From contig JAAPAO010000024.1 in NCBI GenBank assembly GCA_013115145.1, positions 1 through 64,000 on the forward strand: 64,000 bases of DNA, written 5' to 3'. Below the pieces are notes generated by a model that saw only the letters and a list, made by a program, of their open reading frames with translations, searched no databases and was not told the DNA's origin. The position numbers and the translations under genes were made by a program. Origin of the DNA: Perkinsus chesapeaki ATCC PRA-425. Taxonomy: Eukaryota > Protista > Perkinsozoa. This document shows, piece after piece, positions 1 through 64,000 of the stretch. The number at the start of each line of letters is the position of its first letter. The stretch's first letter is position 1.

Positions 1-107
1 ACAGTCATAATCATCTCCTTGTACTCCGCGAAGCCGAGCCCCTCTCCTGGGCCTCCAGAAGCCTCAGCCGATGGGTTAGCGGAAGACGAGATGTGAGTCA
101 TTTTCGT

Positions 108-195
108 AGAGAGAACGAAAACAGATACTGGAGAGAACGAAAACAGATACTAGAGAGAACGAAAACAGATACTGGAGAGAACGAAAACAGATACG
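108..195. repeat. 22-bp minisatellite, 4 copies (RGAGAGAACGAAAACAGATACT)
   Basis: Four consecutive near-identical 22-mers read directly. They lie between a GTGAGT donor-like site (93) and an AG (198-199), so they may be intronic. Confidence 0.9.
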
Positions 196-199
196 CAAG

Positions 200-1039
200 G
201 CTGGTCCTACAACAACTTTTGAGTTTGCTGATCGCTCAAAAGTAACTACCTTCATACACACACTAACACTCAACTTCGGTACCAAGACTGCCGATGGATT
301 ACATGTGGGCTTGGTGTCACGTTTCGAGCCAAGCACTTCCCCACATGGTAGGCCGCCGACCATACCATGGGCTTCTCTAGGCCTCAGAAAGACAAGTGTT
401 GAGGCCCCCGAGTACAAGTGCATCCTAGAACAGTTGCTTGCTCAGCCGCCTCCACAACGCCTTATCGAAAGCTATTCATTCTCTATATATACGAAACCAG
501 GAATGCATCCAACTGGCGAAGTTATACTAGGCGGCCAGGATCCGACTAAATATGATGGTCTGCTGGATTATGTTAGAATTGTTGACGATGAAGAGCAATT
601 CGTTCAACTACTGGGTTTAGGGATTGGAAAAAGAGATAAAGATAGAATCAGGGTGAAGGCGATGACAGTCATCGACTCGGGTACCATTAACTTCGTTTTT
701 CCTATAAGCCTGAAGAAAGACATCCTGAAGCTCCTGAGGACGGCTGGCAAGAAAAAAGTCGATATTGAAGAAAAATCTGGGTTCTACACGATGCAGTGCA
801 ACAAGGCGGAGTATCTACCTTCCATAACTTTTTACTTGGCTGGTCTGCAAGGTGAGGAAGTACCACTTACATTACCTGGGGTTAATATGGTTACCGAGGG
901 CGACGGGAATGGCTGTTATGTGAATGTCGAGTTCGACGAAGTCGATGAGTGGTTTATTGGGTCCAGAGCTTTGGTGGGATATTATTACTTTTATGAGTTA
1001 AGCGAATCCAGGATAGGCTTTGCTGTAGCCAGACCATAG
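200..1039 (+). CDS. Pepsin-like (A1) aspartic protease, C-terminal lobe; 5' part not resolved or upstream of the window
   Basis: FSIY..GEVILGGQDPTKYDG, VIDSGT catalytic motif, YTMQC, C-terminal WFIGSRALVGYYYFYELSESRIGFA. The frame is open upstream of the ORF-track start. Confidence 0.8.
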   Translation, partial: AGPTTTFEFADRSKVTTFIHTLTLNFGTKTADGLHVGLVSRFEPSTSPHGRPPTIPWASLGLRKTSVEAPEYKCILEQLLAQPPPQRLIESYSFSIYTKPGMHPTGEVILGGQDPTKYDGLLDYVRIVDDEEQFVQLLGLGIGKRDKDRIRVKAMTVIDSGTINFVFPISLKKDILKLLRTAGKKKVDIEEKSGFYTMQCNKAEYLPSITFYLAGLQGEEVPLTLPGVNMVTEGDGNGCYVNVEFDEVDEWFIGSRALVGYYYFYELSESRIGFAVARP

Positions 1040-1783
1040 AACTTATCATACGACTTTGTTATCGGATATTTCTACTATTTACTTATTTTGTCTAACTAAC
1101 TGCTACCCAGTATGACGAAAGTCCTGGATGAATACCCAATACTGCGTGTCCTTAGTAAACATGGCACGACTGTCCAGATGGACCAGTACAGGATTCTATA
1201 CGCACTCCTTTTGTTTATGGGTGCTACAGTGTAATGTTTCATAGATTGGCGTGGGTGTAAGCCAACTATCATCTACTCTGCGTTCAAATACAGTTTTACT
1301 CTCGCGTTAATACAGTAAGAGGGCATAATACCGCGCCTAGCGCAGCGATACGACTCTGAAGCGGAATGGGGACACAAGTTGTGCTAATGATTTAAGGGAC
1401 GCTGTCGGCTTCCAACGTAGGGCCAATAGCAGGCATAATGGTTGAATAGCTGTGAATGGTTCAAGATTAGAGCCTCGAGCTTTCCAATGTATCCGCTTGC
1501 AAGAATGACTTATCATGTCGTTTGTAATCCCGTCGAAGCCAATCCACTACCACCCCACCAAGTGTGAGCGATCGACATGAAAGGGACTGAGGAAGGGAGC
1601 GGTAACTGCTATATAGAGTTTCGGGAAGTAGATCTAATTTCATCTTGTGATAATGATTAAGGTAGTCTTGTCCCACGCTTCTGAGCAATGTGCTCACCTT
1701 CAATATTTGACACACCATTAGTTGGTAACATGAACTCGACAGGGATTGATAGGGTTTGGTAAGTAATAATAGACAACAGTATT

Positions 1784-3038
1784 TCACGTCAGTTTCGCTC
1801 GTTTCTTATTTTGCAATTGTTTTTTCTCTTTAATAGCATCAGCATAAGCAGGGTTGATCGGCGGTTGCACTGGCGGCAGGGGCTCGCTCGAATCTGAATT
1901 CTCGTCCGTATGTCCCTGGGCACGTCTACCTCCGCCTTACCTGTCGGAGCACTGTAATTCATATCAGCATCGTAACCACTCAAATCACCACATGCCACAA
2001 ATGGCACAAGTCTCTTCTCTATTTGTGTGGCACCTGCATCAGACTTGCTGGTAACATTAGTTCCATAACTCACCACACTCCTCAAGCACCGTCTTGAATT
2101 CATGAGCGCTGTAAAGGCGAGGTGTGTAGCCTTTAGGCAGGCGGAAGTTCTTACCTAAACGGAGTGGGGCTCAGAACTAGAGCAATTGACGATTTGCCAT
2201 TACAGACAATAAAAGACTCTACGCTGCTGTTTCGGCTACTACGGGGCTTGGCCACCCAGACGCATTCAAAGAAAACATACCTGAGGCAAGGTTAACAAGG
2301 TGGTTAATCTGGAGAGAGCCAGTCTTACATTTTCGCGTAAAGCAGATCAACATTCTCTCCCCGAAAGACTTTGGCAACAAAGCTCCCACCAGGTTTGAGG
2401 ATCAAAGTCGTGATGTTTAGAGCTGCTAGAAGTAGTTGGAACTGCACGTATCTTAGAACATGCCACAATAGCTGAGAAGTGCCTGTTAGGTTTGCTTACT
2501 CATCCATATCGTGCATTCCTGTAACGTCAGGGGCGCCATCACAAACCACCAAGTCAGACAGTTGTCCGCCGAAACAGTCCAAAATCTGAGAAGTGTATTC
2601 AAAGGGATGAATTAAATGTTTAATGCAGACCTCCTTCACAGTTTTCTCAGAAGTAATGTCGCCTTGGATACATGTAACGTCGGTAATTGGGGCCATCTCT
2701 TGCAGGTCTACCGACACTATAAGTGGCTTCTTCCTGTCTGAGCCCTTGAGATTCTCACATAACTTCTTGCTCAAAACCTAAAGCGTCGGCTTCCAATAAC
2801 GAAAGCCGCGATATCATACCTGACTCCAACTGCCGGGGGCCGCACACAGGTCGACAACTCTTTCAAGATCATCGGTTAGTATCTGACACGGACCGGTGGT
2901 GCAAAGTGGATTCTAGATAAAAAGTACGTGAAATTGCTCATCCACTTGTAATAGCTTGTATGCGCTTCGTGCTCTATAACCCTCTTCTTTTGCTAATCTG
3001 TAATATATATCTCGTTTGTCCTTCGACAGTCGTCCCAT
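1784..3038 (-). CDS. TRM7: tRNA (cytidine32/guanosine34-2'-O)-methyltransferase, Trm7/FTSJ1 (multi-exon)
   Basis: [99 protein letters not shown]. Confidence 0.93.
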
Positions 3039-3159
3039 TACGGTTAACTACCATCACAGAGGTAGCCTTGGAAACTGCTAAACTCAATAATCGAGTAAGT
3101 GGGTGAGAAAAACAAATCATAGAGTTACACTAATACATGATAAGATGGTTAAGTGATCA

Positions 3160-4532
3160 TCACAGTTTGCTGCTGCTGCTGGCCTGTTGACCAGCTACCT
3201 TAGTCTTCTTCTTGTCACCAAACTTAGCCTTGAAGGCCGCCATGGCAGCTTGGAACCCCTCCGACTTCAAAGCAACCTCGAACGCCTCGTTCTAAAAATG
3301 AATACTGCCGGTGGGAGATGGACGAATAGGCTCATCAAAACCAGCAAGTGCAATGAGATATCAGACATGCGAGTTATGTTGTTGTAGTGGCGCATACCTC
3401 TTTATCCAGAGACCTATGCTGTTTCATTATCTCTAGTAAATTACCATTAACCAATGTCTTAGTGTAGGTATAAGCATCAATATACCTACAACAACAACAG
3501 CTGTGACACACCATCAAGTCAGTATAAACGGATCACTTTCGATGGGCTAACTTGGTCTTAGCAAAGGTAATAACAGTTGGCAAAAGATCCTCATCCTTCT
3601 CAACAATTTGATGGGCCAAACCTGAGCACGATATTGCAGCTAGTAGGGCACAATTATCTAATACCAAGCTGGTAAGCCTTCTCTGCCCCAAAGAACTCTC
3701 CTAAGAATAACAGTTCCTTCGCCCTCTGCATTCCAATGTTGTATGGCAAGAGGAAAGACGAGCCAACCTCAGCAGGAATACCAAGTTCCGCAAATGGGTA
3801 ACTGAAATGAAGCCATAACGGCGCTCATGTTTGGATGTCATACCGAAACTTCGTTGTCTTGGATATAAAAACGAAGTCATGAAGCAACAAAGCAAAGTTG
3901 GTAGCACCACCAATGCACGGTCCGTGAACAGCGCAGATAGACACCTTCTTAAAGGCCAGCAAACGCTGTGTTATACCCTAAAGTAGGGAGGCATACAAGT
4001 TCCAAGTCCATAAAGTAAACCCACCTGTAAAGCGACGTCCATGTCTTTGGCCATACCTTTACCAACGTGCCTGTAGCCAGCTAGTATCTCCGGATCAATG
4101 TCGATATTAAAAAGCGAGGTGAAGTCAGCTCCACCAGAGAAGCCACGGCCTAGTATGATATAACATAGTATACTCCACAGAATTGCCTTACCCCTCCCTG
4201 CCCATATAAGAACTTTAACTTTCGGGTCTCTCTCAGCATGCTCAATACAGAATAACATCTCCCATAACATATTAAATGTAAAAGGGTTTAACTTCTTCGG
4301 GTTGGATAGAAAGCTAATAAACTCTATTACTGCTCAGAGCACCCTCTACACTACTACCAAATACAGACCCCTGTCGCCTCGTCAAGGCACCATTCCACAT
4401 ACTTCAACGTTAACCTATCATAAAGGCAATATCTCCAGACCATCGGAAGCCTCCTTACGGCTCCCCCTGAGGTATCTCTCTGTCCCCTCTATAATAGATC
4501 TTTATTTCCCTCGAACTTGGTGGCACGTCCAT
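3160..4532 (-). CDS. Enoyl-CoA hydratase/isomerase (crotonase family) with C-terminal PTS1 SKL (multi-exon)
   Basis: NPKKLNPF, DPKVKVLIWAGRG, GFSGGADF motifs. The last exon reads ...AFKAKFGDKKKTKVAGQQASSSSKL* (TGA at 3160-3162). Confidence 0.85.
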
Positions 4533-4698
4533 AGCAGCAGTGAACAAGAGTGACAGCTAAAGGCAATAAAATACAGGCTGAAGGTGGTGCCTCAATTTCG
4601 ACTTTGAAGCACTCAAAACTCAGTAGTAAACATCGAGGAGAGAAACGTCAACGTTTGTAGATATTGGTACGTTAAGGTGGTAGCAGCCACCATGAAGC

Positions 4699-6514
4699 TC
4701 AAGTAGACTTAGCCTTCTTAGGGGATGGGGTATCTAAAACTGTAATGTGAACTAGACTGTGACTACTGAGAACTTCTCATAATAGATAACTATTATATAT
4801 CGTTATAACCATCCCCCCTCTTCCCCTTATAACCTTCCGCATTCTCAGTAAACTTCTCCTTCCTTTTAAGGAATGTCTTATGATGGGGAGTGTACAACTT
4901 ATCAAAGTTCTGACTCTCCAGATGGATACGTCCGCGGCCTAATGACAACACCATCATCTCCCCCCACCACAACAACAGCTCTTCTCCTTACGTTGTCCCA
5001 TAGCATCAGTAGTGATATTCTTGGACTTCTTCGGGCGTTCCTTATCCTTATTATACTCAGTCGTGGAGGTCTGTGTCGGTAGTCTGGTAGCGTACCTATC
5101 CATCACCATTACCAGTATCATAGCCTATTATCGCTGCTTACTTCCATTTTTCGTGATCGGCAGCCTTATCCCTATCAGTCTTCAAGTCGAATCTTGGTCC
5201 AAGCTCATTAAGCTCAACGAAGGGTAACTTGGTACCAGTACGTTTGAAGACCATACGGTAGTGTCTAAAGCAATAGTTTTTGATAGAAATACTACCACTT
5301 CTAGTATCGTAGGTAGAATGATGGAAACTATACAGAGTCGGATAGCTTTACCACTGGGTTGGCCCTCCACAGGCTAAGAAAGCTAAGCTCCAGCAACTTT
5401 GCTTCACCCTAACAGCTCCACGATTTCCGATGACCCACCCACTAGACAACTATTGAGATTAGCTGTTAAAACGACGCATTTACGACTGTGAAGGGTTCCC
5501 TTTGTCAATAAGAAGCATGGTTATGCTGCCAGCAAAAACAGTGTGTGTAAATAACCCCTCCTCCTCATCCCTGTGTCGTAGCAGGAATCCTATTAGGTTA
5601 CCTGAAACATATAATATGTGATCCAGCTTCGTCAGGGTCCTCAACAGCAGTGAATACCACTACATGGTCCAGCCCATCCAAGGCCACCGCCTTAGCCTAA
5701 TAAACGTATACAGCACACTATACTGCATACACCTACCTGTGATCCCCTGAAGACATCCAAGAGTAGAGAGCGAGCATGTTGAAGATCTGGCACACTATTG
5801 AAGCCATCACCTTGGAAGATAACCAAAGGCTTGCTGCCTAATCGGGGGGCTTCAGCCTTAAACTGGCTGGCTGGCATCTGAACACTCCAAGCTGCTGCCT
5901 GTTATGTGGTAAGGTACACTTACGTAGTTGGATACATGCATTTCCTCCATGTCGAGGAGTTGATGATCGAAGGTGCGACCAACGGCAAGACGGAAGGGCC
6001 TCTTCTTGGTCCTACAGAGGGATAGGATGGATACAATACGAATTAGATGGCACGTTACTTGGAACCAAATATGAATAAACTGGCATCGTTTTTCTTGGCT
6101 AGGAACTCCAAAGTGCCTATACATATACCAATTGAACTTCATTTGTATCGAGTAAGGTTCAAGCTAGGATACTACCAGGATCCTCAAACGGTTGAACACT
6201 TTCATTCCTTCTAAGATTAACTGCGTTTGGTTTAAGCATATCGTATCTGGCAATACCCCTCAATAGTCCCCTTCAGTAAAGCACCCTACAAGTCCTTTAA
6301 CAGGGCATTCACTTCCTGGCCCGCCTGTGGCCCTCGAAGCAGCATCACTGTCTTATCGTTTTCCTATAAAAGCCATACCCTTCCCTTTATTATAAGTAAT
6401 CCCTACTTGAAGCTTAGATGCTCTTTCGGCTAGGAACCTCCGTCCTTTACCAGTCTTAGCCTTCTTAAACATATCATCTGGTATGGATGATGCTCCTCCG
6501 GTGGCAGTTGACAT
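4699..6514 (-). CDS. RPF2: Ribosome production factor 2 (Brix domain, multi-exon)
   Basis: KAKTGKGRRFLAERASKL, KKRPFRLAVGRTFDHQLLDM, KPLVIFQGDGF..SLLLDVFRG, FVELNELGPRFDL, KNITTDAMGQ, GRIHLESQNFDKL. The last exon is inferred. Confidence 0.9.
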
Positions 6515-6918
6515 TTCCACTACTATACAACTACGAGGCATCACATAGGGGCAGGAATGGCACACGGTAAGCACTGGCATTAACGGGTTGGAGTATCCCA
6601 ACGGTACAGGTGTCTGAAAGGAAGTATTAGAATACTGCTGATAGATTTAAGTTGATGTTCCGGTGAAACAGGTAGTTGGTAAGAATTTTATACAGTATCT
6701 AGGGTAATATGGTGGGCTGCCAAGATGGTGGACCGCGAATAGTCTGCCAGTCTGCCGCACTGTAACAAACACTTTTTGAGGGAAATGAAAGTAATGAACA
6801 TACTTTAACATGGGTATATAGGATGAACCTATATTCAATATAGTATAGTAATGGACTGACCTATTAAACAGCAGAGGAGCCTGCGGCCACCACCAACCGC
6901 CTACCGTGACGAAAGTCC

Positions 6919-6934
6919 GCAACTCGCGCTCGCC
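6919..6934. promoter_or_regulatory. Candidate motif GCAACTCGCGCTCGCC in a head-to-head intergenic region
   Basis: 15/16 identical to 25082-25097; both copies sit between divergently oriented genes. Confidence 0.4.
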
Positions 6935-7139
6935 CGGGTGACGGTTTCATAATTATACGGTCGCCCCCGAATTGGACGTGCGTTTGTATTCTAAAGGTAA
7001 TGGTAGCATTGTAAAATTGTAATTAGGAAAGGAGGAATTGTAGTCTAATTTAATATAACTGTGGGGTAGGGAGGACCGAGGAAGAGGCTTCTAATTTCAT
7101 GGCGCGTGACGAATTGTTGGAAGTTGCGGTCGCCCCGGA

Positions 7140-7788
7140 GTGCGGATTATGATGGATCGTTTGTTGTACTTGGTCTATGTCTTATTCTGGATACGTCCAT
7201 TGGTCGAATCTGCATGTTATATACCAACCTTTGTCGATCCTGATGAATCATTATTAATCATTATTACTATTGGTATGGCTATAGGAGCTGTTATGGGCCT
7301 TTTTATGGGTATAATAACATTGATATTCCACGAATTAGTATCTTGTTTATATAAAGCTGTTGAAGCCTTCAATATTGTTACACATGTTATTGCTTAGATG
7401 TCATCCTCTAATAAGCCTTGTGTTTACCTTTTTACTTTACCTTTTTATATAGCCTTTATTTTTGAACATGACTTCCCATGAACTCCCTCCTAACATGCCC
7501 TTGCCATATATTATATTTTGGCTTAGGCCTGTCCTCACAGCAACCACATATGCTTTTGAAAACCCACAATTTGTATACAGCTTACTATCCACATTAGTTT
7601 GGGGTGAATGCTTGGCTCTAGTAACCCTTGCCAGATTTGTTATCGTGGCTTGCTTTGGTGCCACCACGGGGAGTCTCATTGCCTTTATTACCCTTAAGGT
7701 ACATAGCATAGTACTTGCACTATTGGATGCCGCTGAATCCATCGGTTTTGACACCCGATTGTTACCAAGGATATCAGCTTTTGGTTAG
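7140..7788 (+). CDS. Hypothetical hydrophobic/membrane protein(s)
   Basis: Two hydrophobic ORFs (7140-7397, 7462-7788); no family recognised. Confidence 0.3.
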
Positions 7789-7925
7789 ACGTGTATCGTC
7801 GTCTGTCTAAGAATGACGTATTTGTTATTATATTGGTGCTTGTGTTTAATGGGTGGGTTGTTGTTGATGTGCCTTCAGTTACTGTTTGCCTTTAAAGGTT
7901 AATTCATTCATAGGTCATATTGACG

Positions 7926-9545
7926 ATGTCCACCACGCTTAGTACAAATGATTCTGACACCTCTAGCTCTCAGAATCTCGCCCTTGGAATTGGTATTAAC
8001 GTATTTGGTGCTATGACAACTAACCTTGGTACAGTGTTAATGAAGTTTCATTCAGAGCAACGTAAAGGTATTGGCCCATATCTTCGTATTGGTGTTACTC
8101 TATTTGTTATTGGTACTGTGATGACATTCTTATCCTTCTCATTGGCGCCACAAACCCTATTAGCTGGGATATCAGCTATACAGTTCGTATCGAATTTGGT
8201 GTTTTCTCGTTACTTCCTAGGAGAGCCAGTAACCTTCCGTAACGTTATGGGCACATGCTGGCTGATCGGTGGCATCGCCTTGGTAGTGGTTTCGAGTGCC
8301 AACTCGGACGATTCAGCAAACGTTAATTTCTTCTTCAGTGAATATTACTTCTCGCAGAATCATTTGGTATTTATCTGTAGTATATTTGGTGTTGTATGTT
8401 TCCTTGCTTTGGCCTTCTGGTTCAGAACAGGCGTCCTACCAGTCTGGAAGCACCATTCTAGATCGGAGCGTGTGCTGGTGTTCGAGCTGTCTCTGCCTAG
8501 GAGCCAGACTCCGCTTACTAGGTTCTTCATTCCTACATCCTTCGTAATGCTCTCTGCTATGCTTGGTGCTCAATCGGTTGTCAGCGGTAAAGTTTTATCA
8601 TTAATAATTGCGGAGGCCTTCACGGAGAGTCAGTGGAAGGAACTCTATAAAGGTCGAACGTTCTTGGTGCTGTTTTTGTGGATATTGGCTGCTATCGTTT
8701 GGGTGATACAACTGAATCGATCGTTACGTGTATTCGCTGGAGCGTATATAATACCGCTGACACAAGTATGCTGGACTTCATGGACGATGATATCTGGTGG
8801 TGTTGTCTTTCAAGAATTTGATAAGATGACAAATTGGCAACTACCATTATTTATTATCGGGACTTTGGTGCTGTTTTGGGGGGTATCTTTGTTAGCTCCA
8901 CGACAGAAGCGGCCACCTAAGCATCATATACAACAACAACACCAACAACCTGCAGGGGTATTGGACAGTAGTGCTGCCTATGACTCTGCGGCATCGGCTG
9001 CTATATCACCGACTATATCAGCACTATCGGCGGGGGCAGGCTCGATGGATGGTCCTGTGGTGGATCTGGAAGGTATAGAAGTTGGTATAGAGGAAGACGC
9101 TGCCTCGTCATCAGTTTCGACGCCTAAGAGTGCGGCAGGCGTGACTGTCTTGATGTCAGCTATGTCAGTTGGTGCACTACCGGATGTGGAGGCCATCGAG
9201 CTTACTGGCTTCCACCACTATACGGCGGCGCATTCCTCAGTGGGTCGATCGCCGTCGGGGTCGGAGCTATCTGGTGTTGGTGAGGTGAATAGGACATTTA
9301 CTGGTGTATTTGATGTGGATGATCCGCCTTTTATACGGACGAGGAACTTTATTAAGAGATGGCAAAATGATAGGAGGGAGATAAAGGAGAGTAAGGCAGG
9401 CAGCAGCATGGGCGGCCGGGGGGATGATAGCAACGGGGGCGGCGGCAGCAGTGGGGGGCATTTGGATGCTATCCCAGAAGAAGGAGCTGGTAGTTCTGGC
9501 AATGGTTTAGTAAGAATGTTTAGGTGTAGCAAGGCCACTGGATAG
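7926..9545 (+). CDS. NIPA-like magnesium transporter (DUF803, DMT superfamily), essentially intronless
   Basis: LSFSLAPQTLLAGISAIQFVSNLVFSRYFLGE, IQLNRSLRVF..YIIPLTQV, ISGGVVFQEF; many TM segments; low-complexity C-tail. ATG at 7926. Confidence 0.85.
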   Translation: MSTTLSTNDSDTSSSQNLALGIGINVFGAMTTNLGTVLMKFHSEQRKGIGPYLRIGVTLFVIGTVMTFLSFSLAPQTLLAGISAIQFVSNLVFSRYFLGEPVTFRNVMGTCWLIGGIALVVVSSANSDDSANVNFFFSEYYFSQNHLVFICSIFGVVCFLALAFWFRTGVLPVWKHHSRSERVLVFELSLPRSQTPLTRFFIPTSFVMLSAMLGAQSVVSGKVLSLIIAEAFTESQWKELYKGRTFLVLFLWILAAIVWVIQLNRSLRVFAGAYIIPLTQVCWTSWTMISGGVVFQEFDKMTNWQLPLFIIGTLVLFWGVSLLAPRQKRPPKHHIQQQHQQPAGVLDSSAAYDSAASAAISPTISALSAGAGSMDGPVVDLEGIEVGIEEDAASSSVSTPKSAAGVTVLMSAMSVGALPDVEAIELTGFHHYTAAHSSVGRSPSGSELSGVGEVNRTFTGVFDVDDPPFIRTRNFIKRWQNDRREIKESKAGSSMGGRGDDSNGGGGSSGGHLDAIPEEGAGSSGNGLVRMFRCSKATG

Positions 9546-9760
9546 ATGTTGTATTATTCTATATTATTGAAGATGATAATTCAGCTCCTAGCCGGTCCAT
9601 TGTAGACGGCGGCCCTTTGACAGTGAGTTGTTATTATTGTTGTTATTGCTACTGCCCATCTTGACTAAGTTCATGATTAAGCACGAGATCCATTGTGCCA
9701 GCCATTTGTCGGGTTCATTAATTAATGGCTGCTGTTTGGATGTTTTATTCTGTCAGTTAA

Positions 9761-12700
9761 CGTTTATTAACCCTTTTCAAAATACCTAACTACGCTGATA
9801 TTGAGGCTTCTAGAGGAGGAGGAGTCCTTGTCCAGTCTAATTCAACCACCACCTGGCAGCACCAAACCTCTGGTACTGCTGCTGATGGTGGTGGTAATGC
9901 TAGGCAGCCGCCAGTCGGGCGTTTTGCGGCTTATGACCCATGGAGGGGGAGATTCAGAGATCACAGATTGGGCGACACTGTGGACAAATCTGATGGTCAT
10001 GGCCTGCCCAGATCGGCATTCTCGTCGAGTTCAACGGATCCTTCACAGTTGGTGATAAACCAGATATCTGACCAGTTACAGGAGCTGTTAAAGCACACTG
10101 ATGTTGTTGGCATACATGCCTCTACTGGTTCTGGTAAAACTACTCAAGTACCCCAGATGTTGCTGGACTATGGTCGACGTATGAGAACTACTTATAGAGT
10201 GTTGGTTACTCAACCTAGAAGGGTTGCTACGTTATCGGTGGCTATGAAGGTTCGAGATGAAAGACAGAGGATTAAAGGCGACGAGAAATCGGTTGGTTAT
10301 ATGGTCCATAATATATCATCCTTACCAGCCCATCTCACAACGGTCGATTGTGGCTCTATCCTTTACTGCACTGAGGGTACATTACTGGCTAGAATGGGCC
10401 AACGTGATGGAGCTATGTTCAATGGCATGACGCATCTTATTCTGGATGAAGTGCACGAGAGGAGCGCTGAGTTGGATATCCTTTTGGGTGTGATGAGAGA
10501 GTATCTTTCTAGTGGTATGAAAGGCTTGAAGGTCATCCTTATGTCTGCCTCCGATTCTGTTGCTGATATTCTGGAGTATCTAAGCCCCGGTAGCGTGGCT
10601 CGTGGGAGCCTGCTCACTGTTAATGAGCAACTCTTTGATGTCCAAGAATATTATTTAGAAGAGACGGTGAAGCTGGTGGGATTCGAACCTCCGGCCTGGT
10701 CTGATATGTCCTCGGCTGCCAATGTAGGCGATCGTGTTAGCAATTGGGCGCCATTGGCAGCTACCGAGGAGGATATGGCTGAGGAGGCCCAGAGAGCCGG
10801 TCTGAAAAATTATGATGATGATGCTCTAGTTCAGAAGGCTCTACATTCACCGGCACTGGAGGCAAGTCGAATACCTACGGAACTGATAGAGAGTCTGCTT
10901 ATGTGGATTATTAATGATTGGACTGATAAGATGGAGGCTATGCACGCCAAGGCTGGTAAATCCCACTGTGCGGTACTTATATTTTTACCTGGTATGGGCT
11001 CTATTACCAAGATGATGAAATATCTTATGAAATCTTCACCGTGCGCTGCGACCTTCCGACAGCATTATTTTTTCATACCATTTCACAGAGTGACAGCTGG
11101 TAAGCATGCTGGCCAGCTATTCAGAAGGTTGGATAATAGAGTTCAAGGCCAGAAAATTAAATGTGTGTTGGCCACCAATGTGGCTGAGACAAGTTTGACT
11201 ATACCGGATTTGAGGTATGTTATTGATTGCTGTCGGCAGAAGGTTAAGATGTCAAGGCATCAATTGGAGGTCTGGTGGGCTGGAAGATTCAATTGTCTTC
11301 AACGTAGAGGACGAACTGGCCGTACCTGTAGTGGTATATGCTTTCATTTGGTACCTGAGAAGATGTTCCGTTTTGGTCTACCGGATCAGCTGGAGCCTTG
11401 TATTGCCCGAGAGCCATTGGACAGCATACTACTGCAGAGTTTATGTATATCGCAGGGCAGGTTTATGAGAGGCTTGGACGAGCTACTCAACTTCTATAGC
11501 AGGCTACCGTATGACCCACAACCTAGACGTGTCGTCCTTACAGCCTCGATGCTGAGGGAGGCAGGTGCGTTGGATAGGCAAGGTCTTCTTACTAATAGAG
11601 GAAAGATACTTGCGAGGTTACCTATATCACCAGTGCTGGGCTGTGGGCTACTATGTGCACGCGTGCTGTTCAATACTGGTACCTTTGAGGACGCCGTTGG
11701 ATTCTGGCTGGCTACTACTCTGCTACTTCTAATGGAACGTAGTGATATGTATGCCAGGACCGACATCGATCTAATCGACTCGGAGAGTGGTGACTGGGGA
11801 GATGACTCTGATGATGGTGCGTCAATCGCGACATCCTTGTCAAGGCCTCAGAAGCTGACTCCCAGCGAGATCGCCGCAGAGGTCCATTTCGGCGTTCAGC
11901 CACAGGAAGAACGTAGAGAGTCCCTTCTTAGCGATCATTTCGAGCAGCTGAGGTTCGAGATTGAATGGGAGCAGAAATGGCTTGAAGAGGGTCAACGATC
12001 CGCTCAGGCATTCGCTGGGCGTCGTCGACTGAGACATCAAGCACTCTCTGCGGTGTGGACGGATAGGGACCTTCTACTTGAATGGTTGGATGGCAACGGT
12101 TTGGTGCCCAAGAAGCACTTTGACTGGTTACAAGCCACTAAGAATGTTGTCCTGAAGGATGGTTGGGCTCCTAAAGATCTTGTATTCAATCACATAGTCG
12201 CTCTGGAGATGGTATTGGCTGCAGCTGCTGGGTCAGATTTATGCCAGTGTGATGCCGTTGGAGCCTTCAAGACCGTTGATCCCCCCTATAAGGTCGGTGA
12301 AGTGGGCCAGACAGTAAGACTGAGGCTATCGGAGAGCTCTATCCTTCATCTCTACCCTCAAATCAGCCCCGATGGACTCGGTTATGAGCACCTCCAGATC
12401 TTTACCTATTCAGGAAGGACCGATGGTCTGTGGGACAAGTACGATAGATGCATCGGCCGTATGGATTGTCTTACTCCAATGCTTCCGGCTTCCCTTGTGG
12501 TAGCCTCTACTGGTCGTCTACGTTACTCTCCCGGTGTTGGTCTCTACTTCTCGGATAGAGCCCTTATGGAAGACTGTGAAGGTCTTCAAATATTATGGCG
12601 TGTTAGAGAGGCGTTTGGTGAGGCTATGGATATGGTTGCTGAGCAATGGCTAGACCGTCTGGATAATAGGCGTGATAGTATGGAAGGCCGCAGTGGGTTT

Positions 12701-12808
12701 GAGAATCAATCCATCGATCGTGCTGCAAGAATGGCTATGGCAATTGGTGGTATTAAATCGCAACAGTTCAATAACAGCCTCGTTATTGAACCATGGTATG
12801 AAGATTAA
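9761..12808 (+). CDS. DEAH/RHA-family RNA helicase; true start upstream or unresolved
   Basis: STGSGKTTQVPQ, TQPRR, YCTEGTLL, DEVHER, MSAS, LIFLPG, LATNVAETSLTIPD, QRRGRTGR, HA2-like LARLPISP. The frame is open from 9761 with no ATG before motif I. Confidence 0.9.
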   Translation, partial: RLLTLFKIPNYADIEASRGGGVLVQSNSTTTWQHQTSGTAADGGGNARQPPVGRFAAYDPWRGRFRDHRLGDTVDKSDGHGLPRSAFSSSSTDPSQLVINQISDQLQELLKHTDVVGIHASTGSGKTTQVPQMLLDYGRRMRTTYRVLVTQPRRVATLSVAMKVRDERQRIKGDEKSVGYMVHNISSLPAHLTTVDCGSILYCTEGTLLARMGQRDGAMFNGMTHLILDEVHERSAELDILLGVMREYLSSGMKGLKVILMSASDSVADILEYLSPGSVARGSLLTVNEQLFDVQEYYLEETVKLVGFEPPAWSDMSSAANVGDRVSNWAPLAATEEDMAEEAQRAGLKNYDDDALVQKALHSPALEASRIPTELIESLLMWIINDWTDKMEAMHAKAGKSHCAVLIFLPGMGSITKMMKYLMKSSPCAATFRQHYFFIPFHRVTAGKHAGQLFRRLDNRVQGQKIKCVLATNVAETSLTIPDLRYVIDCCRQKVKMSRHQLEVWWAGRFNCLQRRGRTGRTCSGICFHLVPEKMFRFGLPDQLEPCIAREPLDSILLQSLCISQGRFMRGLDELLNFYSRLPYDPQPRRVVLTASMLREAGALDRQGLLTNRGKILARLPISPVLGCGLLCARVLFNTGTFEDAVGFWLATTLLLLMERSDMYARTDIDLIDSESGDWGDDSDDGASIATSLSRPQKLTPSEIAAEVHFGVQPQEERRESLLSDHFEQLRFEIEWEQKWLEEGQRSAQAFAGRRRLRHQALSAVWTDRDLLLEWLDGNGLVPKKHFDWLQATKNVVLKDGWAPKDLVFNHIVALEMVLAAAAGSDLCQCDAVGAFKTVDPPYKVGEVGQTVRLRLSESSILHLYPQISPDGLGYEHLQIFTYSGRTDGLWDKYDRCIGRMDCLTPMLPASLVVASTGRLRYSPGVGLYFSDRALMEDCEGLQILWRVREAFGEAMDMVAEQWLDRLDNRRDSMEGRSGFENQSIDRAARMAMAIGGIKSQQFNNSLVIEPWYED

Positions 12809-13265
12809 GGAGACAAAGGCTTCTGCTGCTTGTAGTAGTAGAAGGGGGGTTTACCTTCATTGAGATGATATTCAATAATATAGTGTGAATCCTAAGTGAT
12901 AATAATTATGATATTATAGTTTACTACTTGTTGAGTTTCTTGAAGTGGCAGGGGAGGGGGATGGCTTAATAGTACATTACCAATACGCCTACCATTAGTA
13001 ATAATGATTGTACGAATACATCCTACCTGTCATAGGGCCATAGTACAATAGATACTCCTTATCATTGGACTGCCTTTTACTGTATTATTATATCCTTTAG
13101 TTCGGCCCTTCGATTAGCTGTATGATGTTAATGTATTACGATGTATGATCAGTCCTATGTTGCTCTAGTTTTATTCTTGATGCCAAGTAATGGTATTCTC
13201 TTTACAAGATCTTATACCATCCTCCTCTCCTCGAAGCCTTCATGCTAGTTCTAGGCTACCACCAA

Positions 13266-14886
13266 TGGAGATAGATACTGCGGAGGAGGCATTATTAAGA
13301 GCATCATCACAGTAGTAAGATAGTATCATAGATAGCCATGCTGCTTTCAGGAGCGATATAGAAGGCGGTGTGGCTGCGGCTAGGGTGCATTTAATACCGG
13401 ATAATGAAGATGAGGAGGAGAGCAGCAGCGGCTGGTGGGCTGCAGCTATGTAATACGGGGGGGTGTTATGGGTAGACTCTTCATTATTGCATTTCATGTA
13501 GTAGAGGAGGGGCCAGTAACGGTACTTCAAGGCAGCCCAGTCTTGGGCTCCTGGAGAATCCATTGGGAAATATATCAGACGTTGGTTAGCTTAGCGTATC
13601 TTTATAATATAAGGAATATATGAACCATATTAACAACTTCCTATAGAGCCAGTCAGTTTTTATTATATAATGTTCAACTGGGATAATGGCAAAGTTGTCG
13701 CTGATTCCTTTACGATGCGACTTTAACGGTGACTTGTGCCGCTACTTAATCTCCTGTCGTAGTATACTACGACAGGACGGTATGCACATTCCTACTAGTA
13801 GGAATGTGCATACGATCCTTTCATAGGCTGCCATTGTATGATTGATTTTGTCTTTAGATTCAAGCGTTCAATACCATTAGTTTTTCGTCCTCCTACTTGG
13901 TACTTTGGTATAGTACTACCAGTTTTTTATATGGGCTATGCCTCGGCGGCCAGTGTTCATATGGGCAGCAATCCCAAAGAGTATTACTACTACCATCCCT
14001 CCTACTACTACTAGATTTATTAGGATATCCCCACATGCTTTCGATGCTCTATTATCGCTCTTACTGGGTGTGGGCCTGTATTCGGCAGGGAAGATAAAAG
14101 ATAGGCTTAACACAGTCAGCACTTGGCTGTTGTTCGGTCTATTCGCTACTGTAATAAAGTATAACCCCCCTATGCGTCCTATGCCCCCTTCAGTTGAGTA
14201 CCGTATCATGCACACTTTTCCAAGAGATAGTCGGCACTCGTATGACCCTATCATTGAAGAGTATAACCCATTGGAGGCTGCTACAGTGGATAGCTGCTAC
14301 CATACTATCATCCGCTGTAGTGTGGTGTCTCTGGCTTCATGTAGTAACATGCCACATTAGCCAAGGCATTCCTCTTATTGCAGGTACTATTTGCCATTCG
14401 TGGCCGATATCTAGCACAGTTCATAGTAGCCGTTACAGGGGCATTTATAGCAATTGTAATATTACCCTACTTACCCCTCTTAACACCCCCCCCTATCAGA
14501 CCTTTTTAACACTTGTAGCCGAGCCGACATCAGACGGGCTCCACCTTCATCATTGGTTCACTGCATATCTGATGGCTATGATGTAAGCTCCTTCTTTCCC
14601 TTGCACCTATGTGGTGCATCGCTCCGCTTTTTTTAGTTGTCGTGAACCTAAGAGCCGCATAAGCTTCGCCTGGCAGTCCCTCTTTGTTGGTATATGGCTG
14701 CATGGCGCCAGCGTTTGGGGGGTAATAGCTATTATCCTTTCGTCTCCACAGCTGCTGTTTCTTTCCCTTCAGATTGACAGTATGTGGAATAAGCGTCCTC
14801 CTTGGCCGCCGTGGTCTGCTGTTACGAACAGTACGGCCCTCCCATTGCCAAGCCTTCATCATAATGCAAATTCTCTGTTCGTTTAG
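13266..14886 (+). CDS. Hypothetical multi-exon membrane protein with an LHLHHW motif
   Basis: Plausible exons with GT-AG boundaries, hydrophobic stretches, and DGLHLHHWFTAYLMAM..CREPKSRISF..GIWLHGASVWG. Boundaries are uncertain. Confidence 0.4.
13752..13813. repeat. Two adjacent perfect palindromes (26 bp and 34 bp)
   Basis: TCCTGTCGTAGTA|TACTACGACAGGA (13752-13777) and GTATGCACATTCCTACT|AGTAGGAATGTGCATAC (13780-13813). Confidence 0.95.
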
Positions 14887-15430
14887 TAAACTATTGCTGG
14901 ACTTACACGTTGACGAGCTACTTTTTTGTAACCTACTAGCACTAATCTTCATACCGTATTCGTCTTTTGTTAAGTTGAAATTAATATATTCCCTTTTAGT
15001 TCGGTAACAGTACTTCTCCTCCGTTACTGAGGTTGCTTCTATGACTTCAATATTCTCCCGTAAGAACCTTGAGTCCATGTCTCGAGGACTCGAGCAGGCC
15101 AGTCGCTTCATGCATGTAAGCATTCTGAATATGGCTTCTTATGTGGCTCGTTACACTCTAGGGGCATGTGTTAATCATTATGTCGTATTATCATTGTCCG
15201 TCGGAAATGTTGATATTACCCTTTGAAGGGTATCATTAAGTATGCTAACGCTGTCTTATTATCCACTGTACTGAGGTACACTACTCCACACTTTAAGGGG
15301 CAAAGGAGTGGTTTAATAGTATATACTATTGTGTAGTATGTGACGGTAGAGCTACTGTATTGCCTTTCATTACCAAAACTCCGCCTGTTGGTTCCTTATC
15401 CAATAGCCTCTTCGTTTTAGGATAAAGTAC

Positions 15431-17117
15431 GTGAAGCAGTATCAGGTGACGCAGTTCCTCGTCGAGGTAATAGCCAATGCTTTACCTTACATACTTTCGT
15501 ATCACCTTTAGATTCTCAATATGGTGCTGGAGAGTTTGCCGCTTCGTCATCGTCCACATTCGTACATTATTTGGTTGTTGATTCTGACCGTGAAGGTCCC
15601 ATGGACAAGTACAATATGTAAGCTCTTTCGGTCGTCCTTTTTGTTCATGTCGTCTCCCACATAGGTTCGTAATGCCTTGCGAGTCCTTCGATCTCACCGT
15701 TGGTGCTGTTAAGGACAGCTTCCCAGTCAATCCGGCCTTCTTCCGGTCCGAGGCATTCGCCTTCCGTTTCCGGTGCAATGATGAGCATTTTGATGATTAT
15801 GTTTGGTTGGACATGACCGATGAGTTCAACAACATTCGTCCACCGATGTAGGTCTGTCGAACAGCATCTTCTTACTAAGAAGATGTAGGTGACTACTGTA
15901 GGTCTGTACGATAAAACTCCTAAGAAGCTCTTAGCGGTTTTATCGTACAGTAACGACTGCTGCCTATCGTACTTTCCCGTGAAGCTGGCGCAGGTGTAGC
16001 TTAGGTACCGCGGCGATGTCTGGGTGAAGGCACTCCCAGTCAAACCTTATCGGCTGCCCGAGGACGACTTTTACTATGAAGAAGATCCACGGGTAGGAAT
16101 GCGTAAGTTTACTGAGTATCATGTGACTTGACAGGTTGAAGCTGCTGTAGTTGCTTATAGGGAACGATATAGCGCGCAGTCGACACCAGAGCATCGGCCG
16201 AAGAGGAAAGCTGCACCACATTCAAGTAGAGCATTTCTGGCTCATAGCAGAACACCGGATCATTGTTAGGGCCTAACTCGATGCCTCCAAGTAGTGGCAG
16301 CCATCAGCCTCGGCCAGCAGCCGGTGCAGATTTAATGGACCTTGGGGGGAACAGCGGCGGTCATGCTAACCATCGAACAGGTGAGTGCTTGGGCCACAAG
16401 ACTTGGTCGTACGGCGTCCTCTTAGTGTCCAATCCACCCTTGAGCTCGAGTTCATATTCTGGAATTGCCGGACGGGGAGTAACTGCCACTGCGACACCAC
16501 AAGTGAGAGCAGAGGACCTTGATAGGGAGGCGCTGAAGGCGGCCAGGCTCAAGGCAAAGGAGGAACGGATACGTGCCAAGCACGTATGTGTAGCGGTTCC
16601 GCGTTCTGAGTTGTGTATGGACTTAGCAGGAGGAGTTTACAGCACGGCAACGTGAGGAGGCAAATAAAAGAGAAGCCAAACTCGAGGCGCAGACTAGGCT
16701 AGCTGATGAGCTCGACCATTGGGCTTATACCGAACAGGTTGGCCAAGTGACCGATATGACCGATGAAATCAACTCGTTCGCTTCCTCAGGGGCAGCCAAA
16801 GGATATCCGTACGCTCCTGGCAAACATGGATGAAGTTCTATGGCCAAACTCGGGCTGGACTTCAGTCAGCGCGGGTAGGCTCGAGTCGGCCTGTCGTTTG
16901 AGAGTATGTATCTCAGGCGAATTGATGGTGAATACTGCGGCCGTTAAGAAGGCGTATAGAAAAGCAATCATTCTTTGCCATCCAGACAGGTGAGCGATAA
17001 TTGAGTCTCGATGTTTATGGCTTCTGATGTGCCAGACATCAAAGTGCCTCTGCAGATGAGCAGTACAGGGCGGATAGGATTTTCAACGCCCTCAACGAGG
17101 CCTTTAAGCGTCAGTAG
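15431..17117 (+). CDS. DIX-domain plus C-terminal auxilin-type J-domain protein (multi-exon; start unresolved)
   Basis: Spliced N-terminal part TFVHYLVVDSD..LTVGAVKDSFP..FAFRFRC..YVWLD..PPMYRGDVWVKALPV (DIX-like). C-terminal part KDIRTLLANMDEVLWPNSGW..VKKAYRKAIILCHPDR..IFNALNEAFKRQ*. Confidence 0.8.
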
Positions 17118-17274
17118 ATAGCCTGTTTACTTATTTCTATGTATCTGATATCGCCACTGTGTACATATGATGTTTTGAGTTGTAAGTAACCAGCTGTAGC
17201 TCCTGCAAGTAACGCAGTCCATTGCAAAGCAGTGCGCGGGCCGCAGAAACTGCTTTCCGTCGAGTCGATAAGAA

Positions 17275-17346
17275 TGGACGTGCCGGGAATTGAACCCGGG
17301 TCCTTCTGCATGCGAAGCAGACGTGATACCCCTACACCACACGCCC
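17275..17346 (-). tRNA. tRNA-Ala (anticodon CGC)
   Basis: GGGCGTG acceptor pairs with CACGTCC; anticodon arm TCTGC-TTCGCAT-GCAGA; T-arm CCGGG-TTCAATT-CCCGG; 72 nt. Confidence 0.96.
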
Positions 17347-17599
17347 TGTGAGTAACTCGGTATTCCGGAAGGGCTCGAGGACTAGCGGATGAACCTCTCC
17401 AGCAGGTGATCAGAATGTCTTGTCTGCCGAAGTTTTCGGCCCCAAAATATAAATCCATCCGCGCATCCTTTTGAGTGATGTCTAGTCGAAGAAGGATCAA
17501 CTACATGACTTGCGATTGGTGCTAGTAGCGAAGTAGTTCGATGCAGGCCACGACGGTCATACCGCAGTGATTTCTCTGAAGCTGTATTAGCTCCGTCAG

Positions 17600-19307
17600 C
17601 TACATTCCCGATTTCACCAGTCTATTTCTGCGCCTATAGTTGTGGCACATGCCACCATTCGTGCGGCCGAGACTCATGACTGAGCTTTTCCTGTGGGAAC
17701 TTCGGTCACGATTATCAATTGATTTCATATGCCTTCTGCAAGACACGCTACGAAGAGGTCCATTGGTGCTTCGTCCGCTCAGAAGTTTATAACGGCAGCT
17801 CACTAGTAGCCAGCTTTCATATTAACAGCGTGCAATTTGCGTCTTCATAATCCTCAGCTTCGTTGTGGAGTATTTCAAGGATAACACTTCTGAAGTCAAA
17901 CGCGGGGATCATTCAAGAAACAACCATCACAGAAACACATTAGTATTGTGTATCAATTTCATGTCGCCAATCAAGCACGAAATCAACAGAAAAGGGGAAA
18001 CAATCAACCTGGCTCTCCAGCGATCTCCTGAACGTTGCGAGGGCGTCGCTGGAGTCCGCCGCACAGGCAGCGTACATGGCTGCGAGGACCTGCTCCAAAA
18101 AGTGTGCACAGATAAACTGGAGGCTTAGGTGTTACCCTTCGTTCCATTCCGCTCTGCGAGAATACGTTGATGACCATTCGTCCACTGGGGTCTTCATCTT
18201 CGGAGATGGCTTCCCGAATTAAGGGTATTGCATTAAGTGTCCGCAGAATATGTAGCGGCATTGCCTCCAGAAGCTGCTCTTTGTCGAAACAGAGTAAGGC
18301 CCTATGGACAGGTCACATCGCAATTTCAGAGAGGGCTTTACCTCATTAGAGTAGCCGGACTGCTGCGTTCTAGCAACTGAGTGTCGATTCTTCCGAGAAC
18401 CTTAGCGAGCTGCGTCTCATTGAGGAGGAGGCAAGCAGGTGATGAATGAATTAATGTCAATATTAATTGGACCTCGAACCTCTGAGTGATCGATGGCCGC
18501 GACAATATAGCAACTAAGCCCATCAAGTAGGATAATGCTCCTCCGTCTGCCGTAGCTACCTCTACATCGCTGATCCACCGCTACATCATGGATATCCAGT
18601 CGCCTAAGTGATCTGGCCAACAGTGCCTTCTGCTGCCATGCACCATTAACCGCATGTTCAACGGCCGAACCAATGCTTGCCATGGCCGTCCGCTGTAGGG
18701 AGTCAGAATAGTAAGTTGCAATTCTCGCTAAGATTTGTAAAGGAGGTTGGACTGACTTTATCGCTTCTGCCATAGGTTGCCAAATGGTATCCACGAATGA
18801 CTGCAAGCACTCTATCCTAAGGGCAGGCGGCAATGGCGGGGAAAGGTTGAGCGTGCATTTCACTACTGATCAGGATCCACTATCCTAGATCTGGTCATCC
18901 TTTGCTCTAACATACCAATACATCTCGCTGTCTTTGTAAGGCTTGTGAGGTCCGGAGCATTACTAAGCTCTCTCACTGCCTCCTGACATAGTTCGACCAA
19001 CTCTTTGGAAGTGTGTCTGCAAAAAGCAGACAGTAAATCGACATGAGCGTCCTAGGTCGACGAGACCTTTTGGAAATTTTCCCAACTTGTGTGATTGTCC
19101 CGCCTGTTTTACTGGTCTACCAGCTCACGCATGGCTATAGTTGAGCAGTTTCATACATTCTTCATTCGAACATTTTATAATAATACGATCCACTATGATG
19201 ATGAATTCCGAAATGGCTGCGTCCATAATCATCGTTGTCTTCAGCGACTGGCTGCTTCTACTACAGTACATGACGAGGTTCATCCGATAAAGTAGACTAT
19301 GAGCCAC
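17600..19307 (-). CDS. Hypothetical multi-exon protein
   Basis: Several minus-strand ORF pieces (18417-18863 is the longest) separated by GT-AG intron-like segments; no family recognised. Confidence 0.3.
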
Positions 19308-19720
19308 TATATGGGTGGATAGGACAACACTACCAACGAGTTCACGAGAAGGTTTATCGATTTAACACAGATGACACTGTGTTCTTCATAATGATATTCC
19401 CCTAGACTCCACCATAGATCCAAAAACCCTATCTACCTGCATATAAATAATCTTTTAGCAGGTAGTGTCTCTTCACTAACTGCAGCGACAAGCCTTGCCA
19501 AGGCTGGTCGTGTGGCTGACGTGGCAACGTGAGGATTCAACATTGCGCCGATGTCGATGGAACAACCGTAGCTAAATCGGGCCAAATCGATCAAATTTGC
19601 GCAGCTCAAAAATCCGTTATATGCACGCGTGGGGGTTTTCTCGAGAGTCGCATTCTCCCCAGAGTGGTTCCTAATTAAGCTATCCTATCTTGTCGTTTAC
19701 CCATCCTAGTGTGGTATAAG

Positions 19721-19850
19721 GTGAGCCTCCTTGTATTGAACTTCCGCTGTGAAATCGATACCATTTTTTACAATTTTCTCCGGCGCGTTTCACTAGCGTT
19801 AGATCATGTGTCTTCCTCTCTGTGGATGAATTGTATCTGTTGGTGTTCAG
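19721..19850 (+). other. Putative 5'UTR intron or trans-splice acceptor region of EF2
   Basis: GTGAGC donor at 19721 and CAG at 19848-19850, 22 nt before the ATG. Confidence 0.45.
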
Positions 19851-19872
19851 TTCCAAAGGACCTCTTGCCAAA

Positions 19873-22389
19873 ATGCCGAACTTCACAGTGGAGGAGATGC
19901 GCGCGGCCATGGATGAGCCTCTATACATCCGTAACATGAGTGTCATTGCTCATGTTGATCACGGCAAGTCTACTCTTACCGATTCTCTTATCTGCCGTGC
20001 TGGTATTATCTCTGCCAAGGCTGCCGGTGATGCTCGTTTCACTGATACCCGTGCTGATGAGCAGGAACGTGGTGTGACCATCAAGTCCACTGGTGTCTCT
20101 CTGTATTACGAGTACAAGGCCGAAGATCAAGAGAAGGAGCATGGTTATCTTATTAACCTTATCGATTCACCCGGTCACGTTGATTTCTCATCTGAGGTTA
20201 CTGCTGCCCTTCGTGTCACTGATGGTGCTTTGGTTGTTGTTGATTGTATCGAGGGTACCGCTGTCCAGACTGAGACCGTCCTTCGTCAGGCTTTGAGTGA
20301 GAGGGTCAGACCCGTACTCTTCATGAATAAGGTTGATAGATGCATCTTAGAGTTGCAGATGGAGCCTGAGGAGATGTACGTCAACTTCCGTAAGTGCATT
20401 GAGGATGTCAACGTTATCATTGCCACCTATAACGATGAGCTCATGGGCGATTGCCAGGTCTATCCCGAGAAAGGCACCGTCGCCTTCGGTTCTGGTCTCC
20501 ACGGTTGGGCCTTCTCTATCGAGAGATTCGCTGATATGTACGCCTCCAAGTTTGGTGTCCCTAAGTCTAAGATGATGAAGCGTCTCTGGGGCGATACCTT
20601 CTTCAACGCTAAGAAGCACGCTTGGACTAACGTTGCTGAGCCCGCTGGTCATACTGGCAAGCCTCTTCCCCGTGCCTTCTGCCAGTTCATCATTGAGCCC
20701 ATTGTCAACCTTATCCGTGCCATCATGAACGATGACAAGGCTAAGTACGAGAAGATGCTGAAGTCTCTTAACATCACTCTTAAGGGTGATGATAAGCTTC
20801 TTACTGGCAAGCCTTTGATGAAGAGAGTTATGCAGACTTGGTTGCCTGCTGCTGATACTCTTCTGGCTATGATCGTTGATCACTTGCCCAGTCCCGTATT
20901 TGCTCAGAAGTATCGTGTTGAGAACCTTTACGAGGGTCCTATGGATGATGCTGCTGCCAACGCCATCCGTGCCTGTGATCCTAAGGGTCCCCTTATGATG
21001 TACATCTCTAAGATGGTTCCCACTTCTGATAAGGGTAGATTCTATGCTTTCGGTCGTGTATTCTCTGGTACTATTGCTACTGGTAAGAAGGTCCGTATCC
21101 AGGGACCTCATTACGTCCCTGGCTCCAAGGATGACTTGAACATCAAGAACATCCAGCGTACCGTTCTTATGATGGGTCGTTACGTCGAGCAGGTCTCTGA
21201 TGTCCCTTGCGGTAACACTTGCGCTTTGGTCGGTGTCGATCAGTACTTGCTCAAGTCTGGTACCATTACTGATATCCCTGATGCTCATAACATCGCCGAT
21301 ATGAAGTACTCTGTGTCCCCTGTCGTCCGTGTTGCCGTGAAGCCCAAGGATGGTAAGGATCTTCCTAAGCTTGTTGAGGGTCTCAAGAAGCTTTCCAAGT
21401 CCGATCCTCTTGTTGTCTGCACCACTGAGGAGTCTGGTGAGCATATCATTGCCGGTTGCGGTGAATTGCATGTTGAGATCTGCCTTAAGGATCTTAAGGA
21501 TGAGTATGCCCAGTGCGACTTCACTGTCTCTGATCCCGTTGTCTCCTACAGAGAGACTGTTACCACTACATCCTCTCAGACTGCTCTCGCCAAGTCCCCC
21601 AACAAGCATAACCGTTTGTTCGTGACTGCCGAGCCTCTTGGTGATGAGGTTAGTGCTGAGATCGAGAGCGGCAAGTTGGGTCCTCGTGTTGATCCTAAGG
21701 AGCGCGCTAAGGAGCTCGCTGAGAAGTACGACTGGGACATCAACGCCGCCCGTAAGATCTGGTGCTTCGGTCCCGAGACTGAGGGAGCTAACGTTGTTGT
21801 TGATGTGACCCAGGGTGTCCAGTATCTTAATGAGATTAAGGAGCACGTTAACTCCGCCTTCCAGTGGGCTTCTAAGGAGGGTCCTCTTTGCGAAGAGAAC
21901 ATGCGTGGTATTCGCTTCAACCTCCAGGATGTCACTTTGCATACTGATGCTATCCATCGTGGTGCTGGTCAGATTATGCCTGCTACTCGTCGTGTCTGCT
22001 TCGCTGCTGAGTTGCTTTCCGGTCCTGCTCTCCAGGAGCCTGTCTTCCTCTGCGAGATTACCGCTCCTAACGAGGCCATGTCCGGTATCTACAACGTTCT
22101 CACCATGCGTCGTGGTTGCGTGTTCGAGGAGAACCAGAAGGAGGGCACCCCTCTTCTTCAGCTCAAGGCCTACTTGCCCGTCTCTGAGTCATTCGGTTTC
22201 ACTGGTGCTCTTCGCCAGGCTACCTCTGGTCAAGCCTTCCCTCAATGCGTGTTCGATCACTGGGAGGCTCTTCCTGGTGACCCGATGCAGGATGGCTCTA
22301 AGGCCCAGGAGCTTGTCCTTAACATCCGTAAGCGCAAGAACATCAAGGTTGAGATGCCCGACTTGTCCAACTACTTGGATAAGCTTTAA
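19873..22389 (+). CDS. EEF2: Eukaryotic translation elongation factor 2 (838 aa, intronless)
   Basis: [56 protein letters not shown] diphthamide loop, [12 protein letters not shown] at 19873; strong codon bias. Confidence 0.99.
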
Positions 22390-23148
22390 GCTGCAGCTTC
22401 AATCCCAACGATTTCAATGTTGCTGCTATTACTACTGGTGGTGTAGTTGGATGATGATTATGATTATACTGTTGTTGCTTAAAGATCTTCCATCCTTGTT
22501 GAATTCTAGCCTCTGATGATAGTCATTTGTTATCAGTGTCGTCGTCTTTGTGGTGGTGAAGGAGGTTGATGATAAAATTGTTATTATTAAATGAGGTGTT
22601 ATGAATCAACAAGTATTTTCATGGATCATTATCAGCAGCATTAGTCTATCATTATTACATTACTAACAACACGACGATTGGCCTAAACTTGGAACTTAGT
22701 TTACCTGATGCTACGAACATTTAAATGTTGTGTTGAATAGTAGTAACAAACATAATTACCAATACTTTACCAATTTATTTATATCAACGGTTGCAGCAAT
22801 AGAGGATATTGTTAATACCTCTGTACGTTATCTATTGACCGTGTTTATATAAGGTTATTATTAGTCTCTTGGATACTATAACACAACAAGGTCCAGCAGT
22901 GGCAGCAGCAGCAAGAGTCACAAGTTAAATGATACGGTGATTGTCACAATATAAAACAGGGGCATAATGAATTGTCTAGCAAAAATGGTATCATGCTATT
23001 ACAGTAGCATATTGTCAATAATAATAGTAATAAGAGTTATAATGCCACTGATGATTATGGTAATTGCGATAGTGTCGTCCACCACCACCACCTTTACCCT
23101 TTCCTTTGCCTCTCCGTCGAGATGGCTTACCAGATGAGGTTTTATCAT

Positions 23149-23806
23149 CTAACACAAGTAACAATGAAAGCCACTGCTGCACTCTTCACGATAGGACCTA
23201 CCCTCATCTCCCAGATCTTGTGATGGTCGTTGACCTCTATCGCTTTTGAGCTTGCTCACTGGCAACTTCCTACTGGAGACTACTCTTGATCCAGCGCTAT
23301 CTCTCAGAGATGCATCTGATGACGCTGTTGTCTCCGGTGCTGCGGATGGCTCCGGAGCTTGAGATGGTGCAGATGATTCCTTGGGCGATGCCTCAGGAAT
23401 TGGGGACCTTGGTCCAGATGAAGCCGGAGGGGAGTGAGAAGTGCTGTCCGTTGTGGAATGCGGGCGCGCTAATATCCGAACCTGCACAAGAAATAATAAT
23501 AAATTAATAATAGACTATTCTTACATGTCCCATTTTAGGGCTAAACACTGGGCTGTTTCGAGAGGCTATAATCTCCTTAGCCAACTTCGAATCGGGAAGT
23601 GTCTCCTCTATAGGAGCATCCCATAGCTCTGCCAGAGTCTCGCCCGATAGCCGAGGACCCAGATCAGGGGTTTCCAACGTCGTCGATTCTTCACGGTTAC
23701 GTGGAGGGTGGGGTAAAATGCGCACGTTTTCGCGTGGAACAAATTTGGGAGCCTCGCAGACTGGCTGCTCTTGATAGGCTGAGGGTGGTGATGGTCGTGA
23801 TGCCAT
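23149..23806 (-). CDS. Hypothetical Pro/Ser-rich protein (at least 2 exons)
   Basis: ORFs 23504-23806 (ATG) and 23149-23487 are joinable across an AT-rich intron. Confidence 0.45.
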
Positions 23807-24129
23807 TCTTGATGCCAGACTCTAAAATAATGATATATTTTGATAAGTGTTGATGTAACTGACCTGTGATGGTAGAGGTGTTGGACACAAGTGTGGCAAA
23901 GTACGACCCATGTCGGCTAGGCCGACAGTTATACTTCCGGAATGCTTTCTCGATTGTCGAGGGGCCATTGGGTAAGAATAGTTGCTGTAATGAGGAGGTA
24001 TATTTGATAGAAACCAAAAACAATCATTATGACGAAAACCAAACTAATGCCAACAAACCACCAGCACCGTCATGTACTTCTTCTTCTTGGATTCAAAAAT
24101 GTATCCACACTTTACTCCATTGAAGATTA

Positions 24130-24889
24130 TTAGAAGAAATATCGATGACTGCTCTTGAAGGGGAACTTCTCCACTTGGCGTAATATAGCAAGACCATGCC
24201 CCACAGTCTGTTCGATCTTGGGATGGTGATCAGGATATCTGACAACCTTATATAAGTAAAGCAAGCTCCGACCTTGGATACCTTTCTAAAAGATCTTCAT
24301 AAGCCTTTGTAACCAATGCGCATTGTTCAGGCATATTTTCTATCTCTTCCATAGCAGCTGCTCCAGAGCCCATAACACCTATTGGAAGCTACCTGGCCGA
24401 GATGCTATGTACTTTACCTTCGGCTCGACTGGAGAGCTCCATAAGCTCGTTAATGTGATCTCTTACATCTTCACAAGCATACATACAATTCATCGTCTCA
24501 TGAAGGTTACGTATGATAGGTCCGATCTCTTCATCACATAGGTAGGGTTCGCACATGTGGTCAACCTAATCTTGATAGCCATGGCTGGAGCAGTGGCAGT
24601 GGCAATGAACTTACCTTTTCAAGTTCAGATTCCCAGAAAGGGACGTCTAAAACAAGATTGAGGCCATCTTCCCAGTTGGTGCCAAGCACCTAAGGCTTGG
24701 TAGTGTATTAAGGAAGCAGCAGCTTACCTGATAGTATAGACTAGAGGCTCTTTGAAGGACCTCGGCCCTGCTGAACCTATCAACAGTTAGCATCGAGAAA
24801 TAACGATGCTGAGTGGTAATAAGAGGCATGGTAAGCCTAGTAGGCACCATACGACGTGAAATGGTACGGCAGAGTAGACTAGAGGCCAT
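24130..24889 (-). CDS. Probable mitochondrion-targeted protein (multi-exon)
   Basis: Arg/Ser-rich, acid-free presequence MASSLLCRTISRRMVPTRL..HRYFS. Spliced body DVPFWESELEKVDHMCEPYLCDEEIG..CMYACEDVRDHINELMELSSRAE..YPDHHPKIEQTVGHGLAILRQVEKFPFKSSHRYFF*. Confidence 0.7.
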
Positions 24890-25081
24890 CGCCTTAAGTT
24901 GTACTACTAAAAAGGATAAATAGGATAATAAAGGCTTATCAAAGAGGAACCAGAAAGTAAGCCTAGCTAATACCGTTGCATAACGTATAGAGCGAATATA
25001 GGAACAACTTGTTGATTACCGTCACTGTTAATAATCTATATCCCTAAAGATTGCGCTGGTCGAAGATGACATACCGAAAAT

Positions 25082-25097
25082 GCAACTCGCGCGCGCC
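25082..25097. promoter_or_regulatory. Candidate motif GCAACTCGCGCGCGCC in a head-to-head intergenic region
   Basis: 15/16 identical to 6919-6934. Confidence 0.4.
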
Positions 25098-25328
25098 ACG
25101 GTAATCGATTTATTTTGCGAGCAAGCAACATGACAATACTGTGCACTTTCCTTGCCGATGGCTATATGATTGGACAAATCATAATAGTACTGTCATAACA
25201 AACACACTTGGATTGTAGTCTCATCGCCTACATGTTACGGCATTTGTTATAAGTACTTCAATAAAGCAATTGCTTTGGTACGAAGGTTATTGAATAGTTT
25301 TTCTTCTCTTTTCCCCTACGTCCTTAGC

Positions 25329-26869
25329 ATGGCCTCTCCGGAGTACTATGAAGTACAGGCTTTATTGGACGTACGAAAGATATCGGGGAGAAAAGAAGAG
25401 TAATATTATTAATAATATAGTCCGTTAATCATCCATAGGTTCCTGGTTAAATGGAAGAACTCTCGTGAGCTTACATGGGAGCCATCTGGCAATATTGGGA
25501 CAGGTCTTAACGATGTGAAGGAGGTAAAGACGATCTTAGGAGTTATATACAGCAGTACTTGCGTGCTTAGTCGTTGAGGCAAAAGAAGGAACGGTTTAGA
25601 GGTAGAAAGATAAATGACCCTGTTACTGGACCAAAGGGGATCGTACGAAAGGTATTTCGGAGGAGAAGTCCAAGCCGGTCTAGTTGTAAGTGATGGTTGA
25701 TGATGGTGTGGTAAGAGCTGTTGTGGATGCTGTTTAGCATCGGGTGATGACTATACATCGCATAGCGACTCGAGTGATGATGAGGATTTAAAGGAAGAGG
25801 ATCAACAGGCTGGGAATGAGCAGTTTGTTAAAAGGTCTTATGAAGATGATAAAATAAAGGTAGTAATAGGCAGTATAGGAATAATATACATGGATTATCA
25901 ACAATACATTGAAGAACAATCCTAAGGTGGTGGATAGATGTTAATATTTCATTAACCCAATTCTTATATGGGGGCGTGTATAGGAATATATGCAAGAGAC
26001 AGTATAATGTAGAGTAATACCAAGGTGTACGTATAGTGGTATTGGGCGCCAAATCACTATTAGAGAAGTTGGTGTTATATGTAGGGCTATCAACCAACAT
26101 CATCTGATACAGCTGCTCGTGATATGAATAACCGTTCTCTGCCGCCTCGACCAATACCAGTGGCAAGGTTTAGAGGAGGGCTATTTGGTAATATAGGAAA
26201 TGTCGGTATGAGCCGGTTAAAGTGCATGTATTGGCATTAGGTATGGTGGATGATATGAAACAAGGTGCTGTATTTAGAATAGCTAATACGGCAGGTGTAC
26301 GGTGCATGCCGGAGAATAAGCTTAATAAGCTGTTCATTGAATATCTTTATGGCACTGATGCTGAGTCAACACCTAATACTGGATTACAATACGAGCAGGC
26401 TGTGGTGGATATTATGTGGGATATGGCCGCCAATTTACAGGGCTTAGAGGAGAATACGGTATCAGAGCTTAAGGAATGTCTATTGAGATTGGCGAGGCAA
26501 TTGAGGCTTCAACCGGCGATGACGTCTAAGATGCTCCAAGATTGGTTTAATAGGCAGCACCATCTCCACGCCACAGGATCGCATTCGTATAACCTTATGA
26601 ACGTATCTACACTACGTGCTATATGCTCCTGGATGGCAACCTTGAAGGAAGAGGATACCAAAATAGAGGATTTTAGTGATGATGGTAGCGTAGGCAACAT
26701 CGATGTTGATGTGTTGATGATGAGTGGGGCAAAGGATGGTACTAGCCGGGTTGGGTGGAGGGTTATAGAGGTTGAAGTTGAAGGTTTAGTTGATATGGAA
26801 GAGGAGGCAGTAGAGGATGGAGATGATCCTATTGTGGCAGAGTTCAGGAAAGCTCAGAGCGAGATGTAA
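25329..26869 (+). CDS. N-terminal chromodomain protein (multi-exon)
   Basis: MASPEYYEVQALLDVRKISGRKE|FLVKWKNSRELTWEPSGNI, an acidic linker, and a long last exon (26222-26869). Confidence 0.75.
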
Positions 26870-27179
26870 TGACTGATAGCAGGGGGAGCGGTATGAAAAT
26901 ATAACAGTAATAGATATTAGTTCATAGTACTATACAGCGTAGTGGAATGGTGGGTTTGTAGCGCGCGGTATCATCTTCAATCGGGTGGTGAGGTTATTCG
27001 ATGATACAGATTAGTATAATGTATTGCAAAGGAACTAGTATGGAGGATTTAAAAGTCATCATCATCATCATTGGGGTTTAAAATACATTAGGGAGTATGT
27101 TTATAGAAAAGTATGTAGTGGAATGTTATATAAGGAAATAGGCTGTATATGATATGTAATATTATATCGATTCGTTCTA

Positions 27180-30100
27180 GGTTCGGTGACACAGAGGATA
27201 CTGATGAAGGTGATATATGTACACTAATACACCTGGTTTATGCTGATAAGAATCCTACCAAATTATCAGAAGTAATATATTATATAGGTTATAGTATTAT
27301 TATTATTATTACTACTTTAGATGCCTGGATTAATAGCTAAGTATTCGGCTACATTGAAAGCATTGTATGAAAGTATATGTAAAAAATATGACGTTGATTG
27401 TAATAAAGGGATGGGGAGATGGGAGGGGTGAATAAACCATGGTCAATGTGTATAGTTTATAGAGAGTGGCATTGCCTCGTCAAGATGCGAACATGAACTT
27501 GTGGGGGCATGACTAATAGGTGGCAGTTAGATGTCTGAACAACTTCTAATAGCAATTAGTTGGTCCCGCAAAGTTACTCAGAGTGTGGTGGTGTGGTATG
27601 ACTATAGTCTGTGCTAAGAAGGAATATCTTGTGGGGATCGTCATCTTTGGGTGGTCTTGGTTTTAGGTGCCGACTTTGCCACAAAGTCCAATATAAAGAA
27701 CTACAAGACAATGGAGGAGTTTGCTGCGTATTGCCTATCAAGTGTAGGAGTACAATAATTCAAAGGCTTATCCTGATACTCAGGCCCGCTCACTCTATGC
27801 CACATATAACCCGGCAAAGCTTGGAGAGATAGAGGAGATACTAGCTAAGAATGCTAATCAGGAGGCACAGGTGGTGGCGGCAATACGGGGGAAGTATGAT
27901 GAAGGGCAAGGCTGCAGGCCTGGTAGGGATAACCTTTTGAGAGGAATTATAAGGTAGTGCTGTAGGTACATATTATCCTCCAAGTTCACCAGAATATGGT
28001 ATAATGGAGCTTATTAGGGAGGTGCTGACTGTATATAATCCTGATATGTTAAGTAAGGTGTCGATATGAGGTATGGTGGGTTACTGCTGCTGTTAGGGTC
28101 CATTGAACATACTGTATACACTCAGTATCGGTCTAGGGAGCTGTATGTGTACTTGGCAGTGTGTGATAAGTATGGGGTAACAATAGATGAAGAAAGACTG
28201 GTAGTGTCGGATGCCGGGATCGAACCTGCGTGGATCAATGGGATGGAATTTAGGCAAGTGTTGTTGATACATATCGGGAGAGGCAAAAGACTCAAAGACA
28301 AGAGCAAGTCTTTAATGTTGTCAAGGAGATATATAAGACCTATAATCGAGGCAAAGTGAAGGATGTACGTTAAGGAAACGCAAGATTCGGCAAGATTGCA
28401 AGATGTCCGACTATTCAGATCCATCGGTTAGTGAGCAAGTTCTCTCGGTCTGCCTCGTCCGAGTTGGAGCTAATACAGTCGGTATGTAATAAATTCAAAG
28501 TGCCATTGCATGTAAAGGTGGATATCATATGTAAGGACGAGGGACGCAGGTTCGAACCCCGGCGAGGGTATTTTAAATAATGTCAGCCCGTATGCTTGAT
28601 CCTGGTGCATTGGATGTGACTTGGCATAGTAAGTTCCAGAAGGTTATTGAGAAGAGTGAGCTGGCTATGCATGTAATAGTTGTATAATAGAGGGATTGGG
28701 TTATAGAGGATGCGTAGGTGTGGGGGTTAATAGAGATGGAGATGTCCAGTAATATGGACTCACATTTGGTATCGCAACCACCACCACGACTGAGTGGTGA
28801 GGATGCAGCTATGCTGACACTTGATAGACTCTCTGGAGAGGAGCAATGGATGACGGCGGAAATGTTGGTAGGAAAAGGTCGTGAGTTCGATCCCTGGGTA
28901 GGGCATTTATTCAGATAAGAGGAAAAGGTGGTATGATGAATAATGAGGTTATTATGAGAGACCTGCTTGATCAGAAGGGTAAGCCTTCCCCCTTTCCCCC
29001 TCATCCGGTAGTATCCTTTCAGTTCACGAGCTTGGCATTAATAAGCACCCATCACAGCTGCGATACCGCATAACACAGCAGGAGGCTGAGAGTGTTGAAT
29101 GGGATGCGTTCTGGGTGGCTGAGGCGCCACGTCTTAGCTGCACACTTTCTGTAATAGTGTCTGCTTCTGTTGTGGTAGGCTATATACTCCTCGTTCAGAT
29201 GAACTCAGTGGCTCCACCTGTTCCCTCTGCAGTTGGATATAGACCACAGAGGTTATGGCTAAGTCTGCAGGATATATTGCAATGGATACATCATATACGA
29301 CAACAGTATCAAGTCGCAGCAGACGAATTAGCTCAGAGCGTATTGCAGAAGGGCGGCGCAGAGGACGGTCCGGTAGTACCCGGGTCCGATCCCTGCACCT
29401 GACGTTTTAACCGCAATTCGTAGGTCGTCCAGCCCCCACTAACAGCCAAGAGGGAGCAGCCGACACAGCCGTTGCTCTCTTGTAATGTTGCCCTGGTTAG
29501 CCCCAAGCTGGCTGTGTTCGCCGGCGACTATAGGACATTGATCATTGATGAGTGAGAGGACCCTGGTTCAATCCCCGGTGGTGGCATTTTAGTTTCTTAG
29601 GTATCCTGAGTGCAGCCTTTATCGTCAGCAGAACCATGTATGGTTTTTACCAGAGGGAAGTCGAAGGACCGAAATAATCGACAAGGTAATAGCTTTAGAG
29701 GTGTTGGAAGCTTCAATGGTGAGTTTCAGCTTCGAGCCACCTGTGCAGCATGGCCTAGATGGCTGAGGCATGGGGGAGCTGTTGTAATTGATGTGGATAG
29801 GGTACACTTTATAGGAGGACTTAGAAGGAAGGCTATGTAATAAAGGGAAGGATAAGAAGGGTAGGGTATATCATTATATATAATGTACTGGTATTACTGT
29901 AGCATATCGTAATAATATACCTTATTAATAGCCTGGATACAATACACATTAATACGGTATAATAATTAACACAGTAATTATATAGTATGTATAGAGATGT
30001 GAGGTGGGTATAAAGGGGAACTAACAATACCTTGCTTTAAGAAGATACCTGATTGATTTATAACAGCGTTTAATAGATTATATGTAGGTACCGTGAGGGT

Positions 30101-33100
30101 ATAAAGCAGATAACAAAGCTAATAGGGGAAGAGGCAGGAGGCTCAGGTGGGCTGCTTATTAGAGAGGCCCTGTCTCGGTGGTGTAGAGTATAGTGTTCAG
30201 TCCGTATTCCACGCTATATGTTATCATTGCCGTTGGGAGCACTACAGCCACAGTTGCAGGAACTGGTATCTGATTATGATGATCATGAGAGCCAGGATGA
30301 CTATGGGGAAAGCGATCCTGAGGTTAGGAGGAGAAATGCGGGACGTGAGGTTCGAACCTGCGTGGTTGCTGCAGGTCCCAACAGAGCTTATTAGACCACT
30401 GAGGTTATCTAGGCAACAGATGAGGGATGCCTACATACAGGGAGCACTATGTCTTAACTGTGATGATATAACACATAAACCGGCCGACTGTGGAGTGAGG
30501 CGGAAGGTAGCTACTACCTTCGATCACTGGGGCTGCTGTTGTGGTGGTGATGCTAAGTGGCTGCTTAGGTGTGTTGGAACTGTCATGGTGCTCATCAGGG
30601 CCATACCTGTACAACGAGATGCAGGTAGGTGGAGGATAGATGGCTAGGTGGGGGGCATTGATGGGTGTGGTAGATTCTGCCAGTGTAACCACAGTGCATT
30701 TGTGCTGTTGGAGTGTGTTAAGAGGGGAGGAAGAAGGGCGCAGGAGTGGGCTAAGAACAGGCATTATCAGGAACAATTCCAGCTTAATAGAACGTAATGA
30801 AGGGAGGAGATAGTCACGCGCCATAAAATTATGTGTAGGTATCTTGACGTTGAAACCGCTATTAATAATGCGGAGGCGGCTGGGAAGAGGGAATGGAGTG
30901 ATGAGATAGTTGAGATGGTTCGGATATTGTAGGTCGATGAGTTGATGGAAATGTGGTATTAATAAATCCGAAGGTATAATGCTGGGCAATGGCTGCCTAA
31001 TGATTGGAAGGAGCATTTTGAAAGGCTTCTGTCTGATACTGGCAAGGGTGAGGATAGTGGGCCTGCTGCTGCTGTGTCGGCCGCCGCCGACCAGGTAGGG
31101 TTGTTATATTGGATAGTAGTATAGGTTAATGTTAGGCATCTGTTGCTGATAATGATACTGGCTCATCTGGACCAGTGAAGCCGGTAATGTGGACGGTTTG
31201 GGATAGGGTTAAGGAGGCCTCACTTTGATGACTTTGAGTGGCATTGTTATTATTAAGCTAGATATTCATAGATGCAGTAGTTGAAATACTCGACACCTAT
31301 TTAAACCTAAACTATCATAGGGCAGGATCATATAAATGAGTCCCTTCTCTCCGTTGTTCGAAATAAATGGGATAGAGTCTCGATATCATTTTCCTTTGTC
31401 ATAGAGAGAATTTGGGTATTTGATTTACTGTACTGCTGCTGCTGCAGATATTGCCGATAAAGCCACCACCACTGCTACCGGACCAGAAGTATAAATGGAT
31501 AGAAAGGATATTCCTGGATGATCTGTTGGGCGCTGGGATGCTGGGGAGAGATGCTGTACGAGCTATTGTGGGGGCTAGAGGTAATAGTAGTAGATAGTAG
31601 GAGGTAGGGGAGAGGTGGGGCAGGTCAGAATCACAAGGAGATGGAATCGGCGACACAGAGTAGGATATACTTCAGAGGGATGGGCATGAAGGATTCCAGT
31701 ATTGGTAATAGGGCTAGTGGGCTGAGGTGTGGTGCAGGTAGGCTGTGGTAGGTGGGGGAGCTGATGAGATACCTGATCTAAGCCATTTCGATACCGAGGC
31801 ACGGATACATGTCTTGGTTAAATGTAATATAATAGTATGAGTGTATTGAAGGATATTATTATTAATAGGTGATCAGCCGCAACAGGCTAAGGCAGTTAGG
31901 TCAATGTTGATAAGGATAATACGTAGCATTGAGACAGACCACCAAGGACAAGGTCATGGGTAGGGTTAGGGTGGTAATGTACGGTATTGAGGTATCTTAT
32001 GTGTAGCGTATAGAAAAGAAATATAATATTTTATTTTGCGATAAGCGCGTATGTAGGATATGAAAATGTTCATGGGTATTTCGCTCTAAGATGATGGTAT
32101 CATCCCATTGGGATGGTGAGTTGGTTTTAAGTATATTAGATTGCTCTATAGGAGTACTATTGACGATGATCCATAATGGTTAATATTATTAAGTCAGTAG
32201 AGCTCCGAGCTTAGCTTGGGCAAATAGCCCTAGTGTCAGTAGTACAACAGCAGTACCCTATTAACATTAAATGACTTATGATAGCGAAGGCTCTTCACAC
32301 ATGACCCCACAGCATGCCACCTTCCGTACAGACCTGGTTATGCCCGATGTAGGTCCTTACCACCATTGTGTGATGCATTCCATTGGCTGCTTGACAGCTC
32401 TAGATATCAGAGTGGTATGGGTAAAAGAGAGGATATGGATAGATACTCTGGTGGGGCTGATGATGCAGCTAGACCTGTAAGCAGTATGATGGCAGGAGGG
32501 TGGGGATAGGGTTATTGTTAGTTGCCTGGTGGAGGAGTACAAGGATTGGAGATAACATTAGGAGATAATCGAGATAATGAGGTTAATGCATTGCAGCACT
32601 GGCTGCATGCACAGGGCATTGAGGCTAAGGTAGGGGATGGCTGGTAGGGGAAGGGTATAATGTTTGGTGCTGTTGTTGGCAGACTGATTCTAATCTTACA
32701 CGTATATTAATACCATCGACACGTAAGATAGAGGCATCAGTTGCTTTGAAGGAAAAAGAACAACCACAAGAATTTGATAATAAAGTGGATGAAAAGAAAC
32801 AAATTATAAGTAGGTTATTAACTCACCTGTTTAGTATCTTCACGGTTGAAGCTTAGATTCCCCAGCTGTTCGGCATGCAGTGTATTCTGCCTTATTCCAG
32901 CTATTTTCCTTATGGCCTGCTCAACCTCCAGCTGTCAGTGGAGTGTAAGTAGTATGAATACTAAAGCCTACCGTAGAATCAACTATTGTATCGTTCAATA
33001 GTCTTTTATATAGCACCCACCACCGCCACCATCGTTGTTTATAATAATAGCAGCCTTACACCATTAATACCTTTTATTACGCGTTTGCATCATCGCAGGC

Positions 33101-35547
33101 ATTATATGATTACTATTATACCTGATCTGGTTTAGGTACTGGTTTGAGCCATGGCAGCTTGAACCGATTGGTCTTATTGGTCGCATAAGAGCCACCGCAC
33201 CAGTTGATGAGCCCATTGAAGGTAATAGCTTTGTATGTAGATGTGTTGCAGTATTGCTGCTATTAGTAGATGATCGATTCTGGATGGATGTTGGCCAAAG
33301 GTGTCGGTTGTCATTAAAGGGTGCTGAGGAGGTGGCTACACTGCTAGAGGCCATGGAGGAGCTACCTGATAATGTTGATAAGGAGATGTGTGTTGAGGTA
33401 AGCTCTGTGGGGTGGTGTCTACTTATCATCTCTTATATTGCCCACTTCAGATTCTGAGGAGCTTTGTGGGGTCAGTACAGTGTGCTGCTAAAGACCATCG
33501 ATTGCTATTGTAATGATATGATGATGAAGTAGGGTATGTTAGTAATGTGTATGGGGTTAGGTATCTGCGGTATCCATGGGCCATGGTACATACCACTGGT
33601 GATGATGAGTTGACTGCACTTAATCTATTCCCTAGGAATGTATCAACACATCTTATTAATAAGGAAATAAGGGAGACTGGAAGGCTAGGTAGGCAAGTAT
33701 GTTGAGGGATGAAGGAAAAGAGGAGGCTTATGTAGGGACAAATGCTGGGGATGTCACTGCGCTAAAGACAAATATTAAAAAGCAAAGTGTCAAGAGCGGG
33801 GATCGACCCGGGGACCACCTGCTTGAAAGGCTATCGCCTGATAGAGTGCCGGAGATGGAACCACCGTAGGGGGGTATCTTAGGTCGGTTTTGGTCATATG
33901 TGTACAGTTACATTGGATATTCTGTTGAATGGCTACTACCCGATGATGTGTTATTGCATACCGCAGCAACAGCAGCAGCGGCAGGGCATGCAGGTAAGGG
34001 ATGATTAGAGGAAGGAACGGTATGAGTTATTTTGGTGCAGCTGCAGCTACTAATGAGCAATGTGATGACGAGGTCGAGGCTATATCTGTTCAGAGGTAGA
34101 GTAACTACTTAGGAAGTTATCACCAATCCCGCTCAGGCCAACACAGCCGGCAGCTGCAGGTCGATCGCCGAGCCCAGCGGAGCCAAAGCCACCAACTGCT
34201 ATAAAGGGAGAGATTGGACAGGATGCTGTCATAGTGGATGATAACGCCTCAGATGTGGTTAGTTGAATGATAGAGGAGATTGTAGAGGACATTCCTGTCT
34301 CCTCAGACACAAAGTCAACGTGATGCTTTTATGGCCATGCCTGTTACAGAGCTACGTGATAGGCTACGTGCACAGGGACTACCGGTAATGAAGAGGTAAC
34401 TGATATAATAAAAACACTGTGCATTAGGTAACTGGACGGAAGACCGATTTAGTCGATCGTTTATTGAAGAAGCCAGTGACATCAACAGCTGGAGCTGCTG
34501 CAAAGAAGGGGGCTCAGGGCCCAGCCATGTAGGGGGACGCCTCGTCGTTGATGTATAGTCATTACTGCTCAGTTATAAATGCCGAGTGGAGCTACCTGTA
34601 CAACTTATGGGCTGGCATGAGCTTCGGAATAACCTCTGCGGTGATCGTAATGCTCACTTCGATCATGTCCACTCACAGTGCCCTGGTACAAAGCTGACAC
34701 TGGCTGGCAGTCAGAGTGCGGTAGGCCTATTATGTGATACTAGTTGAGGAAGGAGCGGTATGAGCAGGCACTGCAGGGATCGGCTAGGCTACATGTATTG
34801 GTTACAACCAATGGCTTAGAGGCTGACTATAAAAGAGCAAAGGATCTTGTCGTCGACCTAGCTAAGGCTGTTGCAGAGGTACATTTGCTCTATATAGTGT
34901 GATGATTATGTTACTATTATTTAGCACGGTGCGGAGGTTATGCTAGGGGACCTGTCACCAACCCAACTGCAGAGTATATTGGCTGAGGTAGGGATGGGCA
35001 TATTATAGATCTTATGGGAGTAATATTACAGGTTAAAATAGTGGAGCTCACCACATCGGCAGCTCCAGCAGCATCTAAGGCATCAGGAGGGGAAGGGGGT
35101 GAAGGAGGCAGCAGTGCATCGGGACAAGGTACAGTGGAGTGGTAGGTGGATAGGCTACGTGGGCACTGTCGTCAGGTGGTGGAGCTGGTGCCTCCTCGGC
35201 ATTTAATAGGCTATTTGGGGCACTTCAAGCGGCAGCAGCAAAGGGCAATCAAACTGCTACTACTGGAGGGCCTCCCCCTCCATCATCAACTGGTGATCCT
35301 AGTGGCCGACAAGCTGCATCTTATGAGGACCTGTAGTCCCATACCACTACTACCTTCTACTACTGTTTCAACGTTACCATCTTTAATAGCATCATCCTTG
35401 AGTTTTTGTCACCATTGGCCACAGCAGAAGGGTTCAGGTTGCGGCTTGGTAATCGCTTATATAAATATACTTGGCCATCTTGACACTAGTGCCTTTCGGA
35501 GATATGTGTCCCCATTAGGGGGTCGCATGTGGCATAGACGAAGATAA
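27180..35547 (+). CDS. Large, highly fragmented hypothetical gene (possibly more than one) with three YNPxKL...KY helical repeats and a CCHC zinc knuckle
   Basis: Exons spliced by hand: LYATYNPAKLGEIEEILAKN..RGKY; VLTVYNPDMLSK..VCDKY; IYKTYNRGKVKDIHRLVSKF..VCNKF; CLNCDDITHKPADC (about 30447-30488). Ends and gene number are uncertain. Confidence 0.55.
28205..28233 (-). pseudogene. tRNA 3'-half fragment inside intron 28201-28253
   Basis: Minus strand CCACGCAGG-TTCGATC-CCGGC-ATCCGAC-A. Removing the 53-nt GT..AG intron joins EERL to ASVVDTY..KTYNRGKVKD in frame. Confidence 0.7.
28541..28574 (+). pseudogene. tRNA 3'-half fragment plus TTTT inside intron 28531-28586
   Basis: GGGAC-GCAGG-TTCGAAC-CCCGG-CGAGGGT-A-TTTT. 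Of the candidate donors, the phase-1 GTAAGG keeps the next exon open. Confidence 0.72.
28876..28908 (+). pseudogene. tRNA 3'-half fragment (Met-like 5' part) inside intron 28868-28914
   Basis: AGGTC-GTGAG-TTCGATC-CCTGG-GTAGGGC-A-TTT. The unspliced frame stops at 28916; the spliced frame reads EML-IRGKGGMMNNEV. Confidence 0.75.
29379..29408 (+). pseudogene. tRNA 3'-half fragment (Ser-like end) inside intron 29373-29423
   Basis: CCCGGG-TCCGATC-CCTGC-ACCTGAC-G-TTTT. Confidence 0.62.
29556..29590 (+). pseudogene. tRNA 3'-half fragment (Phe-like) inside intron 29552-29600
   Basis: GAGGAC-CCTGG-TTCAATC-CCCGG-TGGTGGC-A-TTTT. An in-frame TGA at 29553 requires splicing here. Confidence 0.75.
30334..30365 (-). 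pseudogene. tRNA 3'-half fragment inside probable intron 30323-30374
   Basis: Minus strand CCACGCAGG-TTCGAAC-CTCAC-GTCCCGC-A-TTT. Splicing gives DDYGESDPE-VPTELIRP. Confidence 0.65.
33788..33829 (-). pseudogene. Weaker tRNA 3'-half fragment, possible intron 33787-33829
   Basis: Minus strand TTTCAAGCAGGTGGTC-CCCGG-GTCGATC-CCCGC-TCTTGAC-A. An unspliced exon reading is also possible. Confidence 0.45.
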
Positions 35548-35842
35548 TGTAGAGCCACGTACCTGAGCAACGGAGTCTCGATGAAATCTTGAGGATGTCT
35601 TATAGGCCTCTACACCGTGTTTGGACAGGCGGACGAAATAGCCACATAGAGATGTATTCTTTGGGGCTAGAAAATTCTACCCAATGCAGGTGAGATGCAA
35701 AGTAAATTTTGATAGCAAATGTTCCTCGAACGAAAGAGGATGGCAAATGCATTCCTCCGAAGTGTAACACAGGATCGTCCTGAATGACTCCGGAATAGCC
35801 CAGCATATTTGTTTACACCACAAAGGTAGTTTGATAGATTGT

Positions 35843-38207
35843 ATGTCACCATTAGCCACCGCTGAGCCTAGTAGGGGTGATACCCAGGACGCAGAGGAGC
35901 TTGTTAGCTCTCAAGCAGGTTGGTATTGGGACTGGGATTTCCCTAAGGTCCATCCCTTCCTCAACGAGGTGAATATTTGCAGTAGTACGAGCAGTAATGC
36001 TGTCATGATCAGTCACATCATGAGGCGCGTAAAATGGTTAGGGCGTTCATAGTTGATAATATTATACCGTATTTGCCACAGTGGGAGGAGGAGGGAAAGT
36101 ACCCGAGGGATCTACACCGTAAAGCCTATGCAGCAGGAGTGTAGGTGAGTGGGAATGTGGAGGTGTGATATAGTGTTAGATACGCTGCCTTATGGCCGAC
36201 ATCAATGGGAGGGACACCACCACCATTGTGTGAAGGAAATAAGACTAGGCCTGGTAAGAAGAGGCTCTGGTAGTTGGCTCCAAGGACGTGGTGTTATTTG
36301 ACTTTTTAAATTGGGCGGAATGCTCTGGAGTGCGTCGGTAGGAAATTAGTTCATCCAAGAGAGTGTTGACAAGACGGTAAAAGGCATTAGTAAAGAAGCA
36401 AGAGCTTTGACCAGTATACCCTGACTGTGATAAAGGGGGAAATAGTGGCCTCGAAACAATTGCAGGGGGCACTGCGATTAGCTTACTTACAGCACATTCT
36501 GCACCATTCGCTCAGGCCCGCATAAGGTCGATATTTGGCATGATTTGGTTATAACCGATGAGTTGGCTAACTGTGGTGCCGGTGGTGTAATAGCCAGTTG
36601 TTTTGTTAGTCTGGCAATCGGCCTCCCTCCCCTCATTGCTGGTGAGCAGCCTTATATACCTTATAAATCAGAGTGTACCCCCCTTTTAGGTGGACTGGCT
36701 GGAGGATCACAGCTAACCTCACGATTGGTGAGGGAGGTTGTGCAAGGTGAGAAGATACTAGCCTTGGCTGTTACAGAGCCCTATGCTGGAAGTGATGTGG
36801 CAAATATCCAGACGAAGGCAGTGCTACAGGTATGTTAGCGTGGTGTGCGAGAATACGGTATGGCTTCTTGTTATTAGCCTGATGGGCAGCATTATATTGT
36901 TAATGGTGTGAAGACGTTCATTACCTCGGGGCCATGGGCGGACTACTTCACAACAGCGGTGGGCTGCTTTTCTGTGGTATGTGTTTTACATATCTTAGTA
37001 AGGTGCATATTGAAGGGGATAGTGGAGTGTCTCTGCTTTTAATAGACAGGAGCTTACCAGGGGTGTCAACTACAAGGTTAGCCACACAGGGATGGAAGAC
37101 TAGTGGTACGGCACGTATTACTTTTGATGATGTTAAGGTAGGCAACAGCAGCAGTGGACAGGTGGTAGAAAGATAATTGAATTTGAGAATATTAGTTGAA
37201 TATAGATCATGTACAGTATAGTCTCTTGTTCACTCCTACTACACCTTGTGCCATTGGCTAATATTAGGTACCATGTGATATGCTTATTGGTCGTCGAGGC
37301 CATGGATTTAAAGCTATTATGTAACTACCTGTTATTGCCACTGTTTATCAATGACATCTGCCTTAGGCACAATTTTAATCATGAACGTCTAATGTTATCT
37401 ATCCAGTCTACTCGTTATGCTAGGATATGTATGGAGGATGCTATACGGTATGCTAAGTCTAGAAGAACTTTTGGTAAACGTTTAATAGATCACCAGGTGA
37501 GATTATCAAAAGCTTTTTTGCGTGATAGTGGCTCCATTCGCACTCGTGCGTGCTGACGCCGTATTAAACAGTACTAAACATCTAATCATTTGTCCCTTTT
37601 GGAAAACTACATTTAATATAGTATATTAAAGGCTCGGTTGAGAGTCACGTTTAGAAGATTTTTGTAAAGAGTTTGCGAGAATTATCTGCATCTTGATGAT
37701 ATCGTTGCTCACCTGTTCCTGAAGCACCTCTTATTCGTGTGTCACTGCGTAGGTGATACGACATAAGATATCAGAGATGGCTCGATCAGTCCTAGCCACA
37801 CACTATTATATAGAGAACATCGCCATACAGTGGCCCAAGTAAGGCCAGCTGAACCTTTCCTTACTACCGCTATGTTGACATAGATCAACACAGCTCGAGC
37901 TGGCTGGTAAGGTGGCCCTTTTGAAAGTGCAAGCCACTAAGACCTTTGAGTTCTGCGCTAGGGAGGCATCCCAGGTAGACGCTGATACTTTAATAATCGC
38001 TACGCTAGTGTTATCTTTAGATTCTTGGTGGGCGTAGTTACCTGCAGGGATCGGGCCCTGGAGCTAGAGTAGAGCGGTTATACCGCGAAGTGAGGGTAAA
38101 TGCTATTGGTGGAGGTTCGGAGGAGGTAAGACAGTAACCAGTTTGCGTGGTGCTCTTTCTGCTATCAGATCATGCTGGATCTTGCTGCACGGCAAGCCCG
38201 ACTTTAG
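35843..38207 (+). CDS. Acyl-CoA dehydrogenase ending in PTS1-like ARL (multi-exon)
   Basis: LALAVTEPYAGSDVA, YIVNGVKTFITSG, FNHERL, RRTFGKRLIDHQVIRHKI, QILGG..VERLYREVRVNAIGGGSEEIMLDLAARQARL*. Confidence 0.92.
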
Positions 38208-38680
38208 ATATCACACTCGATAGGTCCGTTATCATATTACTCATTTCACGACTGGTTCTGTGTCACTACCAATAAGGTGCCGAGTTAGTATGATAATAAT
38301 AAAACTGCTTTACAGGCCATCGGCTGATCATCAACTATTACCTGTATGAGACAATCTCAGAGATATTGTCCCCTTCCTTCCATGCTGAGTTCAGTGGTCA
38401 CAGTTAATCAAAATATACCCAACCTCCTTTCACCTCGTTGAATCGCACCTCTTACCCCAGACTTTAGTTAAGCTACTCCCCGCACCTCCAGCTTAACCTC
38501 CATCTCCCCGTAGGGCTCCATACCCCGCCACACTGTTGAGGTCCAGCCCTCCAAGAGTTGTGCCCTGCAGTCTGTATCTTCTGCATCATTCAGATTGAGC
38601 ACATGCACTAACTGTAGCGACTAAGCCAATGCTACCCTAGCAAGCGCACGTACGATTCCCTATTAGTTGGCTTATCGGTA

Positions 38681-41600
38681 ATGACAATACCTCGTTCACA
38701 CAAGTCCCGTCGACATGATGATAAACAGTCCAGGAGAACACGTACCTCTCAACGGAGCACAACGGCATCAGCAGCAGCAGCCTCTTCGCTTTCATCCCCG
38801 AGGTCGAAGTTGAAAGGCTCTCAGCCCAATCAGCATGCATCACATCGCACCGTATCAAAGGGGCCGATATTACCAGCAGAACTGCAGGTATCCACGGCCT
38901 CATCTAGCATAGCCATACTTTTATTAGGTCACTTTGGATTTGACATCCACAAAAGATACTCTCCATAGGGTTCGTGAGCGCAGACTCCGGTTCTCCAAAG
39001 GCCTGCCTCTACTTGACGTATTCCTACTGTTGGAGACCAGAGCTTCGCTGCGATGTGGCGCCGACCGTACTGCTTTTACCTTGAGGGTTGTTACCCTCCA
39101 AGGAGGCACTGGTCCACCACTTGATCTGGCTACGTTGGAGGCAGCCAGTATATGGGGCGGGTCCCTAAGGGTGTTGGTCGACTGGCAAGGGCCCTACGAA
39201 CATGGATGGCTTATCCGTGCTAGAGTGGTGCGCATTCAAAGACAGGTTCGGCAGTGGATCCAGAGGTCTCGCAGAGATGCCGCAGCCACGAGGCTACAAG
39301 TAGGCCACATACCACTCCCTATCCTCGACGCTCCTTTGCTCGCCAGTCCTTTGTAAGGAGCCGTTTGCTATCGGACTTGCTGCATCGAGTCAATACTGCT
39401 AATCGTGACCTATCTGCCATTCGTACCACTGGACCGCTGGTGAGCCTTTCAGCTCTCAATGTTGCATTTACTTTAACCTTAGGCAGCATCACTCGTGCCC
39501 AGCGACGCTCCTCCATATATCCTACCTATGGTTTCTCTATGCCTTACTGCTATATCAATCCTGCCCCCCAACGCTACTGGTATGAACACCTCCCTTGTGT
39601 CCCTCCTTGGACGATTCTCTGATTGGTTGCTAAGTGCTTTGAGAGCCTATCTTTATTACGATATTGTTGCCCAGTATAGAGAGGCTGTGGCCGAGGTCGT
39701 TGCCAGTGTTATGACGGAAGGCGGTAGACCGTTTAAGGCTCTGACGGAGCTGCAGCGATTGAGGAGGGAACATTTCCTACGTCCACTTAAGGAGCTCCTT
39801 GGCTCACAGGTAGGGAACTGCCTCACTTGCATTGTTGAAGTTTTTGATAGGTTAACCTTCGAGAGCTGAAGTCGAGAGTAGATCAACTTGTTGGCTCAAC
39901 TGCCGATGAGGTCCTCTTTGATCCATCACTGGGGCCCGAGAAGTCCCTAGTCCTTGGCCCCTCGGCTGAGGATACCATCGAGCACGGTCTTACAACGAGA
40001 GGCATACATGCGGTGCATCGCTTTGCTGGTAGCCTTTACACCTCCATCTCATCTTCGGCACTGTGTCGTAGGTATCATTCTATCTGAAGGACTCTCCACT
40101 ATAGAGCTGGCACTCTGGCGTCTACGAGTGTCCCCCACTCAACAGAGCCCAGCCATCTCCAAAGCCGCCATCGGCATCCTTGCCAGCTTATCATCTGGTA
40201 TAAGCTGCTACCTCCTACCATGGTTGCAGCACCAACAGAAATGCGCACCATGTGCGTTCTTACGCTTCCTCACACCATTGGACGCCTCAGCCCCACCAGT
40301 CCTGCTCCCCTTGGCACCGAATGAGGTTCGAATACTAAACGCTCAGCTACATTCTACTGCCTCGGAGTTCTTCGGCTATACCTATTGTGAGCTGGCATTG
40401 CAGGCAGGAGCCGGCCAGGCACGTAAACTGCTGCCTGTTAATGGCAACCTGTCGGATATCCTCCCCAGCAAAACGGTCTCTATCGATGCTATTAGCCGGG
40501 CCTCATCGTGGCTGTCATCTGCAGCTCATCCCCTCTACTATAGCTTCACCGTTACACCTATCTCCAGTGATACTATGCCGCCTGCTATGAGGCTACAGTA
40601 TGATTTGCTGCTCAATGTCACCTCCCAGTATGGATGGGGTGATCATAGAGAGCCGTTCATCATGAGCCCACGCAAGTGGATGATAGATATCCCGAGCTAC
40701 TCCCCATCCAAACGCCACACGCGCATAGCTGTACCTATGGATATTATGGATGATAGCCTCACTGAAGTAGACAAAGATATCGGTGATGTATATGATGATG
40801 ATGATTGTGGTGTAGAGGGTATACAGGCTAACATATACAGGCCCATGCTGTATTTCCATATACTGTATGGTGGCAATGCCACATCAAAGGGTGTAACTAC
40901 GGTGAGATTATCCAAGGATAAGTTCTTCCTCTATATGCAACGGACATGTTTTATTAGAAGAATGCCAACAGTGCGTCGTTGGGGACTATTAGCACTAATG
41001 CTCCTCGCCGGTGGTGGTGGTGGAGGAGGAGGCTCCAATGGTCCTGGGCTTACGATATCTGTATTGAGCAGATTACACGTAGTGAGACCATTCTTTCCAG
41101 AGGAAGCCGCTGTGGGACATGATCGAAGAGGGCACCATCGAAGCCCTGTTGTATGCCCTTGCGTCAGAGTAGCCGGCCTTGATAAAGTAATCAACCCATC
41201 TACTGCTGCAGCAGCCGGCTTGACCGTGACATATTATCGTCCACCTCTCCTTTAGGGTGTTTGTCTATTCGACGCTCACAGAGCCTCTCAGCCTCACAGG
41301 GTCCTAAGGCAGCCAACACTGGACGAGCTGGGTAAGTGATCCTGTCCTAACCGATACACTGCAACACCTAACAAGTAGGAACAATATGGTCAACATCAGA
41401 AGCTTCAATGGAGCTAGCTTTAACCAGTGAGGATATGTCGATGAGGCTGTCTGATCTACGAGACATGGAACGACAGGTCGGTGGCAACCTTTCAGGGAGC
41501 TGCATTGCCGATCGTATTCCAGATACGCTTTGAGTTGCCCCGTAATGAGCCCAACATTGGTGTTACTGTCCTGTCTGCCGTTGGCAATAAGCTAATTGAC

Positions 41601-43406
41601 ACTTGGTACAGAGTAAAGGGAGCGTGGGATGAGGTACACCAAAGCCGTTACTGCAGACACTTAGATGTCTGTTAGGTTGATGATGATGAGGATGATGATA
41701 TAGCTACTGATGGGTTGTCAACTAATGATGAGGATGAGCGTGATGAAGAGCTACTGGCCCCTGATCCCAAATGGGGCGTCGAGCTATCTGAGGGGCCATT
41801 GGTGAATAAAAAGGAGACAGAGTAAGGGTCATTATTAATAACATAATAAAAGCAGCAATAAAGATCACTTACTAATTGAAGCCAGGTTCATGTGGGACTT
41901 TATCTCGCCGTTAGCCTCCCAGCTACCACCTGATTATGAACCCGAGCCAGAGGACGAAGCTCCTGATAACGAGCGTCTCTTACCTCAGCCAGATCGGGCT
42001 AGTTCCCGTGAAGGGGTATGAGGGCTCCCTTTGTTACGCCAGATAGGGCCGCTTTATATCAGGCCAGCACGTCCATGAGCGTTGGGGTGTCGTCATCAGC
42101 AGCTGCCATAGCATCAGCAACGGCGACGTCATCTATTGTGGCCGGGGCTAGTCAAATGGTGAGTTGGTCCCCAAGATGGCCGCATGGTGGATTAGAGTAT
42201 CCTTGCACTTATAAATCATATATTGCTAATATTACTGCTTACATCTAGGTATTATGTTATTTTGTACGATCGATTCCCCCCCCCCTTGTCTCACAGCTAT
42301 ATCCCTCAAGGTTTCAGCTTATTTTCATCACTATATCGCGAAACACTCAGTCTTAATCAACTTACTCAACCAACGCGAACCCTTCCTAAAAGTTGATAAT
42401 ACTCTCTACTCAGGTATATACTTATGGCCCTATGACACCACCAAATAGTGTTTCATATATACCAATGTTTGAGTATAAGAACGGCAATGTATTTATCGAC
42501 CATTACCAGAAAGTAGCTCTTGTCTCCCATTACCACAGTACAGCATAACGCTCCTTGTTAGATAACCATAGCCCATCCACCATCTGTATGGCACTGGAAG
42601 TATCTACCAAGCCCTAGTGTACCTCAGTCTCCTATTGTTAGTCTACCAGCAACAGCAGCAGCCAGTGCACTCCTCCAGGTTGGTATTACCGCCTGTACAG
42701 GTCTATTCCCTAAACCTCAGGGCAGCTTCGCTTTAGCCACATCTCTGTATGACTTGCAACATAAAAGATGCTCCAAAAGAGATGTATATCGTTCCGTGTT
42801 TGAAGCTGCTAGTCGAGGCTCGGCAGTTGGTGCATGCTGTTGGACCCTTGCCAATGTAGCTAAGGTCACCAATGTGGCCGTCCTGTCCGGTATGTGACCG
42901 AGCCCATATCATTTCCATCATCCTGACAAAAGCAGGCACGGTGTCACTCCTATGGCTTGCACTCAGAGCAGTCACTGTACACTCGCGAGATCAGCTCCTA
43001 TCGGACGCCTGTGTCAGTCTAAGCGGCACTGCTGCAGCGGTTGCAGGTCAGCTGTCATCATCATCATCGTTGTTGTTGCTTTGCCTTGTCGAGTACATAT
43101 CATCAGGTTTCCTCCTTTCAACCAGCCTTGTGCCATCCTCTGCCATATTGCCTGTTATAGCATCCATATTTAGCAGTGCGATTGGCAGCGGACTAGGTGC
43201 CGACATCTACGCTAAAATTCGGAGGTCCCTTCCTGCCATCCTGTAACTATTTTGATCCTCAATCCCTCAGATGGCGGCAGGCAGGCAGCAAACAGCGTTT
43301 GGTTCGTTTAGCACGTATGATGCTGGGGCTGCCTCGAGACGGCACTTCTGACGCTAAGGTGACACCGCTTCAGGATATGCCTCCATTCCTCCTCCCTTCA
43401 GGTTGA
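38681..43406 (+). CDS. Large hypothetical multi-exon protein with IQ-like motif(s)
   Basis: Long plus-strand ORFs (38934-39356, 39495-39869, 39954-41255) linked by short introns; RIQRQVRQWIQRSRRDAAATRLQ. Ends are uncertain. Confidence 0.45.
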
Positions 43407-44359
43407 CTCTCGGTGGCGTGTCATTGCTGGTATGGTACACCCAGATAGGCGAGGCGATGAGATATCAATGGAGGACCGCAAACTGTTTGAGTTGTTTATG
43501 CTTTGCCGAGAGGTAACACCACTTGATATGTTACCCTGTCGACTCCATTACACCCACTGCCGGCCACTGTGAGAATGTGTTTTTAGATTGTTAAACTAGC
43601 AGCGCAAGAGAAGGCTGTCAATAAGAGTGGAACAGATGCTTCAAGTAGCGAAGATCTGGTAAGTCATAGACTCAATAAAGGCCTAATATAACATCCGTCC
43701 TTAGGGACCGCTGTACCTGGAGGATGGAGGAGTTGTGGATAGTGCCACAATGGATGATAGTCACCCTTCTACATCAATCGAGAAGGTTGTCGCCGCAGTC
43801 CAGGTGAACTTCTGTGGAAAGTTCTCGTGCCTGATAATCCGATTTAGCGCTTCGCCTACGTGGCGATTGTCGAGCCTCAGCTACAAGGTCCGCGGCATGC
43901 AGTATCATCAGGCATCCGAAGTGTTCGTAGAGAGGAAGTCGTCGAAGATCGTGACGTTGTTGAATGATTTAATCTGTCGTATTAATGTTCATGTTAATCG
44001 AATTTATTGAGATGATTCATTATCCTTTGTTATTCAATGCAAAGTAGTACAGCAATAAAAGGTACTCAGTGATTTGCTGAGATATCTTATGGAAACAATC
44101 CATCAAGTCAGGGGGCCAGCTGGACCTGCTCACTCTGCCGCTCCGAAAGAGTAAGTGCGCTGCCGATATATCGCTCCACTGCTGTATTATAATAGCTTCC
44201 AACAAGGTATGTTCCGTCAGGCCAGCAAATGGTCCAGTGACCGAGCTAGCTCGTGTCATCACCCAGGCCATCATATACGCCACGTTGGCTTGGTGAGAAT
44301 AATTAGTCTTATAACTGGAGGCTACCCTTTGTTAGGAGCTTCTACTATTACTTCCTTCC

Positions 44360-45050
44360 GTGGTATGGTGGCCTCAGAAAACTTCTCAGTCACGCGCTCC
44401 AGGCGTACTTGATCGCGCACTTACTCATAGAGTTATTGATAAGAATGTGAGACAATCAACGAGCGATCAGACGGACTTGCTATCGGAACGCGTAAGATAT
44501 CTTGGTGTCGTCTCGAGAATGATTATCAAGGCGTTGGATAAGCTCCGCGTGAAATTCCGGAGGAGGAAGCACAGGAGACGCGGGAAGCATAGAAGGAAGC
44601 AGAAGAGCAGGTGCGATGAGTTCCCAAGGACCATTGATTTTGCTGCCGAATGTACCGAGTCCCTTACAGAGGCAAATGGTGGAAGAGACAATTGACTGAT
44701 AAGAGCGCTTTGAGGCTAAAGGCTCTACGCGTACTGCCCTATAAGAAAGTACCTCAATGCAGTCGTGCGGAGAGCGAGTAAGCTTGTAGTGATAATCTAT
44801 CGATGAGGGCTTCGTCAGGTGCACCATTTGTTTGGCCACCTTTAAGAACATCGATCAGTGTCGCATCCTCCCGTGCAAACACTTCTTCCATAGAGAATGC
44901 ATCGATAGTACATTTTGTGAGTTCACCATCGCATAAGTGTTTTCTTGTTCAGAGTGGCTAAAGGAAAGATCGGATATCTGCCCGTTATGTACCCGTCCCG
45001 CCATCCACCCGAAGCCGCATCGTTGCTGCTCTTGTGGGAGAATTTGTTGA
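44360..45050 (+). CDS. RING-H2 E3 ubiquitin ligase (3' exons; 5' end unresolved)
   Basis: CTICLATFKNIDQCRILPCKHFFHRECID|KWLKERSDICPLC matches RING-H2 spacing across one intron. Confidence 0.8.
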
Positions 45051-45661
45051 TTGATTCTTAATGCATGATGATACCCTCGTTGATTTTGCCTGATTACTAG
45101 GCTTTCAGTATTCCGTACATGGGTTGCATTTCTAGTAGAACTTTCCAAGCTGATGAACTGCGTAACTCCTAGGAGGTTCAATCACATTCAAAAGTGGAAG
45201 CATTGGCCTCTCTCAACCACCAATACAACACTAAGAACATATGAGAACCACCCTACCCCACCAACCCAGTGGGCAGTTGGTGGTGAGTAGTACTACCACC
45301 CACCACGCATTGCCGTGTTGGTACTACTACCGTAGTACCCACCACGCCCTCTGTGAAACTGGATTGATAACCAACACCCTAAGATATACCCGTCAGGGCT
45401 TAGCTTGTATGTCGGAAATAAGACCGGAGAGGATCCTTACGAAAGGTGTGATTCGCCATCTCTAAGCGATTAACGAACTCAACCAGTCTCCCATATTTAC
45501 AAGACCATAAAGCCTCGCAGCAGCCGAAAGCTGACCGATGGGTTGAGCCCATTGTGAATGGATGGCTCGGAATAATGGACAACGAACAAATGGTTGCTTG
45601 ATAGCCAATATTGGGGACTAATGCCTGGGTTGTCATACGACTAGCAGGCCTGAGGAGGCTA

Positions 45662-46106
45662 CTAATCCCAGCTTGACCTTGGCGAATAGCAACGCTTGGA
45701 AGGCGATGCCTGAGGGTTCCACGGGTTAACATAAGTGAGACAGCTGAACCACGGTGGACAGATATCACTCTCCTGAAATACAAAAATGCGATTATTAGAC
45801 TGTATAGCAGCACTTCGAGTAACAGCGACTTACGTTATCGCATGAAATGTAGCAGTAGCCTGCACAATATGCTTTAGCGGTCGAATAACCTGGATCAGGA
45901 CAATCAGAGTCGCTGGAGCATGGAATTGAACACATGGCCCCATTAAACCCCGTGATTGGATTAGGAGAGTTGAAGTATGGGATGTATGTCTGTCCTCTTG
46001 GACAACTCATACGTGTTCCACCGCCAGGAATCGCAACTCTGGAAGGAGCCCAGTAATCGTAGCATGAGACCAAGTTTACGATACAAAGGTAGATGATAGA
46101 GCGCAT
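45662..46106 (-). CDS. Small secreted cysteine-rich protein A (2 exons)
   Basis: Signal peptide MRSIIYLCIVNLVSC; 10 Cys in the mature region; intron after SCDN (GTAAGT..TTTCAG); ends ...KRCYSPRSSWD*. Confidence 0.8.
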
Positions 46107-46744
46107 TGTTATAGATAGAAGGCTAGCAACAAACTACTCAGCTGAGGAGATTCACATTTAGCTTTCTTACAGAAGATACCGTACGAGGCGCGGAGCAATG
46201 TGACGCACCCTCACGGTTCACTCACCTGGCAGGCACCTAACTGGTTCACCTCAACTAACCCAAGGCGCGCGCACGGTCTTCCTAGTGGCAAGTCGACCTC
46301 ATGCATGGACCCTTCGAGTACTGCTCTGGAGTGGTCTGGATAGCTTAGATCTCACTACCATGCATGTCATGCAAGTATTTCGGCATTACCAAAATAACTA
46401 TGGAGCGTAGATTACCCGGGGTATTCGCTAAGCTAGCGGCTAGCTATGCCATGGGCTAGCTGCTAGCCCAGAGGAAATCGGAGAGGATTGATGGTGACCA
46501 GCGTAGGCTCAGAAGATCGTAGCCACCTCATTCTCAGAGGAAATCAACGGCTTCCGAGCTTCGCGCACATCGATTTACGATCTCTTGATGGCCAAAGGAG
46601 AAAAACTAGGTTAGCCAGTGAGCGTACGCTTTGTGTATAAACAACGTACTAAACACTCAAGCCGGTATTCAAGAAATCAGAAAGTCGTCTCTACCTGCCA
46701 CAGTAGTAGACCATCGGAAACCTGTAATTCGATTGTTCCTAATG

Positions 46745-46947
46745 TTCTTGCAAACGCGTCTTCTATAGAGGATGCATTGATAGTACATTTTGTAAGTGGC
46801 TTAGTAGAGTGGCTTGTTTAGGGTGGCTAAAGTAAGGATCGGACATCTGCCCGTTATGTACCCGTCCAGCCAACTACCCAAACCCGCATCGTTGCTGTTC
46901 TTAGGAGAATTTGTTGATTGATTCTTAATGCACGAATACTAGGCTTT
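46745..46947 (+). pseudogene. Truncated, disabled duplicate of the RING-H2 3' end and its 3' flank
   Basis: Collinear with about 44870-45105; TGG CTA AAG TAA replaces TGG CTA AAG GAA, and TCT TAG replaces TCT TGT. Confidence 0.85.
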
Positions 46948-47369
46948 TTTGATGGGTGAGTTTGCATGTCGAGTAAGGTTTCAAACGCGGATAGGCTTAT
47001 AGTACTCATGGCAGGCAAAAGTAAAACCAAAAACGAGTCGTGCTAACAATCTGCTACAGCTGCTGCCGTGTGGAAGGAGCGTATCTCCCTGGATACGTGC
47101 GGTTCTTCTACAATTGCTTTCGGGACACTCGTGTTGCCAAGAGGCTACCGTTGCCAGCCCACTTATAGCGTGAAGCAACGATCAGCAGCTGACCTGTAGA
47201 GACAAGATACGTGATTCGGACTCCATTCTTGATTCACCAATGCAATTTGAACTCAACACAAAGAACAGTGTCGAAGCTGTGAATAGCCTAAGGCCGACTA
47301 ATGGGTTTAGCCCATTATGAAAGTGTGAATATCAGGTTATATCTGAATGAGAGGATATGGTTATACACT

Positions 47370-47843
47370 TCAATCTGTAAAAGGCGGCCGGATTCTAAAT
47401 CTTGGCTGATAGCATTTCTTAGACTCTTGCCCCGTGCTTGGGCTATAACTTGTCCTACACTCGAGATCCGGTGGGCATACGTCGTTCTCCTGAAGTACAA
47501 GATTATATACCCGCAACCCGATTGAACACATCTTACTACACCGACTTACATTCTCGCACGGAAGGTGGCAGTACTTTGCACAAAGAGGCTTGATTGTCGA
47601 ATGTTCAGGAGCTGGGCAATCAGAGTCCTCGGAGCAGGGGATTGTACAAAGTGTCCTGTCTGCTCCAAAAGCTGTAATGCCTCTATATTTAAAGTAGTAC
47701 AAAAGTAATTGTTGTCCCAGCGGACAACGTCGTATTTTTTCGCCAGAATCGGTCGTCAACCATACTGGTGTCGAGTAGTAATGATGACCTTGCGCGTGGC
47801 ATAGAACCACGTTGATGATGCAAAGATAGAGGACGCAGCGCAT
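47370..47843 (-). CDS. Small secreted cysteine-rich protein B, paralog of A (2 exons)
   Basis: Signal peptide MRCVLYLCIINVVLC; same 10-Cys spacing and same intron position as A. Confidence 0.8.
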   Translation of the reverse strand: MRCVLYLCIINVVLCHAQGHHYYSTPVWLTTDSGEKIRRCPLGQQLLLYYFKYRGITAFGADRTLCTIPCSEDSDCPAPEHSTIKPLCAKYCHLPCENVSRCSKMCSIGLRVYNLVLQENDVCPPDLECRTSYSPSTGQESKKCYQPRFRIRPPFTD

Positions 47844-48817
47844 TGTTTTAAGGATAAAGAGTTAACACGAAACCAGACTGTTGTTTCGTTAATCGGCTAA
47901 GCTTCCCACGGGTGGCATAGCGAACGAGACGCGGAGAGAGCGAGGCGTTCATTGTGTGCGGGGCCACATAAAAACGTATACAATGGTCTTGCGTGGCTTA
48001 TCAATAACATTAGAAACATGTTATAAACATGTGACTAGCAAGTAGTTAGTAACAACACGTGTAAACAACAGCACTCTAAAAAATAGTCGAGCCCATTTCA
48101 CTTCTCTGGTGTTACTAAGCCGTTGAAAGTTCCAGCAAGTGTGAGGCGCGTACGCGCGTTGTGCGAAAAAGCGCGGCAGGAAAGGCCAAGGGTAGCACGA
48201 TACGCATTGGGAAGAACACCTTCTCCGTGGGGTGAGGTATGGAATACGACATCGGTTTGTCGAGCAATACCATTGGTGGATTATACAAACAAGGCATTCA
48301 CGAAATATATGGAAATTTTAGAACTTGGTCGCGAATCGTAGCTGCAGGGTTGCAGCTACATTGCTATCGTAGCACGCTCGATGTCCGTACCAAAACGGTT
48401 CTAATCCGGTCGAGGAGTGCCTGCCAGTTCGAGAGAGATTGTATTACTGTGTCTTATAGGCTAAATCATGCTTCATGATGAGGTCTGCAACATAGGAGTT
48501 GCATTATTGATTGCGGAACTGTCGATGTAGCGTAAATCATGTACGCAGGCATTTGCCAGTTCCGGTTTGGGCTCATCGTATCCGCTCGGCAGCTCATGGC
48601 ATGTCTTCTGGATCCAGGTTGATTACTATCTTTTCATACTACCGATTTTTCCCACAATTTGTCATGTCCCGAAGGATATTAATATATGCTGGAGGGTTGT
48701 CTGATGGATTAAACGTTCGCCACTTCCCTAATAGCTACTAATCGAACCCAATAACGATTAGTTGCGCAGAGAAGCTGTATTTGCGGACACCTAGAAAAGT
48801 GTAGAACTAAAGTGTTG

Positions 48818-51043
48818 CTAGTGCGCTTGTACCCATTGTTCCAGGGTTGTTGTATGGAGATTCTGGCTCAAGCTCCCTTGCTGTGTTATTCTTAGGCGTT
48901 CATCAATTGATACCGCGACAGGTGCTCGCCCACTGAGTGCACACTGTACACGTACAACACGTGTACAGCTCACGTGTGGTTCTAACCCTGCTGGACCAAT
49001 GCCGAGGAAACGAGTGGGTTTGGTCGAAGCATTCTCACAAAAACCTTCATATATGATACATTTCATATGAATTTAACAGATGTTTGTCAAGGCAAGAATT
49101 CCGGGATCGGAAGGTTCCAACACAGAAATGGCGGACAGACTGGCGAAAGAGTCCAAGTGTGTATGCGTTGAAGTGTTTAATGTGAAATGTAGATTTAACA
49201 CGTACGTAGATTCTCCATAGATAACGATGTAGATGGAGATCATCATATGGCAATTCTTCTTTCCAGAAGGAGATTGTCCACTGTATAGTTCAAAATCTGG
49301 ACCATACAGTGGACGACAACAAATGTGATGGGCCCGCGGAATCACAAGAAGTTTTTATTCCTCGCTCCTCTATGAGTGAAGTCTGTGATCAACAGCTCTC
49401 TCATGCTCTAGGATACATTGTAATAAACTCATTTGACGCAGATGTCCCTGGTCTTAACTACTGCGTGTCAGCTGAGAGAAGCGTCGCTTACGATCTTTCT
49501 CACCACTAGCAGGTAAACAGCTCTAACGCCGTACTAGATGAACTAAACAAATCTTAAGTTAACAGAGACAGAGACTAGTTCAATGTGCCATCATCTGTGA
49601 CGATCAGTGTGGAATCGCATGTACAGGATTGAACTGCTCTACCGTATCGTTGTGCATCATCATACTCACAAAGCGTCTCCCACCAGATGGTGCCTATCAA
49701 CTATAAGTACCACTGAACCGGCCATAACTTACACTCGTCTAAAGGTGCTGCACTGCAGACTGTATTGGTATCATCTATTGGTGTTGAGTGCGGCATAGTT
49801 TCAGAGTTACCCAGGAAGCCTTCGAATCTACAACTGTAAGCTCTACGACGTTACGTATCTCACTTACCGGCATAGTAGACATGGGAGTACTTGTGGAGGC
49901 GCGTCCTTACTAGCTCTTTGAGAGTCTGAATTCTGATGGTATCTGATCACTTGATCTGTAGCCATTATCCTCCAACTATCGGCTCACAATGCTATTAGTT
50001 CCTTCACACAAAGTATGTCATCATCTATCCCCGCCACTTCCCTCTCACAACTAGACGTCGTCCTTTGGCCGATAGAACCAGCGGTACTCGTGCCGCTTTT
50101 TTTCGTTTTCCATTCAGCAGTTGATGCTTTAGGGCTCGGGTAAGTGGTTTTGAGTCCGAGTCTGCGAGAATCTCCCTACTGCGGCGAACGGAGGTGGCCG
50201 CACCTTTCCATGAGAGGATCTTGCCTTGGTTTAGAGAAATGCTTCACCTGAGCAACAGTACCATGGTGGAGCGCCTTCGGTCAGGACTTTACCTTCCTCT
50301 TCCATTCCATTAATTCTTTACACTTTACTAACTGCTCGTATGCCGCTGTTAGCTGTCGCTTATCGAACAGGAGGGTTGCTCGCTCATAGGAGTATTTCAC
50401 CGAATCAGGATACCGTACCAAATTCGCCGCTGTTTCCTGAGTTGAACACATCCAGGCCTAACCTTATAGTAACCGTGCATCCCCACTGACTTGGTCTTTA
50501 TCTCTGAATGATGCTGACACTGTTTCGATGGCATGCATATTATGAAGTGCGCAACCGAGTGGTAAGCCAAACTCCTCCAGCAGCTCCCCAGCTAGGTAGC
50601 TCTCTGATAGCGCCAAAGATCCCTTTCCGGCATCCCAATACCTAAGGTATGCCTTTCTCACTGTTGGGGGCACAGACAACTCCTACCGTATGGCTAGATT
50701 GAAATGCCCGACTATCTTTCGTATTGGTACAACTATCGGTACAGGACCCTGCACCCGCCCTTCAGCCTCACGTAGCTTCATAAACACTTCCTCATCTCGA
50801 GGTCGGATACGGAAGCATTCCCGCCACTCGAAAGCCTGGAGCGCTATGTGTTGCAGTGCAGCTCTTGAGCCGACTCACGGCCAGTCGCCACTCCTGGTTC
50901 TTCTCGTGCTCTGAAGCTGCCTGTTTATGTGCAATAAACCTATCGTATGCTGTTAACTGTCTTTTGCCTATTGGTGCTGCATTTGTACTGGACATTAATA
51001 AATTCTGGATGAGTAGCAATAACGGAAGGTCCCACACAACCAT
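48818..51043 (-). mobile_element. Possible decayed gag/retropepsin-like remnant
   Basis: Long reading frames broken by stops and frameshifts without intron signals; LDSFASLSAIS resembles the retropepsin LDSGA.xSxIS motif; no RT or integrase motifs seen. Confidence 0.25.
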
Positions 51044-51197
51044 TCCCCGAGGGTCAGAAGAATTGTAGGTGTGAAAGTGGAGAGGGTGGACTAAAGTGTG
51101 TACCCTTCGGACATGTGGTGATGTTCCACTACAACTCCCTTCAAATGGCTATGACGAACTCAACATAAGGTCGGTTTAAAAAGTGATAAAGTACTCT

Positions 51198-52043
51198 CTA
51201 TAAAGACGATAATTGTGATTCATGTGGCGTCCTCTGATTGATCGTCCTCACTATTGCCGATATCTCCCTAAGGTATGCATGGGTCAGGTCATATTAGTCA
51301 TTTATATTAGCCTCACTTAAATCTAGGATGGTCCTTAGTTCTCATCATATCAAATAGGATACTCTCACTGGTAGTAAGCACTGCTCCTGCTCGAGCTAAC
51401 CTATCAATGGCTGTTGTACGGTCGAGAAGTCTACTGGAGGAGACACCATCAGTCACCAGAAACCTGATCGATCCTGGTGAGGGAAATCTGGAGGACAGCC
51501 TACAGTGTAGCATCGGGGCGATCAGTGAGGATGTCCAATGCAGTCTGCATGATACAGACATGACCTTCAATGCCACACAGTATGAATTGGTCACGGCTGG
51601 GGGGACACTTATGTGACACTTTCAATTGAGTAACTCACTCTCGACAATGTGTAGATAGATGCTTCTTAACATCCTCGGTCATCATCGAGAAGAGGGTTTT
51701 AGGGAATATTGGACATCCAGTAGTGTCCAGACCCGCGACCGACTTTCCGAGCTTCTCAGGATATTGTTCTGAATAAGAATTGAACCCAAAGGGAACTAAG
51801 ACGATTACACCCACCTGTGATGACTACAGGGAAATCGAGGACCTTCGAGGCTGCGATCAAGCTGTTGGCGGTTTGAACGATATGAGGCTGATAACAGGGT
51901 AATAACTATCTAAACTTAAGATTATCTACCATTCTCTGTATTGTCTTGGCAAACACTTCTTGAAGGTCACATACTAACAGAACCGCCCTGTTGGCTGATG
52001 CACGGCTCAGAGCACCACTGGCGGCTGCTGCTGCTGCTGACAT
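51198..52043 (-). CDS. Isochorismatase-domain (ISOC-like) protein, copy 1, ends SSL (multi-exon)
   Basis: AVLLVCDLQEVF, EQYPEKLG, FPKTLFSM, VTDGVSSSRLLDRTTAIDRLARAGAVLTTSESILFDMMRTKDHPRFK-EISAIV..QLSSL*. Confidence 0.88.
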
Positions 52044-52191
52044 GAACTCGTCGCCCGAAAGCTTACATTGAGGACAGCCAACGCCCGATATAAAACCAAA
52101 GTACAGCTTGAAGGGAACAGAAAGTACAACATTTAGTATGAAAAATGCTGAGCTGGGCCACTGTTGATTGGTGGCTTGCTAAACATATGGT

Positions 52192-53563
52192 TTATAAACC
52201 TTTGAGTTGCTCTTCACGAGGTGTTCTGCTGTTGATAGTTCGAACGATGGCAGAAAGTTCCCTGAAAACGGCAGTAAAGCATCATCCTGCTAATTTTTGA
52301 GGTAATATACAACAGGGTGTTCGATTTCGACAATCTGAAGCGATCAAACACTGTATTGGTATCACCAACGTTGATTATTCAAGCAATGAGAGCGACAGGG
52401 AGTGTTAGCCTACTAAAATACGGGACGAAAGTTCTCTGACGGGGTGGCATAGGAGAGATGACGATCCTACTTGAAGTTGGGATGGTCCTTGCTGCGCATC
52501 ATATCAAAAATGAGGCTCTCACTAGTAGTAAGTACCGCCCCTGCATTAGATAGGCGTTGTAGGGCAGTTGATCGATCAAGAAGGCGACTGGAGGATATAC
52601 CATCGGTTACCAGGAAACTGATAAAGATAAACAATAAGATAAGGGAAGCAGGGAATCGTTACACTGTAGATTGCGGACGGTTGGCAAGGATGTCCAATGT
52701 GGTTTGGGTTATACATATATGTGATTCAATACCCATTAGGATGTATTGGTCACGACTGAAAAGGGGAAGCTATCATGAGCCTACTCTGGAAGCTTCTGAG
52801 CCCAGTGACAGTGCGAGTGGTGTGGAAAGAATCGAAAACATGGCCAGACGTGGCTCAGGAAATTGGACATCCAAAAGACACCAAATCAACTTGGTTGATC
52901 GTGGTTATTAGACTTGAAAATGTTAGCTTCTAACATCTTATTCAGACCATGATATTCAAGAAACAGTTCCTGCTGCTGAGATTTCGTCGCCCGGTATAGA
53001 AACCTACTCTTGGCATTCCACAGTTTTGAGATAGTCAGTGACGTCTTTTGTCATCATGGTGAATGAATGCTTGCTGAATATACGACAGTTGCTGGTATCC
53101 AACTCTGGCAAGGTATGGCCCAGCTTCTCCGGGTATTGTTCTGAAAGTCATATCTTTGATTCATAATACGCAACATATTATTAAAATATATTGCTCTAAT
53201 ACTATGTTGCACGTTGATAATATATGAGTTAGTATTAGTATATCAGTATACAGTATAGTGTTATTATGTAAAACACATTTTCCCAGTACAGCATGTAACC
53301 CTCCTATCCATCATCTACCGTCCTTTACCTGTAATAACCCCAGGTATGTTAAGGATCTTACCAGCACCCAAAAGGGTATTAGCAGTCTGCACTACATGAG
53401 GCTGAACAACAACAACAGCAGCAGGCAATGGTTTATGTGAGACTAGGGGAGCTGACAGGCTGGGGCTTACCATGTGTTGAATAGTCTTGGCGAACACTGG
53501 CTGCATATCACACATCATCAACACCGCTTTAGATGCGCACGCTCTAACAAGGTTACTAGACAT
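52192..53563 (-). CDS. Isochorismatase-domain (ISOC-like) protein, copy 2, ends KGL (multi-exon)
   Basis: AVLMMCDMQPVF, EQYPEKLG, GIESHICITQTTLD, VTDGISSSR..TTSESLIFDMMRSKDHPNFK-ELSAIV..QLKGL*. Confidence 0.85.
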
Positions 53564-54003
53564 CGGGACGGGGGACGGAGCAACAACTCTACATGGAATG
53601 CTTCAGTGCTCAAGACACAACAAGAAGATACAAAGATATGAAAACAAAAATAGAAGGCTCCGATTGTGACATGACATGGAGGAGATACACTCTTACCGCC
53701 CACCACTGCGACACCCTACGCAGATGCTGTGCAGCTACTACTGTGGTGGTGGATCAGCTGTACAGTTAGAGACGGTTGGAGAAGTGCATAAAGAGAGATA
53801 ATAAAGATACTTAGCAGGTGAAGATGACTTGGCCGACTTAGTCTTAAAGGAATACTTAAAATGGTGGAACCAAATGATGGTTGTCCGGCAATGACAGTGT
53901 TGATGATTATGAGAAATACGAAGCGGAAATAAATAACTATTAATTAGTTCGATGGCTGTCAACTAGATCAGATGGGATTCACCAATCCCTGTCTCGCGAC
54001 CTT

Positions 54004-57000
54004 CTAGAAATCTCCACGGTTATCGATGACACCCCTATCAGAAGGGACGCTAGTGGCCGGTGGCTGTATGGTGGGGACACCGGACGGTGATGAGGATGCC
54101 AAACTTCCCCTACGACTGGGTGGCCCACTTGTCCTTGGTGTCCGGATTCTGGGCCCTCTAGCGGAGTTACCTGCCAAACACAAGTCACTTAACCGCCCCA
54201 TTAAGTAGCTTACATCGAGCGCTAAGCTTCACCGATTGCTGTTGCTCGATCGGGACCGGGTCGCTCTCCTCCCAAAGTCGGAACCAATCGACATCGATAT
54301 GGGGCGGGCATGGAGGGATGTCACGAATCTCATCCTCTCGCGTACCTACAATGCATCTCGATTGGGAAGGTAATGCAGCAATACCTATTTTGATGCTCTC
54401 CCTCTCGAAGCTATATACTAATATATTCTGGCAGAGCGCGCCTAACCGAAACATCAACGCACTTAGACGGTACCAGGGGAACGTGACAAAGCTGAGGAAA
54501 GGGATGGAGGAAATGGCAGAGGAGGAACTCACGTTATTATTCCGGCACGAAGCTCCTTCCTTGTACGAAGAACTACAAGCTGGAAGACGGTAAGGACGAT
54601 GTAGAGCACCAAAGCATTAAGGGCTATCATGACCAGCAGACCAAGCCAATCACGCAGTAATAGACCACATACTAGGAAGACCCTCATCCAGTCTAAAGCG
54701 ATGGCAAGTAACTGAGGGTGAGACCTTAGATAGGACAAACTCGTAGCGACTACCTCTTGAAGGAAGTAAGGCTTTAGGGCCCAGCTGGGGCCATGGCAGA
54801 GGGAGGACGGATTGACCAACTCAAAGAGGTAAGTGAAGGTCTTCTTGTGTGATGTGAGCTCCCATGACTTGACTCTTTGCCGGAAAAGCACCTACACCAT
54901 GTCACACTGAAATATCTGCTACTTAAGTATTTGCCATCACCTTCCATGTATCCGGGGCATAGGTTGGCACTAGTGTTTGAGCGCATGAGATAATCTTAGA
55001 CTTATCCCTCTTCTTCAGTAACAGCAACCCCATATACCTACCAATGACTATATACCAGCCCTATCAAGGGACTTACATATCCTCTCCATTAAATACAGTA
55101 TCATGCTCGAATAGAATATCATCCAAAGATTCTCGGTCCCATAAAGCGATAGCACCATGACAGGAAAGACACCTACGAGGAGAGGGACGATCCCAACCTC
55201 GTCATAATACAGGTAGCAACTACCTCGATAGCATGGCTTGAAATAGCTTATGTACAGCAGCCATCTTATACTCGATATCTTGACACTGTAATAGAAGGTT
55301 AGGTCCACCGTAGGGAGAGGCTGCTGTAATAGGAAAATGCACCTAGCAGCAGCAGCAGAAGGTCATCCTATCATTAGTGCTGCTGCTAATCGGCCCACAG
55401 CTTTAATGTCCACATCCTTTTCTAGTAGTTCCCGAGGGATGTGAAGGTCGTTGGGCAGAGGGACGTCATCATCGATAATAACAGCGTATCTGGGGAGCAT
55501 GGGGTGAAAACTCCCATATATCGATGAAAAACAGGAAAACTTAGCCGGTTTTTTGCCACTGAAATTTCAGTTTTTTTCTCCTTTGTGACTACAATTCCTC
55601 GTCAGAGACCAGCGGGTTGCTTACCGAAAATTGGTGGTCTTTCCCGTGGATGCCAGGTACGGTATCCAATAACGATTACACCAATAAAAGGCGAAGGTCT
55701 TATTTCCTTCAGGTATATATAAATAATTGATATCAGGATGAACCTGACAACAGCAGCCTCATCACCTTCATCACCAACGCCGCAGCTGACACCTCTACTT
55801 GTTGAGTGGCCCACTGTGTCTCATCCTCTGGTGTCAGCGATGGCCCGTTATCGCATACAAATATGTGGCTTGGGGGAAACACTACAAGTGCTGCTCGTAG
55901 GGTGTTCGAGAATGTCTCGAATCTTTCCGCGGTCATAGTGGAAAGATGACAAGCTATCATGAGGCAGCAGTCCTGCGCCATGGTCTGTTTTACGACCTGA
56001 TTTGGAAAAGTCGGTATGAGCCCAAGCAGAGGACAGTACAAAGTCCAGGCTGATGGTATCATCGCTCGTAGAGCTCGGCAGTTCTCCTGGATAGCCTCCT
56101 TGCCCGCCGCTCTCCAAGTCGTGACCACTGCTACTATTGCTACTGCCCCCCGACGGGGCTGTCAGCGAGGATAGTCGGCCACCTGGTTGCTGCTGACGTT
56201 TGCTTGAGGATTCCACGACCTTATGCATGGCATCCTACAATCCACACTTGAGCACTTGAATGAACGAGAGAGCTGGGCACCTGCAAGTGACGGCTGAAAA
56301 CCGGCGCACTTGGCCATTTGACAGCCAGACAGGCTATCAGAAAGAGGAACACGTCCAAGAGGACGTCGACAAAAATGAGGAAGTCGAGCCACGTCCGGAC
56401 CTCCCAGAAGGACGCCTCGCCGAGTAGCACTTCCCAAAGCTGAGGTGAGCGTTAAAGGTAGCTGATGGTGCTGCTGCTTACCGAGCTTTGACTTCGCATC
56501 TGTTGCGGAGAGAATAACAATATAAGATATAAAAGACATATGAGGAATATAAAGAAGAAACAGTTGAGTAGAACCTGTCATGAAAATGATGGACTCAGCA
56601 TCCAGGGGAAGGGCGGCGGGGCTACTCGACGGAACATATACTTCTTAGATATCAAACTCAGCTTGGCAGACCTCAGCTCCTTCCACTGCCGAAGCCTTCG
56701 TCGCCAAGCGTTTGATTCAAAGCGCTTCCGAGGGTCCCTGCTGTACAACAGTGAGTGCCTAAAATGGCGATACCTGAATCGCTTCGCTCCGCTGCTCATC
56801 ACTTTTCTTTCCTTGAATTGGTGCTAACTACACTCCTTTCCGTTAGCCATCCCGATGGTAACGGTGTCGGGAGTGTATGCCCAAACTTCTCCTGTGAGCC
56901 ACTAGAAGGGCTTTGACTGTTAGCAGCTGCTGTCCCCCTTGGTGTGTTGTAGTAGTTCCCGTCACGGGGGCTCTGACCATAAAGGTTATTGGCGCTTTCG

Positions 57001-57355
57001 GACTGCACCATCCCTCCTCGATTGCTATGCTGTAGTGAGGGTCGATATCTACACCGAGTGTTGCCAAGCACAACGGTAATACCTTACAGTTCTGGGGATG
57101 ATCTGATAACCACACTCCTGTCCGTGAGGAAGCCTTGTCCCTTCAAACGAGGGGTAGTTAGCATGGCAGCGCTAGGTGGCAATGGAGGTAGCGGCGCTAC
57201 AAGGCACCGTGGATCGGACCTACCACACTGTTATTGTTTGTGACGGCTTTATGGTTATGATGTTACGGTTGGTAATAGGCTGGAGAGTCTAAACTGCCAT
57301 TCCAATGCGTAGGCGGTGGTGCCGAGTCTGCTGCTGCTGCCATCATAGCGAGCAT
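54004..57355 (-). CDS. Processive-type family 2 glycosyltransferase, multi-pass membrane, copy 1 (multi-exon)
   Basis: IFVCDNG, VIDDDVPLP (DxD), QDIEY..HGAIALWDR, HDTVFNGED, VPTYAP, LFRQRVKSW (QxxRW-like), C-terminal TM helices. Confidence 0.82.
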
Positions 57356-57677
57356 GGCATCATTCCTCCACTTGACCTCCAGACTCAGCCGTATTTGTCT
57401 GATGGAAGAAGAGTGTTCTCTTTACAGGATACAGTAAAACACATTGATTTAGAATCAAAGTGACGGGAACTGTTAAGAGTATACTCTCCACTAAAACCGA
57501 TGGTTAGTGTGCCCAACGTATTTCAAAGAGGATCTCAATATTAAATTTAGAATCAGCAATTGACTTAGCAAAAGCAGTAAACACAGGTATCACCATAACA
57601 AAAGACTTCAGAGATATCGCCAGACATGGAGGGGTAGCTCTCCCCGGATACTCCCACAAGTGCTGCGATCACAATTG

Positions 57678-58870
57678 TTACTCTCTTTTAACTGGTAGCT
57701 CCTTTGCCATCCTCTCCATACCAATAACCCTTTCCTTTCTATTATCCTTATCAACACTCCTTAATACCAACTCAGCGAAGAGCCAGAATAGTGTTATAAC
57801 CCCAACAGCCAGCACCATCCCTCTCATAGTAACCACATTTGATGGAGTCAACGTATAGGCCTCGTTACCTGACCAGATCCTCATCATCATCACCGGAAGC
57901 TCCTCAGCGAATCACTACAGTAGGCTCCATCCAAAACGTCAATACATGGCATCTCAACGTTGACGATATTACTACCGCTCCCTATGCGAACTACACACAT
58001 TTGAGGAATTGCCCCCCACTTTTTATCCTTCTCCAGTCTACTGGGATCGGGACATCTAAATGATGACGGTGGGGGCGGGATTGTGAAGGAGCCTCGCTCT
58101 TGTTCTCGTTACCTTGTCCATTTACCATCCTGATACGTTCGACATACATTACCACATGAATCCTGCATGTAGCAGAGTATATCGGTATCCACTTTACCGA
58201 AGGAAGGTATAACGCATCTGAACAACACTATAACAGCGAAAGAAACTATATACCACCTTTTAGTAGTTATGAATAGCTTCATATAGATACATACTTAGGA
58301 CTGTAATGTGCTTAATATATATATTAATATAGTATATATAACGAACGCACAAGTTAGTGAACCCTCACACCCTCACAGAGAGTCATGTCTCACGAGCCTT
58401 CTACCGTATAGTTAATCGATAGGAAATCACGGCCAATTATGGTTCATGTAGAATACCTACTTATTTCTGCGTTGACTTAATGAAGACCCCTCAGGTACAG
58501 CCAAACTTGAATTGACTAATGTCCCCAAGGTGATGGGGGAGGCTGTCATGGATACCTAATATAAGCGGTATTAACTATACTATACAGCAGCAGTGCGGCA
58601 CCTGACACCTAGGACCATCAGGGCCGACTCCACGATGCTGGAATGCCTCCTCTATAGGAGGGCATTTGGCCAACGGCCACTCCCCGCTTTTGGGGTCGTA
58701 TATCCATTGATACCCCCAAGTCCACCAAGTACAGGCTATAGCTACAGCAAAGGTTAAGGCAATGAATAGGGAAAGTGTACGGCCTAATACGGGAAGGATT
58801 GATACTGGTTTAGATATATATGTTAAAGAGGCCGATGGTGGCTGGTCTAATGAAAGCGACTTTATCATGG
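57678..58870 (-). CDS. Hypothetical Cys-containing protein with N- and C-terminal hydrophobic segments (multi-exon)
   Basis: TM-like LSLFIALTFAVAIAC and MVLAVGVITLFWLFAELVL; Cys-rich middle exons. Confidence 0.45.
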
Positions 58871-58943
58871 GTAGAAGAAACTGCTCAGAGTGATATTGTA
58901 AATACTGTGAGCACAAGTCAAGGTAACGGTACAGACTACACAC

Positions 58944-59424
58944 TTAAAAGTAAACTGAGTTAAGTGTCAAAACAAGCCAGCCACCGGCCATCAAGAACCC
59001 TCCGATTGGAGTGATAGCGCCAAGCTTATTAATGTGGGTCAACGCCAATGCTGAGGGAGAGCCATAGGGTGGAGGTTAGTTAAGTAACTTACCGTATAGA
59101 CTGCCCGAGAATATCAGTATGCCGAATAAGAAGCATATAGCAGCCCAATTACGACCAGCACCTTTCTGGGCCATGGATGCTACCACTATACCAAATGAAT
59201 GATACATTTGATAGCGCACTGCTTTTTCCCATACCTGAGTATAGGTCATGCATTCAACCTCCTGAGAATCTTTTTGCACGCGTGCTCATGCCCACCTCAA
59301 GTTCATAAGGACCGATATCCTGTCTGGACTTCAGTCCATGCCCGCCGAAGGCTCCAGTGAAGACGCCAATACAGGCCAGTAGACAGCCCACGCGGAACCA
59401 TATGGCTTGTGAAGGATTGACCAT
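58944..59424 (-). CDS. TMEM256/DUF423 (YgdD-like) membrane protein, copy B (3 exons)
   Basis: GAFGGHGL, WEKAVRYQMYHS, GILIFSGSLY, LGAITPIGGFLMAGGW. Confidence 0.9.
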
Positions 59425-59576
59425 ATTAGTTATTAACGAAGATGATGAAGACCGCAATGGCTGGTCCATACTGCAAAGTGATGGGGACAGTTTTTGTGTG
59501 CTCGAAGCTGTCGTTGCGAAGATGTCCTTCTGAAATTACTTAACACGACCCCTGGGAAGTAATGAAACATAAAACT

Positions 59577-60018
59577 CTAGAAGGCCATGGCGAACCATCC
59601 TCCAGCCATAAGAAGCCCACCAATAGGGGTGATGATCCCTAGACGCTTAACGCCAGTGAGCACCAGTGCTGACAAGAAGAAGGAGGCCGCATGATCATGC
59701 CTACAATAGCGGTGCCTACCGTATAGACTGCCTGAGAAGAACAGTGTTCCTATGCTGAATAGTATAGCCGGGTAGTTAGTTGCATCTGAGCCTCTGTATA
59801 GGGCAGACGCTATTATAATAGCAACACTGTGGACCATTTGGTATCTCGCAGCTGTTTGCCATACCTATAGTAACCGGTAGTTGTAGGAGGTATGGTAATA
59901 ATGTTACCTCTATATCACGTGGGGTGATGTTAGGTTTACTGCGAAGACCATGACCTCCAAAGGCATCAATAAGTACACCAGTACAGGCGCCAATGCAGCC
60001 AATGCGATGCCACAACAT
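59577..60018 (-). CDS. TMEM256/DUF423 (YgdD-like) membrane protein, copy A (3 exons)
   Basis: DAFGGHGL, RYQMVHS, GTLFFSGSLY, LGIITPIGGLLMAGGW. Confidence 0.9.
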
Positions 60019-60593
60019 TTTGAAGACTAAGACCACCACTGGGAGGGGAGTAACTCAATGCTGGCTGTGATTGCACGCACACAAGTTGGAAACTGATGAC
60101 GATACTGCACCATCATTCACCCGTTCCATGACGCTAATACGATGAAAAGGACGACGACGAGGTTATGTGTTTTCATTTTCGAGGGTTATTGAAATAGACT
60201 ATCGGCGGTATGATTATAAAGACTTAAGAAAATGACTTCTACGCGAGGCGACGAGACGGTACTAATAATGAGTAGGAGCTGCAGCGATAATAATAGTAAT
60301 TTCGATAATGACAAACGATTATGATGATTCGAGAAAGAATACGATAACGACAAAAATAACAAAAATAGCTTCGACTTGATGATGATTCATTTGATATACA
60401 AAGATAATGATGATTTGCACGCATGCACACGGCGGCAGCAGCAGGTGTTGTTGTTGTCGCCAAATAGATGATGTAGAATACTGATAGTAATCTTTGATAA
60501 TAATATTACTGCATTCATAATACGCAGCAGCTGCAGTAGTAGTATCATGCTCAACAACAATAATAATGACTAATCTCGCACTGCATATAATCA

Positions 60594-63500
60594 TCATCTT
60601 CCACTATGATAAGCGTGCATTCCAGAAGGGTGCATAAGTGATGCCGGTGATAACGAAGCAACAGTGCTCGGTGAGGCCGCAGTACCCCGACGAGATCCTA
60701 ACAATAAATAACCACAACCAACACTGTTGCCTACTTGGCCCAGGATGAGGAGGTATGGCTGTTGGCTTCTCAATAGGATCACTCTCTACCCAAACTGTAA
60801 ACCAATCGACGTCAGGGTGAGGCGGGCAGGGGGGAATGTCCCGAATCTCATCCTCCCTCACTCCTAACAAGTCCCATCACAGCAACAGTGAAGCGATACT
60901 TACCTATCTTAATGTTAGTTCGTTCATGACTATAGACGAGAAGGTTCTGACAAAGTGCACCGAGGCGGAACAGAAGGCCGCTCAAACGATACCACGGGAA
61001 GGTTATGCAACTGAGCAAGGATACGGTAGGGCGGCGGCTGCTGCGGAGAGCAGACTGGCTACGTGCAGAGGGTACTGCGGAGCTCCTTCCTCTCACGCAG
61101 TACAACGATTTGGAAGACGGCAACAACAAAATAGAGGAGGGCAGTGAAGACCATAGTCATCATAAGGAGGCCCATCCAATCTCTTAATAGAAGACCGCAT
61201 AGAAGGAATATGCGTAACCAGTCCAATACGATAGCGAGTAACTGTTAAAGATTGTGAGTTAGCGGAGAGAGCGGTATGAAATACCTCCTGTAGGAAATAG
61301 GGCTTCAAGGCTAAACTAGGAACATGGCAGAATGATGCAGGATGGAATACTTCAAATAAATAGGAGAACGTCTTCTTGTGAGACGTTAATTCCCAAGACT
61401 TCACACGTTGACGGAATAATACCTAATAATCTTTGTAACTTAGCGGCGAGAGCGGTATGAAGACTCACCGTCCAGGAATCAGGTGCGTAGGTTGGCACTA
61501 TTGCCTGCGCACAGGATATTATCTTAGAACTATCTCTTTTACGTAATAAAGAAAGTCCCATGTACCTTAGAGAAAATGGAGAGCAATACAGACGGATGAA
61601 TGCTTACATATCTTCACCATTGAAGACAGTATCATGCTCATAGAAAACTTCATCCATGGCTTCCCTATCCCAGAGGGCTATAGCTCCATGGCACGACAGG
61701 CACCTAATGACGATGATAGATACAAGCGAGATGGTGCGGAGGAGGAGCAGCATTACCGTGACATGGTTGCCTGTAGTAACTTGTGTACAGCAGCCATCTT
61801 ATACTCTACATCTTGACATCTGACTAGAAGGTTAGGACGACCATCAGGGGAGGCAGCAGTGATAGGGAAATGTACCTACACGAGGGTGGTAAAGGAGGAC
61901 AACAACCAACAAGGGGATATGGTGGATACGAGTAGTTCGGAGGTCTAAGAAAATTTCTTGAGATTTCGGTCAATTTCGGCACCACCTGGCCCTCAGAGGG
62001 AATAAGCCGGGACGGTTCAGTGAGAAAATTCGGCGCTTAGTGGTGCAGCGACTGTTGTCCATGCCGCCGCACCCGAACACTAATTTTTCACTATTCGGGT
62101 GACCCAAATAGAAGTAGAAAGAAGTAGTGTTGAGGTTTACGATAGATGATCCAAGGAGATATGCCAATAAGTGTTATCCCACCGCTTTGATAGTATGATC
62201 CTTCTCCAGATGCTCTTGTGGTATATGAAGGTCTGAAGGTAAGGGTACATCATCATCAATAATGACAGCAAATCTAACAAGAAGAATAAGACAGTCTCAA
62301 GTTGAATACCGTCGTCATCATCCTCTTCCTACCTGAAGTCCTTTATTCTAGAGTAACGTGATAAGAAGGGTATCCAATATTTATTACACCAATAAAAGGC
62401 GAAGGTCTTGTTACCCTCGGGGATATATAAGTAATTGATATCGGGGTGAACCTAAGACAGCAGAGGCATTCAAAGTCAATAGAAGGCATACTCAAAGTCA
62501 ATAGAAGGCATACTCAAAGTCAATAGAAGGCATACTCAAAGTCAATAGAAGGCATACTCAAAGTCAATAGAAGGCATACTCAAAGTCAATAGAAGGCATA
62601 CTCAAAGTCAATAGAAGGNNNNNNNNNNNNNNNNNNNNNNNNNNNNNNNNNNNNNNNNNNNNNNNNNNNNNNNNNNNNNNNNNNNNNNNNNNNNNNNNNN
62701 NNNNNNNNNNNNNNACGGCATACTCAAAGTCAATAGAGGGCATACTCAAAGTCAATAGAAGGCATACTCAAAGTCAATAGAGGGCATATTCCAAGTCGAT
62801 ATTAAAGCACCTCACCTGTTGCACTGCCCATTGAGTATGGTCCTGTGGACTTAGAGTTGGACCATTGTCGCATACAAAGATGTGGCCCGGTGGGAATACC
62901 ATCATAGCAGAACGAAGAGTGTTAGTGAAGGACTCAAAGCGTTCAATGGTCATAGTGGACATGTGGCAGGCTATCATAAGACAACAGTCACGAGTCATCG
63001 ACTGGTTCATAACCTAACAGGGAGAAGAAGCCCCGTTATATAAACCACAGAACTGAATGTACATAGGATATTCAATATCAAAGATAAGAAATATTATTAT
63101 TCGATAAGTCAGGAGCGAATTCTAAAACTTACAAAATCGGCGGTAACTGTGTCTTCACTGCTGTCACGACTAATGTTGAGATCGACCGTGATATCATCCC
63201 GAGGGCCATCCAGGCGGTCAGGTTCATCACAAATATCATCATGCTCATAAGGACGACGGCCCTCTTCCATCGCAGTGTTGGTGGCCACCTCATCAACAGC
63301 TATCTTCATAGCCACCTATTAACAAAATGATGATCTATAACAGTGGTAGTGGTGGTGGGCTACCTGAAGGTGCCGACTGAAGACAGGTGCTCGAGGCCAT
63401 TTAACAACACAGCATGCTATAAGGAAAAGGAATGTGTCCAAGAGGACATCAACAAAGATGAGGAGGTCGAGCCAAGATGACATACGCCAGATAGATATGT

Positions 63501-64000
63501 TACCGAAAAGGGCATCCAATGCCTAACAAAAGAAGACACCTGCGCTGACGCACTAGTAGGAATGCTCACCGTTCGCTTTGTTTTCACTTGCTGTGGTGAG
63601 AAATATATTATTAGGTAAAGAGTGACGATAATGAGTAATATAAAGAATATATTCAATAGAACTGTCCGGAACCTTTGCTTGGTGAGGAAGGTCGTCAACT
63701 TTTGTTCTCTCAATTCCTTCCACTGTCTTAGCCTCCTCCTCCAAGCGTTGCTCTCATATCTCTTACGAGGGTCTCGGGACCGCAACTGTGACCGCCTGAA
63801 CACAAAACTCCGTCCCCATCCCCGGCGGTGGTGGTATAACTTACACTTTACTGTCACTTAACATACCAGCGCTTCCTCCCATGCTATCATAGGGTCCAGA
63901 TCCCCTCGGTGATGGTGTATGATGACCAGATGTATTAGGTACTGGTGATAGGCCAGCAAAGCTTCGCGGTGTGGCACGTGGAGTGGCACCAGTTTGGCCC
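60594..64000 (-). CDS. Processive-type family 2 glycosyltransferase, copy 2; 5' end runs off the window
   Basis: Exon-by-exon paralogy with 54004-57355 (DCCLMIACH, IFVCDNGP, KSWELTSHKK, IRDIPPCPPH). Confidence 0.82.
62465..62790. repeat. 22-bp minisatellite (GCATACTCAAAGTCAATAGAAG)n inside a GT2 intron, interrupted by an assembly gap
   Basis: Head-to-tail copies on both sides of the N-run, with no spacers. Confidence 0.93.
62619..62714. other. Assembly gap (96 N)
   Basis: Run of N inside the minisatellite. Confidence 1.

Follow-up and report, generated by a model that had tools for sequence, protein, structure and literature searches.

Among the closest described counterparts of the locus reported here are the ETC (extra-TFIIIC) sites of Saccharomyces and the COC sites of S. 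pombe. These are isolated B boxes (GGTTCGANNCC) having neither an A box nor a functional tRNA, with the box conserved between related species while its surroundings have diverged, and they are thought to act on chromatin organization without an RNA product (PMC3395662). ETC and COC sites are mostly intergenic and few, whereas the putative sites of Perkinsus are clustered in introns of 47-56 nt and in one exon of a Pol II gene, within modules in which the acceptor strand, discriminator, and terminator of a tRNA gene are still present. Pol III boxes in Pol II introns are also known from tRNA-derived SINEs (mammalian B2, MIR, and Alu), which, when intronic, can attract TFIIIC and affect their host gene (PMC3744447). 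SINEs are retroposed elements of 100-300 nt with A and B boxes and a tail, residing in long introns, whereas in Perkinsus approximately 35 nt of the gene 3' end with its terminator constitute the intron. Recognizable sequence families that form whole introns, many per genome, are represented by the introners of Micromonas, Aureococcus, dinoflagellates, and fungi, to which the 'invasive intronic elements' of Amoebophrya are related (PMC7789003). Copies of introners are recent and nearly identical, differ in presence and absence, and often come with repeats or target duplications; the Perkinsus modules, in contrast, are old and orthologous, resemble one another only as generic tRNA tails, and have a promoter motif as their conserved part. 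Finally, 3' halves are set apart from 5' halves in the split and permuted tRNA genes of Nanoarchaeum and Cyanidioschyzon (PMC3978253, PMC3218864); there, the halves are expressed, have matching stems, and are joined into working tRNAs, whereas Perkinsus has no 5' halves, mismatched stems, and both orientations within a protein-coding gene. No published description of such a locus was found in the literature on Perkinsus introns, tRNA, B boxes, and TFIIIC, on tRNA-derived intron gain, or on intronic tRNA gene fragments.

Perkinsus chesapeaki is a parasite of oysters and clams. The window analyzed here is a stretch of 64,000 nt of its genome (contig JAAPAO010000024.1), in which the host gene, located by tblastn (query P0126), has approximately 54 introns, mostly 40-60 nt long. 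Six of these short introns consist almost entirely of a tRNA-gene 3' end in either orientation, comprising the end of the variable loop, the T arm, the 3' strand of the acceptor, the discriminator, and the T-run terminator (Table 1). The intron map was obtained by projecting the exact exon map of the P. olseni ortholog (52 introns) onto the window, where 44 of the 52 introns fall on GT..AG; this map replaced an over-fitted ab initio intron model containing tiny exons and false introns. The host gene was compared in two species, P. chesapeaki and its sister species P. olseni. Neither of the two P. marinus scaffolds carries it between the DUF6827 and ACAD genes, and protein searches yielded no P. 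marinus ortholog.

Table 1. Host gene, tRNA-tail modules, and their counterparts in P. olseni (locus L004).
Feature	Position in the window	Length	Strand	Description	P. olseni counterpart
Host gene	25329-35333	~10 kb	+	KH/SAP/zinc-knuckle protein; Pfam domains: weak Chromo, KH-I of KHDC4/BBP type, SAP, CCHC zinc-knuckle exon	ortholog KAF4696751.1 (1870 aa)
Intron 1	28201-28253	53 nt	+	antisense module; core GGTTCGATCCC on minus strand, 28216-28226; tRNA 3' end adjoins 5' splice site	12671-12720; core 11/11 identical; 13-mer GGGATCGAACCTG common to both introns
Intron 2	28531-28586	56 nt	+	sense module; core GGTTCGAACCC, 28549-28559; discriminator A, TTTT	12995-13052; core 10/11; TTTT in both species
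Intron 3	28868-28914	47 nt	+	sense module; core AGTTCGATCCC, 28884-28894; then A, TTTATT	13352-13400; 15-mer GAGTTCGATCCCTGG common to both
Intron 4	29373-29423	51 nt	+	sense module; core GGTCCGATCCC, 29383-29393; then G, TTTT	13885-13940; core 10/11
Intron 5	29552-29600	49 nt	+	sense module; core GGTTCAATCCC, 29565-29575; then A, TTTT	14069-14115; core 10/11
Intron 6	30323-30374	52 nt	+	antisense module; palindromic core GGTTCGAACC, 30348-30359; trailer TTTCTCC on minus strand	core lost
Segment 7 ('intron 7' of the first-pass annotation)	33787-33829		+	exonic; B-box-like GGGTCGATCCC on minus strand, 33799-33809	
DUF6827 gene intron	24379-24417	39 nt	-	decayed module remnant; window core lost	~8826; intact module

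All seven segments that the first-pass annotation had presented as introns are bounded by GT..AG and have the lengths it gave, and, as judged from the comparison with P. olseni, segments 1-6 are very probably genuine introns that contain conserved tRNA-tail modules. Introns 1-5 match annotated P. olseni introns exactly in position; the P. olseni protein is contiguous across each junction, and the spliced window peptides match it. Splicing of introns 1, 2, 3, and 5 had been considered necessary to keep the reading frame, and their lengths indeed shift it; intron 6 is also frame-shifting (by 1), and intron 4 holds an in-frame TGA. Conservation in P. olseni DNA extends to the exons on either side of intron 6 (peptides ...DYDDHESQDDYGESDPE and PTELIRPLRLSRQQMRDA.IQGALCLNCDDITHKPADCGVRRK), and both of these coding exons are missing from the P. 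olseni annotation. Segment 7, on the other hand, is not an intron: it lies within a coding exon (33736-33865) that encodes ...KQSVKSGDRPGDHLLERLSPDRVPEMEP as in P. olseni, the translation of the exon matching the P. olseni protein. Between the window and P. olseni, nucleotide identity is 74% in exons vs. 43% in ordinary introns. Two 5-Mb RNA data sets of P. chesapeaki have zero coverage of positions 28000-33900 and thus speak neither for nor against splicing.

The anatomy of a tRNA-gene tail is reproduced in exact register in all seven segments, where the T-loop is followed by 5 nt, 7 nt, and a purine at T54+19/20. The T-loops of segments 1-7 are TTCGATC, TTCGAAC, TTCGATC, TCCGATC, TTCAATC, TTCGAAC, and GTCGATC, respectively. 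Four segments (2-5) are sense and three (1, 6, and 7) antisense, five of the seven carry a TTT(T) run, and all lack both CCA and a 5' half, in agreement with the earlier description. In five of the six intron modules, TTT follows the discriminator exactly at T54+20 (p about 1e-9; the background, taken from 32 ordinary introns of the host gene, is a TTT frequency of ~1% per position). The motif GTTCRAWYC is found 13 times in the window, compared with 2.96 +/- 1.87 times in shuffled windows (0 of 100 shuffles reach 13), and so exceeds the chance level; all four of its plus-strand matches fall in introns 2, 3, 5, and 6. The modules can be aligned to the 3' half of tRNA-Ala(CGC) (consensus AAGGACCCGGGTTCGATCCCnGGnnnnGGCATTTT), encoded at 17275-17346 by the sole tRNA gene that ARAGORN detects in the window, and the module of intron 5 is the closest of all to the tail of this gene. 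The flanks of non-orthologous modules are ~48% alike and have only the generic tRNA-tail consensus in common.

In the module region, ARAGORN finds no tRNA, and the Rfam tRNA model (RF00005) gives no match even at E<=10, only sub-threshold snoRNA noise being recorded. The T stems have at least one mismatch in every module, 10 of the 18 stem pairs outside the B box can form (hand count), and the introns do not surpass their shuffles in folding (z from -1.0 to +1.25). Modules as chimeric halves complementary between introns were considered and rejected; partial decay is the better explanation, because each module has only three stem pairs outside the B box, 10 of 18 pair, and the repertoire of GC-rich stems is small. 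The best explanation of the pieces is that they are tRNA-gene tails, an origin that we regard as highly likely from their sequences; since CCA is absent, the source would have been DNA with a Pol III terminator and not mature tRNA. The claim that no such fragment exists in introns of the other genes of the window was essentially right, except for a decayed remnant in the DUF6827 gene, where a three-species alignment reveals intact modules in P. marinus (L001, 14635-14677, GGTTCGATCCC) and P. olseni (GGATCGATCCC).

The B box corresponds to tRNA positions 52-62 (GGTTCGAWYCC), at which all seven sites match GGTTCGANNCC with 0-1 mismatch. It is nearly unchanged in five P. olseni introns, in which the T stem, the acceptor strand, and the remaining intron have drifted: identity between P. 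chesapeaki and P. olseni is 94.5% in the 11-nt core vs. 39-50% in its flanks and 43% in ordinary introns. As a control, 16 of 1050 11-nt segments of ordinary introns reach 10/11, all 16 of them from two spots, one probably being an exon that was missed. The invariant columns of the core are G53, T54, C56, A58, C61, and C62. In both species, the non-transcribed strand of antisense module 1 matches the B box perfectly (11/11). The exonic copy lies within the longest run of identical codons (8) of a 1855-codon alignment with a baseline codon identity of 0.455. The core was lost in one lineage at three of nine loci examined, namely intron 6 in P. olseni and, in the window, the DUF6827 intron and the ortholog of L004 16513-16567; a module found only in P. 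olseni occupies an intron position common to both species. Since the core is conserved amid scrambled introns, the 11-letter B box is probably still in use, and selection on it appears likely.

On balance, we lean towards a reading in which the modules are old remnants of tRNA genes, with a B box that DNA-level selection maintains, most likely for ETC-like docking of TFIIIC, the latter step being the leading candidate. The B box would be held by purifying selection on double-stranded DNA and would serve as a Pol III-independent TFIIIC docking site, like the ETC sites of yeast; the 6-7 sites would form an array within 5.6 kb of a Pol II gene, and this array may act on chromatin or on Pol II passage without making RNA. 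Action on DNA rather than RNA is suggested because the antisense core is retained at 11/11, no RNA structure is detected, the exonic copy falls in an identical-codon run, and the DUF6827 core is kept in both P. marinus and P. olseni. An intragenic B-box array had been named by the first-pass annotation as an alternative to intron gain, and it fits the conservation data well. TFIIIC as the reader of the core is a tentative assignment by analogy with yeast. Tfc1 and Tfc4 are the only TFIIIC subunits reported to be detectable across all eukaryotes (PMC1540719). The persistence of the T-run in the window exceeds the neutral-decay prediction, and a function of the B box only leaves the T-run unexplained.

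The core may instead be read by another DNA-binding factor, e.g., a dimeric reader of GGWTCGAWCC, with tRNA tails as mere raw material for its site. Because the core is nearly palindromic, such a factor fits equally well: the seven sites on the transcribed strand conform to GG(T/A)TCGA(A/T)CC or are one base off, module orientation is mixed, and a B-box-binding subunit of TFIIIC is undocumented for alveolates. Nonetheless, we consider this factor rather unlikely, as the invariant positions correspond to the B-box determinants G53, T54, C56, A58, and C61 (a single sequence departs from T55) and are asymmetric, and antisense module 1 scores 11/11 as a B box on one strand and 9/11 on the other in both species.

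A role of the motif in pre-mRNA, either as an aid to the splicing of tiny introns or as a T-loop mimic for a tRNA enzyme or protein (e.g., a pseudouridine synthase recognizing GUUCNANNC), would agree with modules that fill their introns, with the T-run located 6-17 nt before the 3' splice site in sense copies, and with the tRNA end adjoining the 5' splice site in antisense ones. We judge it distinctly improbable, since three of the seven copies have a conserved antisense orientation, one conserved copy lies in an exon, and modules are present in only ~11% of host-gene introns, the module-free introns being of the same size. The mismatched T stems and the unexceptional folding of the introns also argue against it, as does the non-compensatory nature of the between-species changes.

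Conservation without selection would require that the cores be refreshed repeatedly by gene conversion from the very numerous tRNA genes or that the tails entered the same hot-spot introns separately in each lineage. In its favor, P. marinus has >500 copies of five tRNA types (PMC3706591), the flank common to modules 1 and 2 reads ACGCAGG in the window but ACCCAGG in P. olseni, so that the two modules differ in parallel, and one P. olseni-only module still folds (z -2.6). However, conversion tracts should have repaired the T stems and the acceptor strand as well, and these remain mismatched and diverged; orthologous modules retain their orientation, intron position, and, in part, flanks; and a tract of 11-15 nt is very short for ectopic conversion, so that we find this explanation very hard to credit. 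Chance or a compositional artefact, conceivable insofar as T-arm sequences are GC-rich near-palindromes with single chance matches (e.g., GGGATCGGGCCC in the ACAD exon at 38028-38094), has a negligible probability and is ruled out by the excess of motif matches and their clustering in one gene, the T-run offset, and core conservation with its ordinary-intron control.

The tRNA-templated, introner-like capture proposed initially holds to the extent that tRNA-gene tails are found in real introns; nothing points to recent or active capture, as five of the six modules occupy the same introns in P. olseni and hence predate the split of the two species. Given that these elements are orthologous and old, with some turnover, recent introner-like capture is unsupported, and by the two-species comparison the modules are relics and not active introners. 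Reading the junction sequences by eye revealed no obvious target-site duplications. The tails may have arrived by capture at DNA breaks or by insertion into existing introns. Origin of the cluster via internal duplication of exon-intron units was rejected, because the host protein has no internal repeats and the module orientations differ.

The locus joins three usually separate fields, i.e., the origin of intron sequences, what becomes of tRNA gene fragments, and extra-TFIIIC sites. Binding of the B boxes would mean that Pol II genes of Perkinsus contain Pol III-factor sites in dense arrays, and would make this culturable and transfectable parasite a tractable system for studying the effects of such sites on transcription, splicing, and chromatin. 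More speculatively, and with considerable doubt, hundreds of tRNA-gene tails in tiny introns and occasionally in exons may constitute a Perkinsus-wide, selected network of Pol III-factor docking sites in Pol II genes, forming arrays in some of them and organizing chromatin or pacing Pol II, with tRNA-gene fragments as a major raw material of intron sequence. Conserved intron landmarks can also be used to check and repair Perkinsus gene models, such as that of P. olseni with its two missing exons.

Further observations concern the other genes of the window. The segment 38028-38094, called as an intron by the ab initio model, was rejected as such, being ACAD coding sequence according to a three-species alignment. 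In an exon of the helicase gene, whose ORF is 100% identical to a P. chesapeaki protein, a perfect B box (10679-10689) has been retained in three species, though not significantly beyond codon constraint. The EF2 encoded in the window is 97% identical to that of P. marinus.

Six of the seven short GT..AG segments that the first-pass annotation had read as introns are introns of the KH/SAP/zinc-knuckle gene, as judged from the intron map of P. olseni and from protein and frame continuity, whereas segment 7 is exonic. With the ORF at 26222-26869 as the HMMER query, a single cluster was obtained, from P. olseni, whose full-length member (KAF4696751.1, 1870 aa) contains a KH-I domain of the KHDC4/BBP type, a SAP domain, and a weak Chromo match. 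The alignment of this protein to the window spans positions 25329 to 35333. Mapped exactly onto the DNA of its own locus (L004), it yields a gene with 52 introns, nearly all of them 45-60 nt long; published lengths of Perkinsus introns run from 39 to 1622 bp, most being below 100 bp (PMC3101222). In the nucleotide alignment of both genes, 44/52 P. olseni introns coincide exactly with GT..AG segments in the window. The host gene is flanked by the DUF6827 gene and an acyl-CoA dehydrogenase (ACAD) gene in P. chesapeaki and P. olseni, whereas on both P. marinus scaffolds with the syntenic region (L001, L002) it is missing between them, the gap being ~740 bp (L001 15145-15889; also L002) versus 24891-35916 with a 10-kb gene in the window. 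No P. marinus orthologue of the host gene was found. Its coding strand is strongly enriched in G relative to C at 26000-38000 (GC skew 0.14-0.36 per 2 kb), much above the rest of the window.

For segments 1-5, the P. olseni protein joins the flanking peptides without interruption, and the frame is kept only if all five are removed. The claim that splicing is needed for the frame at introns 1, 2, 3, and 5 thus extends to intron 4, the length of which is divisible by three but which contains an in-frame TGA. Segment 6 sits within an annotated 623-nt P. olseni intron, and the alignment of this intron reveals two strongly conserved coding blocks with changes at third positions only, one encoding ...SVRIPRYMLSLPLGALQPQLQELVSDYDDHESQDDYGESDPE and the other a CCHC zinc knuckle, ...CLNCDDITHKPADCGVRRK. 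The blocks differ in frame, and only removal of 52 nt joins them, so segment 6 is a real intron; the P. olseni gene model therefore misses two exons, and the annotated protein is incomplete. Segment 7 was ruled out as an intron, since the translation of its exon is identical to the P. olseni protein at each residue. The only P. chesapeaki RNA runs, two tiny ones, contain EF2 and zero reads from the host gene.

Segments, missed exons, and shared-flank sites of the host gene in the window and at the P. olseni locus L004
Feature	Window position	Strand	L004 position	Status
Segment 1	28201-28253	+		same bases as annotated P. olseni intron
Segment 2	28531-28586	+		same bases as annotated P. olseni intron
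Segment 3	28868-28914	+		same bases as annotated P. olseni intron
Segment 4	29373-29423	+		same bases as annotated P. olseni intron
Segment 5	29552-29600	+		same bases as annotated P. olseni intron
Segment 6	30323-30374	+		52 nt between two conserved coding blocks
Segment 7	33787-33829	+		exonic, in exon 33736-33865
Missed exons	30201-30322; 30375-30506	+	14526-15148	conserved blocks inside this annotated 623-nt P. olseni intron
Shared-flank sites	28216-28226; 28549-28559		12686; 13010	modules 1 and 2, with a common 5' flank

The comparison with shuffled sequence bore out the tRNA-like signature: the window has 13 occurrences of GTTCRAWYC versus 2.96 +/- 1.87 in shuffles, and 7/12 sites matching the 11-nt B box GGTTCGAWYCC (tRNA positions 52-62, the core) with at most one mismatch lie within the host gene. 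Every module, i.e., a tRNA-gene 3' tail within an intron, reads in tRNA orientation as T loop, 5 nt, 7 nt, and a purine, and the register of T loop, purine discriminator, and T-run proposed earlier is exact, with TTT at exactly T54+20 in five of the six intron modules (p about 1e-9, given that only ~1% of positions start TTT in 32 of the host gene's ordinary introns). This in-register TTT points to tRNA genes with a Pol III terminator as the source, rather than to mature tRNA, as the modules contain no CCA, or to a mere B-box-like motif. In P. olseni the T-run is present in only 1-2 of 5 modules. Aligned with the 3' half of tRNA-Ala(CGC) from the window, the modules give the joint consensus AAGGACCCGGGTTCGATCCCnGGnnnnGGCATTTT; non-orthologous modules are still ~48% alike beyond the core. 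Neither ARAGORN nor Rfam yielded a tRNA match in the modules, each T stem has at least one mismatch, and the introns fold no better than their shuffled versions (z-scores of -1.0 to +1.25). By hand count, 10/18 stem pairs outside the positions fixed by the B box are still able to pair, which is the appearance of a decayed stem; decay accounts for stems that are mismatched in cis, with no need for chimeric halves. The tRNA-Ala(CGC) itself (17275-17346, minus strand) is 96% identical to the syntenic P. marinus copy (L001 7535-7606), and its T-arm and 3' end are found in two copies ~160 bp apart in P. olseni (L004 about 1236 and 1395).

Over gap-free aligned columns of the P. chesapeaki and P. 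olseni genes, exons are 74% and ordinary introns 43% identical, the longest common words in the latter being 3-8 nt; in the five module introns common to both species, identity is 62-70% and the shared words reach 7-15 nt (e.g., GAGTTCGATCCCTGG). In pairs anchored on the core, identity is 94.5% within the 11-nt B box (52/55 positions), 39% over 16 nt upstream, and 45% over 8 nt downstream. Among 1050 control 11-nt windows from ordinary introns, only 16 reach 10/11, all confined to two sites, of which one probably represents a further missed exon. The columns invariant in all modules and the real tRNA (G53, T54, C56, A58, C61, and C62) are classical B-box determinants, and stem changes between the species are not compensatory. 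Modules 1 and 2 are oppositely oriented and have a common 5' flank, which reads ACGCAGG in P. chesapeaki and ACCCAGG in P. olseni; that both introns show this difference reflects either concerted change or coincidence.

The ordinary intron between them (28365-28418; L004 12832-12882) carries a conserved GCAAGAT repeat (three copies in P. chesapeaki, two in P. olseni), and no other non-module intron contains windows with 10/11 identity. A 34-nt annotated P. olseni "intron" (L004 16628-16661; window 32582-32614), 92% identical with a 17-mer in common, probably represents coding sequence or a conserved element and not an ordinary intron. Inside the P. olseni "intron" 15310-15417 (window about 30730-30838), a conserved block is likewise probably an exon that the annotation overlooked.

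Module 1 runs antisense to the host gene; in both species its non-transcribed strand carries a perfect 11/11 B box, the match on the transcribed strand being 9/11. Module 6 and an exonic site at 33799-33809 are antisense as well. No conserved RNA structure was found among the modules. The exonic site lies within an 8-codon identical run, the longest in the 1855-codon alignment (p about 0.002 for that pre-specified place); at identical amino acids elsewhere, the codon is also identical 45.5% of the time. The antisense modules, the lack of RNA structure, and the location of the exonic site in this run favour a constraint that would act on double-stranded DNA, independent of intron context.

This constraint is not absolute. 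The core of intron 6 is gone in P. olseni, and the P. olseni intron L004 16513-16567 has a module that its window counterpart (32477-32521) does not; this module, possibly a younger one, still folds (z -2.6). In the DUF6827 gene, an antisense module beside the 5' splice site is found in P. marinus (both scaffolds) and P. olseni, whereas the 39-nt intron of the window (24379-24417) has lost the core. With these losses, the core is retained at 6/9 loci, despite divergence that scrambled neutral intron sequence.

As read from sequence comparison, the modules appear to be ancient remnants of tRNA-gene 3' ends, of which the Pol III B box is the part retained; introner-like capture, a route proposed earlier, found no support as a recent process. 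Source material is abundant, since tRNA genes are very many in Perkinsus, where they are targeted by Dada transposons (PMC3706591). By likeness to yeast ETC sites, the nearest known analogues, we infer that the cores most likely serve as putative TFIIIC docking sites inside a Pol II host gene. The ETC sites are isolated, conserved B boxes bound by TFIIIC without Pol III. Of the TFIIIC subunits, universal occurrence is documented for Tfc1 and Tfc4 alone (PMC1540719). A DNA-binding factor other than TFIIIC would also suit the core, which is near-palindromic. No description of tRNA-like Perkinsus introns was found in the literature; the locus provides one gene mapped cleanly in two species, an exonic copy that is probably under selection, concrete cases of loss, and terminator-offset statistics.

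Elsewhere in the window, the 946-aa ORF at 9968-12808 matches the NCBI entry "ATP-dependent RNA helicase A [Perkinsus chesapeaki]" with 100% identity. Its coding exon contains a perfect GGTTCGAATCC (10679-10689, minus strand), identical in P. olseni and reading GGTTCAAATCC in P. marinus, still within the consensus; this conservation is not significantly beyond codon constraint. The helicase gene (9394-15051) is missing from the syntenic P. marinus place, and a 66%-identical copy is located on another scaffold (L005). EF2 (19822-22389) is 97% identical to its P. marinus counterpart. These two protein matches assign the window to P. chesapeaki. Two putative minus-strand introns, the GT..AG segments 51862-51906 (45 nt) and 49595-49642 (48 nt), contain weak T-loop-like words (GTTCAAACC and GTTCAATCC, respectively) without the discriminator/T-run pattern; open frames 90 and 34 codons long border the former.
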